Positions 1-64,000 of a stretch of DNA of 64,000 bases are shown here, one piece after another. The stretch lies in NCBI GenBank assembly GCA_964187785.1, contig OZ076412.1, positions 21,266,001 through 21,330,000 on the forward strand, written 5' to 3'. This DNA is from Amphiscolops sp. MND2022 (Eukaryota). Each line of letters starts with the position of its first letter. The first letter of the stretch is position 1. The position numbers and the translations under genes were made by a program. A model generated the notes under the pieces. That model was not told the DNA's origin. It worked only from the letters and a program-made list of their open reading frames with translations, and did not search any database.

Positions 1-882
1 GGAGATATTCAAAGAGGAAAAAAATTAAGTGAGGAAAATTTACGAGTAGGGGAGATAAAATGAAAATACGGTCGTTAAAACTATAATGAAGGAAACTTCA
101 TGCAAAAAATCTGCCTGATTTGTAGCGCTGGGGACCAAATAAGCCACTGATAACAGGAACTACAATCGAGCCAGATAAAAGTATGTTTCTCCTCGTTGAT
201 TGCCTGATAGGTCCCAAAAAGCTACAAATTAAGCTGATGGCGGAATTATGGAATTATTCGGATAGGAATTAACCGGAGTTTATGGACTTACCCTCCGATA
301 GAAGGGGGATCATGCCTTTTCTCGGATGGTTGTTGCTCCGTGAACGGTCGGCGTTCAAAGGAAGGGGCCGGCACTCGACTCGGAAGTTTCGAGTGCAGTT
401 CTGGGACCTCGGGTCTAAAGGTATCCAGTCGACACCACATCTTCACGTGGAGATAGTAACGTAGTGCGCTATGTCATCTTAAATTTGAATAACGTAAGAT
501 AACGAAACCAAAAACAAAAATTTTCAGCATTGTGCAGTGAAAATTTCAACACTACAAGTTAAGAAAAATGCTATTGATGCAAAAGTCTTTGCAATCCTGT
601 TTTTGATCAGAATCATTTCTCAAAAAAATCATGTCCTTTTAAAGACACATGCGGATGTTGCAACACGATAAGAGAGTTTTTTCTTGGTTTGAAAAGGTTT
701 ATCTTTGTTTTGAACCGCGTTTCTTGAATTAATTCACAAATAAAATTTAAAAATTAGAGATTTCTTCCAATGGAGCCCGCCCCGAGTAGAAACCGCAATT
801 TGGTTTTGTATTAGACGCCGCAGTCTTTGTCATTGTTGAAATCGTGAAAACATCAGGAAGACGAGGAAGGACGCGTCATCAG

Positions 883-1280
883 TAGGGCAACCAAAAATGG
901 CAAAAGGGCAATAGGGGCAAAAAGGGCAGAAATGCGGGTCAAGGGCAAAAAGTTTAATAAAAGGCAAAAAAGGCAAAATACATTGAATCTTGTACTTTTT
1001 CGTATATAATCACCCCTTTTCTGAGAAATACGAGTCGCCCCGAGTTTGTGTACAGGCATATGCGAGAAATTTTTCTCAGAAATAACCTAGCAAACTCAAC
1101 AAGATGCTAGCCAAGGACCGTAATTTTGATGTTACAAATATCGAGAATTATATTTGCATTTATTGTAACATTTCACTTTAATAAATGAATTTGACTTTTT
1201 TGTTAAATCCTCGCTTTCAAACACGTGCCGATAAAGGGCAAAATTTTAAAAAATATAAAGGGCAAATTGCGGTTGCCCTA
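883..1280. mobile_element. hAT-type MITE (398 bp)
   Basis: TIRs tagggcaacc / ggttgcccta; exact 8 bp TSD gtcatcag at 875-882 and 1281-1288; subterminal aagggcaaaa repeats. Confidence 0.85.
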
Positions 1281-2137
1281 GTCATCAGCTTCGTTGACTG
1301 TTTATATTGGATGTTTGAGAAACATGACAACCGCGTATAGACACCAAAAAAAAACTGTTTACCGACTCGCCCCCTCTGCAATATTTAGAACACTGTCAAC
1401 CTAGCAATCTGCGCTTTCGATGTGCACGATCCTTATTCAATTATCTTTGCAATTAATGAAAGGAGAGCAAAAACACGGAAAAATTTGGAAAAAGTATCAT
1501 ACAAACGCTTATATTTGGCTCCATTGACTGATTTGGCAAAACGAACTTTCAAAACTTCAGATTCAAATTCTTCAAAAAATAATTAGAAATATGGAGCACA
1601 GACATCGTCAGATTAAAACAAAGTTTTCCTCCATGTTTTGCGATACTGTGTTGGTTTTAACTAATTCACCTTTTTTGGATCCGGGCAGTACTAAAGACAA
1701 GCACGAACACCAACTCCCCAAACCCCCCACGCCTCACATCCCTGTATATTGAGCGTTTTCAAGTCAGTGAAATGGCTGAAATTGCGAAAAGCATTGGTGA
1801 ACAACTCCATATCAATTCTTACCAATTAAACATTTTTTAAAAATTTTACCTAATTATTCACTAAAATATTTGGAAAGAATTCCTAAAATTTTTCTTGATA
1901 CAGGATTGGCATTTCTGATACGAGTTTCAATTGATATGAGTTGACGCTTTTTGAATTTGATATCTTGTCAGACGGGAGCGGATCACTCACTATGCAGACG
2001 GTTCACTGATTCTCAACGTGTGATGAAATTCATTCTCATAGCGCGGTTAAATTCATTCGCAAATTTGATCGGACAAAGCTACATTCCAAATAATAGTACA
2101 TGTAGAGCGAAACAGCAGCAATCGAGAATTTCGATAC

Positions 2138-2293
2138 CGTAGTCAGCTATGGTCACATACATCTAGTGACCTAAATGCAGGAGCGAAGCGAAGCGGAGCG
2201 ACGTGTCACTAATAGTCCTGCGGCTGGTTTTGACGAAGGCCGACCAGGAGTGGCGCGAAGCGCCGCAGTAGGAGGAGGGCCAAGTCATACAAT
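2138..2293 (+). repeat. Divergent copy of the GCGAAGC-rich core cassette, no TIR shell recognised
   Basis: cgtagtcagctatggtcacatac...ctaaatgcaggagcgaagcgaagcggagcgacgtg matches the core at 32847, 43301 and 47665; the middle differs and carries the hairpin ggcgc-gaa-gcgcc (2252-2264). Confidence 0.7.
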
Positions 2294-2429
2294 AAAACAA
2301 AACAAGACGCTCACTGACCAGAGAGGTGTTTTCCTCCCCAAAATGTTCTACAACATAAATTTGGTGCTCAAGAGTAGCCAATGCACTATGAAAATGCAAA
2401 GATGTTCTGACAAAATATTCGATTCATCT

Positions 2430-5070
2430 TAGCCAATTTTTAAAAACAAAAAATATAAACACGCTAAGTACCAAAATCCTAAAGTTTTGTTGTTGAACAA
2501 TGTGGATACCAACCAGTACCTAACCTACAAAACTTTCTAATTTTAGTCGACAATTCTATATAAAAAAGAGCCCAACTTTTACAGTCAAAAAAGACTTTTT
2601 GAGAGAGATTCGAGAGCGACGAAATTTTTGTTCTATACCAGGGAAACCTGGGAATACCTGGGAAACGCATCTAAATTATCGCAAAGGGTCCGTCTCCCAT
2701 TCTTTACTTTTTAAACGAAACATACAAAACCAGACGAGACGAAAAGGTCACGCTATCTATTTTTTCACCCACTTCACCAAAAACATCAATATTTGGATAT
2801 TTTGATATTTTCGACATTTTGGGGACATTTTGAGGAACTTTTCCCACAAGAAACTACAATAGTCTCTTCGAAAAAGGCTACTGTATACCAAGTTCAGTCG
2901 TTGTTGAATGTTTAAACCAATCTAACACAGGAAATAGCTCGAAAATTTTACAAAAAAGTGCATAAAACAGTCAAAAACTTTTCACTTCTGCGTCATTCTG
3001 AGGTTTTTTTCCTTCGTCTCGAAGGTGTACTGCATAGCTAGTGATTTTGCTGGGAGCTTATTGAATATGAAAGATTTGACAGATATAATCGAAAAAATTT
3101 GACGTTTTCGAGTGAGGTTTTTGAAGAATTTTCGCAATATTTGTCGGATATTTTTTGAGACACAAACGACACACACGTTCCAATCCAATCATGAGCTCAT
3201 GGATTTTCTGGTTAAAGGGAACATTCGTAAAAGTTCCAAAATTGGGACTATGGTGTTAAAAATTCAGAAAATTTGGACATTTCATCAAATTCGAAAACAT
3301 TTATCCCACTTGCTTTCAAAAAGTGCGTTCTAAGTATTTTATTCCAAACGTTCAAGTTGATAATGGACGAAAAAAGTGCGGATTGAGCAGCGAAAATTGG
3401 GATTAATTTGCTAAAAATCGTACTTCGCTGTCATTTTTTGGATTTCGGTGTTTTTGAGGCCAATTCTAACAACAAGCCGGGAACGGCCCAAGTCGGCGCC
3501 ATATCTGAGGCTCAAAAAGACTCGAAAACCACTTTTTCTACAGCTGGAGACAACAAAAGCTCTCAAAAAACTAAAAATTGAGAAAAAAATTCCGAATTTT
3601 TTTTGATTTTTTCTTCGAAGTTTCCGGTAAGTCGCATAGTGCCGAAAAATGTAAAAGGAGGGACGCTTTTTATCTCATGTTAGACGCTTTGGATGCGTTG
3701 AAAATGAAGTACTAAGTACATATGGTAAAAATTGGTAAACGTGCATTAATTGCTTTAATGCACAAAAGGTGGAGGTTACGCGTTGAACTGACGAAAAAAA
3801 ACTAGCCACTGTAAGAGTCGGGGTTTTCTTCGAAAACGCCGACTAATAAATTGCTGTAATGTCTTCAAAAGACGCCTACTGCATACCTGGATTAGACGTT
3901 AGTGAGTGTTTAAACATTGTACGCAAGAGAATAGTTCAAAAACTACTGAAAAAATCAAAAAACTTGAAAAGTTGGACTTTTTTTGCTCATTTTGGGTCTC
4001 ATTTGGGCTCATTTTGAGGTACCTTTTTACAATTAAACAGCAACTTTCTCTTTAATAAGCGTGTTGCGAACCTAACTACTATTTGGAGCTCGTTGAAGCT
4101 TTTTTCGAGAAGAAAAAAATCCTGAAAATGTCAAAAATCGTTTTTGAGATTTTCGACTTTCCGCGGAGGATTTTGAGACATTTTTTAAACAGAAGCCTGC
4201 AATAATGTCCGACGAAAAAGCCTACTGCGTAACGAATTTAATCGTTGTTGAATGTTTTTAATATCCTGACTCATTATACTGACACAAAGATGAAAAATTT
4301 TTTCGATTTTTCGACTCATTGGAGTCATTCAGAAGTGTTTTCTAAGCTTAATGCTGCAACGTTCTCTTCAAAAAATGTACTGTAAAACTATTTTTTATAC
4401 TGAGCATTTTGGAGTTTTTAATCCATGAAATCTCTCGAAAAAACGACAAAAACGCGAATTTTTTTGGATTTTTCGAGATTTTCTTTCCTGATTTCTGGCA
4501 TTTTTCTGAAATAAATTGTAATTATCTCTTGACAAAAGCCTACTGGACAAGAAATTCTTTTAATTAGTTTTAACCTTCTAATCCACGAAGTCCATCCAAA
4601 AATTGACAAAATTCGATAAAAGTGGTGAGAATTGGGAAATTTTTGACATTTTCGGAATCAAATTTTTCATTTGGAAAACTGTATTTATTCCTTTACTGAG
4701 CCTATTGGACAACGAATTCTTTCCTTGTTGACCCTTTTCAACATTCTAATCCACAAAGTCTGATCCACAAACAATTGACAAAAATTGCATACAAACGGTA
4801 AAAATCAAGAAAATTTGGAGTTTTTGTCATTTCTGGGGACATTTTTCGTAGAAAAATTTCATTTATCTCCTCATAAAAGACTACTGGACAACCAATTCTT
4901 ACCTGGCTGAACGTGTCCAACGTCCTAATCCACGAAGTCTGTTGAAAACTTGACAAGAATTGTATAAAAACGTTAAAAATTGAGACACTCTGGAATTTTT
5001 TTTGGTTATTTTGTGTCATTCTGGGGCCATTTTGGTCATACCCAGAAAAGTCCAAAAATCTCTACAAATA
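2430..5070. repeat. Old degenerate repeat family with ~160-180 bp subunits
   Basis: Recurrent motif ctactg..caa.aatt...cgttgttgaa.gt.t....ctaatccacga near 2880, 3875, 4222, 4540, 4700 and 4880; related sequence near 38560-39000 and 47470-47600. Boundaries approximate. Confidence 0.5.
3471..3846 (-). mobile_element. Helentron/HINE-like non-autonomous element, copy 1 (short, diverged)
   Basis: Terminal aacaagccgggaacggcccaagtcggcgcc (hairpin plus subTIR) and a distal inverted subTIR cgccgact. Confidence 0.65.
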
Positions 5071-5448
5071 CCTATCACACGAAGCTATATTTATGTGTTG
5101 AATTCTATGGGTGAAGCGAGGTATTTTCCGCCCCCAACTGCTCTACTACGACATAATTTTGAGGCGCAAAAATAGCCAATTAAAAATGAGAAAAATATTC
5201 CAAACATTGAGCAAATCATTAGAAAAAAAGCAAAAATACAAGCGTTTAAAACAGTGTTTTAAACAACCCCTGTTTAAAACATGCCAACTCTGCTCGGTCT
5301 AGTGTTGAAATAATTGAAGCAATTATATCTAGAAAAACTTCAAATAAATTAGGCAAAACTCTGAAAGCTTCCACGTTTACTGACAATTTCCAACAGCAGA
5401 TTAACAGACTCCTTCATACCCTTTCGAGCATTCAGGAGGTGATCGATA

Positions 5449-6209
5449 CAGTACTGTGATTAAGAAATCGTCCCCCGTTCTCAACCAATTAAAATTGTTT
5501 ATTTGCTCTCACTTCCACTTTTGATGGGCGCATCAAGTGAAATTCATGTATATTCAAGACATTTTACCTTGATCATTTTTGAAATCAAATTACATCCATG
5601 CATTCAGCTGATTTGTGGGAGTTAACTGAGCATAAAACGTGCCAAAAAACTGTGGATAAAGCAGTCAAAATTAAGACAAACGTCAAAAAGTCTCGGAAAT
5701 AGCTATTTTCAACTTTCTCAATTTTTGTCTCGGAAATTTAGAAAAAAAATTAAAATATATTAGATGAAATTCTAAGAAACTTTTTTTCTGATGTCTTTCA
5801 AACTTTTCAACCGATTTCGAGAAAATCCAGCCTATAATCGCCCGGGCAATTATTTCTGAATCACAGTCATAGTCTTCACACCGCTAGTTAACGATTTAGC
5901 GAATTAGCGGCCGCGCAGGAACTTTTCAGCAATATCATTAACGATTGCATCATTAACGATATCATTAAAGGTAAGAGTTAGAATTTCGAAATTTTAACTC
6001 TCACCTTTATAAAAACCGACACAGTGTAAAATATTTCATTTTTTTCTTTCAGTCTAAATTGAGTTATCATTAAATTTTAAAATATACCTAAAATCAAATA
6101 TATTTGATAGTTTGGAGAAAATTTTTTTTAGCGAAATAGTGAATTTGAAATTAGCCGTTTAGCGATTAACGAAAAAAATAGCGATGTTAAAACCATGATC
6201 ACAGTACTG
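5449..6209. mobile_element. Tc1/mariner-type MITE
   Basis: TA TSDs at 5447-48 and 6210-11; TIR cagtactgtgatt(a/c)agaaat, ~21 bp with 1 mismatch, is restored once the nested insert at 5868-6197 is removed. Confidence 0.75.
5868..6197. mobile_element. hAT-type MITE nested in the right TIR of the Tc1-type MITE
   Basis: Exact 8 bp TSD atcacagt at 5860-67 and 6198-6205; imperfect TIRs catagtcttcacaccgcta / tagcgatgttaaaaccatg; subterminal ttagcg repeats. Confidence 0.75.
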
Positions 6210-7816
6210 TACTTGTACTTGCTATGTTGCTATAAGATTGCGATGTTCCTTCTGCAGTGTACAGGGTGGCTATTTCAGGGAAGCAAAATTATTAGTTTCC
6301 AAGAAAATGAAAGGCAGAGAAAAAAGTGATATCATGGTTTCACAAGAAAAGATGGTCCTCAAAGATGCTACTCTTCAGTCATGTAAAACGGAAAGGGTTC
6401 TCAAGTTTTAGTTAGTTCGCAGAGTTAATACCTCCAGGTTACAGAGAAACATTTTGACGTAGGTTATTGTGATTAAAGGGATTGAATGGGGGTAAAATGA
6501 GATGAGAGAAATGGGTTGTTTGAACAAGACCAAGCTTGACGCCGATGGATGCTTGTACTCAGGGGATCTAAATAAGACGATACATCCCCGCCCCACAAAA
6601 AGGAAGCGAAATGTTATTTATTGATACAAGAAAAACGATGACGAATTTCTCAATGAGAAGGCAGTTTTGTCAAAGATGCATATCATTGCTTATCCCCCAT
6701 ACAAATTCCTGTTCGCCATATCCTTACAAGTAATTCGCTACTTTTTCGAGGTGTAAACGTTTTTGTTTGCAAAAACTTCGTCTAATTTCACTTCTTGAAA
6801 TTCTCACGACGAGAATAGGATCCCAAAAGGACCTCTCTCTCTTTCTCTTATTTGGATCCCCAAAATGACAAAGTTATGGGGCAGTAGAAGTTCTGAATCT
6901 GTTTCCTTGGCAGTTGATTGTTATTGTTACAAAGAAATTGACTGTTAGCCAAAAGCTTGCTAGCTCAAAAAGCGGCCTTTCGATGAGGTGAAAAACTTCG
7001 CCGATTTCTTCAATGAAAAAAGTTTTTTGGGGGGAAATGGAGAAGGAATGCAAAAAATTACAAAATGAACCTCTTAATTCAATTCAGCCAGAAAACATCC
7101 AATTAGGCTTTAATTGAACAGTATGAAGGGAACAATGAAAAAATTCTTGCAAGTTGACAGTCAGGGAATTTGAAATTTCATCGAAATGATGAAAAAATGG
7201 CATTTTGATGTTGAAAAAATTGTTTTAAAAAATCGTACGATATCTAACACTCCTTCGGCAAAAATTGTTGATTGTACGAACTTACATTGCGGCAAACAAA
7301 TGAAGACACTCAATACGAAAGACTTTTGAAAACATTTGACATTCTGAAAACAGAAAATCCAAATTTGTTGCTTTTAACAAAGTAGCCCTTTATCAATAAA
7401 AAATTCTTCGGAAACCCGAAAGTCTAAGCGACCATCACAAGTAATGGCATTGCTTGTCGTCCCAGAGATCCCGAAGAAAAAGTTAACCGAAAATTTAAGA
7501 CACCAAAAAACGGCAATCTCCGGATATTCCGCGAAAAACGAAAAAAAAACATGAAGTATGCAGCAAGCTAACACTTACAATCAGCCTCACAACCACGAGT
7601 GATGTTAAGAAACGACACACAGAAAAATTTTACAGCTCCTGTTCTTTTCATCAAACCACTCTACACATAAAAGATTTCCCGTCAAAAAATGATCATTATT
7701 TTCAGAATTACACATGTTAATGAGCGATTAAAACAATCTGACTCTAAAAGCATCTCGAGAAAAAGGGTAGCGTTTATACTAAACCAAATCGCACCAAGTT
7801 CAAAGCATGAACGTTG

Positions 7817-7913
7817 AGAAAATTTTTAAAGAACTCGAAAATAAAACCAGGCTCTTGAAAGGTTCAACCTTTCAAGAGCCTGGTTTTATTTTCGAGTTCT
7901 TTAAAAATTTTCT
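7817..7913. repeat. Perfect palindrome with 48 bp arms and a 1 nt centre
   Basis: agaaaatttttaaagaactcgaaaataaaaccaggctcttgaaaggtt, then c, then its exact reverse complement. Confidence 0.97.
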
Positions 7914-8060
7914 TTCGTATTAATTTATTGGAAAAAATATCCTGTATTAACGAAGCTGTCACTAATCTTCGAACCCTTTCTGTAAGTTACAGAAAGGGTT
8001 CGAAGATTAGTGACAGCTTCGTTAATACAGGATATTTTTTGCAATAAATTAATACGAAAG
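7912..8060. repeat. Near-perfect palindrome with 74 bp arms and a 1 nt centre
   Basis: ctttcgtatt...ctttctgtaa, then g, then ttacagaaag...aatacgaaag; 1 mismatch; overlaps the previous palindrome by 2 bp (ct). Confidence 0.97.
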
Positions 8061-8195
8061 TCTGTGAATCAAAATCAATTCAAGAGGTTACTTTGGAACC
8101 AAGGAACAGGGAGCTTTGTCAACGGCTGAACGAATGCGTTCTGTGTTTTCGTCCCATGGGTGACACGAAAATCATAACATCGCCCCAGCTCCATG

Positions 8196-8293
8196 TTATA
8201 CAAAATTCGATTATAACGGAAAAACTGCCATGTTACCGCGTTTTTAAATGCGGTAACGTGGCAGTTTTTCCGTTATAATCGAATTTTGTATAA
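8196..8293. repeat. Near-perfect palindrome with 48 bp arms and a 2 nt loop
   Basis: ttatacaaaattcgattataacggaaaaactgccatgttaccgcgttt, then tt, then the reverse complement with 2 transition mismatches. Confidence 0.95.
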
Positions 8294-9039
8294 AACACCG
8301 CCGCTGAAAAAGGTCTGAGTACCTTCACGTGAGAACATCCATTCACAAGCTGATTAGACCGTTTAGGTTTTTACAGGTCGACACGGGAACTGTCTCAAAA
8401 TCGTGAAACTACATGAACAGTTGTTCTGAACTGTAACACTGAGTTCTATTTTCATATAGCAAACCTTGAAACGAGAATTTGAGGAAGAACTTCTGTGAAG
8501 TAATTAGGCGCGGAAAACTTTTCAAGATATGCATATAAATGAGTAAATCAATTGTAGGGCAAATTAGCCGAAACCCAATCCATTTTTAATGTCATTGAAT
8601 CCAGCGCCAGATAACGAGCAAGATGAATGAAGTGATCAAAATATAAATAGTTTGGTGAAACGCTGGGTAGCAAGAAGTCGAGTAATAGCGATGAAAAAAT
8701 CAAGATTCCACTGCTTTGATTGAGACTAGATCCAAAGCTGTTGACGTTAAGCGATAATAATTTATCCGAGAAACAACCGAGGATGCAAGCCGGGTGCAGA
8801 ATACCTGAAAAAAAAACAAACTTCATGAATACGTTCTTGTTGACCATAAGTAAGAAAAATTATGTTCTACAAAGATACGTGTAATACTGCGATTCGAACA
8901 TACGTATTTTGACATGAACTTGACACATGCTTCTATCCAACAAATACAGGAATGACAAGTAAAACAAATTCATTTTATATTTACCCCGAACATTACTTAT
9001 TTTTAAGAGCATCCACGAAAACCTAACATTAACCCTCAA

Positions 9040-9230
9040 CACGGAGACCACTTTTAGACATACAGAAAAAGATTTTCGCTGCACATCTGTAAGCATGGAG
9101 AAACAAAAAAAATGCTATTTTTGCGATGACACATTTGGCAATATTTCCTTTTTCACTGAAAATAGAAGCTGTAGATCCGGAAAAAGCGTTCGAGGAGATC
9201 TGGAGGTCCAGTGGAAAATACTTCAATCTT
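9040..9230 (+). pseudogene. Fossil coding fragment of unknown family, inverted paralog of 11490-11670 and 13830-14010
   Basis: Reads RHTEKDFRCTSVSMEKQK-AIFAMTHLAIFPFSLKIEAVDPEKAFEEIWRSSGKY with one frameshift in an A-run; aligns to minus-strand ORFs 11411-11722 and 13749-14060 with several synonymous third-position changes. Confidence 0.45.
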
Positions 9231-9483
9231 GTATCCGAACTGAAAGACTTCACACCCAGAAGTCTTCATTTCCTTTCATATTGAACATAACTGATAGCGT
9301 TTCCGGAAACAACGAATAGGGAACTGAAGAGGATCGTGTTTTTACAAGGGATTCTTGATTGATGCTGAGGATTTTGCGACTTAAGATTTAGACTCAAAAC
9401 AAAGTCTTGGGAAAAAACGCTTTCAGAATGCACGAAGTATTCCGTTCGAGCTGATATCTCCTCGATATCGCTCTTAGCCGGGA

Positions 9484-9885
9484 ACTGCTTGGAGTTGAGT
9501 TAGTACGGTACGGGTGGAACAGGACCTTCCGATCGTTCCTAAACAGCTCTTCAAAGTTCAAACTTCTGTACCAATCGTACTGTACAAAAGTCCACTCCAA
9601 GCAAGTTAATGTCTTGCGCCATTCAGCGCCGAGCCGGATTAGAAACTGGTCCCACCCCTCGGTCTGCACTTGCTTGGAGGTGATTTGGTACGGTTCGACT
9701 GGTACAGAAATTTGAAAATTCATAAGAAAAACGATTAGAAACGTCTGTACCGACCGTACCGTACTAACTAAACTCCGATCAGGTAGAGGCTTTGCACCAT
9801 TCAGCGCAGAGCACAGACCGGAAACCGGTCCTCGCTCTTTGCCCGCGCCTGCTTGGAGTTGAGTTAGTACGGTACGGTTGTTACA
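9484..9885. repeat. ~182 bp tandem repeat (2.2 units), each unit internally palindromic
   Basis: Units start at ~9484, 9667 and 9849 with gcttggag.t.a.tt.gtacggt.cg; the reverse complement of this module recurs inside each unit; spacer motif gc.ccattcagcgc.gagc at 9616 and 9794. Confidence 0.8.
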
Positions 9886-10124
9886 GAGTTCTGAAAACTG
9901 CCGATCTGAACAAAAACAATTTGAAGTCTCGAAAGAACCTCGGCTTCCACCCAAAAGCATTTGTGACTGTCACAACTGTTTCGACGTAATTCGGCTCATG
10001 ATCAATTGCCTCGGGAGCTACTCTTCGAGAGTTGCTTCGAGATAAACGAGTGAGACGGCAATTTGTCGTTGAAGAATCCAATCAAGCCCGAAGCAGTCAC
10101 TTTAAGACTTCAGAAAGTAAAAGG

Positions 10125-10184
10125 TTCCAAAGGTTAGTGTTCCAAAGGTTAGTGTTCCAAAGGTTAGTGTTCCAAAGGAAAGTG
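10125..10184. repeat. 15 bp minisatellite (ttccaaaggttagtg) x4
   Basis: Three exact copies and one variant copy. Confidence 0.95.
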
Positions 10185-11410
10185 TTACCAAGAAAGACAC
10201 TTTCTCTGCAACTCTGTTCATTATCTCATTTACTCTTTATTTTAGTGCATGTCCACGCCAGCATTCAGCTGTTTCGAGAAAAAACAATTGTGAGTGAGTT
10301 TTCTCCTCTTCGTCTTCATTCAAACATGACAACAGCACCGAGAACTCAAGTTCTTCTCAACAGAACAACCACGGCACTCCCAGTTTAACCACTGTATTCG
10401 TACAAAACGATCGCTTTATACAAGTCTGTTGAATGTCGTATTTAGCTGCAAGATCGATAACTCAGACCATCAATTATTCCAGCTGCTTACATTGCTTGAT
10501 TTTGTCAGTTCGTATCACTTTCAAAGGACAATAAGAATGTTCAATAAATTCTGGGATAATACTGACTATTGAGCTGATCAAAAAATTAAATTCAACTCGA
10601 ATTGCACGCTTGTTATTTATACCCGGCTCAGTTTTTTCAGTTCAGGTCATTATGCTTTATTCGTGTCAGTTATGATGTTGCTCAATAAGAGCTCACAACA
10701 ACTTCAATTGTATTCAATCGTTTCCACAACCTAACAGTGACCACAACCTAACAGTTGTGAGAGACTACTATACTTTTCTGGACTGTCTTCGTCTTCTCAG
10801 ATTCGGGTAGGTTGTCAAAAAAGAGCTGTTTCTTACTGGCAAGCAATTTGTTTTCCGTCTCAAGCTCCGACAGAGCTGCAGAGCACTTTCCGGGTCGCAC
10901 GACATTTCCGTTGTACTGACTCAAAGATCAGCTGGAACATATATAAACAAATCTTTCGACTGTTTTCTCCAGAGGAAACGTTTTTGTGTTGCGAGTCTCA
11001 ATCTTCATGCACAAAATCCCCAGCACCAATTACGAAGCCCTTGGGAACACTCTTTCCGGAACTTCGATATGAAAAAGCGAAAGCTTGAAGTAGTTAAGAT
11101 TTATTTGCAAGCAAGCTAGATTCTTCACGGGATGAAATGTTTTAGATAGAATATAACATCAAATGATCGGATAAACACTTGTTTTTCTGTCGTATAAGGT
11201 ATTCCGGAAAGCCTTTCAGTAAAGATCAATATGTAACCTAACAAACGCTCAAAATTGGTTACATTCAACGCGGATCGAATTCTTCCTTGAGTCATAATGC
11301 GAAAACGCTTTCTGTAAAGTTCAGTTTTCTTAAACAAATGCTCGAAACTGTTAGGATTTCAAAGAAGACACATTCATCCTGCTGTGGATTGTTTTAGTTC
11401 GTATTTCCCA

Positions 11411-11722
11411 TCACAGTTCGGGTGTCGAGCATTTTTCTGTTATATACATTATTTCAGACAACGCTATCAAAAGACTTGTGTTGTATACAAAGGAGTATTT
11501 GCCAGTGGACCTCCAGATCTCCTCGAACGCTATTTCCGGATATACATCTTCTATTTTCAGTGAAAACGAAAATATTGCAAAATTTGCCATCGCAAAAATG
11601 GCAGTTTTTTGCTTTTCCATAGTTACAGATGTACACCGAAGATCTTTTTCGGTATGTCTAAGACTACATTGACTCCCGCTCTTGTTAGATTTCGGTGCAT
11701 TCATAATAAAGTCTCCAAACAT
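11411..11722 (-). pseudogene. Fossil ORF fragment, 103 aa, unknown family
   Basis: Open in both duplicated copies; homologous to the plus-strand fragment at 9040-9230. Confidence 0.35.
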
Positions 11723-11750
11723 TGGTCTTCATTAACAGAACGTCACATTT

Positions 11751-14700
11751 CGTCGACTTTCCAAACAATTCAAGACCTTAGCTGTTAAACTAGGACTTTT
11801 GATGTAGACAGCAAGCGAGAGAAAATGAAACTGAACTTCAACTTCTCTGCCTTGAAAGTGAGATAATTTTACTTTTTGACTTGAAACAATTTCGATTGGG
11901 AGCCCGGAATACCATTAAACTCCCCTTATTTTGCTTCTAATTTCTCCACAAAAAACTCGGGGAAAGTACAAAAACTTGAAAGATCTCAATAAATGTAAGT
12001 TCCAGCTTTTTGAGGCCAAGAATATTTGAGGATGAGAACACATGAGACCTTACTTTTGGTTGAGAAGCGTACCTCAACGCTCTTGAAAACCACACTCTTA
12101 AAATAGTACCCTATGCCGAAAATAAATCGTTTTTTTTTTGTCTCCTGGATACGAATTTGAAAGAATCTGGACAGAGGAGAACAGAATTTTTTCATGGTAT
12201 ACTGAATTATTTGAAAATTCCACCCAAAAGAAAATTTTCAACCTTTGAACAAAAACAATGGTACGGATAGAATGCGAAGATATCTTCCAAACTGAAACAC
12301 AAACAGTTCAGGTCGGTGGCATTAATGCACAAGACACAAAACTTTTGGTTTCTGTCTGGCGGATTAATCTTCGAATGAAACAGTAGACGCTAAAGCTGTT
12401 ATCAAAATAGCCAGGATTGAATACTTGCCACAAAAAAGCTAACTCGAGGTGATATTTGTTGATGCTTCAACCTAATGCAGTGATATCATAGCCCAAACAT
12501 ACGAACTCCAGAGCAAGCTTTGCCAAGAGTTATTCTTTTGTTTTTGCTGACATGGATGCATTCTTGAAACAAAGTGAACAAAAATATCGAGTGAGTTTTC
12601 TCCATTGTACACTCAAATCATTGAAAAATTCCTAATTAAAGAAAAAACTGCCAATCCTAACAGTGATTTTGGACACCTTACCGTTTCCATCGCCCTGATA
12701 TCAATAGTTGATATCTTTCAAAATTACAGATAGGCGGAAGGTTTGAAGAAAAAGCAGCATGTTCAATGGCTTTAAACAAAGTTATTAGTGACCAGTTTAT
12801 AAAAAAACAAGTTCGTGTGGGAAAGAACCACAATGAATCATAGTTATCAGAGCGAACAATTCAGTTATTCAGGGTATTCAGCATAATAAAAACTATAACA
12901 TACCTTCTGTCAATTGAATTCAACGCAGCGGAAAACTAATTTGAACATTGCTTAACGTTGATTTCAACAAGTAAAAATTCGTCGACTTTCCCCATAACTC
13001 AAGACCTGAGCTGCTAAGCTAGGACAATTGATGTAGACAGCAAGCGAGAGAAAGTGAAAATGAACTTCAACTTTTCTGACTTAGAATAAATTTCGTTGGG
13101 ATCCTTAAGAGATAATTTTTGAGTTGAAACAAATTCGGTTGGGAACCCTATATATCCTTTAACCCCTCTGCTTTTCATACTAATTTCTCCACAAAAACCT
13201 CGGGGAAACGACAAAAACCTGAAAGATCTCAATAAATGTCAGTTCCAGCTTTTTAGAGGCCAAAAATAATGGAGGATGAGAACACAAATCTTTCGACTGT
13301 TTTTTCCAGAGGAAACGTTTTTGTGTTTCGAGTCTCAATCTTCATGCACAAAATCCCCAGCACCAATTACGAAGCCCTTGAGAACACTCTTTCCGGAACT
13401 TCGATATGAAAAAGCGAAAGCTTGAAGTAGTTAAGATTTATTTGCAAGCAAGCTAGATTCTTCACGGGATGAAATGTTTTAGATAGAATATAACATCAAA
13501 TGATCGGATAAACACTTGTTTTTCTTTCGTATACGGTATTCCGGAAAGCCTTTCAGTAAAGATCAATATGTAACCTAACAAACGCTCAAACTTGGTTACA
13601 TTCAACGCGGATCGAATTCTTCCTTGAGTCATAATGCGAAAACGCTTTCTGTAAAGTTCAGTTTACTTAAACAAATGCTCGAAACTGTTAGGATTTCAAA
13701 GGAAGACACATTCATCCTGCTGTGGATTGTTTTAGTTCGTATTTCCCATCACAGTTCGGGTGTCGAGCATTTTTCTGTTATATACATTATTTCAGACAAC
13801 GCTATCAAAAGACTTGTATTGTATACAAAGGAGTATTTGCCAGTGGACCTCCAGATCTCCTCGAACGATATTTCCGGATCTACATCTTCTATTTTCAGTG
13901 AAAACGAAAATATAGCAAAATTTGCCATCGCAAAAATGGCAGTTTTTTGCTTTTCCATAGTTACAGATGTACACCGAAGATCTTTTTCGGTATGTCTAAG
14001 ACTACATTGACTTCCGCCCTTGTTAGATTTCGGTGCATTCATAATAAAGTCTCCAAACATTGGTCTTCATTAACAGAACGTCACATTTCGTCGACTTTCC
14101 AAACAATTCAAGACCTTAGCTGTTAAGCTAGGACTTTTGATGTAGACAGCAAGCGAGAGAAAATGAAACTGAACTTCAACTTCTCTGCCTTGAAAGTGAG
14201 ATAATTTTACTTTTTGAATTGAAACAATTTCGATTGGGAGCCCGGAATACCATTAAACCCCCCTTATTTTGCTTCTAATTTCTCCACAAAAAACTTGGGG
14301 AAAGTACAAAAACTTGAAAGATCTCAATAAATGTAAGTTCCAGCTTTTTGAGGCCAAGAATATTTGAGGATGAGAACACATGAGACCTTACTTTTGGTTG
14401 AGAAGCGTACCTCAACGCTCTTGAAAACCACTCTTAAAATAGTACCCTATGCCAAAAAAAATCGTTTTTTTGTCTCCTGGATAAGAATTTGAAAGAATCT
14501 GGGCAGAGGAGAGCAGAATTTTTTCATGGTATACTGAATTATTTGAAAATTCCACCCAAAAGAAAATTTTCAACCTTTAAACCAAAACAATGGTACGGAT
14601 AAAATGCGAAGATATCTTCCAAACTGAAACACAAACAGTTCCGGTCGGTGGCATTAATGCACAAGACACAAAACTTTTGGTTTCTGTCTGGCGGATTAAT

Positions 14701-17700
14701 CTTCGAATGAAACCGTAGACGCTAAAGCTGTTATCAAAATAGCCAGGATTGAATACTTGCCACAAAAAAGCTAACTCGAGGTGATATTTGTTGATGCTTC
14801 AACCTAATGCAGTGATATCATAGCCCAAACATACGAACTCCAGAGCAAGCTTTGCCAAGAGTTATTCTTTTGTTTTTGCTGACATGGATGCATTCTTGAA
14901 ACAAAGTGAACAAAAATATCGAGTGAGTTTTCTCCATTGTACACTCAAATCATTGAAAAATTCCCAATTAAAGAAAAAACTGCCAATCCTAACAGTGATT
15001 TTGGACACCTTACCGTTTCCATCGCCCTGATATCAATAGTTGATATCTTTCAAAATTACAGATAGGCGGAAGGTTTGAAGAAAAAGCAGCATGTTCGATG
15101 GCTCTAAACAAAGTTATTAGTGACCAGTTTATAAAAAAAACAAGTTCGTGTGGGAAAGAACCACAATGAATCACAGTTATCAGAGCGAACAATTCAGATA
15201 TTCAGGGTATTCAGCATAATAAAAACTATAATATACCTTCTGTCACTTGAATTCAACGCAGCGGAAAACTAATTTGAACATTGCTTAACGTTGATTTCAA
15301 CAAGTAAAAATTCGTCGACTTTCCCCATAACGCAAGACCTGAGCTGCTAAGCTAGGACATTTGATGTAGACAGCAAGCGAGAAAAAGTGAAAATGAACTT
15401 CAACTTTTCTGACTTAGAATAAATTTCGTTGGGATCCTTAAGAGATAATTTTTGAGTTGAAACAAATTCGGTTGGGAACCCTATATATCCTTTAACCCCT
15501 CTGCTTTTCATACTAATTTCTCCACAAAAACCTCGGGGAAACGACAAAAACCTGAAAGATCTCAGTAAATGTCAGTTCCAGCTTTTTAGAGGCCAAAAAT
15601 AATGGAGGATGAGAACACATGAGACCTTATTTTTGGCTGATAAGCGAACCTGGAAGCTCTTAAACTTAATACTCTTAAAATAGTACCCTATGCCAAGAAT
15701 AAATCGTTTTTTGGTCTCGTGGAAACGATTTTGAAAAAATCTGGACAGAGAAGAGCAGAATTTTTTCATGGTACACTGAAGTATTTGAAACTTCCACCTT
15801 TACACCCGAACAATTGTACGGATAGAATGCGAAGATATATTCCAAACTGAAACACAAACAGTTCCGGTCGGTGGCATTAATGCACAAGACACAAAACATT
15901 TGGTTTCAGTCTGGCAAATTAATCTTCGAATGAGACCGTAGACGCTAAAATTTTATCAAAAAGGCCAAGATTGAATACTTGCCACACAAAAGCTAACTCG
16001 AGGTGATATTTGTTGATGCTCCAACCTAATGCAGTGATAACATAGCCCAAACATACGAACTCCAGAGCAAGCTTTGCCAAGAATTATTCTTTTGTTTTTG
16101 CTGACATGGATGCATTCTTGAAACAAAGTGGACGAAAATATCGAGTGAGCTTTCTCCATTGTACACACAAATCGTTGGAAAACTCCTAATCAAAGAAAAA
16201 ACTGCCATCCCTAACAGTGATTATGGACACCTTACCGTTTACATCGTCCTGATATCAATAGTTGATAGCTTTCAGAATTACGGATAGGCGGAACATTTGA
16301 AAAAAGTGCAGCATGTTCGATGGTTTTAAACAAAATTATTAGTGACCAGTTTATAAAAACAAGTTCGTGTAGGAAATAACAACAATGAATCATAGTTATC
16401 AGAGCAAACAATTCAGTTATTCAGGGTATTCAGCATAATAAAATCTATGACATACCTTCTGTCATTTGCATTCAACGCAGCGGAAAACTAATAGAAACAT
16501 TGCTCAACTTTGCTTACAACAAGTAAAAAATCGTCGACTTCCCCCACAATTCAAGACCTGAGCTGCTAAGCTAGGACATTTGATGTAGACAGCAAGCGAG
16601 AGAAAGTGAAACTGAACTTCAACTTTTCTGACTGAGAATAAATTTCGTTAGGATCCTTAAGAGATAATTTTTGAGTTGAAACAAATTCGGTTGGGAACCT
16701 TATATATCCTTCATCCCCTCTGCTTTTCATACTAATTTCTCCACAAAAACCTCGGGGAAACAACAAAAACCTGAAAGATCTCAATAAATGTCAGTTCCAG
16801 CTTTTTAGAGGCCAAAAATATTGGAGGATGAGAACACATGTGACCTTATTTTTGGCTGAGAAGGGTACCTCAGAGGTTTTAAACTCCATACTCTAAAAAA
16901 AGTACCCTATGCCAAGAATAAATCGTTTTTTGATCTCGTGGATACGATTTTGAAAAAATTTGGACAGAGAAGAGCAGAATTTTTTCATGGTACACTGAAT
17001 TATTTGAAACTTCCACCTTTACACCAAAACAATTGTACGGATAGAATGCGAAGATATCTTCCAAACTGAAACAAACAGTTCCGGTCGGTGGCATTAATGC
17101 ACAAGACACAAAACTTTTGGTTTCAGTCTGGCAGATTATTCTTCGAAAGGGACCGTAGACGCCGAAGATTTTATCAAAAAGGCCAAGATTGAATACTGGC
17201 CACAAAAAAGCTAACTGGAGGTGATATTTGTTGATGCTCCAACCTAATGCAGTGATATCATAGCCCAAACATACGAACTCCAGAGGAAGCTTTGCCAGAA
17301 GATATTCTTTTGTTTTCGCTGACATGGATGCATTCTTGGAACAAAGTGGACAAAAATATCGAGTGAGCTTTCTCCAATGTACACTCAAATCGTTGAAAAA
17401 GTCCTAATTAAAGAAAAAACTGCAATCCCTGACAGTGATTATGGACACCTTACCGTTTACATCGTCCTGATATCAATAGTTGATATCTTTCAGAATTACG
17501 GATAGGCAGAACTTTTGAAGGAAGTGCAGCATGTTCGATGGCTTTAAACAAAGTTATTAGTGACCAGTTTATAAAAACAAGTTCGTGTGGGAAATAACCA
17601 CAATTAATCATAATTATCAGAGCAAACAATTCAGTTATTGGGGTATTCAGCATAATAAAATCTATGATATACCTTCTGTCAATTGAATTCAACCCAGCGG

Positions 17701-20700
17701 AAAACTAATTTGAACAAGGCTTAACTTTGCTTACAACAAGTAAAAATTCGTCAACTTTCCGAACAATTCAAGACCTGAGCTGCTAATCTAGGACATTTGA
17801 TGTAGACAGCAAGCGAGACAAAGTGAAAATGAACTTCAACTTTTCTGACTGAGAATAAATTTCGTTGGGATCCATAAGAAATAATTTTTGAGTTGAAAAA
17901 AATTCGGTTGGGAACCCTATATATCCTTTAACCCCTCTGCTTTTCATACTAATTTCTCCACAAAAACCTCGGGAAAACGACAAAAACCTGAAAGATCTCA
18001 ATAAATGTCAGTTCCAGCTTTTTAGAGGCCAAAAATAATGGAGGATGAGAACACATGAGACCTTATTTTTGGCTGAGAAACGTACCTCAAAGGTTTTAAA
18101 CTCCATACTCTAAAAATAGTGCCCTATGCCAAGAATCAATCGTTTTTTGGTCCTGTGGATACGATTTTGAAAAAATCTGGACAGAGAAGAACAGAATTTT
18201 TTCATGGTACACTGAATTATTTGAAACTTCCACCTTTACACCAAAACAATTGTACGGATAGAATGCGAAGATATCTTCCAAACTGAAACACAAACAGTTC
18301 CGGTCGGTGGCATTAATGCACAAGGCACAAAACTTTTGGTTTCAGTCTGGCAGATTAATCTTCGAATGAGACCGTAGACGCTAAAGATTTTATCAAAAAG
18401 GCCAAGATTGAATACTTGCCACAAAAAAGCTAACTCGAGGTGATATTTGTTGATGCTCCAACCTAACGCAGTGATATCATAGCCCAAACATACGATCTCC
18501 AGAGCAAGCTTTGCCAAGAGGTATTCTTTTGTTTTCGCTGACATGGATGCATTCTTGGAACAAAGTGGACAAAAATATCGAGTGAGCTTTCTCTATTGTA
18601 CACTCAAATCGTTGAAAAAGTCCTAACTAAAGAAAAAACTGCCATCCCTAACAGTGATTATGGACACCTTACCGTTTACATCGTCCTGATATCAATAGTT
18701 GATATCTTTCAGAATTACGGATAGGCAGAACATTTGAAGGAAGTTCAGCATGTTCGATGGCTTTAAACAAAGTTATTAGTGACCAGTTTATAAAAACACG
18801 TTCGTGTGGGAAATAACCACAATGAATCATAGTTATCAGAGCAAACAATTCAGTTATTCAGGGTATTCAGCATAATAAAATCTATGATATACCTTCTGTC
18901 AATTGAATTCAACGCAGCGGAAAACTAATTGAAACATTGCTTAACTTTGCTTACAACAAGTAAAAAATCGTCGACCTCCCCCACAATTCAAGACCTGAGC
19001 TGCTAAGCTAGGACATTTGATGTAGACAGCAAGCGAGAGAAAGTGAAACTGAACTTCAACTTTTCTGACTGAGAATAAATTTCGTTAGGATCCTTAAGAG
19101 ATAATTTTTGAAACAAATTCGGTTGGGAACCCTATATATCCTTTATCCCCTCTGCTTTTCATACTAATTTCTCCACAAAAACCTCGGAGAAACAACAAAA
19201 ACCTGAAAGATCTCAATAAATGTCAGTTCCAGCTTTTTAGAGGCCAAAAATATTGGAGGATGAGAACACATGAGACCTTATTTTTGGCTGAGAAGGGTAC
19301 CTCAGAGGTTTTAAACTCCATACTCTAAAAAAGTACCCTATGCCAAGAATAAATCGTTTTTTGGTCTCGTGGATACGATTTTGAAAAAATCTGGACAGAG
19401 AAGAGCAGAATTTTTTCATGGTACACTGAATTATTTGAAACTTCCACCTTTACACCAAAACAATTGTACGGATAGATTGCGAAGATATCTTCCAAACTGA
19501 AACACAAACAGTTCCGGTCGGTGGCATTAATGCACAAGACACAAAACTTTTGGTTTCAGTCTGGCAGATTATTCTTCGAAAGGGACCGTAGACGCCGAAG
19601 ATTTTATCAAAAAGGCCAAGATTGAATACTGGCCACAAAAAGCTAACTGGAGGTGATATTTGTTGATGCTCCAACCTAACGCAGTGATATCATAGCCCAA
19701 ACATACGAACTCCAGAGCAAGCTTTGCCAGAAGATATTCTTTTGTTTTCGCTGACATGGATGCATTCTTGGAACAAAGTGGACAAAAATATCGAGTGAGC
19801 TTTCTCCATTGTACACTCAAATCGTTGAAAAAGTCCTAATTAAAGAAAAAACTGCCATCCCTGACAGTGATTATGGACACCTTACCGTTTACATCGTCCT
19901 GATATCAATAGTTGATATCTTTCAGAATTACGGATAGGCAGAACTTTTGAAGGAAGTGCAGCATGTTCGATGGCTTTAAACAAAGTTATTAGTGACCAGT
20001 TTATAAAAACAAGTTCGTGTGGGAAATAACCACAATTAATCATAATTATCAGAGCAAACAATTCAGTTATTGGGGTATTCAGCATAATAAAATCTATGAT
20101 ATACCTTCTGTCAATTGAATTCAACCCAGCGGAAAACTAATTTGAACATTGCTTAATTTTGCTTACAACAAGTAAAAATTCGTCAACTTTCCGAACAATT
20201 CAAGACCTGAGCTGCTAATCTAGGACATTTGATGTAGACAGCAAGCGAGAGAAAGTGAAAATGAACTTCAACTTTTCTGACTTAGAATAAATTTCGTTGG
20301 GATCCTTAAGAAATAATTTTTGAGTTGAAAAAAAATCGGTTGGGAACCCTATATATCCTTTAACCCCTCTGCTTTTCATACTAATTTCTCCACAAAAACC
20401 TCGGGGAAACGACAAAAACCTGAAAGATCTCAATAAATGTCAGTTCCAGCTTTTTAGAGGCCAAAAATAATGGAGGATGAGAACACATGAGACCTTATTT
20501 TTGGCTGAGAAGCGTACCTCAAAGGTTTTAAACTCCATACTCTAAAAATAGTGCCCTATGCCAAGAATCAATCGTTTTTTGGTCTCGTGGATACGATTTT
20601 GAAAAAATCTGGACAGAGAAGAACAGAATTTTTTCATGGTACACTGAATTATTTGAAACTTCCACCTTTACACCAAAACAATAGTACGGATAGAATGCGA

Positions 20701-23700
20701 AGATATCTTCCAAACTGAAACACAAACAGTTCCGGTCCGTGGCATTAATGCACAAGGCACAAAACTTTTGGTTTCAGTCTGGCAGATTAATCTTCGAATG
20801 AGACCGTAGACGCTAAAGATTTTATCAAAAAGGCCAAGATTGAATACGTGCCACAAGAAAGCTAACTCGAGGTGATATTTGTTGATGCTCCAACATAACG
20901 CAGTGATATCATAGCCCAAACATACGATCTCCAGAGCAAGCTTTGCAAAGAGATATTCTTTTGTTTTCGCTGACATGGATGCATTCTTGGAACAAAGTGG
21001 ACAAAAATATCGAGTGAGCTTTCTCCATTGTACACTCAAATCGTTGAAAAAGTCCTAATTAAAGAAAAAACTGCCATCCCTGACAGTGATTATGGACACC
21101 TTACCGTTTACATCGTCCTGATATCAATAGTTGATATCTTTCAGAATTACGGATAGGCAGAACTTTTGAAGGAAGTGCAGCATGTTCGATGGCTTTAAAC
21201 AAAGTTATTAGTGACCAGTTTATAAAAACAAGTTCGTGTGGGAAATAACCACAATTAATCATAATTATCAGAGCAAACAATTCAGTTATTGGGGTATTCA
21301 GCATAATAAAATCTATGATATACCTTCTGTCAATTGAATTCAACCCAGCGGAAAACTAATTTGAACAAGGCTTAACTTTGCTTACAACAAGTAAAAATTC
21401 GTCAACTTTCCGAACAATTCAAGACCTGAGCTGCTAATCTAGGACATTTGATGTAGACAGCAAGCGAGAGAAAGTGAAAATGAACTTCAACTTTTCTGAC
21501 TTAGAATAAATTTCGTTGAGATCCTTAAGAAATAATTTTTGAGTTCAAAAAAAATCGGTTGGGAACCCTATATATCCTTTAACCCCTCTGCTTTTCATAC
21601 TAATTTCTCCACAAAAACCTCGGGGAAACGACAAAAACCTGAAAAATCTCAATAAATGTCAGTTCCAGCTTTTTAGAGGCCAAAAATAATGGAGGATGAG
21701 AACACATGAGACCTTATTTTTGGCTGAGAAGCGTACCTCAAAGGTTTTAAACTCCATACTCTAAAAATAGTGCCCTATGCCAAGAATCAATCGTTTTTTG
21801 GTCTCGTGGATACGATTTTGAAAAAATCTGGACAGAGAAGAACAGAATTTTTTCATGGTACACTGAATTATTTGAAACTTCCATCTTTACACCAAAACAA
21901 TAGTACGGATAGAATGCGAAGATATCTTCCAAACTGAAACACTAACAGTTCCGGTCGGTGGCATTAATGCACAAGGCACAAAACTTTTGGTTTCAGTCTG
22001 GCAGATTAATCTTCGAATGAGGCCGTAGACGCTAAAGATTTTATCAAAAAGGCCAAGATTGAATACTTGCCACAAGAAAGCTAACTCGAGGTGATATTTG
22101 TTGATGCTCCAACATAACGCAGTGATATCATAGCCCAAACATACGATCTCCAGAGCAAGCTTTGCCAAGAGATATTCTTTTGTTTTCGCTGACATGGATG
22201 CATTCTTGGAACAAAGTGGACGAAAATATCGAGTGAGCTTTCTCCATTGTACACTCAAATTGTTGAAAAAGTCCTAACTAAAGAAAAAACTGCCATCCCT
22301 AACAGTGATTATGGACACCTTACCGTTTACAACGTCCTGATATCAATAGTTGATATCTTTCAGAATTACGGATAGGCAGAACATTTGAAGGAAGTTCAGC
22401 ATGTTCGATGGCTTTAAACAAAGTTATTAGTGACCAGTTTATAAAAACACGTTCGTGTGGGAAATAACCACAATGAATCATAGTTATCAGAGCAAACAAT
22501 TCAGTTATTCAGGGTATTCAGCATAATAAAATCTATGATATACCTTCTGTCAATTGAATTCAACGCAGCGGAAAACTAATTCAAACATTGCTTAACTTTG
22601 CTTACAACAAGTAAAAATTCGTCAACTTTCCAAACAATTCAAGACCTGAGCTGCTAAGCTAGGACATTTGATGTAGACAGCAAGCGAGAGAAAGTGAAAA
22701 TGAACTTCAACTTTTCTAACTTCGAATAAATTTCGTTGGAATCCTTAAGAGATAATTTTTGAGTTGAAACAAATTCGGTTGGGAACCCTATATATCCTTT
22801 AACCCCTCTGCTTTTCATACTAATTTCTCCACAAAAACCTAGGGAAAACGACAAAAACCTGAAAGATCAATAAATGTCAGTTCCAGCTTTTTAGAGGCCA
22901 AAAATAATGGAGGATGAGAACACATGAGACCTTATTTTTGGCTGAGAAGCGTACCTCAAAGGTTTTAAACTCCATACTCTAAAAATAGTGCCCTATGCCA
23001 AGAATCAATCGTTTTTTGGTCTCGTGGATACGATTTTGAAAAAATCTGGACAGAGAAGAACAGAATTTTTTCATGGTACACTGAATTATTTGAAACTTCC
23101 ATCTTTACACCAAAACAATAGTACGGATAGAATGCGAAGATATCTTCCAAACTGAAACACTAACAGTTCCGGTCGGTGGCATTAATGGACAAGGCACAAA
23201 ACTTTTGGTTTCAGTCTGGCAGATTAATCTTCGAATGAGACCGTAGACGCTAAAGATTTTATCAAAAAGGCCAAGATTGAATACTTGCCACAAGAAAGCT
23301 AACTCGAGGTGATATTTGTTGATGCTCCAACATAACGCAGTGATATCATAGCCCAAACATACGATCTCCAGAGCAAGCTTTGCCAAGAGATAATCTTTTG
23401 TTTTCGCTGACATGGATGCATTCTTGGAACAAAGTGGACGAAAATATCGAGTGAGCTTTCTCCATTGTACACTCAAATCGTTGAATGGTCCTAACTGAAG
23501 AAAAAACTGCCATCCCTAACAGTGATTATGGACACCTTACCGTTTACATCGTCCTGATATCAATAGTTGATATCTTTCAGAATTACGGATAGGCAGAACA
23601 TTTGAAGAAAGTGCAGCATGTTCGATGGCTTTAAACAAAGTTATTAGTGACCAGTTTATAAAAACAAGTTCGTGTGGGAAATAACCACAATGAATCATAA

Positions 23701-26700
23701 TTATCACAGCAAACAATTCAGTTATTCAGGGTATTCAGCATAATAAAATCTATGATATACCTTCTGCCAATTGAATTCAACGCAGCGGAAAAGTAATTCA
23801 AACATTGCTTAACTTTGCTTACAACAAGTAAAAATTCGTCAACTTTCCAAACAAATCAAGACCTGAGCTGCTAAGCTAGGACATTTGATGTAGACAGCAA
23901 GCGAGAGAAAGTGAAAATGAACTTCAACTTTTCTAACTTCGAATAAATTTCGTTGGAATCCTCAAGAGATAATTTTTGAGTTGAAACAAATTCGGTTGGG
24001 AACCCTATATATCCTTTAACCCCTCTGCTTTTCATACTAATTTCTCCACAAAAACCTAGGGAAAACGACAAAAACCTGAAAGATCAATAAATGTCAGTTC
24101 CAGCTTTTTAGAGGCCAAAAATAATGGAGGATGAGAACACATGAGACCTTATTTTTGGCTGAGAAGCGTACCTCAAAGGTTTTAAACTCCATACTCTAAA
24201 AATAGTGCCCTATGCCAAGAATCAATCGTTTTTTGGTCTCGTGGATACGATTTTGAAAAAATCTGGACAGAGAAGAACAGAATTTTTTCATGGTACACTG
24301 AATTATTTGAAACTTCCATCTTTACACCAAAACAATAGTACGGATAGAATGCGAAGATATCTTCCAAACTGAAACACTAACAGTTCCGGTCGGTGGCATT
24401 AATGCACAAGGCACAAAACTTTTGGTTTCAGTCTGGCAGATTAATCTTCGAATGAGACCGTAGACGCTAAAGATTTTATCAAAAAGGCCAAGATTGAATA
24501 CTTGCCACAAGAAAGCTAACTCGAGGTGATATTTGTTGATGCTCCAACATAACGCAGTGATATCATAGCCCAAACATACGATCTCCAGAGCAAGCTTTGC
24601 CAAGAGATAATCTTTTGTTTTCGCTGACATGGATGCATTCTTGGAACAAAGTGGACGAAAATATCGAGTGAGCTTTCTCCATTGTACACTCAAATCGTTG
24701 AATGGTCCTAACTGAAGAAAAAACTGCCATCCCTAACAGTGATTATGGACACCTTACCGTTTACATCGTCCTGATATCAATAGTTGATATCTTTCAGAAT
24801 TACGGATAGGCAGAACATTTGAAGAAAGTGCAGCATGTTCGATGGCTTTAAACAAAGTTATTAGTGACCAGTTTATAAAAACAAGTTCGTGTGGGAAATA
24901 ACCACAATTAATCATAATTATCACAGCAAACAATTCAGTTATTCAGGGTATTCAGCATAATAAAATCTATGATATACCTTCTGCCAATTGAATTCAACGC
25001 AGCGGAAAACTAATTTAAACATTGCTTAACTTTGCTTACAAGTAAAAATTCGTCGACTTTCCAAACAATTCAAGACCTGAGCTGCTAAGCTAGGACATTT
25101 GATATAGACAGCAAGCGAGAGAAAGTGAAAATGAACTTCAACTTTTCTGACTCAGAATAAATTTCGTTGGGATCCTTAAGAGATAATTTTTGAGTTGAAA
25201 CAAATTCGGTTGGGAACCCTATATATCCTTTAACCCCTCTGCTTTTCATACTAATTTCTCCACTAAAACCTCGGGGAAATGACAAAAACCTGAAAGATCA
25301 ATAAATGTCAGTTCCAGCTTTTTAGAGGCCAAGAATAATGGAGGATGAGAACACGAGACCTTATTTTTAGCTGAGAAGCGTACCTCAAAGGTTTTAAACT
25401 CCATACTCTAAAAATAGTACCCTATGCCAAGAATAGATCGTTTTTTGGTCTCGCGGATACGATTTTGAAAAAATCTGGACAGAGAAGAACAGAATTTTTT
25501 CATGGTACACTGAATTATTTGAAACTTCCACCTTTAAACCAAAACAATTGTACGGATAGAATGCGAAGATATCTTTCAAACTGAAACACAAACAGTTCCA
25601 GTCGGTGGCATTAATGCACAAGACACAAAACTTTTGGTTTCAGTCTGGCAGATTATTCTTCGAATGAGACCGTAGACGCTAAAGATTTTATCAAAAAGGC
25701 CAAGATTGAATACTTGCCACAAGAAAGCTAACTCGAGGTGATATTTGTTGATGCTCCAACATAACGCAGTGATATCATAGCCCAAACATACGAACTCCAG
25801 AGCAAGCTTTGCCAAGAGATATTCTTTTGTTTTCGCTGACATGGATGCATTCTTGGAACAAAGTGGACAAAAATATCGAGTGAGCTTTCTCCATTGTACA
25901 CTCAAATCGTTGAAAAAGTCCCAATTAAAGAAAAAACTGCCATCCCTAACAGTAATTATGGACACCTTACCGTTTACATCGTCCTGAAATCAATAGTTGA
26001 TATCTTTCAGAATTACGGATAGGCAGAACATTTGAAGGAAGTGCAGCATGTTCGATGGCTTTAAACAAAGTTATTAGTGACCAGTTTATAAAAACAAATT
26101 CGTGTGGGAAATAACCACAATTAATCATAGTTATCAGAGCAAACAATTCAGTTATTCAGGGTATTCAGCATAAAAAAATCTATGATATACCTTCTGTCAA
26201 TTGAATTCAACGCCGCGGAAAACTATTTTGAACATTTCTTAACTTTGCTTACAACAAGTAAAAATTCGTCGACTTTCCAAACAATTCAAGACCTGAGCTG
26301 CTAAGCTAGGACATTTGATGTAGACAGCAAGCGAGAGAAAGTGAAACTGAACTTCAACTTTTCTGACTTAAAATAAATTTCGTTGGGATCCTTAAGAGAT
26401 AATTTTTGACTTGAAAAAAATTCGGTTGGGAACCCTATACATCCTTTAACCCCTCTGCTTTTCACACTAATTTCTCCACAAAAACCTCGGGGAAACGAAA
26501 AAAAACTGAAAGATCTCAATAAATGTCAGTTCCAGCTTTTTAGAGGCCAAAAATATTGGAGGATGAGAACACATGAGACCTCATTTTTGGCTGAGAAGCG
26601 TACCTCAAAGGTTTTTAACTCCATACTAAAATAGTACCCTATGCCAAGAAAAAAATCGTTTGTTTGTCTCGTGGATACGATTTTGTAAAAATCTGGACAG

Positions 26701-29700
26701 AGAAGAGCAGAATTTTTTCATGGTACACTGAATTATTTGAAACTTCAACCTTTACACCAAAACAATTGTACGGATAGAATGCGAAGATATCTTCCAAACT
26801 GAAACACAAACAGTTCCGGTCGGTGGCATTAATGCACAAGACACAAAACTTTTGGTTTCAGTCTGGCAGATTAATCTTCGAATGAGACCGTAGACGCTAA
26901 AGATTTTATCAAAAAGGCCAAGATTGAATACTTGCCACAAAAAACCTAACTCGAAGTGATATTTGTTGACGCTCCAACCTAATGCAGCGATATCATAGCC
27001 CAAACATACGAACTCCAGAGCAAGCTTTGCCAAGAGATATTCTTTTGTTTTCGCTGACATGGGGGCATTCTTGGAACAAAGTGGACAACAATATCGAGTG
27101 AGCTTTCTCCATTGTACACTCAAATCGTTGAAAAAGTCCCAATTAAAGAAAAAACTGCCATCCCTAACAGTAATTATTGACACCTTACCGTTTACATCGT
27201 CCTGATATCAATAGTTGATATCTTTCAGAATTACGGATAGGCAGAACATTTGAAGGAAGTGCAGCATGTTCGATGGCTCTAAACAAACTTATTAGTGACC
27301 AGTTTATAAAAACAAGTTCGGGTGGGAAATAACCACAATGAATCATAGTTATCAGAGCAAACAATTCAGTTATTCAGGGTATTCAGCATAAAAAAATCTA
27401 TGATATACCTTCTGTCAATTGAATTCAACGCAGCGGAAAACTAATTTAAACATTGCTTAACTTTGCTTACAACAAGTAAAAATTCGTCGACTCTCCAAAC
27501 AATTCAAGACCTAAGCTGCTAAGCTAGGACATTTGATGTACACAGCAAGCGAGAGAAAGTGAAACTGAACTTCATCTTTTCTTACTTAAAATAAATTTCG
27601 TTGGGATCCTTAAGAGATAATTTTTGACTTGAAACAAATTCGGTTGGGAACCCTATACATCCTTTGACCCCTCTGCTTTTCATACTAATTTCTCCACAAA
27701 AACCTCGGGGAAACGACAAAAACCTGAAAGATCTCAATAAATGTCAGTTCCAGCTTTTTAGCGGCCAAAAATATTGGAGGATGAGAACACATGAGACCTT
27801 ATTTTTGGCTGAGAAGGGTATCTCAGAGGCTTTAAACTCCATACTCTAAAAAAGTACCCTATGCCAAGAATAAATCGTTTTTTGGTCTCGTGGATACGAT
27901 TTTGAAAAAATCTGGACAGAGAAGAACAGAATTTTTTCATGGTACACTGAATTATTTGAAACTTCCACCTTTAAACCAAAACAATTGTACGGATAGAATG
28001 CGAAGATATCTTTCAAACTGAAACACAAACAGTTCCAGTCGGTGGCATTAATGCACAAGACACAAAACTTTTGGTTTCAGTCTGGCAGATTATTCTTCGA
28101 ATGAGACCGTAGACGCTAAAGATTTTATCAAAAAGGCTAAGATTGAATACTTGCCACAAGAAAGCTAACTCGAGGTGATATTTGTTGATGCTCCAACATA
28201 ACGCAGTGATATCATAGCCCAAACATACGAACTCCAGAGCAAGCTTTGCCAAGAGATATTCTTTTGTTTTCGCTGACATGGATGCATTCTTGGAACAAAG
28301 TGGACAAAAATATCGAGTGAGCTTTCTCCATTGTACACTCAAATCGTTGAAAAAGTCCCAATTAAAGAAAAAACTGCCATCCCTAACAGTAATTATGGAC
28401 ACCTTACCGTTTACATCGTCCTGAAATCAATAGTTGATATCTTTCAGAATTACGGATAGGCAGAACATTTGAAGGAAGTGCAGCATGTTCGATGGCTTTA
28501 AACAAAGTTATTAGTGACCAGTTTATAAAAACAAATTCGTGTGGGAAATAACCACAATTAATCATAGTTATCAGAGCAAACAATTCAGTTATTCAGGGTA
28601 TTCAGCATAAAAAAATCTATGATATACCTTCTGTCAATTGAATTCAACGCCGCGGAAAACTATTTTGAACATTTCTTAACTTTGCTTACAACAAGTAAAA
28701 ATTCGTCGACTTTCCAAACAATTCAAGACCTGAGCTGCTAAGCTAGGACATTTGATGTAGACAGCAAGCGAGAGAAAGTGAAACTGAACTTCAACTTTTC
28801 TGACTTAAAATAAATTTCGTTGGGATCCTTAAGAGATAATTTTTGACTTGAAAAAAATTCGGTTGGGAACCCTATACATCCTTTAACCCCTCTGCTTTTC
28901 ACACTAATTTCTCCACAAAAACCTCGGGGAAACGAAAAAAAACTGAAAGATCTCAATAAATGTCAGTTCCAGCTTTTTAGAGGCCAAAAATATTGGAGGA
29001 TGAGAACACATGAGACCTCATTTTTGGCTGAGAAGCGTACCTCAAAGGTTTTTAACTCCATACTAAAATAGTACCCTATGCCAAGAAAAAAATCGTTTGT
29101 TTGTCTCGTGGATACGATTTTGTAAAAATCTGGACAGAGAAGAGCAGAATTTTTTCATGGTACACTGAATTATTTGAAACTTCAACCTTTACACCAAAAC
29201 AATTGTACGGATAGAATGCGAAGATATCTTCCAAACTGAAACACAAACAGTTCCGGTCGGTGGCATTAATGCACAAGACACAAAACTTTTGGTTTCAGTC
29301 TGGCAGATTAATCTTCGAATGAGACCGTAGACGCTAAAGATTTTATCAAAAAGGCCAAGATTGAATACTTGCCACAAAAAACCTAACTCGAAGTGATATT
29401 TGTTGACGCTCCAACCTAATGCAGCGATATCATAGCCCAAACATACGAACTCCAGAGCAAGCTTTGCCAAGAGATATTCTTTTGTTTTCGCTGACATGGG
29501 GGCATTCTTGGAACAAAGTGGACAACAATATCGAGTGAGCTTTCTCCATTGTACACTCAAATCGTTGAAAAAGTCCCAATTAAAGAAAAAACTGCCATCC
29601 CTAACAGTAATTATTGACACCTTACCGTTTACATCGTCCTGATATCAATAGTTGATATCTTTCAGAATTACGGATAGGCAGAACATTTGAAGGAAGTGCA

Positions 29701-31135
29701 GCATGTTCGATGGCTCTAAACAAACTTATTAGTGACCAGTTTATAAAAACAAGTTCGGGTGGGAAATAACCACAATGAATCATAGTTATCAGAGCAAACA
29801 ATTCAGTTATTCAGGGTATTCAGCATAATAAAATCTATGATATACCGTCTGTCAATTGAATTCAACGCAGCGGAAAACTAATTTAAACATTGCTTAACTT
29901 TGCTTACAACAAGTAAAAATTCGTCGACTCTCCAAACAATTCAAGACCTAAGCTGCTAAGCTAGGACATTTGATGTACACAGCAAGCGAGAGAAAGTGAA
30001 ACTGAACTTCATCTTTTCTTACTTAAAATAAATTTCGTTGGGATCCTTAAGAGATAATTTTTGACTTGAAACAAATTCGGTTGGGAACCCTATACATCCT
30101 TTGACCCCTCTGCTTTTCATACTAATTTCTCCACAAAAACCTCGGGGAAACGACAAAAACCTGAAAGATCTCAATAAATGTCAGTTCCAGCTTTTTAGCG
30201 GCCAAAAATATTGGAGGATGAGAACACATGAGACCTTATTTTTGGCTGAGAAGGGTATCTCAGAGGCTTTAAACTCCATACTCTAAAAAAGTACCCTATG
30301 CCAAGAATAAATCGTTTTTTGGTCTCGTGGATACGATTTTGAAAAAATCTGGACAGAGAAGAACAGAATTTTTTCATGGTACACTGAAATATTTGAAACT
30401 TCCACCTTCAAACCAAAACAATTGCACGGATAGAATGCGAAGATATTTTCCAAACTGAAACACAAACAGTTCCGGTCGGTGGCATTAAAGCACAAGACAC
30501 ACAACTTTTGGTTTCTGTCTGGTGGATTAATCTTCGAATGAAACCGTAGACGCTAAAGCTGTTATCAAAAAGGCCAAGATTGAATACTTGCCACAATAAA
30601 GCTAACGCGAAGTGATTGTTGTTGATGCTCCACTCGAATGCAGTGATATCATAGCCCAAAGAAACTAACACCAGCAAGCTTTGCCAAGATTTATTCTTTT
30701 GTCTTTGCTGACCTTGATACAATCTTGAAAAAAGTGGACAAAAATATCGAGTGAAGTTTTTCCATTGTACGCTCATATCTTCGAAAAAATTCTTAATTAA
30801 AAAAAATGGCCATCCTCAACCGTGATTATGGTTACCTTACCGTTTCCATCGCCCTGCTATCATTAGTTGATGTCTTTCAATATTACAGATAGGCAGAAGA
30901 TTTGAAGAAACTGCAGCATGTTCGATGGCTTGAGACAATGTTATTGTGATCAGTTTATAAAAGATAAAACAAGTTTTTGTGGGAAAAACCTCAATAAAAC
31001 AATCATCGGAGCAAACAATTCAGTTATTCTAGTTTCTTGGTATACTGTTATCTATATTATACTTTTTGTCAATTGAACTCAACACAGTGGAATAATAATT
31101 TCAACATTGCGGAACTTTGATTTCAACACAAGACA
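11751..31135. repeat. Large tandem array (macrosatellite) with ~1218 bp unit: 15 full units plus one partial
   Basis: Unit marker cgtc(g/a)act recurs at 11751, 12980 (partial), 14089, 15313, 16532, 17749, 18969, 20181, 21400, 22620, 23837, 25051, 26267, 27485, 28704 and 29922. Confidence 0.97.
13749..14060 (-). pseudogene. Duplicate of the fossil ORF fragment at 11411-11722
   Basis: Near-identical translation, inside the 2337 bp duplication. Confidence 0.35.
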
Positions 31136-31658
31136 TTTTTTCACAAAAAAATCAAAAAACAAATTACCGAAAGATTATGTTACAGAATTTATGCTTCTAC
31201 AATACATCTTGGAATACATGTCATTTTACAGTGCCTGTAAGAATAGATTGGTCGTCAATATTTGTTTTCATCATTTCAAAACAGAACGTTTTGAGACTTC
31301 TACCCTGAAGTTGCGATTGAGAGGAGAAAGGGCTACGCGCATGACTTCTGCCCAATGTGGTCTAAATGTGTCCATATGGGCAGCTATATCAGCGGAGCAT
31401 ACCCTCATCTATTTTGAGATTTTTCAAGGTTGTCAAATTTCAAAAAAAATTGAGATGGCATATTCGTGCTGGAAGGACGCTATAAAAAGAGAACTGGTAG
31501 GCAAACAAGATTTGTTTATTAATGTACCAGAATCGCAACTTCAGGTTAGAAGTCGGAAAATGTACTGTTTCGAAATGATGAAGGGAATTATAGACGACCA
31601 ATATATCGTTAGACACTGCAAAATGCCGGGCATGAGACAATATTTTAATGACATATAA
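31107..31658 (+). CDS. 183-codon open frame right of the array; probable C-terminal remnant of an unknown repeat protein
   Basis: No stops; contains TERFETSTLK, which matches TEIFETSTFK in the last array unit with 4 synonymous third-position differences. No start context or splice sites established. Confidence 0.4.
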   Translation: MRNFDFNTRHFFTKKSKNKLPKDYVTEFMLLQYILEYMSFYSACKNRLVVNICFHHFKTERFETSTLKLRLRGERATRMTSAQCGLNVSIWAAISAEHTLIYFEIFQGCQISKKIEMAYSCWKDAIKRELVGKQDLFINVPESQLQVRSRKMYCFEMMKGIIDDQYIVRHCKMPGMRQYFNDI

Positions 31659-31902
31659 TTAGTGTTGTTAAAAATCTTGATTTTATTTTGAAAAGCAAAA
31701 ATATCCGATTTTTTTGATAAAAATCGGATAATTATCAAAAAATCTGATAAAAATAGGGTTGGGCAGAAACAATTGAATTATATATATGTAAGTGAATGAC
31801 AAAATCAACAAACTGCGTTATTTATTCAGAACTTTGAAAGAGAAAACAACTTTTGCCGCTTTGCGAATGCCAGCAAAGTTGAATAAACCAATGAAATTAT
31901 TA

Positions 31903-32385
31903 AACAAGACGAGAACGCCTCAAGTCGGCGCTATATCTAAGGCTCAAAAAGCGCAAAACATTTTTTTTTGGAAAAAAACTTGAAATTTTCGAAAAAAAAA
32001 TTCTTTCGGAAAATGTCGCACAGTGCCGAAAAATGTAAAAGGGGGGACCCTTTTTGATTTATAAACACGCATTCTGTAGCAAAATAACAAAAAACTCAAA
32101 GGGGGGACCCTTTGGGGCATTAAAAAAAATTCGAAAAAAAATCTCACAGCGCCGAAAAAAAATCGAAGGGGGGGCTTACGAAACTTTAGTCCCGTCCGGG
32201 CTTGTATGTAACGTTGAAAATGTAAATGAATGCGCTCCCCGTTTGCCTTTAGAGGTCCAGTAGTTTAGTACTTATTTAGTAGTTGAACGTTAATTTTAAC
32301 GTTCGTCGCTTCGAGTCTGTCTTAAATAAAAAAAAACGAGTGACTGTAATAGTCGGGCTTTTTTTAAGAAAAACGCCGACTAAAA
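31903..32385 (-). mobile_element. Helentron/HINE-like element, copy 2
   Basis: aaacaag...caagtcggcgctatatctaagg terminus, ggggggaccc subrepeats, distal cgccgactaaaa. Confidence 0.7.
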
Positions 32386-32716
32386 AGATCTGATAGTCTT
32401 CCAATTGAGCAATCGGTTAGTTGAGCGGTCGTCTGATTGAGCTAGGCCCGATCAGGCCTGTAAGCGTCGAATTTGATTTTAATCAGTGATAATGAAAACC
32501 GAGCTTGATAATTATCTTGATTTTTATCATTGATATTTATCAATTGATTTTTATCTAACAACACTACATATAATCCAAGATGTATTGTGGAAGCAGAGAT
32601 TCTGTAATTTAAACAAATTCTTTCGTTAATTTCTGTTTTTGAATATTTACTGAAATTCAATATCTTGTGTTGAAATTAAAGTTCCGGGATGCTATTTGTT
32701 GAAATCAAAGTTCCGC

Positions 32717-33146
32717 GGGGGCACGACAACTCTTACACACGACATCTCGTACAAAAACCAAAAGCAGACATGTCGTACAAAAGCGAAACCAGACATTCCG
32801 TACAAAAACGAAACCCGAAATTTTGTGCAATTTATATTTTACAACTTATTATTATAACGTAGTCAGCTATGTTCACATACCCCTAGTGCCCTAAATGTAG
32901 GAGCGAAGCGAAGCGAAGCGGAGCGACGTGCCATTTGGCCATGCCTCAATGTTGCTACTTGGCGAAGCGAGCGAAGCGACCGAGCCATACAACATATATA
33001 CTAACCTCTTCAAATGAATCAAGTTCCATACATATTGGCTGTAACAGCACTGAAAGCTAGTAATTCTGTTGTTTGAGACCTATTTTGCAAATCTGTTCAA
33101 TTTAATTTTGTACGAAATGTCGGTTGTACGGATTGTCGTGGTGCCT
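32717..33146. mobile_element. MULE/foldback-type MITE, shell A, carrying the core cassette (430 bp)
   Basis: TSD agttccgc at 32709-16 and 33147-54; arms built of cacgacaa and cgacat.tcgtacaaaa subrepeats; core at ~32847-33066. Confidence 0.75.
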
Positions 33147-33708
33147 AGTTCCGCATGTTGAAATTAGTGTTCCATTTGGCGAATTCAATTTCGAAAAGTT
33201 AGTATGGATGATTGATTTTTTAAAATTGATAAAGATAATTTTCAGGATTTTGAATAGCTGAACCAACTGCAGCGGAAATGTTTCGAATTTTCGGAGGTCT
33301 TTTCATTTGAGCAAAGAAGAAGAAAATATAAATTATTTATCAGTTTGAAGGCAATTTGTCCGGAAAAAATGCTGTTTTTCATTCGAACGAATTTTTTTAA
33401 ATACAAAAATACATAGGAAATGAATCGTTAATCGACAATTTCCATCAGTTATCGTTTCCCTCTGACAGAAAGAGGGAAAAGTTTCAAGAATGGTTGGTTA
33501 AAATTTTAGATTGAATTTCAAAAATTTTACCTGATTGTTTTCCGAAAGGATCGTACAAAATCACTGAACAACAATCATCGATCTGAAACTAATAATATGA
33601 TAGGTTGATACAGCTAAAGCCGACCTAATTTGGCTAATGTGAATTTCCAACGGTGGGTTTGCTCATATTAGAACGAGCGATAAAAATTGCGGTGTCCTAC
33701 ATTCAGGT

Positions 33709-34186
33709 CAGGGGTGCCTAAAAATTATTGGCCCTCCATTTTCGAGAAAAAAAACAATGCAATCCATTAATGGTAAATTATCAAATTTTCCCTCCTTATT
33801 TCCATTAATGGCAATTAATTTCGCAATTTAAAAGTCATTTAAAGCCTGAGAAACTAAATTCTCATCCCAAAATTTTTCGTTGACCTTTAAGAATAACTGC
33901 ATCTCTAAGTTCATTGGCAAAAGTTTTTGTCGCAAATCTGAGAAGGAATAAGTTGCAGAACTAAAAAACCGTTCCAGAATATTCGAAGTAGGCAGTAAAA
34001 ATTTTAGACTCTCGTACTCTGACACTTTTTGAGACGATAATTGAAGACAATTAAAAATGGACAATTAATTGCAATAGCTTCCGTCCATTAATGGAAATGG
34101 TAAAAATAAAAAATCCCTAAATTTACCCTTAAAAATGGTAAAAAATGGCCATTAATGGAAGTTCCATTAATTTTTAGGCACCCCTG
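33709..34186 (-). mobile_element. hAT deletion derivative (478 bp)
   Basis: TIR caggggtgcctaaaaatta(t/a)tgg; exact 8 bp TSD attcaggt at 33701-08 and 34187-94. Confidence 0.92.
33828..34064 (-). pseudogene. hAT transposase C-terminal dimerisation-domain fragment
   Basis: LPTSNILERFFSSA...RQKLLPMNLEMQLFLKVN fits the P.TS...ER.FS......R..L....E...FLK.N pattern. Confidence 0.85.
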
Positions 34187-35068
34187 ATTCAGGTAATATA
34201 TTATAATAGGAGATACACGATAGTAGATACATAATGTTTGTCGGCGTTTTCAAACTAAAACTATTGAAAGTAGGTCCACGGTCTTTAGAAACTTTCGTAC
34301 CTGAATAATTGATATACTCCCCCCTTAGTGGATTTTGCTACACAACAAGAACGTTTTAGTATACGTCGGTTGAGGTGCATAGACAAGGTAACAAAGCTGG
34401 CTTTTGATGTTTTGACATGTAAAGATTTAGTCAACCATTAGTCATTTTCATATGTAATAATCATAAAACTCAGGCAGGATTACCTAAATGGAATAAATTT
34501 CGGTTTAACTACAGTCAGAGTAATAACTTCGGACGTCGACTGGATTCCAATTTTAGCCTTTTCAAGTAACTGAGGTGTGACTCGAAAATGACGCGAAAAT
34601 GGCAACACTTTTCAAACATCGCTGAGAAATTTTTAGGACACTCGTAAATATCGTCACCATTGTGTAATTAACCAAATAGCAAAAAATGTTACAACGCAAC
34701 TGCTCCAAACCATTGTTTTTTGACTATCTAAAACATCTTTTTTGTCAATTTGACGATTAGGCCATTTGAGCAAGGCGCTGTGCAAAGTTTTATGAATTGG
34801 CATGGTAATTGGTTATTAGTTTCAAGTATTCGTAAGATCAAGAATAAATAGGTACAAATAATCTTTTTTTAGATTTTCTGCCAACCAATAGAATCTTTGA
34901 AGACGATTTGTCATTTGACGATGATGGTTTTTGGCAAGCATAACGAAAATTGCGCTGTTTTATCATCTGCGTCCAAAAATTAGTTAAATGTAGTGTTTAA
35001 ACCAGATCATGGATGGACAATTTTGCATTGTATTTGAAATTAGTTATTAAATAAAACGAGTAAATTTG

Positions 35069-35098
35069 AGTAGTAGTAGTAATAGTAGTAGTAGTAAT
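35069..35098. repeat. (AGT/AAT)n microsatellite
   Basis: agtagtagtagtaatagtagtagtagtaat. Confidence 0.95.
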
Positions 35099-35469
35099 GC
35101 AATAATGGAAATCAACCATCTCCAGCATGAAATTTTTACAGCAATTATTTTAACTGTGAAAAATTATTCAAGTTTTTCAACATTGCAGAAAGATGTTTCA
35201 GCATGGCGATTGAATAGCAGATGATTAAATATTCCGCTGTGGGGGGAATTAACAGAAAAGATCCGAAATTTAATTGATGGTAGACTAAAATTTTACCGGA
35301 GAGTGAGCCGGATGCCGGGTATTTAGGAACACGATACAGCCTTGATCTTTTTGCATTTATAATCTAAAACGTTCCGCTTGACAATAAGAGAAAACTTCAT
35401 TCGAAAGTTCTTCCAAAATTTCTATTGTCCCAATTTATTCAAAGCATCCTTTTTTGACTAGGTTGGTGA

Positions 35470-36273
35470 CCCATGTTGAGCACTCCCTGCGAATCTGTAC
35501 AGATCTGTACAGATCCTGACAGATATTCTAGGATTTGTCGAAAAATAACTAGTGAAAAAACAGTTTTATAATTGAAATTAATTGAATAAAAAGTGCTCTA
35601 CAAGATAAACACGCCTCCTAGTTGAAGTTTTGAAAAAAAGTTTCTGTGCGAATCTGTACAGATCTGTACAGATCCTGACAGATATTCCAGGATTTGTCAA
35701 AAATTAACCATACGAAAATGACCAATAAATTACTATAACGTATTCCAAGTTTCCAGCAATTACTAAAACTACTCCAGTAATCCATGTTCCCGAAATATTA
35801 CAACCACATCACTTTATTAAAACCTCTACCAACCCAGACGGTAGCCACATGTCTAATTACATCCGCCAAAACGAAGTCAATATGGCAGACGAGCCTCTCA
35901 AAGTTGAACATCCACTTCTGGAAAGTTCGAGTGAAATAGATAAATTACCGTGCAAAACCAATAACAAACATTCCCTACACACCAAAATTACTGTGATGGG
36001 GACAAACTTTCCTTCTCAAGAATTTTGGGACATGGAGAGTTTCCACTGACTGAGAATTGGTCAGCTAAAATACTTGTTGAAGAAGACCAAAAATGCAATA
36101 CATGCAATGAAAAAAAATTTCCTGAAAAATCTGTACAGAAAATCCTTGCACATCTGTAAAGATCCTTGCAGATCTGCAGTTGTCCTTACGTAGCAGTGGC
36201 ACGATCTTTACAGATCCTCAAGGAAAAAAGGCTCACAGATCTGTACAGATTGTCAAGGAAAGCTCAACATGGG
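35470..36273. mobile_element. CMC/EnSpm-type non-autonomous element, copy 1 (804 bp)
   Basis: TIR cccatgttgagc / gctcaacatggg; 2 bp TSD ga; agatctgtacagatc subterminal repeats; interior homologous to 42170-42990. Confidence 0.75.
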
Positions 36274-36335
36274 GATTTAACGTCAGCAATGAAAATTTGG
36301 TAGTAATTTAATTATTTGGAGCCACTTCTACCGCG

Positions 36336-36824
36336 CAGAGTTGGAATCGGGTCATGATTTTCTACCCGAGCCCGTTTCAAAAATCCTAACGCGACCAGAT
36401 ATTTTTCAACATTTTTAATACCCGATGAAAATGACCGAAAACGAATTTGATACCCGAAAGTAAATTGTAAATGATAATCAGGTATAAGCATCATGCGAAT
36501 TCAAAAATCCCACTTTTTACAACAGAATTCAAAAATTCAACATCAGAGTTTTTTGGCAGACATCTGGGCTCTACGAGCAGTGCGAATAAGACCCGCTTGT
36601 CTGAAATCTCGTTCACTTTGAGCACTAGTTGCTTGCGCTGAGAATATTTAGGCGAGCAAATAAAAGAAATCAATAGCGGAAATTATATAGCCCAGTTTAA
36701 TGTATAAATTTTCGATTTATTTTCCGAATTGTTAGACACGGCCCGAAAATTTAAGCTCGAAAAAGCCCGGCTATAAGCCGGCCCGGCCCGGCAACATTTA
36801 ATCATGTGCTTGGTTCCAACTCTG
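36336..36824. mobile_element. Probable hAT-type MITE
   Basis: 11 bp TIR cagagttggaa / ttccaactctg; acccg and gcccg subterminal repeats; TSD not convincing. Confidence 0.5.
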
Positions 36825-37589
36825 TTGCCGGCTACGTAACATGATAGAAATGTTTGAATTGGCTCCTGCAAAGTAGTTTTGAAGTTTGGTGCGTTTTTGA
36901 GTTGTAAAGCTCTGAAAAAATCCTTGCAATGTTTTATACAGACAAATAGGAGACCGAAGCGGGAATACTGTTCAAATACTGTTCACAGGGGATTTATGAT
37001 GCATTTTATCGAGGAAATTTGTAGGATTTTTGAGTCATTGATTTTCTAATCTTTTCGAATCAAAGGTCAAATTAATGAACCCACTTATCGAAGAAAATCG
37101 CATGGATTTTGCAACAACGACAAGTCAATGGGTGAACATTTTCTATGGCCGAATTGCTTGATCTTAGGTTTTAGTGTAATCGTCGTCAGCTTATGAGAAA
37201 TGTTGCAGACTTAGCCAGACGTCTTGCTAAAAATAATTATCTGTCGAAAGGGAAATGCATGTAACTGTTAATTTAGTATCGATTTTGCATATCTCAGCTA
37301 ACAACATTACATTTCTCATTCGTGAAATTGCGAATAGTGTTTGCAAGGTATTAGTACTTATTAGAAAAGAACTCGAAACAACATTATCTCAAATTTGGGT
37401 TTACGGGCCGGAGTCAAATAGTATTCTTTATCTATCAAACTTAGTTCAGTTGCACAATAATTTCACAGAAGTTTGAGGTTATTTGCATAACAGCTGAGGC
37501 GTGTTTTACTTCAGAGAAGTTTAACATGACGATGATTTCTTACACAGGTCAACTTTAAGACCAACTTCAACAGTCCAACGATGGAAATC

Positions 37590-38283
37590 TTTTTAGTCGG
37601 CGCTTCATGAATCATGAAGTGAAACGCGACTATTATAGTGACTCTTTCTTTCTTTCAATCCACACGAACTGACCAAAATAGTTCTTAAAAATTCTACAAA
37701 ATATTATTGCACCAAATTGCACCATTTGGCCTTGCGAACTGAACCAAAAAGGTTTTTCGTTTTCCCGCGTAACATACTATACCGGGCGAGACCAAAGGGT
37801 CCCCCATTTCAATTTTTTTCGGCACAGCGAGACTTTCTTTTTCGGAAAATTTTTTTCCCCAAAGGGTCCCCCTTCAATTTTTTGCTGTTTTGCGACAGAA
37901 TGGATGTTGAAAAATCCCAAAGGGTCCCCCCTTTCAGTTTTTTTCGGCATTGTGAGATTTTTTCCGAAAATAAAAAAATTTCCCCCCTTCAATTTTTTGA
38001 TGTTTTGCGACAGAATGGATGTTGAGAAACCCCAAAGGGTCCCCCCTTTTAGTTTTTCGGCATTGTGAGACCTTTTTTCTAAAATTTTTTTCTCTCCAAA
38101 GGGTCCCCCCTTCAACTGCGACAAAAATGTTGACAATTTCAGAAGTGTCCCCCCTTTTAGCGCGCCACTCGGTCCACTTTTTTGGTTTTTCGATTTTCGA
38201 GTACTGTAAATTGACACTTGGAAGTCCTTTTGCTATTTTTGAGCCTTAGATATGGCGCCGACTTGGGCCGGTCCCGGCTTGTT
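37590..38283 (+). mobile_element. Helentron/HINE-like element, copy 3
   Basis: 5' tttttagtcggcgc; 3' gcgccgact plus hairpin gccgg-tc-ccggc plus ttgtt; internal gggtccccc subrepeats. Confidence 0.8.
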
Positions 38284-38353
38284 AATCATTATAGTTATTT
38301 CATTTTTAGGTTCAATTTGATTTACAACCAGTAGAAAAACATTTTAGACCTAC

Positions 38354-38565
38354 GAAAATGATTGATTGCTTATGAGTGAACCGTCGGAAGTTTCCAAAGA
38401 AGTTGCTGAAACTTCTATGAAAGAACAAATGTCTTCAGACCGTCTCTCAGTTGTTTTGAGATTAGCGTAAAAGTCAAAAATGCGTACTGGAAAGCTAGTG
38501 ATTTCGTCTAGGGTTTTTAGAACGTCTTGAGCCACAAAATTGTTCAAATATTTCACAAAAATTGC
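38354..38565 (-). CDS. Candidate isolated exon (212 nt) of an unknown gene
   Basis: Stop-free frame AIFVKYLNNFVAQDVLKTLDEITSFP... bounded by ttttAG and GTAGGT; no neighbouring exons found. Confidence 0.22.
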
Positions 38566-39965
38566 CTAAAAATGTCATAGAAATTTTGGTTTTTTGGCTA
38601 TTTTGGGGTCATTTCGAGGCACTTTTTTAACATAAAACAGCAGATATCTCTTTAAAAAGCATTCTGGATGACTACCGCAACCGTCGTTGAACGTTTCTAA
38701 CATTATAACTCACAAAAATCTAACTATTGCATGAAAATTTGAAAGCATTAAAAGCTTTCCGACAAATTTGGGGTCATTCTGAGGTGTTTTTGTAGCATAA
38801 AAGTACAACGTTCTCCTCAAAAAAGCGTAGTATATAGGTAGTGCTTTCGTCGTTGAACTTTCTGTACCTCCTAGCCCACGAACTCTTGCGAAAATACACG
38901 AAGATTGAATGAAAGACGTAAAAATTCGAAAAATAATGGAATTTTTGACCATTTTGGCCATGCCCAAAAACGTTCGAAAATCTCTTGAAACACATTCCGG
39001 ACGAAACTAAGTTTGTGGAAGTTTATATCTGTGGACGAAACTCTTAAATTTGGTTATAAATTTGGAACATGGCAAACTTTGGAAAGAAACGCGACTCAGT
39101 AATTTTCTTTTCACATGAGAAAAATAGGCAGAAAAAAACAAAAAAATTGCCTTAATTTGGATCAAAATAAGAGTAACTTTAGCTCTAGGAACTTTTTGTC
39201 AAACGGGTGTTTTTAGAAAAAATGCGCTTCTAATGTTTTCGACTGTGATATGTCAGTTCTTCAACTTTTGGTACCCTAATGTATTTTTAGAGGGGCAATA
39301 AAAAGATCTCAAAATATCTTGAACATTCGAAAAGAAAATGAATAATCTTTTTCTGCTCTTTGAAATTGGCAGTTCGGGCAAGGGATGAAACTGTAAGCAT
39401 AGTTTGCAAGTTTTTGATTTTCTGTCTAGTGCAAGTTTGTGGATGTCATTTTTTCAAATACACCGGACAGTACAAAAGGAAGCCGATAGGTCTCTCCACA
39501 ATATTTTGGAATGGAATTATCGTAGAGCAAGTTTTGCTGAGACTGCTATCCAACAAACGTTCAACATTTTTGTTCTGTTCCAGTCACGTTTTCCAGACTT
39601 TGTGATTCAACGTTGTATAAATATTTTTCGAAAGAAATTCAAAGCTTTGGCAACAAGGCGCCCGCTGAGAAGTCGGATATTTTCCCCCGAAATAAAAGAA
39701 ATACGGCATTCCCTTGAAGCTGGAGCGTGGAAATCTCTACACCTTCCATTTCATTTCACACTTTGCTTTGATAAACTGGATATTCAAACTTACAAAAACA
39801 TTCGAAGACTATCCGATTTCAGATTATGGTATTTGTATCATCATTCCATTTTCGAACTCCGAATGTAGCAATACACACCAAAAGATCCAGAACTTGAACA
39901 GAAAATGCATCGCAGTGTCAACATTGAAAAAAAAACATTTTTGCTGAGTTTGTGCAAATAAAGAC

Positions 39966-40380
39966 TTTTTAGTCGGCGCTTTTTTAAAGAAAAGAGTCGA
40001 CTATAGTCATGGCTTTTCGTCTGTTTTTTTTTCAATTTTTTTGGATACACCTGAAGTGACCAAAATAGTTCCACCAAAAGTTCTACAAAATTTTAAGGAC
40101 GCCAAAATGTACATGTTGGCCCAAGGATCTGAACCAAAAAGGTTTCCCGCGTAACATACAATAATACCGGACGAGACCAAAAGGCCACCCTTTCAGTTTT
40201 TTTCGGCAATGCGAGACTTTTTTCCCCAAAGGGTTCCCTCCTTTCAATTTTTTTCGTCATTGTGAGACTTTTAAAAAAATTTTCGGGTGCTGTAGAAGAG
40301 AATACTTTGACACTTTGAAGTCCTTTTGCTATTTTTGAGCATTAGATATGGCGCCGACTTGGGCCGGTCCCGGCTTGTTT
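39966..40380 (+). mobile_element. Helentron/HINE-like element, copy 4
   Basis: Same termini as copy 3, with fewer internal subrepeats. Confidence 0.8.
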
Positions 40381-40806
40381 AATTTGAACTCTAATAAAAG
40401 GACTCCTATATCAAAGCATATTTTGTTATTGAAATCAGCATATTTTGTTCATAATCATGGAAATATTCAAAAATTGTATAGAAATTGCTCAAAACGGTCG
40501 AAAATCGAAAGACTTTCAATTTTGTGGGAGGCATCATTGCATTTTTGAATAATCACATCAAATTCATTACCTGAGAAGCATGTTGAATAGCTCAATTGGG
40601 GGAACTCTCAACGTGAAACTCGGGATAGTCTCATTCTTGAAAACATTCAAAAACTGAATGAAAATGGCAACTTAATTCTCAACAGAGAGGCGAAGCGGTG
40701 CTTCGCAACACATGACGAAGACGAATCATGGCTAGACGAATGCCGAAAAACCGTATATATTCAGTCGCATGCGTATATATTCAACAGTTCAACTTTGTTC
40801 AATACC

Positions 40807-40878
40807 GTCCCTATGGCACAGTGGTCAACACTTATGCCGTGCAATCGGGAGGCTGCGGGTTCGAATCTCTCTGGGGTT
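40807..40878 (+). pseudogene. tRNA-derived sequence (tRNA pseudogene or SINE head)
   Basis: A-box-like tggcacagtggt and B-box ggttcgaatc at tRNA spacing; acceptor and anticodon stems pair poorly. Confidence 0.5.
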
Positions 40879-41477
40879 CTGGCTTTTGTCTAAAAGGCGC
40901 TCATTATGAAGTTGACTATAGTGGAAAAAAACTTATTTAGCAGGACTGCAATGCACAATGACTTCGTCATGTGCAAAAATCAGAAAACTATTTTTTTCGT
41001 ATCACTTTAAGGCACGTTCTTATCCATAAATGTTCGTCGTAAAGCGTACCAAATGACTTTCGCTTGCATTTTGGAAATCTGTGAATGTTTGAAATTCTCG
41101 GAACATCGGAAAAGATTACAGAGAATGCCTACCGTAGTCAAAAATTCAATTTTTTTAACGAGTTTGATGTAACTTTTAGGCTTTTTCCAAAAAAACAAAG
41201 GTCAGATTACTTCTGTAACCGCTCATAGGTTAGCTCGTTGGTTCTGCGCTGAACTTTTTGGATGATCTAATTTTTCGAAACGTCCGAAAACTGTATGAAA
41301 CATGCCCAAACGAGGCCAGATAGTATTTTGCGATTGTTCTGATACACTTTCTTAACAAACACTTCTTTTAGATATCTCCCGAGTGTAGAAACTCCTGAAA
41401 CTCATGATAAGAATCTTGCATTTTCGATAAACTCTTGGTAAGAATCTTGGCAAGATTCTTATAAACAGCGACAAGAA

Positions 41478-41943
41478 CAGGCTTGGGCAATAACTAATTA
41501 TTAGAAAAATTACTGCAATATAATATTTGCAAAAATTTTTGAGAGATTGAAATTATTATTGCTAGTCTTCAATATATTTTCGAAAACAAAAAAGCAGAAA
41601 CTGGAAGAAAAAGTAGAGTGGGTTTTACCGACATCGAATATTGTCGAGCGATCTTTCAGCTAGGCCAAGGCCAATCTAACACTAGAACGCAAACACTTGG
41701 TCCCGATGCACGTGGAAGAATTTATGTTTTTGAAACTCAATGCCCAATTTTGGAATTTTGAACTAGTTTCGCAGATTGCTTCATTAACGTTTTAAACACA
41801 ATAAGTGTTTTCCTTTGAGCAATAAGTGCAACAATTTATTTTCTGAAAAAAACCTATTGTAATATTTTATTTTTACTATCTTGATAATGCAATAACTTAT
41901 TTTGAACACCAATGTAACTGCAATACAATATTACCCAAGCCTG
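41478..41943 (+). mobile_element. hAT deletion derivative (466 bp)
   Basis: TIR caggcttggg(c/t)aata; TSD gacaagaa / gacaacaa (7 of 8 match). Confidence 0.85.
41601..41795 (+). pseudogene. hAT transposase C-terminal dimerisation-domain fragment with one in-frame stop
   Basis: LEEKVEWVLPTSNIVERSFS*AKANLTLERKHLVPMHVEEFMFLKLNAQFWNFELVSQ. Confidence 0.85.
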
Positions 41944-42169
41944 GACAACAAAATGTACCATCTTGCAAGATCTTGCCAAAAGTTTCAGGAAAAAGCTAAC
42001 CAAAATGAATGAAACGAAACAAAAACCGACGCATACTGTGGCTTGATCAGCGTACATAGTATACCGCAGCTGTTCACGCAACCAATGATTGACATAACCA
42101 ATCAAGCTATAACGTCCTGAATTTCATTACTTTGTGTTGTCCTGTAATCAACACTTCGAAGGATGATAA

Positions 42170-42990
42170 CCCAGGTTTTCGATCTTTGCGAATCTGTGCA
42201 GATCTGCAGAACTTTTGCAGATCTTTGCAGATATGCGCAGATTCGAAAAAAAACTGACGTACTCAGAAACACAATAAAAATCCCACAGCGATGTCAAATG
42301 AATAATAAAAATGTTCAAAACTGGAGAGAAGTCTCATTTATGTCAAAATGATGAAACTATTTTTTGTAGAAATCTGTTCAGATCTGTAGAGATAACAGAT
42401 CTTTACAGAGCCAAACAATGACCAATAAATTACTATACCGTATTCCAAATCAACAGCAATTACTAAAAATACTCGAGCAAACTATGTTGCGGAAATATTA
42501 TAACAACAACACTTTATCAACACATCGACCAACCCAGAAGGGCGCCACATGTGAAGTTGTAGCTACCAAAACGAAGTCAATATGGCAAACGAGCCTCTCG
42601 AAGTTGAACAACCGCTTCTGCAAAGTTTGAGAGAAATAGATAAATTAGTGTATGACCTATACCAAATATTACCCAGACACCAAAATTACCGTGATGGGGA
42701 CAATATTTCCTTCTCATGAATTTTGAGTGATAGAGAGTTTCTACTGACTGACCTTAGGTCAGCTAAAATACTGGATAAAGTAGTTGAAGAAGTCCAAAAA
42801 TGCAGTATATTGGTTCTTTAAAAGTTGCAGAAAAACATTTCTGCAAAAATCTTTAAAGAAAATCTACACACTTCTGTAAAGATCTTGCAGATCTGTATGG
42901 ATCTTCAAGATTCAGTTCAACGGTCGTTGCGGAACCCTGCAGAAAAAATCCTGCAGATCTGCACAGATTCGCAAAGATCGAAAACTTGGG
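42170..42990. mobile_element. CMC/EnSpm-type non-autonomous element, copy 2 (821 bp)
   Basis: ~40 bp TIR ccca(g/a)gttttcgatctttgcgaatctgtgcagatctgcag; 2 bp TSD aa. Confidence 0.8.
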
Positions 42991-43562
42991 AACGTCTCGG
43001 GAATAACGTCTAAAGGAATAACGTAAAAAGTTTAATGTAAAAGGATTGGGAATGAGCATGACTGAGCATGACTTGGCTTTAAATTGTATTCCTGTTTCCC
43101 GAACAATAGCAAAGCAATTATAAACAAAACTAATGTTGCAAATTTAATGTGGAATTCCCACACAGCAGAAGTCTCATACAGCAGAAAATGAAAATTCGGT
43201 CCCATACAGCAGAATATTTGTTTATGCTACAATCTGATTGGCTAAAATTTGAAATCGATTGATTTCACTAAGTTGAAAACGAGTGTCGGATTTTGTCGGA
43301 ATTATTATTATAACGTAGTCAGGTATGCTCACATACCCAGTGCCCTAAATGCAGGAGCGAAGGGAAGCGGAGCGACGTGCCATATGGCCATGCCTCAATG
43401 TTGCTACTTGGCGAAGGGAGCGAAGCGACCGAGCCATACAACAAATATGCTTACCTTTTAAAGAAATCAAGTTCCATACATATTAGCTGTAACGGCACTA
43501 AAAGCTAGTAACTTGAATTCTGCTGTATGGGACCAAATTTTCATTTCTGCTGTATGAATAGG

Positions 43563-45717
43563 CAGGGGTACCGCAAAATTAATTGCCATAATATTCCCTA
43601 GCTTCCATAAATAATTTTCATGGATGACAGCTGTCCATAAATTATTTCCATAATCTTCTCACAAAAATAAATAATGGCAATTATTTTTTGAATTAAAAGA
43701 AATAATACACAAGACAACTGAGACAAAAAGTACATTTACAATTATACCAGCGTAGAAATTAAGTCAGCGTCCCAAAAAGTTTTGTTGACGAACAGAAAAA
43801 GTGCAAACTACGTGCAAGCGAACAATGTGCAAGCGAAGATCGTGCAAGCCTATCACTGAACGCAAGCTCGATTTTGATTGGCTGCAGCCCTACAGCTAAC
43901 CGCTAACAGCCAGACTGGATGCTGTGAAAATAATGGCTGCCATAATTCTAAGAAATCCATAAATTAATATCTCCACAACTACGCGTACCAGAGAAACGAA
44001 CTATAGCGCATTTGAAAGGTCTGGTACCGGGCTTGCATTTTGGTCAGGTGAGCCCCTGTCGCCGCGTTCCCCTTCTTCACAATTTTTAGTTTCTTTTTCC
44101 GGTACAGCCGCTGCGGGGGCTTGTAGTAACAACAGAATATTATTGCGGTTTGTTACACCAGGACTTGTTGTGGAAGGGTATATGGTTGGTATTTTCTATT
44201 GATCAAAGACTTTTGAGAAAACTGGATTTCGTCAAAGATTGAATTCTGGGAAAACATAACCATTTTTTGTGCAAAAAAACTCGATTTTCTCAGTTTTGGA
44301 GACATATTCACTTTTTATAATGCTTGTGCCATTCAAGCCAATCTAAGTACCAAGGATTTGTTAAAACAAGCCGGGACCGGCCCAAGTCGACGCCATATCC
44401 AAGGCTCAAAAATAGCAAAAAGACTTCCAAGTGTCAAGTATTCTCTTTTACAGTACTCGAAAATCAAAAAATTTTCGAGAAAATTACATACTCAAAAAAT
44501 GGACCGAGTGGCGAGCCTGGGCCCGCTAGCGCGAGCCCCTGGCGCGCTAAAAGTGGGACACTTCCGAAATTGTCCACATTTTTGTCGCAGTTGAAGGGGG
44601 GACCCTTCGGAGAAAAAACAAATTTTCGAAAAAAATCTCACAATGCCGAAAAACTGAAAGGGGGACCCTTTGGGATTTTAAACACCCAATCTGTTGTAAA
44701 ATATCGAAGAAATTGAAGGGGGACCCTTTGGAGAGAAAAAAAAATAGAAAAAAAAGTCTCACAAGGCCGAAATACTGAAAGGGGGGACGCTTTGGGGTTT
44801 TTCAACATCCATTTTGTCGCAAAACATCAAAAAATCGAAAGGGGGACCCTTTGGGGAAAATTTTTTTTTCGAACCAAAAGTCTCGCAGCCGAAAAAAAAA
44901 GAAAAGGGGGAACCTTTGGTCTCGCCCGGTATGGTATGTTACGCGGAAAAACAGGAAAAACCTTTTTGGTTCAGTTCGCTAGGCCAAATAGTGCAAGTTG
45001 GTGCAATAATATTTTGTAGAACTTTTAAGAACTATTTTGGTCAGTTCGTGTGGATAGAAAAAAAAGAGTCACTATTATAGTTGCGTTTCACTTCATGAAG
45101 CGCCGACTAAAAATGTGCTAGAGAATATAGGCTACTGGCAAAGCGGATTAGAAATTGAAAAAAAGTAGGTCAGTTATAGCGGCAATCGCATCAGTGTGAG
45201 TCGTTTTGTCTCTAATTCAGGGGTACCGCAAAATTAATTGCCATAATATTCCCTAGCTTCCATAAATAATTTTCATGGATGACAGCTGTCCATAAATTAT
45301 TTCTATAATCTCACAAAAATAAATAATGGCAATTATTTTTTGAATTAAAAGAAATAATACTACACAAGACAACTGAGACAAAAAGTACATTTACAATTAT
45401 ACCAGCGTAGAAATTAAGTCAGCGTCCCAAAAAGTTTTGTTGACGAACAGAAAAAGTGCAAGCGAACAATGTGCAAGCGAAGATCGTGCAAGCCTATCAC
45501 TGAACGCAAGCTCGATTTTGATTGACTGCAGCCCTACAGCTAACCGCTAACAGCCAGACTGGATGCTGTGAAAATAATGGCTGCCATAATTCTAAGAAAT
45601 CCATAATCTATGGCCATACTCCTTTGTCCAAAAATTAATTATTTTTATGGAAGGCCCCAAAAAATAAATTATTTATGGCCATTATTTCCATAATGAATTA
45701 TTTTTGCGGTACCTCTG
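43563..45717. mobile_element. Composite hAT-type element with a duplicated left end
   Basis: TSD tgaatagg at 43555-62 and 45718-25; TIR caggggtaccgcaaaa / ttttgcggtacctctg; the left ~400 bp is repeated at 45218-~45605. Confidence 0.82.
44363..45113 (-). mobile_element. Helentron/HINE-like element, copy 5 (longest)
   Basis: aaaacaagccgggaccggcccaagtc terminus, multiple gaaggggggaccc subrepeats, distal gcgccgactaaaaa. Confidence 0.8.
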
Positions 45718-45778
45718 TGAATAGGCCCCAATTTAATTATTTTCTTGACACTCTTGATAAGACTCTTACCAATGGTGA

Positions 45779-46052
45779 CTATTCATAGCTCCGAATTCAA
45801 AATCTAGTGCCATAGCTCCGAAATTTTAAACGTGTTATTTTCACGCGTAAAATCCGCGCAAGTTGACAAAATATTCACAAGTTGTTTGCTTTGCATCTTC
45901 CCCGAACTGTCAATGCCCCTAGTTGCCGCAGTGGTTTCTTTAAAAAAGCGATTTGCGAGTGCGATTTATTATTTACCAAAATAATTAAAATTATTTTTCG
46001 GAGTTATGATACTCGATTTTGTTTTCGGAGCTATGAATATTCGGAGCTATGG
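45779..46052. mobile_element. Small foldback/MITE-like element
   Basis: Inverted arms tattcatagctccgaa..caaaatc.agt..cata.ctccgaaa; no TSD resolved. Confidence 0.55.
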
Positions 46053-46251
46053 GAAGCAAGGCTGGCAGTCATTCACGGCGTGAAAGTCCGTGTCATCTGT
46101 GTGTAATCTTCTGATTGGTTAATTCCGTGACGCGCTGCGTGTGATTGATCAACTTGTTTGATGAATCGCGTGTAAATAAATGGTCAATAAACAACATTGA
46201 AAATGAGATTCAAGATGTTAAGGATTTCTGGCGTGCACACCAAACTTCAAT

Positions 46252-46693
46252 GATTACGTCCCAAATGGCATAAATGCAAATGACATAAATGCAAATAACA
46301 TAAAAATAAATTGATTCCCAGAAAACATAAAACAATTAAGCGCTTCTGATTGGTTGAAAATTGAAATTCAACCTTGCGTTATTTTCTCGCTTGCGCTGAA
46401 TCATTGTTACAGCCAATATGTTGGAACTTGATTTATTTGAAAAGGTTTGCATATTTGTTGTATGGCTCGGTCGCTTCGCTCCCTTCGCCAAGTAGCAACA
46501 TTGAAGCATGGCCATATGGCACGTCGCTCCGCTTCGCTTCGCTCCTGCATTTAGGGCACTAGGGGTATGTGAACATATCTGACTACGTTATAATAATATT
46601 TTTTTATGTTAAATGGGAATTCAATGTACTTTTATGTTTTCTGGGAATTAATTTATTTTTGTTATTTGCATTTATGTCATTTGGGAAACCACC
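46252..46693. mobile_element. MULE/foldback-type MITE, shell C copy 1, carrying the core cassette (442 bp)
   Basis: TSD acttcaat at 46244-51 and 46694-701; ~70 bp arms cccaaatgacataaatgcaaat...ttcccagaaaacataaaa; core on the minus strand. Confidence 0.88.
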
Positions 46694-46723
46694 ACTTCAA
46701 TGTCCACCCTATACAGTTTTTGT

Positions 46724-47151
46724 GGAGGCTATTCATTGAGTCGAAATTAAACAAAAGTATTCAGAGCGTCGAAATTAAAGTTAGCTATTCATCGCGTCGA
46801 AAAACTCCATATCAGCGATTATTTTCAGGTTATTATTTGAAGAGGTTAGCATATTTGTTGTATGGCTCGGTCGCTTCGCTCCCTTCGCCAAGTAGCAACA
46901 TTGAGGCATGGCCATATGGCACGTCGCTCCGCTTCGCTTCGCTCCTGCATTTAGAGCACAGGAGTATGTGAACATAGCTGACTACGTTATCGTAATTAGT
47001 TCGATGCTGTGTAGCACACAAATTCACCAAATTTAATTCTTTCCTATTTCAATTTTCAACCAATCAGAAGCGTTCGATAATTATTTTTCGGCGCGATGAA
47101 TAGCTTGCAAAATTTCGACGCTTTGAATATTCGACGCTTTGGGAATCCGCC
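46724..47151. mobile_element. MULE/foldback-type MITE, shell D, carrying a shortened core (428 bp)
   Basis: TSD agtttttgt (9 bp) at 46715-23 and 47152-60; arms gcgtcgaaatt...gctattcatcgcg.cgaaaaa; core at ~46833-46991 on the minus strand. Confidence 0.78.
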
Positions 47152-47599
47152 AGTTTTTGTGAGAAGTTTGCTTTCTTGGTGGGAGCTTCGGCGAATGTTG
47201 AGCGAGCGATTTCGCACGTCAACAGCATTCTGTCAGGCGACAGACTATCTTTTGGCGAGGAAAACTCAGAACAAACGATGTTTTTATTATTTAGCACCGA
47301 AAATTGTTTTATTTCTCTGTGAAATACCCATGTAATCAAGTAAAATCCGTGAAAATGAGCATGCAATTTTAGATATTTTCCGTGAAATACTGCCAGCCCT
47401 GATGCGAAGTCACCATTACCAATATTCCTATCAAGAAATTCAAGAGGTTTGCAAATCTTGGCAAGAGTTTGAAGATACTTCGAACTGGGTTTTTACAAAA
47501 GCGTCCTGGACCGCAGTTTTTCGTCTTGCAACTTTTTGGATATTCTAACCCACGAAAATTTCCGAAAAATACAAAAATTGCATAAAAAGTCGGAGAATC

Positions 47600-47917
47600 C
47601 CCACAATGTGATCGGCTGAATTGAATTCACTAAGTTGAAATCGCGTGTTTGATTTTGTCGGAATTATTATTATAACGTAGTCAGCTATGTTCACATACCC
47701 CTATTGCCCTAAATGCAGGAGCGAAGCGAAGCGGAGCGACGTGCCATATGGCCATGCCTCAATGTTGCTACTTGGCGAAGGGAGCGAAGCGACCGAGCCA
47801 TACAACAGATATGCTAACCTTTTAAAGAAATCAAGTTCCATACATATTAGCTGTAACAGCACTAAAAGCTAGTAATTTGAATTCTGTTGTATGGGACCAA
47901 ATTTTCATTTTCTGCTG
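47600..47917 (+). mobile_element. Truncated shell-B element with the core cassette
   Basis: Nearly identical to 43240-43550; right arm partial, left arm missing. Confidence 0.75.
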
Positions 47918-48085
47918 GTCATCATCAAAAAAGGCCAAAAATCTCCATAACTACATATCGCACGAAACCAAGTTTATATCAGTTGAATTCTGTGGGAGAA
48001 GCCCTTCAATTTGGTAAGAAATTGGAACATTGCAATTTTGGGGGAAAATGGGGCTGTTTGTATTTTTCCTTTCCCTTATGGAAAC

Positions 48086-48106
48086 AATAATAATAATAAT
48101 AATAAT
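48086..48106. repeat. (AAT)7 microsatellite
   Basis: Seen directly. Confidence 0.95.
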
Positions 48107-48931
48107 CCAGGGACTAATGAAAAATTCTCTGCAAAGCACGTCGAAAATGCCACTTACTTTTACAGCAACTGAGAAAAGCACCGCTGAATCTGAATTGAGA
48201 AAATTTCACTGTCGAAATTTTATCTTTAATTCTTGTCGTCTATTTTTATGCTTCGCGCAGTGAAAATCAACAGTCGTCGATAAAACTTGTTATAATTTAC
48301 TCAATAACAATGAACTGTAGAGAAATAATGAACATTTTCAGAAATAATTTTCGGCAATAAGTTGGTGAAGCTACCTCCTATTCAGTGGACCATTTATCGG
48401 TCATTTGGACCCTTCGAAATCGAAGATTATTCGTGACTTCGGAAATTGTGGTGGTAGCCATTGTAGCATTTCTGTTCAAAGCACACATATATGACGTCAC
48501 TACAAATACAGCATAGCTCTGTGTGCTACGCTGAGCTGTTGAACATTTTGTTGCTGGTGAACGTGTAAAGTATTGCATTATGGCGACAGAACCACTTTTG
48601 CACATTGCATTACGTTCTTAGCGTACAGTACAGTAACGAACAGAGTTCACGTTCGGTTGCATTGTGCGTTCAATTACACGAAGTTCTTACGCCGAGAAAT
48701 GTAGACCATTAAAACAGTTCGTAACCACGACATCAGCAGCTCTTGCCTTTTTTCATTTCGTTTTATAAACATGTTGAACGAGAAGAAAAAACTGCTAATA
48801 TTCTTCATCTAAATTTGAAACTTGCACTTTGAAGGTTGAAAATAATACTTGAAGAATTTTAAAACTTCTTAACATCAGTGAGATACTTATCCAAACAGTG
48901 TTATGACAACATCACTGCACCCATTAAATTG

Positions 48932-49378
48932 GATTACGTCCCAAATGACATAAATGCAAATGACATAAGTGCAAATAACATAAAAGTAAATTAATTCCCA
49001 GAAAACATAAAACAATTAAACGCTTCTGATTGGTTGAAAATTGAAATTCAACCTTGCGTTATTTTCTCGCTTGCGCTGAATCATTGTTACAGCCATTATG
49101 TTGGAACTTGATTTATTTGAAAAAGTTTGCATATTTGTTGTATGGCTCGGTCGCTTCGCTCCCTTCGCCAAGTAGCAACATTGAGGCATGGCCATATGGC
49201 ACGTCGCTCCGCTTCGCTTCGCTCCTGCATTTAGGGCACTAGGGGTATGTGAACATATCTGACTACGTTATAATAATATTTAATTTTTATGTTAAATGGG
49301 AATTCAATGTACTTTTATGTTTTCTGGGAATTAATTTATTTTTATGTTATTTGCATTTATGTCATTTGGGAAACCACC
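48932..49378. mobile_element. MULE/foldback-type MITE, shell C copy 2 (447 bp)
   Basis: TSD ttaaattg at 48924-31 and 49379-86; same termini (gattacgtccc ... gggaaaccacc) as copy 1 but a different TSD, so an independent insertion. Confidence 0.88.
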
Positions 49379-50699
49379 TTAAATTGTGCAATGTTCTTTT
49401 TGTAGCGATTCTTTTATAAAATTAAAATTTTTGTTCTCATACCAAAGCTACAAATTTGAATAAAGCTTCGAATGTTTCAGATTTTGATTGATTCTCTCGG
49501 CCCGAAGTCTGCAAAGTCCGAAGTACAGTAGTTCACTTTCTGTTGAAAATATTAGCAAAACTTGCAAAATGTTTACAAACAATTAGACCTGACTCGATTC
49601 TTCATTAATGACGGTCGTATCATTGCAATCAAATTGTCGACTGTTTTAATCTATTGATTCAAAGGTTGCAACACTCGTTCAAGTCCGAAAAACTTTGTAA
49701 AAACTTATTTGTTCCTTAAAGAATTGACTTGTTCTTGCACAAAATTCATGTCGAGTCTGTCACAATTAAGTCTTAACCTAGCAAACATTTAAATCTGAGA
49801 TCAGGCGGTAGCATTTTAACACTTCGCACCATGTTTCTTATCCCCCATGCAGTGTCCATGGGGTTTGGGATATGGAACAAGGTTCAAATACCATTATGTC
49901 GACATACTTTGCATTGCAATTTCCGTCCGATCAAATAATTGATGCCGACATAATCCCATCTTCACATTAATTCACAGTCAGGATCACTCGCGTGGCTCAT
50001 TGTTTTATGGCGGAGAAATTATGCATTAAAATGTGGGAGGGGGGCTTTCTATATGATTTTATCTTTTTTAGCTTGTTCAAAATGATATCGAAAAATTCGG
50101 GTACGTTTTTGCTGAAAATGCGAATACCTCATTTTACCGAAACTTGAAGTTTTGTTCCTTTTTGAAAAGTCTGAAAAATGAAAGAATTTTTTCCATTTCA
50201 TTTCAATCAAAAACCTTCAAAAATTAATTGCACTTCTGAAAATCTAATTTTCAAATAACATTAATGCAGTTTCGAGATTTTCACGAATCAATTATTCAAA
50301 TAATTGCAATTAATTGGTCACTTTTTTCCTTTTAAATATCTGGCTTAAATTTGTTTTTGACCGTCTCGTCTCAGAAACGACGGCTCATTTTTAAGTTTGT
50401 GCATTTTAAGTTGGAAATGACAAATCCAAAACGTTTCGCAGCTGTTTCGCATTTAAATTTGAACATTATCTGCTGAGAGTCGGCGAATTCGAAAAAAAAC
50501 AGCCTATGAATGAAATCAGCATTTATGAGGCGGTAAAAATATAGTAGTCTCGGCTACTTATGGTTGAATTCGATATCGGTACGATGAGTACCGTTCTTGT
50601 GGCAGGGCTCAAAGAAATTCGAAAATAGCAAGAATAAAACCTAATTAAATGAAACTGGCAATTACTTTTCTTTTAGATGTAGTTAAATGTTTTCGAAGT

Positions 50700-52290
50700 T
50701 GCGCTGATGGCCAAGAATACCATATCGACCACGAAGTTAACAAAAACAACAGGAACGAAAGATGAAAGCCTTATGGGCGATAAGGAGGAGGCAACTGCGA
50801 CCAAAAAAGCAAAGAGTGTGTTTTATCGAGCCTTGGGGTGGCAGCTCTCTCACGCCCTGAAATCGGAAATACTGATTAGACAATGCGCCAGCGCTCGAAG
50901 GCATATATACAAGCGAAAAAAGTGCAAAATCGTGAACGAAACGCACAATAATAAAAGTAAAAAAGAAACCAGCCACATAATGCAAGCGAGAAGTGGCCCA
51001 CGCAAAATCTGACGGTTAATCAGAAACAACGAAAGAAGCGGAACCAATAAAAGCAGCAAAACCAGGGACCGTAGTTTTGTACGCAAAATTTTGCTAAAAT
51101 ATAGGCTCATTTTTGTGGTAAATTATGGCAGAATATGCGGCAAATTATGCAATTTTAGAGGCTCTTGTTGACTTTCTGGAAAATATGCGCTCGTTCGCAA
51201 TAATGTTTCTGGCCCTTACTAACAGAAAAAACTGGTATTTATGTACAGAAACATCAAATCTTTCGCTGAGCCAATAAAATTGCGCAATTTGGGCCACACC
51301 GAAACGAAGGACTGTGAAATTTTACTATACTTTTTCCCTGTCAATTTCGCTAAAATGAAATTGAACTTTGCCAAGATGAAAATGAAGATCGGGTGAACGA
51401 ATTTCAATTTCGCTTTCGTGGAAAAAATTTTCGCCAATATGAAACTGAATTTTGCCAAGAAAAAAATGACTTTTGCCAAATTAGAAAGATTTTTTTGTGT
51501 GAAATTGAGTTTCGCTACGGCGGAAATGAATTTCGTTCATGCAAAATTGATTCTCTTTTCGGCAAAGTTGAGTTGCACGTTGGCGATTTTCAATTTTGGT
51601 CAGGCGGAATTGACATTCATTTTGGCGAAATTCAGATGGAAAAGGTATAGTTGAAAATGAGAGTCATTCATTTCGGTGCGACCCAAATACTACTTTTCTT
51701 CAAGATGAATATTTTAGCTGTTAATCAAGTCAGCTAAAAGTAAGCTTTTTCTCATTCATTTTTAAAATAGTAGGATTATGCGCTCGAATATGCGCTTTTA
51801 TGCTTTCCTAAAGAACGCCGATTATGGGCTTATTTTGCGATTTTAGAGGGGATCACAAAACTACGGTCCCTGAGCAGAACCAGACAGACAGTGAAAACCA
51901 GGGAAGAAGACAAAAACCGAAAAGAAATCCACTACGAAAGCAATTCATATATTGACAAAAGGGAGCGTAAACGACGAACGCAAAGCCAGCCACCCGTAAG
52001 AGCATTGGTGTCATGGGAAAACCAAAAAAAGAACAATGGGAAGAAGACAACGAACAAGGCAGCTCTATCACGAACTTCCCCAAACAAAACCGAAATGCCC
52101 CGATTTGCCAATTTTTCGGGAAGCCAATAATGGTCAGTAGATTAGATCAAAAGAAAATAAGAGAGCAAACCAAAATCGTCATATCAAGCGATGAGACAGA
52201 AACCGAAGCAGCAACAGAGCCCACAAATTGTTTTGTTTGTATTTATCGGAGAAGTACATCAAGAACAGAAGAAGGGGGTACACCTTGTTG
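50700..52290 (+). mobile_element. Decayed Gypsy-like fragment split by a hAT MITE
   Basis: LSHALKSEILIRQ resembles FPHDQGSEILLRQ, which follows the integrase at ~58920; hydrophilic low-complexity frames. Confidence 0.4.
51063..51872. mobile_element. hAT-type MITE (810 bp) with an internal degenerate ~21 bp minisatellite
   Basis: 18 bp perfect TIR cagggaccgtagttttgt; TSD agcaaaac / agcagaac (7 of 8 match). Confidence 0.88.
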
Positions 52291-52889
52291 GGAATTCCCC
52301 CTCCCCCAACACGAAAGCACATTTTGTTCTTGAATAAAACTGTTTCACTAATAAGAGAATATATGAATGTAAATGTTTAGTGGATTGTCTCTAGAACTGT
52401 TTAGACACTTCAGGCAAAAAAATTACACTAATGTTTTGATAATATTGGCCAAAACAGTAGATATTCACATTCGGAACAAGCTAAAACTGTATAAAAGACC
52501 CCAATTTCAGCGCAAACTTTCTTCGCTATAAAATCTGAGGAGCAACTGTTGTATTCTAGACTTTTATGATAAAACAGTTTTCTAAAATAGCTTCTTTCTA
52601 TATCGAACATATAGCATCGTAGCAAAACATAAAGTGATATAATAAAGTTTTATATCAAATGTCTATTATTTGTAAATATGGCAGGTAATTGTCTATGACC
52701 GAATTTCGGTAGAGGTTATATGTCTAGTCCGGTATTTTACAGTTGAACCGTATAACTATTAATCTTCTCTCTCAGGCTTTCTCAAAACTACGATGAGGGG
52801 CCGGGTGGTGTCATGTCGCCCGGGAGGAAGACCTGTGGCTTCTGTACCAGTTCCGACAGTGGTTGTGGAGTGCCTTTTGTGCGTCTCCA

Positions 52890-55800
52890 AATTGGTTCTG
52901 TAACAACAACTTTTTAGTCACATAAAAACAGTTTCCTTGGTTTGGTACACTACCGTATCTATTCAGTTTATTTATATTTCGGTTTGACCGTCTGAGAATA
53001 GATTTTGAATTCTCACCCTGAGGCATTTCTCCGTCAGAACGTAATTGTAGGGAATCATTCTCGGGATCAGTCCGGAGTTGCTCGTATCTGCAGTCTCTCT
53101 CCGACGTAACATACTCTCTTACGGTTTTCTCCGGTATCTCTTCCTCGTCATCACCATCATCATCTTCCTAATCTGTTTCGGTGCGCTTACTATTCTGGTC
53201 GATTCGGAGCTTGCGTTCAGAATATCGCGCAGTATCTCGTTCAACTTCTCGTATTTTCTGTCTAGTCCTCTCAGGCAATGACGGTTCTTTGGGGTTATCA
53301 TCGCTAATACTGCTGGTACCGTCTCTCTTCAGTGTCTTTTATCACTCTGGAAAAAAGGTCCCGAAATTATTATTCGGTGTAAAACTTTTCCCATATGTTT
53401 TTGCGGTGTTTTCAGTCCCGCATATTGCGGTTTGTATTTTTGATTGAAATCTCCCTTCTAGGGATTTTCGGTTGTGTCTCTTTTCATTAAAGTTGAAAGG
53501 ATATCTAATCGGTTTTTTCTTCCTCGGTGATTTGGTCTCCGAAGCCAGTTGCCGTTCTTCGGTCTTCATGCGGGCCATTACCATACGATTGGTGATTTCT
53601 CCTTCAGCGTCCCTTCCGACATATCTCGGTTTTTTGGGCTTGTTATGTGCTAAAACAGACTTTTCTACCGTGATGTAGTTCAAATGGCGTTTTTTCTGTC
53701 CCGTATGAATTGGGAATTGCATACTACTTGGTTTCTACGTCCAGTTAAAGTACTTCCATGTTTGCCAATAGTAAATTTTTCATAGTTTGTTTTGCTCTTC
53801 GTACAATACCGTTTCCGGTAAGCATTCGTGGTGGGTAGTATTGATCTTCTACATTCCGAAACTTACAAAATTCCTTGTACTCGGACGATATGAATGCCCC
53901 CCTAAGTCGGCATTAATTCTCTTGGGAATTCCGTAAAATTTACAATTTGTCAGGAAATTTATGACTTCTTTTGTTTCGGCTGTCTTTACAAATTTTTGCT
54001 GTCGGCCATTTGATAAACCGATCTATTGCTATTAGTGTTTGAGATTCTCCGTTAATTTTTCTTGTTCTGTAGTTTTCCGGTGAAATCTATTTGTAATTCT
54101 TGTCCTGGTTCGGTTAGTTTTTCTAACTTCCCGTGTTGATTTTTTTGGAATTTGGTGTTCGCCGTTCTTACCTGTGGCGAGGCATGCAGTGCAGTCTTTA
54201 ACTTTGTGCTCTATACCTCCGCATCTACGACCACCAAAAGATTTTTGCGTCGGATAGCATTTTTGTTGTGCCAGGGTGACCGAAATCTAGTATATCGATC
54301 AGTCTTCTTCTCAAGTCGATTGGTACGGCAATTTGGTCGTCTACGAAGACTAGACGCCACCGGATTGATAGCTTGTCTAAAACCGGTCTGTATCCTTCCG
54401 GGGCCGTGTCGCTTTCTTCTCTGCGCATGCTTGCTCGGATTCTTGTCGTCTCTGGATCCGTTGCCGTTTTTGAAACAAGAGTCTTCAAGTCCAACAGAAA
54501 ATTAAATTCGTCTTTCTTTGTGTTGTCTCCGGTCAACTCCTTGTTCTCCGGTAATTTGCCCACTATGTGATTGATTTGTATATAGTGAGCCTCTTTTCCA
54601 TCAGTGTGGTATTCGCTCAAGTTGACGATTCGTAGGTTATCACCCCGCATAATCACACTGTCTTCTTCGGTGTCCACCGTATTTTGGTCAGCTTCTACTT
54701 CTCTTTCTTCCGGAGCTTCCGGTTCTGCACCTTCGTCGATGATTTCTATCGTTTGATAGCCCCCGCCTATCCGGTTTGCTCTAGGTGTAAGTTCTGCGTC
54801 GAGTTCTGCAATCTCTTCCCAGCTTCTCTTGTTTGGCCTTGACGGTACAAATATAGACCTTTGTGACTGTGGATCATATCTCTTCCGCATGGTTCCCGGT
54901 CTAGCATGCGTTTTTCTCCTTTCCACCAGTCTTGGTCTCCGGGCGTGTTTTTCTTCTTGGGAGGCTCCCCAGTGATATAAATTTGCTCGGTTCATTTTTG
55001 TTTCGTAATTTTTGAATTTGAACTACTTTTCGCGGTGCTAATACCGGACTGCCCCGGTGTAGTATTCTCTTTTGAGATAAGTTTGTTCTCGAATGTTGCA
55101 TTTGTTTGTGATTGGTTCTTCTTTTGCTCATTTTCATTTCGGTTTTGCTTTTGTTCCTTTTCGGTCTCTTCTGTTCTTGAATTTGATTGGTTGTCGAACA
55201 GCGAACCATCTTTTGCGTTCAATGCGGCGTATCCGGTAAGAATGTTGATTACATTTTTTTCTTCGTATTTTTCTTCTATCGCGGCTCCCCCTACCGGATT
55301 TCTGCTGAGAAAATCGGTAAATTTTAAGTTACTGTGGGCGATATGTTGAACTGCGACGACAAAGTGAGCCAATCTATCCAGCCACCAGGTTTGACTTGCG
55401 CTATATTGTTGATTGCTTCGGTTCCGTTTTATTATTGGTTCTGATGCTTAGTGCTCTGTGTACAAGTGTATTTTCTTTCCGTAAACGTAAAATCCGAATT
55501 TTCTAACCCGCAAACAACTGCTAGCAGTTCCAATTCACCGATAGAAAAGTTTTTTTTCGGTATCCTTCAGATATCTGCTACCGAATGCAATCGGTTTTAT
55601 GTCTCCGCTGTCTTGTTTTTGCCAAAGGTTTGTTTCTCTATCTGTTCATCGAAAGGCAATATTGTTACCAGTATCAATTATGAATTCTTTTTGCATCTCG
55701 TTTATTTTTATTTTCGCTGTGTAATGTTTCTGTTTTTCTTCGATGTTCTTTATTTCTTCTATATTGTGTATACTTTCATCCGATTCGCCGAGGGATTCAA

Positions 55801-56541
55801 TTGTTTCGTTCTCTGTTTCTTCGGTAAGTTTTTTCACTGTTTGGTTGTTTTGTCTTTTCCGGCATGCGTTTGCGTAGTCTCCCTTTTTTCCGCAGTTCTT
55901 ACAGTTCGATTCCGATGCCGGACATTTGCGTTCCAGTTCAGGTTATTGCAAAATCTGCATGGTCGGGTTCCGGTAAATTTTGAATTCCGCTAACTCTGAT
56001 TTTTTCTATTCTTTGTATCGGTTCTTCTTTGATCAGCTGTTTTTCTTTTGTTGTAATCAAAGCTTCGGGTGTTGTGTTCTTTTTGTTTTTCTTCTCATAT
56101 GTGTTTTGTTTTCTTAGTTCAATTGCTTTTTTCATTTCCAGGGTTTTTTCCTTCATCAGCTTGTCCCGTAGATTTTTTATCTGTGCTCGCTGTCATATAT
56201 TTTGAAATCAGTAGCTCTTCGGCTGATATGGTGTTAAAGTTGCATTCTTTCTCGATTCCGATTAGTCTTCTCCAGAACTCTTCCGGTTTCTCATTTTCCG
56301 ATTGTTTGGCCCAAAAGAAATCGCCTCGGTTGTGGTATGTGCTACGCTTCGGTAGGTAGAGGTAGTGTTCGGTATATAGCCGATTTAGGTCTTTCGGCTC
56401 GGGTGTTTTGATAGAGGGCTTCTGGTCCCACTCCCCAAATAAAATCTTCTTGAATGGCCGTTTCTTTCCCAGTTCATTTGGTATCCGTAATATCTTTTCT
56501 TTCAATAATGGTGTAATGTCAATTTTGTGTTCCTGTTTCAC
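52890..56541 (-). mobile_element. Gypsy LTR-retrotransposon remnant A: gag, protease, (RT deleted), RNase H, integrase
   Basis: gag-like DFFWAKQ..NEKPEEFWRRLIGIEKECNF; protease EFIIDTG; RNase H IAFGSRYLKDTEKNFSIGELELLAV and WLDRLAHF; integrase GHPGTTKMLSDAKIFWW and KEVINFLT..FYGIPK; many stops and frameshifts; no LTR seen. Confidence 0.9.
56119..56541 (-). pseudogene. gag: Gypsy gag fragment, copy 1
   Basis: ORF track; gag-like motifs as in remnant A. Confidence 0.7.
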
Positions 56542-57094
56542 TCGAATTAAAGATCACGAGGTTAAAATGGAGTTGAAATAAAGCGCGAGAATACCCTCAA
56601 CAATAGGGGAGAAGTATCCCAATACAATTACAGGAAGCTGTGCATGCAGAAAAAATTCCTTTTTAGAAGATCAGATAGTACATGTAAACAAAATAACCGA
56701 TAACGTATTCATCCAACCAGTGGTAATCCTTGTCAAAAAAGTGTGAAAACAGCATAAGACAGGCTAGCGTTAAATTCTGAAAAATGAATATCAATTGCCA
56801 AATTGCGATTATTTAGTAGACATGGTAGCAGAACAGCGGCATGCGTTTGCGTAGTCTCCCTTTTTTCCGCAGTTGTTACAGTTCGATTCCGATGCCGGAC
56901 ATTTGCGTTCCAGTTCAGGTTATTGCAAAATCTGCATGGTCGGGTTCCGGTAAATTTTGAATTCCGCTAACTCTGATTTTTTCCATTCTTTGTATCGGTT
57001 CTTCTTTGATCAGCTGTTTTTCTTTTGTTGTAATCAAAGCTTCGGGTGTTGTGTTCTTTTTGTTTTTCTTCTCATATGTGTTTTTTTTATTAGT

Positions 57095-57511
57095 TCAATT
57101 GCTTTTTTCATTTCCAGGGTTTCTTCCTTCATCAGCTTGTCCCGTAGTTTTTTTAGGGGTGCTCGCTGTCATATATTTTGAAATCAGTAGCTCTTCGGCT
57201 GATATGGTGTTAAAGTTGCATTCTTTCTCGATTCCGATTAGTCTTCTCCAGAACTCTTCCGGTGCCTCATTTTCCGATTGTTTGGCCCAAAAGAAATCGC
57301 CTCGGTTGTGGTATGTGTTACGCTTCGGTAGGTAGTGTTCGGTATATAGCCGGTTTAGGTCTTTCGGCTCGGGTTTTTTGATAGAGGGCTTCTGGTCCCA
57401 CTCCCCAAATAAAATCTTCTTGAATGGCCGTTTCTTTCCCAGTTCATTTGGTATCCGTAATATCTTTTCTTTCAATAATGGTGTAATGTCAATTTTGTGT
57501 TCCCGCTTCAC
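57095..57511 (-). pseudogene. gag: Gypsy gag fragment, copy 2
   Basis: Duplicate of 56119-56541. Confidence 0.7.
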
Positions 57512-57599
57512 TCGAATTAAAAATCACGAGGTTAAAATGGAGTTGAAATAAAGCGCGAGAATACCCTCAACAATAGGGGAGAAGTATCCCAATACAATT

Positions 57600-59150
57600 A
57601 CAGGAAGCTGTGCATGCAGAAATAATTCCTTTTTAGAAGATCAGATAGTACATGTAAACAAAATAACCGATAACGTATTCATCCAACCAGTGGTAATCCT
57701 TGTCAAAAAAGTGTGAAAACAGCATAAGACAGGCTAGCGTTAAATCCTGAAAAATGAATATCAATTGCCAAATTGCGATTATTTAGTAGACATGGCAGAA
57801 CAGCTAAATGATTTTGAAGGTGGACAAGTAATACATACTTCATTAAAATGCGCTACACATAGAGCCAAGTACCACTTAGGAAACAGCCAAGAATTGCATC
57901 TTTCAATAAGTAGCAGGGAAGGCCATAGGAACATATAGATTTCTTGAAACGAAATCATGGACTGACCATAATGCCCGCGGAGTTCCAAAAGGCGATGGAC
58001 TAAGACTAGCAGACCTCCCGAAAACCTACGTATACTTAGACGACATTCTAATTGTAACAAAAAAGAAGACGGAAAGCTATTAGGTAGCTGTCAAAAAATT
58101 GTTAAAAACCTAAGCAACGCAAACGTACGCCTAAAATGGGAAAAATGTAATTTTGCTTGAACAGAAAATTTATGGCTCGGGTATCGATTAACCCAAAGAG
58201 GAATCAGAACGACGTATTCGAAAATACAAGAAATCACAGAACAACCAAAACCAAAATTTTTGAAGGAATTGAGATTGTTTTTAGGTGCTGTGAACCAAAT
58301 GAATCTATTCATACCAACTGGTGCTCAGTTATGTCATGAACTCCGGCTGGAGTTTGGGCAGTTGAGCATTTCGAAAAGTATTCGTGTGGTATAAAATTTC
58401 AAATCGTTTCAGACCACATGCCTCTTGTGGCCGTGTTCAAGTGGACTATAAACAACAAATGCACTAGAGTAGATTGACACGCTGGATTGATCGATTACTT
58501 CGGGATGGCTAGTTGCAAAATTGCTACAATACATAGGGAATATTAAAATACCACCGCCAATTCTTACTCCCGGGCACAGTGTTTCAACCAAAAAATTCAA
58601 GAAAATGCTAAGGAGGATACATCAAACACAATAAATGCCGCGTCAAGGATAACAAATGCAACGGAAAAGTTGAGCAACTCGTAAAAACAGTAGATGAACT
58701 ATTGAGGGGCATTAAAAAGATAGTACTCGAAAGGGATACTTCAGAAACATCCTTACTATTTTTTGCAACGACGTCACTACCCGGGAACCGAAAAATTCCC
58801 AGGCAACTACAAAGTTGTCGAAAACTTACAACGGTGAAAGATGTTATCACTACAAAACGAAAAATTATCTACATTTGTTATACAACGACAGCGAGTTTCA
58901 ACTGATAATGTGCGACTTCCCACATGATCAAGGCTCCGAAATCCTGCTCAGACAGAGATCACGGGGCACCAAATTGCATGGACTTTAGAAGACAAATAAA
59001 TGTAAGGTCGTGAGCGAACCCTCCCACACGGTTACAATCAAATGTGCATGAGCGACAAACTGCCAGGTACAGCAAGACGAGCCAACCAATCAAAGCAACG
59101 AAAGAACGGCGAACCAACGGCGACGGAGAACGCAGAGCCAACCTTTTGAA
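57600..59150 (+). mobile_element. pol: Gypsy remnant B: RT, RNase H, integrase (RT N-terminus also duplicated at ~56630-56836)
   Basis: VFIQPVVILVKK; YQLPN; GLTIMPAEFQKAMD; TYVYLDDILIVT; KFQIVSDH; SRLTRWIDRLL; NGKVEQLVKT. Confidence 0.9.
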
Positions 59151-59849
59151 TATACTCTTAGCCTATGTGATTGAAAAAATGAAAGTCATTCAAGAAGAGG
59201 ACGAAAAAGAAAAGTGAGAGGGTATCACCTTGTCTCACGCCGGCTGAACCTTGAAAAGCAACAGAAGTTTGGTTGAATCAATGAATGTTGAAAACAGCTG
59301 GCTTTTAGCTGCTGAGTATGGAAAGACTATTATTTGAAGCTCGTCTATTTTCCACAAAAACTGTTGCCTTCGAGGTAACACTCTAATCAACATTTTATCA
59401 TTGATTTTATTTAATCATTTATCATGAAAATGCAATTTAACAACGATAATCTTCAGTAGCGGGCGGATTGGTTATTTGTTTGAAATAAAAAGGGATAATA
59501 GTTTATTTTCTTCAGTAATCAGGTATGATTCCTGATTTCAAAACCATATTTAAAATGGTAGCCACAGACTAAATCAGAACGATGGGCGCTTACGTCAGAA
59601 ATTCCGTGAAGATCCCGTTTTCGCCTTTTGCGTTACCGTTCCTGAACAGATAAAATCACTCCTTTGAACGTCTCCTGAATTGCAAAATAATTGACGGTTT
59701 TTTAAGTTTAAAAGACCTGAAATAGTCTCAGATTGACTTCGAATTTCTTCTCTGTAAAAACTTGAGCGTTGACTTAACTGACGAAGAAAACATTTCCATT
59801 TTTTAATCAAAATTTTTGTGAGTTTTATACGCTTCTGCAGTCGTGCAGC

Positions 59850-61692
59850 TATGTGAGCCTAACCGGTTTCTTCTCAAAGCACTCCGGTTCTGCTTGTTTT
59901 GCAATCGATAATCTCGAGAGCCATGGGTAATCCCTCACAAAGTTCGAGGATTTCATCGAGTTCACAATTGTGATTCCAGTTTCTCATTACCGCAACCTGG
60001 TGTATGCTTTTGCGCAAAAGTTTATAAATCTGAATGACACATTTTTCTCAACATATGTTTTTACAAGAGGTATTATTTGCAATCTTAGTTTTAAGCAGTA
60101 AGTTAATAACGTTTTTTTAAATCAAAAGTTTAGTAGTTAAAACAGTATAATGTACAAGTTGAGTTCAAAAGTGAGTTGTGCATGGTTCGAAACAGTTTCA
60201 CATTTTTCTTCATTCAGTGATCCCATCGTGATTCATACAGTTGCTTTGACTTTTAACACAGTCACATTGTTGAAGATGTCTGTGATTTGTTTGGTTGCAA
60301 TTTTGCCAAGGTATTTTGACAATATTTCGCACTTACCAAATTTCGCATTGTTCCCGCTTCTCAAAACTTTCGCAGATGAAGCAGAGCGGATGTTCTCTGA
60401 CATTTTGCTTCCATGGAAATTTCCTTGTCTCAAAAGCAATTGAGCATCATCCACAGCCATTTGATGATAGATTCGATCGGAATCTTTGATATTCCGAAGC
60501 GTTGAGTGCGAAGTTTTAGTCTGTTTCCCCACCTATACTCACATCTGTTTGTTTTCCAAAAGCAGTTCGTATATGTCTTTTTTGTGTCGGATTCAGGTCT
60601 AATGAGGCTTCAGTTTTTTGCTCAGTGATGTCCATGACGTTGATGTTCACCTGCTGGAAAACTTTTGGCAACTCATTTTTATACTTGACAATCTGATTTC
60701 ACAAATCCAATAGAAGATTTCTCGAAGCTACATCGGTTGACTTGTTGTTCAGGCCCAGCGGACCAAAATGCCCACTAAGTCTAGGGTTTTGCAAGCCATG
60801 ATCTCAAACATCAAAGTGCGCCATCCTATTTCTCCCTCCTTCATAATTCTTTCCATAAATTCTAAAGCAACCAGGCTATTCTTACTGCCACACAGAGCTT
60901 GTTTGGAAAAAAATTGAATTCTGGAACCACTTTCATGTCCAAAATTTCTTTTGCCTTAAAACGTGCAGAAGCTTCAGAAGAAGAGAAGTTTTCATAAAGA
61001 ACGCTTTAGCGTGTAGACTCAGATCTTTGCTGAAATTTTTTCCGGCATCTTCAAGTTTTTTTTAAACTTTGGAATTATTCGCATTTTCAGATTCCTCGTT
61101 GAAACCGAGATGTATACCTAACACATTCGCTCTGGATGATACCTTCTTCTTGAAATGTCAGCTAATTTTAGTACTGCGCTTTTTTCTTGGTTTATTTAAA
61201 ACTGAGTACTTTTGCTAAAAACCTGCAGTCTTCCAAAAAGAATCTCAAGGTCTTCCCCGTGCTTGAAAGTCTTCCGCATATGCTATCGCACTTTTCTCTG
61301 TATTGTGAAAAAAAAATAAGATCGTAATGCTTCCATTAGTGGTTCCAAAGCGAAAACAAACAATAAAGCTGGGAGCGGACTTCCTTGCCGGAATTCTCTT
61401 GTTTTTTTTTGTTTGGATGTCAGGTAGACAATTTATCTTCATGCTAGCAGTTGTGTTCCGGTATATGTTTTCCACGAGCTTTACAACGTTGTCAGGAAAT
61501 TTTTTCAGTATTTGAAGCATGAACGTTCTAGCAATTCTATCAAATGCTTTCGTGCAGTCCAACCGCACTAAGCACCAGCTGTCACCGTTGATTAACACTC
61601 TCTGCTGAATATCCTATATGGCTCTGTGCATGTTTCATTTTTCATATATGAAAGTTGGTTATCTCCAACTAGGTTCTCATTTTTCTTGATTC
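59850..61692 (-). mobile_element. Decayed L1/Tx1-like LINE ORF2 (RT); continues for a few codons past the Tc1 insertion
   Basis: LDCTKAFDRI...FPDNVVKLVENIYRNTTASMKIN...AYAED; the frame VLSSRIKKK..LVGDNQ spans the TA insertion site. Left boundary approximate. Confidence 0.8.
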
Positions 61693-61694
61693 TA

Positions 61695-63300
61695 AACTCT
61701 GTCTAAAACGTATGTGAAAACACGTTTTTGGGCCAGAAAATCTGAATTACAGAGAAATTAGAAAAACGGTATAGATCAACGGAAAGATACAGTAAAGCAG
61801 TCCATATGATTGTGTTTCCTTGAATGATTTCCTTGCTTTTCTTGGTCAATTTTCGATGTTCAGGGCTGTCTAAAACGTTTGTGAAAAATTTGGAAAACAA
61901 CAATTTTCACGAAAACAAAAACAATAATGTACGAAACTAATTCAATAGGTTCGAGTTGGCCCTCCTCTATTCGCCACTACTAGAATGAGACGTTTAGGAA
62001 AGCTCCTGACTAATTTCTGAATCAGCTCTATCTCCAGATCTTCCCACACTTTTTCATCGCATTTTTCAAGTCTTCTATTGTTCGGTATTCTTTTCCTCCT
62101 TCATAAATACGCCTTACTATGATCGCCCAAAGATGTTCAATGGGGTTAAAGTCTGGAGAGTGAGGTGCCCGTTCCAGACGTCGATATTTTTGTCTTCCAG
62201 AAACTTTAGTGTTGATTGTGAGGCATGAGGTGTTGTATTATCTTGCATTAAAATGATCCCTTGTTGATGGAACGGTAAATAATTCTCATTGAGTATTCTC
62301 TGATAAAACTGCGAGTCGACATTCTTTTCACAAAAATGTATTGTTGTTGTTCCTCGTGATCCAATGTTTGCCCAAACCATAACTCCCGGGCTAAAAACTT
62401 TTTTCCAAACCACCTTTTCTCTTCTCCTTCCAATTGCCAGTACTTTCGACATCCATCAGGTCCATCCAGTAAAAAACGTTTTTTGTCGGTGAATGTGATG
62501 TTTTCGATATTATTTTGTCAAGCTGTGATTTGTTCGAGAACATTTTTTGACCGTTCCGCTCTTCTCCTTTGATTTGCATCTGTTAGTGATGGTTGTTTCT
62601 TTGTGCAATTGTATTTATAGCCTTCAGTTTTCAGAAAATTCCTCCTTGTGTCTTTTTCTGCAGGTACCTGTAGCTGTGTGACTATTTTTCGTAGGGAAAC
62701 ATGGCTTTCTCCACTCATGTGTTGTACTAAATGTCTTTTCATTGGTTCTGATAATTTTTTGGCGGGTCCACCTCCGTGTCTGTAATCACCATCTCTCTTT
62801 AAAATATTGTTAACGCAGTTATATGTCCTTTTCAACTATTTCGATATTTCGGTCACGGGTCTTTCCTGAATCTCTCATCCCAATTATTCGCCCTTTTTCG
62901 ATGTCAGTTAGTAAGGTTCCTCTCTCCGGCATTCTTGATAATCTTGATTAATCTTGATAGTCTTGATTAATCATGAATAAAATACTCGTGATTTTTTGAT
63001 GATCCCGAAGATTTTGATTGAATAAAGTTCTCTGAAAATGAAAATTTGGTTGGATTTGAGGTAGTTGAGTCGGAATTCACGTTGAACGTTTTTTCACATA
63101 CGTGTTACACAATATTTTCATGACCGGAACTTGAAAACTCTGCAACCGGAAGTCACATCAAAGTTTCTTTGGTGAAAACAATTAGAACATATAGCTCGTC
63201 TAACATCGTTTAAATTCTACTTAGATCATTTTTTCTGGTTTTCAATCTAAGTGACAATAAAAGATTTTTTCGATTTTTCACATACGTTTTAGACAGAGTT
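61695..63300 (-). mobile_element. Full-length Tc1-family (DD34E) transposon, 1606 bp, IR/DR-like ends
   Basis: 26 bp perfect TIR aactctgtctaaaacgtatgtgaaaa; TA TSDs at 61693-94 and 63301-02; inner repeats near 61866 and 63091. Confidence 0.95.
61942..62932 (-). pseudogene. Tc1/Tc3-like transposase, frameshifted
   Basis: MPERGTLLTDIEKGRIIGM; GVMVWANIG; MQDNTTPH...SPDFNPIEHLW with 34 residues between D and E after a 1 nt correction; 991 nt from start to stop, not a multiple of 3. Confidence 0.92.
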
Positions 63301-63344
63301 TACTTGATAAAACGTGAGACACTAAAGAACCACTGACAGGTTGA

Positions 63345-64000
63345 CTTTATATTACAATACCCTTTACGAACGAGCTTTCAACCAAGACGAACAGGAGACC
63401 CTATTCAAAGATACAGTAGCCAGCATCCGGAACAATCATCTTCATGGTGAATGCCAAAAACAACATCACAGTTATGAAGAAACAAGTAGAGAGGAAACAC
63501 AGAAAAAGACCCCATGCAATACGAGTCCTTCCTCCGCAGTTAGAAAAACAAATTCTGGATTTATAGCTAAAATGATTAGATGTTTGAGGAACACATATTA
63601 TTGCATAGGGACCAAGAGTAATGCCCCAAAATGCTCACCCGAAAAAAGTGACGGTACGTTTCAGAAGTCTGCCACTAGTTGTAGAAGAAGAAGTAATCTA
63701 CGAAATACTACAGCTTCCAAAAACGAAAGAATTGACAACAATCATGAAGGAGAAAATACTACTTTAAGATGGTAGCTTCATATTTTCGGGGAAAGCCGAC
63801 GGCAAGCTTTTTCTGGGGATCTCAGTGAATTCATGTCTGAGTCCTTAACAAATCAAAATAAGGCAGCCACGTGTACCTTTTGAAAACGATTACTTTTCTC
63901 CAGCGTAGATATAGTAACGTTCGAAACCGAGATTAAAGTGTTTCATCAAAGTCTCTGTGAGCCCTATGACTTTGAAGTTTCTGATTATGTTTATGTTCAG
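63345..64000 (+). mobile_element. Possible LINE (L1/Tx1-like) fragments
   Basis: YYNTLYERAFNQDEQETLF and VTVRFRSLPLVVEEEVIYEIL resemble the ORF2 linker and ORF1 of L1/Tx1; weak. Confidence 0.3.

Follow-up and report, generated by a model that had tools for sequence, protein, structure and literature searches.

Two unrelated back-to-back palindromes with single-base centres in the Amphiscolops genome, best read as a paired fold-back scar of break repair

The palindromes and their neighbourhood

The window analysed here, a stretch of 64,000 nucleotides, is located at 21.27 Mb of contig C4 in an assembly of 1.07 Gb and 1,929 contigs. It contains two long palindromes, P1 (7817-7913) and P2 (7912-8060), which stand back-to-back and are unrelated in sequence. 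An earlier note on this DNA had described a perfect palindrome with 48-nt arms abutting one with 74-nt arms and a single mismatch, both with 1-nt centres and sharing a CT. Re-reading of the sequence agreed with this description, and P1, P2 and their CT overlap were recovered at the same coordinates. In addition to the pair, we found a third long palindrome, P3, which lies 135 bp downstream of P2, and a short one at 1.8 kb upstream of P1/P2. These four palindromes, three long and one short, lie inside 2.3 kb. The features are as follows, with positions counted on the forward strand of the window.

5966-6009: small spacerless palindrome of 44 bp, with 22-nt arms, two mismatches and its centre on a CpG
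7817-7864: arm A of P1, 48 nt, 100% complementary to 7866-7913 and unique in the genome
7865: centre of P1, a single C, spanned in each of the four runs by a unitig of 61 nt (7835-7895) whose depth equals that of the flanks
7866-7913: arm A' of P1, the reverse complement of A (100%)
7912-7913: CT common to A' and B', pairing with 7817-18 and also with 8059-60
7912-7985: arm B' of P2, the reverse complement of B, carrying the sole mismatch at 7931
7986: centre of P2, a single G, spanned by the unitig 7956-8016 at flank depth
7987-8060: arm B of P2, 74 nt, 99% complementary to 7912-7985
8061-8195: unique spacer of 135 bp between P2 and P3, matching only itself in the genome search (unitig 8011-8225)
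8196-8293: P3, with 48-nt arms (8196-8243 and 8246-8293), two mismatches and the centre TT

The mismatch of P2 is the pair 7931/8041. Positions 7816/7914 and 7911/8061 are unpaired and set the limits of the two palindromes, and because of this the overlap of P1 and P2 is exactly the CT at 7912-7913.

For the ORFs at 8548-8847 and 9394-9960 and three others in the window no Pfam match was found, and 9394-9960 had no Atlas match either, so that no coding context is apparent for the palindromes. This latter ORF, of 188 aa on the minus strand, overlaps a tandem repeat of ∼179 bp, present in ∼2.6 copies at 9468-9937. Each ∼179-bp unit holds a diverged internal inverted repeat, with arms of 33-46 nt that are 72-88% complementary. 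An inverted self-match at 9485-9887 was considered as a decayed palindrome of the P1-P3 class and was found to be part of this tandem repeat. A segment of ∼168 bp occurs in inverted local copies at 9054-9222, 11494-11661 and 13832-13999 with 87-88% identity, and in weaker copies on contig C13; a link with the 1.2-kb macrosatellite at 11751-31658 is probable. At 6623-6815, 1 kb upstream of P1, lies a repeat of ∼100-190 bp, which is also present in a tandem array with a period of ∼730 bp on C2 (41.86-41.88 Mb) and at scattered sites, with 66-80% identity. Mitochondrial COX1 reads TGA as Trp, as befits an animal genome.

Read support, copy number and background frequency

Read evidence was taken from k = 31 contigs of four public runs (X1 to X4), which derive from one sample and one study, probably the assembly's own sample; the unitigs were compared over window 6800-9300. 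The ends of the unitigs fall at just those points at which a palindrome is bound to interrupt a de Bruijn graph. The junction between A' and B' is crossed at flank depth by a 78-nt unitig (7884-7961), and the centre of P3 is crossed at flank depth by the unitig 8201-8288. The depth of the centre and junction unitigs equalled that of the flanks in each of the four runs (18-20, 77-80, 50-53 and 66-69), and the P2 arm-internal unitig 7932-7985 had exactly twice the flank depth. No contig bypassing the palindromes and no palindrome-free allele was found among the k-mer contigs of the four runs of this one sample. The junctions are carried by essentially all molecules of the sampled individual, and P1/P2 looks homozygous. 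Full-depth centres and junction, together with the absence of an alternative path, indicate a germline change and not a technical fold-back, and the structure is germline DNA. With junctions at flank depth and no contig skipping them, the structure can be neither an artefact of the assembler or of polishing nor the product of fold-back chimeras in a minority of molecules.

When window 7700-8400 was used to search the whole genome (1.07 Gb), the matches were confined to the locus and, on the opposite strand, to its own arms. Neither a paralogous copy of the locus in this search nor a second allele in the k-mer contigs was detected, and the flanks (∼7000-9050) are single-copy. Since the arms have no other genomic match and show twofold k-mer depth, each new arm appears to have been copied from the adjoining flank.

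A loose end at 8026 was considered as a paralogue or an alternative allele and was traced to C11:23940400, where only a 20-nt T-rich stretch is common with arm B; it is thus neither of the two. This exact identity, TACAGGATATTTTTTGCAAT, is located at window 8024-8043 (covering 8041, the base at which the arms of P2 differ) and at C11 ∼23940427-23940446, and is probably chance in T-rich sequence. At window 8267, one contig of run X4 only runs on into AGTACTCTGCGTTGATACCACTGC, which we take to be a SMART-type primer in reverse complement. Such primers are used for cDNA libraries and for amplified long-read libraries of ultra-low input, and PCR amplification may thus have been applied to at least one run of the sample. 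In the homopolymer at window 7540-7541 the runs disagree with the assembly by one A more in X1/X2 and one less in X3/X4, which is either an error of homopolymer length or heterozygosity.

The background of such palindromes was scanned over 264 kb, namely the 64-kb window and 200 kb taken from elsewhere on the chromosome. No further palindrome of the P1-P3 class was present in the rest of the window, and none in the 200 kb from 20 other places of the same 87-Mb chromosome. Markov and dinucleotide shuffles of the 264 kb likewise gave zero palindromes of this class. The folding energy of 7800-8310 (511 nt) was −201 kcal/mol, compared with −52 ± 4 in shuffles (z = −35.5). At a background density of at most three such palindromes per 264 kb, independent palindromes would almost never abut. 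The palindrome pair is real, far beyond chance and strongly clustered.

The arms differ at 0/48 positions in P1, 1/74 in P2 and 2/48 in P3. Both differences of P3 (8231/8258 and 8240/8249) are transitions between CpG and TpG/CpA. Changed CpGs numbered 0 of 8 as against 2 of 10, with one non-CpG change, and the differences in divergence are not significant. The earlier note had taken the near-perfect arms to be either recent or actively homogenised. The low counts agree with a recent origin; homogenisation is not needed, since the CpG transitions of P3 are in line with ordinary mutational ageing. The palindromes are supported as real, fairly recent duplications that are ageing.

Origin of the palindrome pair

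P1/P2 is best read as a mutational scar, not as a gene or a mobile element. With moderate confidence we propose that one two-ended break gave rise to it, both ends of which made fold-back tails that were joined via a 2-nt microhomology. The double-strand break would have occurred between A (...gaaaggtt) and B (ttacagaaag...), A (7817-7864) being the native left flank and B (7987-8060) the native right flank. Each end would have acquired a fold-back consisting of one base (C, when each end is read 5′ to 3′ toward the break) and then the reverse complement of the flank, over 48 nt on the left and 74 nt on the right. A' and B' would thus be new DNA, either synthesised or unfolded from the fold-back. 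Two routes to the fold-backs can be considered: (i) each end carried a tight or covalently closed hairpin, in which a nick was later made at a distance of 48 or 74 nt from the tip, or (ii) a polymerase was primed by the snapped-back 3′ end. Joining of the tails through the CT at 7912-13, with fill-in by alternative end joining, would give the product A-c-A'-B'-g-B, exceeding the ancestral allele by 120-122 bp in length. The break, the assignment of the native arms, the order of events and the enzymes are what we infer from the arrangement of the arms.

The order A-A'-B'-B, with A and B unrelated, amounts to a pair of opposed U-turns. With A and B as the native flanks, both U-turns would lie at one ancestral point, and the inner ends of the new tracts would coincide because they were ligated together. 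Each presumed insert reproduces the adjoining flank in reverse complement (A' 100%, B' 99%) and is found nowhere else. Fold-back at a break is the most economical reading of this order, of the exact abutment overlapping by 2 nt, of arms that occur nowhere else and of the lack of a TSD, and on the same grounds the idea put forward in the earlier note, of a double-strand break whose two ends folded back and were joined by microhomology, fits best. A 2-nt microhomology at the junction has a chance of ∼1/16 and is therefore weak evidence by which the joining pathway is not identified.

Known snap-back and templated insertions are mostly shorter than ∼30 nt, and real hairpin loops would need at least 3 nt (or 3-4 nt). 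A snap-back would be expected to leave a real loop and short tracts, whereas the centres here are 1, 1 and 2 nt and the tracts 48-74 nt. If loops need at least 3 nt, all three centres would be so tight by chance with a probability of at most ∼1/64. We lean toward a tight or covalent hairpin, opened by a nick tens of nt from the tip, or an intermolecular template switch, which is under no loop constraint, over polymerase snap-back as the source of such 1-2 nt centres. In snap-back SD-MMEJ/TMEJ, a 3′ end folds back and copies the flank and the nascent DNA anneals to the other end via microhomology, with primer repeats of 2-9 nt (PMC5728401, PMC2943611). Fold-back priming and fill-in produce hairpin-capped ends, which are normally opened by Mre11 with Sae2/CtIP; the yeast fold-back centres are short inverted repeats with spacers, of 6 and 35 bp in the examples (PMC10622511). 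The genome encodes a CtIP/Sae2-like protein, and its sole DNA_pol_A (PF00476) match, at C4:28174305-28175621 on the minus strand, lies in an uninterrupted 811-aa frame (E = 6e-86) for an A-family polymerase.

P3, and perhaps 5966-6009, would be single fold-backs of the same kind, dating from the same episode as the pair or from breaks that the hairpin- and cruciform-prone DNA induced later. For the palindrome at 5966-6009 the process may have been the same one, acting earlier or yielding a shorter product. These two make the locus a local cluster, which opens the way to rival histories of a sequential fragile site or of multi-switch replication.

It is rather unlikely that the palindromes arose as sequential, independent fold-backs at a self-perpetuating fragile site, where one palindrome (say P3 or P2) came first and later breaks fell at its edge, with P1 formed precisely at the boundary of P2. 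Long palindromes are known to be prone to breakage (PMC10622511). Such a history would suit the three long palindromes and one short palindrome in 2.3 kb, compared with none in 200 kb elsewhere, and the graded divergence of P1 (0), P2 (1) and P3 (2). However, the gradient is not significant, and the second break must land exactly on a palindrome boundary.

Replicative template switching or MMBIR, which we regard as unlikely, would require no free double-strand break: the nascent strand would have copied A' backwards, switched via CT to B' and returned, or else two converging forks stalled at one lesion would each have turned back. As outlined in the relevant papers, new perfect inverted repeats and hairpins are known to arise by template switching (PMC5453318, PMC10710096, PMC8794818), and the templated insertions of MMBIR are described as composed of several parts, each switch showing microhomology, and as having coincident junctions tens of bp apart (PMC8421209). 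A switch between molecules has no hairpin-loop constraint, in agreement with the 1-nt centres, and the cluster of events fits one multi-switch episode. On the other hand, two U-turns at one ancestral point, automatic for the two ends of one break, need three precisely placed switches in one nascent strand. Template-switch tracts in general contrast in size with a gain of 120 bp. Template-switch mutations, in the outline that these sources give of them, are clustered substitutions and small indels, not 120 bp of added sequence (PMC5453318, PMC10710096, PMC8794818).

The earlier note had likened the structure to a very long P-nucleotide footprint of a hAT, Transib or RAG nuclease. As an excision footprint, a hairpin-forming transposon (hAT, MULE or Transib/RAG-like) would have capped both flanks, and distal opening and joining would have left A' and B' as giant P tracts. 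Palindromic additions are indeed present on both flanks of one putative break, with A-A' and B'-B abutting. Since the hAT, MULE and Transib transposases cap both flanks together, a pair is their expected product (PMC5499845). The genome is rich in hAT transposase frames, with 2,215 candidates for the hAT dimerisation domain, of which all 150 that were scored (150/150) passed the cut-off, and open frames of as much as 697 aa; recent activity of hAT elements is thereby suggested. The chemistry of Hermes, a hAT, leaves one unpaired base at the hairpin tip, and this agrees with the 1-nt centres. Against a footprint, the hAT TSD rule fails, as AAAGGTT+G (the end of A and the complement of the P1 centre) is not equal to G+TTACAGA (the P2 centre and the start of B). 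At the end of A and the start of B, the 5-bp (Transib), 8-bp (hAT) and 8-9-bp (MULE) versions of a TSD all mismatch. No transposon remnant is present at the locus, and tracts of 48-74 nt are far longer than known P-nucleotide tracts. Assignment to this class of footprint is improbable: the hAT/Transib analogy is mechanistically apt, but membership is not supported.

Several loci of the long hAT frames (610-697 aa) have equal scores; examples of hAT matches are C3:11861948, C4:62392027, C13:19965496, C1:77183102, C1:82932543 and C7:12942104. The RAG1 core had no match in the genome, a result which is uninformative either way. A TSD-like repeat, gaaaggttc/gaaagggttc, was also considered and rejected; it is offset by 5 nt from the P2 centre, and 5% of random window pairs equal it (p ∼0.05).

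Insertion of an opened dumbbell, in which neither A nor B would be native, is very improbable. A duplex of ∼120 bp with closed hairpin ends (a 244-nt self-complementary circle) would have been nicked once and inserted between 7816 and 8061. Such a molecule reads x2-c-x2'-x1'-g-x1, which is the order A-A'-B'-B with single-base loops, and a staggered opening of 2 nt could account for the AG found at each outer end (7817-18, 8059-60). The genome holds no source copy of the 120-bp sequence, however, and the k-mer depth is exactly twofold; no TSD was found at 7816/8061, and the single palindrome P3, 135 bp away, would be left unexplained.

P1-P3 create very stable hairpin- and cruciform-prone DNA, and three very stable hairpins in a row could be taken for a functional hairpin-RNA, miRNA-like or siRNA locus, or for a fold-back transposon or MITE pair. 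Rfam in evalue mode did return matches to long-hairpin MIR families, with E values down to 1e-14. All of these were far under the gathering scores (the best 76 bits, against a gathering score of 119), and they comprised dozens of unrelated plant MIR models on both strands, as a generic effect of perfect stems; judged by gathering thresholds after the permissive search, the locus belongs to no Rfam family. The arms have no other genomic copy and therefore neither a trans target nor a TE family, there is no TSD, and 1-nt loops are atypical of processed precursors. We consider a functional hairpin or fold-back element highly improbable, and the locus is most likely without function of its own. 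The earlier note had allowed that the arms might occur elsewhere as TIRs of a MITE; only self matches were found genome-wide. A MITE or fold-back element was rejected by the single-copy arms, the twofold k-mer depth and the absence of a TSD, and no TSD was found at the outer borders 7816/8061 or 8195/8294.

An artefact of sequencing, assembly or polishing, such as a fold-back chimera, is extremely improbable: the read support does consist of contigs of one sample, probably the assembly's own, and the primer-like loose end at 8267 in one run means that the library may be PCR-amplified, but all centre and junction k-mers are at flank depth in four runs with no alternative path, a chimera would be a minority product at the scale of whole reads and not 97-149 bp at 100% frequency, and arm mismatches that include CpG transitions are unexpected from a technical fold-back copy.

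Related systems and wider meaning

We best read the pair, then, as a variant among the known scars of templated or inverted insertion, which stands out by its tract length, tight centres, pairing and local clustering. Snap-back SD-MMEJ/Pol theta insertions (Yu & McVey 2010, PMC2943611; Khodaverdian et al. 2017, PMC5728401) resemble it in that the flank, which can be either one, is copied as an inverted repeat and joined by short microhomology. In those insertions the reported tracts range from a few nt to some tens of nt and start at primer repeats of 2-9 nt; the present ones, by contrast, measure 48 and 74 nt with 1-nt centres, both ends would have folded, and the product is fixed in a germline genome. 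Fold-back priming in yeast sae2/mre11 mutants (PMC10622511) and in human inverted duplications (PMC3907307) shares with the proposed scar a break, intrastrand fold-back, fill-in, a capped end and a palindromic junction, and its outcome is decided by the hairpin-opening nuclease, Mre11 with Sae2/CtIP (PMC10622511). Those events end in a dicentric chromosome, with duplications of kb to Mb at natural spaced inverted repeats, whereas here the fold-backs would have stopped after 48-74 nt and the rejoined ends restored a normal chromosome.

Footprints of hAT, MULE, Transib and RAG (PMC5499845) carry palindromic additions from opened hairpins on both flanks, as seen here; the present locus differs in having no TSD or remnant and in tracts more than 10 times as long as typical P tracts. 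Short template-switch mutations, as outlined by Loytynoja & Goldman 2017 (PMC5453318) and Monttinen et al. 2023 (PMC10710096), also yield in one event a perfect inverted repeat of adjoining sequence, and are a possible source of new hairpin RNAs. In that outline they are replication-linked clusters of substitutions and small indels, in contrast to ∼120 bp present as two opposed copies meeting at one point. The junctions of tumour double-minute amplicons (PMC3734650) have new palindromes at joined break ends, formed partly from inserted nucleotides, but with stems of 4-12 nt and loops, in somatic cells and between distant loci.

If our reading is right, the locus is a clean natural case of both ends of one break folding back before rejoining, with tracts several times longer and turns tighter than in experimental alt-EJ systems. 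Tentatively, it may also represent a recurrent, genome-wide germline process in which both break ends are made into long hairpin tails, of tens to hundreds of nt and with centres of 0-1 nt, before being rejoined, leaving hundreds of pairs. This process, were it true, would imply either that a hairpin-forming nuclease has gone unrecognised or that hairpins are opened unusually far from the tip, and it would steadily supply the genome with new perfect hairpins and fragile sites. Recurrence of such pairs genome-wide would be a species-level mutational signature, through which one could probe which enzymes cap and open DNA ends here. If the signature holds, it asks how long perfect palindromes last in a metazoan germline and with what frequency fragile sites or new hairpin-RNA genes originate from such events. 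Pairs located inside multi-copy transposons would permit reconstruction of the pre-event state without an outgroup.

The base signature of a genome-wide process may be a single G or C at the centre, with a C on each strand running into the turn. Among the non-chance short palindromes of the 264 kb, those with a spacer of 1 were the commonest class, and nine palindromes with a 1-nt centre and arms of at least 10 nt were found where 0.2 were expected. The centre was G or C in 9/9 of these and in 10/11 when the arms were at least 9 nt, counts that come from a small sample with a threshold set post hoc and in which 2-3 of the nine resemble copies of one repeat family. In chance-level palindromes with 1-nt centres (arms of 5-8 nt), G/C centres occurred at the background frequency of 39%. 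The bias toward G/C centres in the short 1-nt-centre palindromes is suggestive. Examples of these palindromes are located at window 41439-41461, 5244-5264, 34151-34171 and 3583-3603.

Follow-up and report, generated by a model that had tools for sequence, protein, structure and literature searches.

The window, by which we mean the whole 64-kb stretch of DNA analysed, contains several MITEs that enclose the same core sequence within shells of terminal inverted repeat (TIR) arms (Table 1). A blastn search of the window with the core of element A identified full copies in A, B1, C1, D, B2 and C2, with mutual identities of 87-99%; in D the blastn match spans 46835-46990. B2 and a fragment of the 5' part of the core are additional to the copies listed in a first-pass annotation of this DNA; checking of the element boundaries and target-site duplications (TSDs) of A, B, C1, C2 and D by script reproduced exactly the coordinates, lengths and 8-9 bp TSDs that it had given. 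Both Pfam scans of ORFs in the window and the Atlas detected only retroelement and Tc1/mariner remnants.

Table 1. Core-bearing and associated elements of the window, and core copies for which a shell could not be delimited.
Feature	Position	Strand	Length (bp)	TSD	Core	CCAAT block	Remarks
Core 5' fragment	window 2134-2208	+	80				fused to another, GC-rich sequence; no delimited shell
Shell A	32717-33146	+	430	AGTTCCGC	32850-33050 (+)		
Shell B, B1	43149-45729	+	418 without insert	AATTTAAT	43306-43498 (+)	43234-43255	
Element G	43564-45717	.	2,154	TGAATAGGC (9 bp)			nested in right arm of B1
Shell E	45774-46056 and 47410-47414 (last 5 bp)	+	288 in total	(C/A)TTACCAAT			coreless relative of D
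Element F	46057-47401	.	about 458 without nested elements	ATG[G/C]GAAG			hAT-like MITE
Shell C, C1	46252-46693	-	442	ACTTCAAT	46405-46595 (-)	46346-46367	
Shell D	46724-47151	-	428	AGTTTTTGT	46835-47004 (-)	47046-47067	
B2	47592-47917	+			47668-47862 (+)		degenerate B copy
Shell C, C2	48932-49378	-	447	TTAAATTG	49085-49275 (-)	49026-49047	
Core copy	L009 9981-10177						no delimited shell
Core copy	L012 10217-10356						no delimited shell
Core copy	L011 16561-16708						no delimited shell

The arms of A carry GACAT-TCGTACAAAA repeats, while B1 is bounded by GTGGAATTCCCA on the left and GGGGCCTATTCA (reverse complement) on the right, its length being that obtained after removal of G and one copy of the TSD of G. 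Element G possesses AGGGGTACCGCAAAA-type TIRs, internal direct repeats of ~380 bp and a GGGGGACCCTTTGG minisatellite. Shell E, with ends GGTGACTATTCA and GGTGACTTCCCA and a AGCTCCGAA repeat, is interrupted, its last 5 bp having been displaced because F inserted in its right terminus; F, which has CA[A/G]GGCTGGCAGT ends and its own CTGATTGGTT, is in turn host to C1 and D. In D the core has a 5' edge of variant sequence, AATTACGATAACG, and its 3' end is short, and that of C1 is inverted with respect to the CCAAT block when compared with B and D. B2 carries an internal deletion in its left arm and lacks both its right tip and a TSD. Nesting of this kind is common, with I1 also found in C' and N found twice in the core.

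Arm families and core conservation

Four unrelated shells had been proposed at this locus, with arms sharing no obvious sequence. Our comparisons uphold this for A, the only window shell to differ from the scaffold of the others, but not for B, C and D, which together with the coreless E are colinear homologues with the common termini GGnGnnTTCCCA / GGnGnCTATTCA. The outer 70 nt of these four shells align colinearly with z of 3.5-10, as opposed to -1.7 to 2.8 for unrelated MITE ends, and the window contains 26 matches to GGnGnnTTCCCA, an enrichment over the 7.9 expected. B, C and D also have in common a 30-bp CCAAT block, and the CCAAT-like motif previously reported in all three, CTGATTGGnTnAAAnTTGAAAT, occurs four times (B1, C1, C2 and D) against an expectation of 0.19.

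A wider sample of 307 kb was assembled from the window and 12 non-redundant loci of the ENA assembly ERZ25074608, the latter reached via an ORF inside the core, such that the sample is selected for core-bearing elements. Here the core was found in at least 12 arm families, with no matches in a shuffled control. Exact TSDs flank 22 of 22 elements, 12 of 8 bp and 10 of 9 bp, with both lengths mixed within families D, H, J and M. These results bear out the earlier suggestions that one core lies within several independently mobile elements, and that the system is modular and genome-wide. Conversely, the common length constraint suggested alongside them, for which a broad length distribution had been named as the contrary outcome, does not hold, as 19 core-bearing elements span 321-474 bp (sd 47), and family M alone spans 321-419 bp because the number of its arm repeats varies. 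A second, GC-rich core (core 2), containing the palindrome AAGCGGCCCCAAGGGGCCGC, is likewise shared between shells, namely N and O.

Two terminal scaffolds underlie the arm families, which are variants of them: group 1 is characterised by the ends GGnGnCTATTCA / GGnGnnTTCCCA followed by CA(T/A)A-N6-GAA repeats, and group 2 by ends that read GG-N4-5-GGAC(A/G). In both scaffolds the terminal dozen bases are conserved, while each family has its own subterminal 10-16-mer (a 12-mer in B, C, D and E), present as 2-6 repeats per arm. We regard these subterminal repeats as putative transposase binding sites, and their variation on a conserved terminal scaffold looks like a record of diverging transposase specificity. 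Coreless relatives, namely E, C' and a 126-bp mini-M, also carry TSDs, demonstrating that the arms are able to move without the core.

In terms of abundance, the core reaches ~10^4 copy-equivalents, 10-30 times any single shell of the window. Summed word depth in run X1 was 0.4-2.4 million for core bins and 65-160 thousand for the arms of B, C and D, compared with 73 for unique sequence, placing core-bearing MITEs at 10^3-10^4 times the depth of unique sequence, where all depths are sums over contigs and not true copy numbers. Contigs at the 5' edge of the core continue into heterogeneous flanks. Between families, identity across aligned columns is 92-98% for the core, equal to that within families, versus 70-82% for the arms. 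Phylogenetic reconstruction of the core yields a star-shaped tree in which copies group according to shell (the minimum of 9 changes, reached by 0 of 200 shuffles) and not according to scaffold group. The limits of the core also differ by family, falling at query positions 7-38 at the 5' end and 156-229 at the 3' end. In repeat annotation of this genome these elements will be mis-clustered unless separate models are used for cores and arms.

Affiliation with known transposon classes

The elements are small, possess TIRs and exact TSDs, occur at high depth and have core ORFs with no precomputed Pfam domain, as is typical of MITEs, whose size is under ~800 bp. They had initially been likened to Mutator-like elements, with which they share long TIRs with subterminal repeats, the capture of foreign internal DNA, and TSDs of 9 bp in about half of the copies. 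Mutator-like TSDs are, however, 9-11 bp long and typically 9 bp, whereas more than half of those observed here are 8 bp, with the two lengths mixed within families and no MURA-type transposase linked to the arms. The signature is rather that of Merlin elements, which have 8- or 9-bp TSDs, a conserved terminal 5'-GG and TIRs of 24-462 bp (Feschotte 2004, summarised in PMC8101967): 36 of 44 element ends start with GG and the arms measure 70-160 bp. An interior common to several families is no described Merlin trait, and Merlin appears the better fit on the basis of the TSD mix and GG termini of arms that have no linked IS1595-type transposase. The strict 8-bp TSDs and YARNG termini of hAT elements fit only the host element F, given that 10 of the 22 TSDs are 9 bp and the ends begin with GG.

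A published precedent for a shared interior in different TIR families is provided by the CMITEs of Acropora corals, in which different TIRs, alike only in their outermost bases, surround an internal region of unknown origin that is highly conserved, more so than the TIRs, and for which tandem copies and new elements made by insertion have been described (Wang et al. 2010; PMC2872659). Here too, one interior lies inside MITE families with different TIRs and is more conserved between families than those TIRs are. CMITEs are about 100 bp long, with TIRs of 13-14 bp, TTAA duplications and piggyBac CCYT ends, and comprise 6 families and about 1,600 copies (PMC2872659). By contrast, the elements described here are 320-475 bp, with 70-160 bp arms of subterminal repeats, GG ends, and 8/9-bp duplications of varied sequence that set them apart from piggyBac MITEs and from CMITEs proper; they also number about 10^4 copies in at least 12 families, have two or more alternative cores, and retain donor-arm relics that reveal how the interior moved. 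Scanning metagenome and viral contigs with a 21-mer of the core gave no match, as did a text search of papers for the core sequence. A resemblance of the core to 5S rRNA, seen by eye, was dropped after an Rfam search of the whole window returned nothing at gathering score, and one of the core itself gave no more than chance-level matches at E up to 10.

Origin of the core-bearing families

Closer inspection of element interiors revealed remnants of one family inside another. The proposal that A was built around a B-type interior was substantiated: A is B-like over positions 32846-33095, with similarity extending to 33089-33095, and thus contains a real relic of the first right-arm repeat of B, and comparison of the right arms of A and B gives z of 5.7-6.5. 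Family M supplies a second case, as this group 2 family carries the 5' variant AATTACGATAA of D, a group 1 family, along with about 60 bp of the inner right arm of D, with junctions at AATTACG and TAATTTC, both of which also occur within the repeat unit of M itself. The A/B and M/D interiors are joined at microhomologies of 6-7 bp. Additionally, C combines an inverted core with a 30-bp CCAAT block identical to that of D. These remnants of older ends inside newer ends show a repeated re-wrapping of the module.

We consider it likely that a very large and diversified population of non-autonomous MITEs has the ~195-bp core as its common interior, and that new core-bearing families form in it as chimeras. 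In this scheme the interior of a pre-existing MITE, comprising the core with or without stubs of the donor arms, would be enclosed by the arms of another family at short microhomologies, either through template switching in gap repair after excision, or through insertion of one MITE into another followed by deletions. The chimera would then be amplified by the transposase of the arm-donating family. The core probably recurs because its ~10^4 copies make it the most frequent ectopic template or nesting partner. Template switching during abortive gap repair, at 6-8 bp microhomologies, is the mechanism described for the non-autonomous Gnome, Elf and Goblin elements of Aedes (PMC3814204) and the P-MITEs of Anopheles (PMC1562414), which likewise exhibit interiors unrelated to the autonomous partner, microhomology junctions and hybrid elements, and in which template switching can invert or import sequence. 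Each of those families has its own interior, whereas the interior described here is common to a dozen families and exceeds in abundance every other repeat module seen. Taken singly, microhomologies of 6-7 bp in AT-rich DNA, at the two junction pairs resolved, are weak evidence. Within 259 kb, searches with the arms recovered only MITE-sized elements and no autonomous partner with the same arms. The origin of MITE families and the rise of some of them to tens of thousands of copies are still largely unexplained; this one genome offers a dozen or more families with one common interior, in which the succession of events (B before A, D before M) is preserved in donor-arm stubs and microhomologies, thereby making the birth of such families directly readable.

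Could the core instead be a small mobile element in its own right, similar to a Helitron (HINE) or SINE, that tends to land mid-way in foldback MITEs? Helitrons have fixed 5' and 3' termini and a 3' hairpin and insert at AT or TT without a TSD, whereas SINEs combine a Pol III head (tRNA, 5S or 7SL) with a tail and flanking TSDs. The 5' edge of the core is fairly fixed at (A)ATTATTATAACG, where many contigs diverge, and on the opposite strand reads like an (AAT)n tail; close to the 3' end of A and B, GCTGTAACAGC precedes CTAGT, reminiscent of a Helitron end; and MITEs do insert into cores here. Nevertheless, the 3' end varies by more than 70 bp between shells, homology between A and B continues beyond CTAGT while C stops before it, and 19 of about 24 core copies lie in resolved shells, the remainder being truncated or without a delimited shell and none having ends of its own. 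As the ends of the core vary and no duplication flanks it inside any shell, and with no match to any Rfam family, 5S and tRNA included, we reject the Helitron and SINE readings as highly improbable, and likewise reject a known RNA gene. An unlikely account, though less so, is descent from a single core-bearing MITE whose arms changed rapidly and concertedly in step with diverging transposases, the core being homogenised by ectopic gene conversion across thousands of copies. This would be in keeping with the star-shaped core tree and with the colinear arms and identical repeat spacing of B, C, D, E and I; moreover, D and I show end-to-end homology (arms 82%, core 98% identity), and this pair is explicable by fast arm change or core gene conversion without a chimera. 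The B-arm stubs in A and D-arm stubs in M nonetheless cross the two scaffold groups, the core of C is inverted, the limits of the core vary by family, and parallel change would be required in all 4-12 repeat units of an element.

A further possibility, which we entertain tentatively, retains the re-shelling but follows the first-pass annotation in viewing the core and CCAAT block as a selected cis-acting module (a transposition enhancer, host-factor binding site or promoter), such that core-bearing chimeras out-amplify others; the authors of the CMITE study made the same proposal (PMC2872659). The central ~120 bp is kept in every chimera while donor arms are trimmed variably, although the collection of loci by means of the core accounts for part of this retention. 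Pooled identity within families is slightly higher for the core than for the arms (98.4% versus 96.3%), a difference that may reflect misalignment of repetitive arms or gene conversion. The sequence AaCCAATCAg (cTGATTGGtT on the opposite strand) matches the NF-Y consensus, RRCCAATSR, and is found again and again about 85 bp inside one end, in B, C, D, F and the L009 copy, and core 31-mers are also present in sequencing runs of two other organisms. Against such a role, the coreless E, C' and mini-M carry TSDs, the core folds no better as single-stranded DNA than shuffled sequence (-19.3 versus -22.4 kcal/mol; z +1.0), and the quite different core 2 takes the same role in shells N and O. Any function of the core is hypothetical, and a cis advantage on top of its abundance is possible. 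A broader version, which we find doubtful, would treat core 1, with its NF-Y-type CCAAT block, and core 2 as portable amplification modules of a mix-and-match MITE system, captured repeatedly by transposon lineages with diverged subterminal binding motifs, with element-level selection and not abundance explaining recurrence in at least a dozen shells. The same arms are found around core 1, core 2, another interior or none at all, constituting a natural experiment on the contribution of internal sequence to amplification. In N, the interior is itself a mosaic, combining core 2 with an inverted 50-bp piece of core 1.

Core-bearing elements and their census

A blastn search of the window with the interior of element A as query identified a ~195-bp core (core 1) in six full copies and one 5' fragment; this core is the interior module shared by MITEs whose ends, or shells, carry the TIRs. 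Pairwise identity among the six is 87-99% over the part common to all. A script check of A, B1, C1, C2 and D found every element boundary and target-site duplication (TSD) of the first-pass annotation to be correct; B2 was absent from it. Since these boundaries and duplications are exact, and the motif CTGATTGGnTnAAAnTTGAAAT was found in B1, C1, C2 and D versus 0.19 expected matches, the observation of one core in several shells is confirmed.

Core-bearing and related features. Core copies in the window were located by blastn, lengths and TSDs of A to D by script; 12-mer denotes the six middle bases of the arm repeat in that family.
Feature	Location	Core copy	Length	TSD	12-mer
A		32850-33050	430 bp	AGTTCCGC	
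B1		43306-43498	418 bp without nested element	AATTTAAT	CAGCAG
Element nested in B1	43564-45717		2,154 bp	TGAATAGGC (own, 9 bp)	
C1		46405-46595	442 bp	ACTTCAAT	ATGACA
D		46835-46990	428 bp	AGTTTTTGT	AGCGTC
B2 (decayed copy of B)	47592-47917	47668-47862			
C2		49085-49275	447 bp	TTAAATTG	ATGACA
Core 5' fragment	2134-2208		80 bp		
E (coreless MITE, right terminus split by F)	45774-46056 + 47410-47414				AGCTCC
F (hAT-like MITE)	46057-47401			ATG[G/C]GAAG	
N (core 2)	L002:19473-20028			TGCCATAT	
N (core 2)	L006:13051-13593			ATGTGAAC	
Other core-2 sites	L002:18830-19339; also L002:18350-18531, L003:9332-9461, L006:9291-9467				
CTGATTGG sites	43234-43241, 46111-46118, 46346-46353, 47060-47067, 49026-49033				

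A spurious ORF crossing the core (window:46365-46559:+) gave matches to 41 predicted "proteins", every one from ENA assembly ERZ25074608. Twelve look-ups yielded loci L001-L013 (L004 duplicating L003), which with the window comprise 307 kb; having been found via the core, the extra loci bias this sample towards core-bearing elements. Around each core match, TIRs flanked by exact duplications of 8 or 9 bp were sought. In all 22 elements finally tabulated the duplications are exact; 12 measure 8 bp and 10 measure 9 bp, with both lengths occurring within families, and GG starts 36 of the 44 element ends. A blind scan for GG...CC elements across the first 247 kb (window and L001-L010 without L004) recovered 16, compared with 0 in shuffled sequence. 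Twelve arm families house core 1 in the 307 kb (A, B, C, D, H, I, J, K, M, R, T and U), and further families are suggested by the 41 ORFs, whose N-terminal parts extend into the core-adjoining arm.

Mostly naked cores with ends of their own were not seen: 19 of ~24 copies in the window and loci lie in resolved shells, and the remainder are truncated or unassigned, none having its own termini. Contrary to the common length constraint initially proposed, the 19 core-1 elements range broadly from 321 to 474 bp (mean 395, sd 47); the 418-447 bp spread in the window reflects the small number of elements there. The three M copies measure 321, 370 and 419 bp because the count of GACATTACGCCCAA units in their arms varies.

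Logan contigs of four source-organism runs were also mapped onto 45740-48920. In one run (X1), depth, summed over contigs and so not equivalent to copy number, was 73 in the unique part, 65-160 thousand in the B, C and D arms, and 0.4-2.4 million in core bins. The core is 10-30 times commoner than any window shell, at ~10^4 copy-equivalents, an order-of-magnitude figure consistent with the density of about one core copy for every 10-27 kb of sequence read. Many contigs split at the core 5' edge (46597, 46997, 47652) into heterogeneous flanks, and most core copies must therefore sit in other contexts. Core 31-mers are also present in runs of two further organisms (shares 0.29 and 0.18).

Arm architecture and related systems

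The outer 70 nt of every arm were compared side by side, with semi-global alignment scores between families. B, C, D and the coreless E have their terminal dozen bases in common, in two forms (GGnGnnTTCCCA at one end, GGnGnCTATTCA at the other), followed by equally spaced repeats of a 12-mer, CA(T/A)A-N6-GAA. Alignment of arms between these families gives z 3.5-10, versus -1.7 to 2.8 for unrelated MITE ends. The description of four unrelated shells thus does not hold for B, C and D, and stands for A, which alone among window shells differs (ends GGGGCACGACAA, repeats GACAT-TCGTACAAAA). B and D share the order TTCCCA end, repeats, CCAAT block, spacer, core 5'->3', repeats, TATTCA end; relative to its 30-bp CCAAT block, which is identical to that of D, C carries the core inverted. 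A second terminal scaffold, GG-N4-5-GGAC(A/G), is common to H, J, M and O, with A and T as apparent variants. All five CTGATTGG sites of the 64-kb window lie within MITEs, ~50-95 bp from one terminus and directed inward; their reverse complement, AaCCAATCAg, matches the NF-Y CCAAT consensus.

Mutator elements are expected to generate duplications of 9-11 bp, whereas 12 of the 22 here are 8 bp, which argues against the earlier Mutator-like assignment. Instead, the mixed 8-/9-bp duplications, GG ends and long TIRs agree with the hallmarks of Merlin (8-/9-bp duplications, terminal GG, long TIRs; PMC8101967, citing Feschotte 2004), which makes Merlin the candidate superfamily; no transposase was linked to the arms in the sequence searched. 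The nearest precedent for the core/shell system is the CMITE group of Acropora corals, comprising six families that differ in their TIRs and have a better-conserved 75-bp interior, with TTAA duplications, piggyBac ends and ~1,600 copies; without settling where the interior came from, its authors proposed that it plays a part in transposition (PMC2872659). The system described here behaves in the same way, but is of another superfamily, is bigger in all respects with at least two cores, and retains arm stubs showing how the interior moved.

Probable transfer of interiors between shells

Core identity is 92-98% between families, equal to that within families, while arms align at 70-82%. In a maximum-likelihood tree the 20 cores form a star in which the two scaffold groups are not separated; cores group by shell, with the minimum of 9 label changes, a value as low in 0 of 200 shuffles. 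Pairwise alignments revealed foreign arm stubs within shells. A encloses the B interior from ~ATTTTGT through the core up to the first right-arm repeat of B, and this interior with its stub bears out the first-pass proposal that a B-type interior was re-wrapped as A. Similarly, M (second scaffold) encloses the variant 5' edge AATTACGATAA of D (first scaffold), a D-type 3' end and ~60 bp of the D inner right arm, with two junctions, at AATTACG and TAATTTC, both also found within M's own repeat unit. H probably encloses the B interior from the CCAAT block as far as GCACT. In all, two junction pairs were resolved. D and I are homologous end to end, a pair for which descent, or a switch within homeologous arms, would be a possible explanation.

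The simplest account is the published route for stuffer-bearing and hybrid non-autonomous elements, in which excision would lead to abortive gap repair and the new strand would change templates where microhomologies of 6-8 bp occur (PMC3814204; considered for P-MITEs in PMC1562414). Alternatively, one MITE might insert into another and microhomology-mediated deletions might follow. Nested elements are very frequent, including two insertions of shell N into core-1 copies, and the data would fit either route. Whether through template switching or nesting, the same core would presumably recur as the commonest template or nesting partner at ~10^4 copies, and a real cis advantage conferred by the core is a possible but less likely reason. 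A Helitron, SINE or RNA gene is an unlikely source of the core, since it has no fixed ends, matches no Rfam family and folds no more stably than its shuffles (z +1.0).

A second core, coreless relatives and nesting

A second interior of ~185 bp, core 2, is GC-rich, bears the palindrome AAGCGGCCCCAAGGGGCCGC, and occurs in confirmed shells N (GGTTACCAGTCACTTGGCTTAAT) and O (GGGTTCCGGACGTTTCGGCAC) and in three other contexts; a 50-bp inverted piece of core 1 also lies inside N. Both N copies of the 307-kb sample are inserted in core-1 copies, at different sites, core 1 constituting ~1.5% of the sample; MITEs may prefer cores as targets (n = 2). Coreless relatives comprise E, a C-like C' (L002) and a 126-bp arms-only M (L007:12823-12948). 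The last lies between AACAGAGAA and AACAGAAAA, a 9-bp duplication with one mismatch, and suggests that M arms are mobilisable without any interior.

Window positions 45774-47414 form a four-level nest, in which E is split by F, itself the host of the adjacent elements C1 and D. Joints of Logan contigs bypass 46252-47151, which suggests copies of F elsewhere without the C1 and D inserts. The 2.15-kb element nested in B1 contains ~380-bp direct repeats (~43565-43960 and 45220-45600) and a minisatellite built on GGGGGACCCTTTGG, with a similar block near 37.7-38.2 kb (37640-38250). The 64-kb window yielded no clear host gene; 54225-55372, 61248-61613 and 62120-62835 are occupied by remains of retroelements, among them an ORF resembling an integrase zinc finger and a weak match to RVT_1, and by a decayed Tc1/mariner copy with weak matches to HTH_Tnp_Tc3_2 and DDE_3. 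Two full D elements with identical cores are arranged head to tail with a 5-bp gap, at L007:9636-10056 and 10062-10489; tandem MITE copies have been reported for coral CMITEs as well (PMC2872659).
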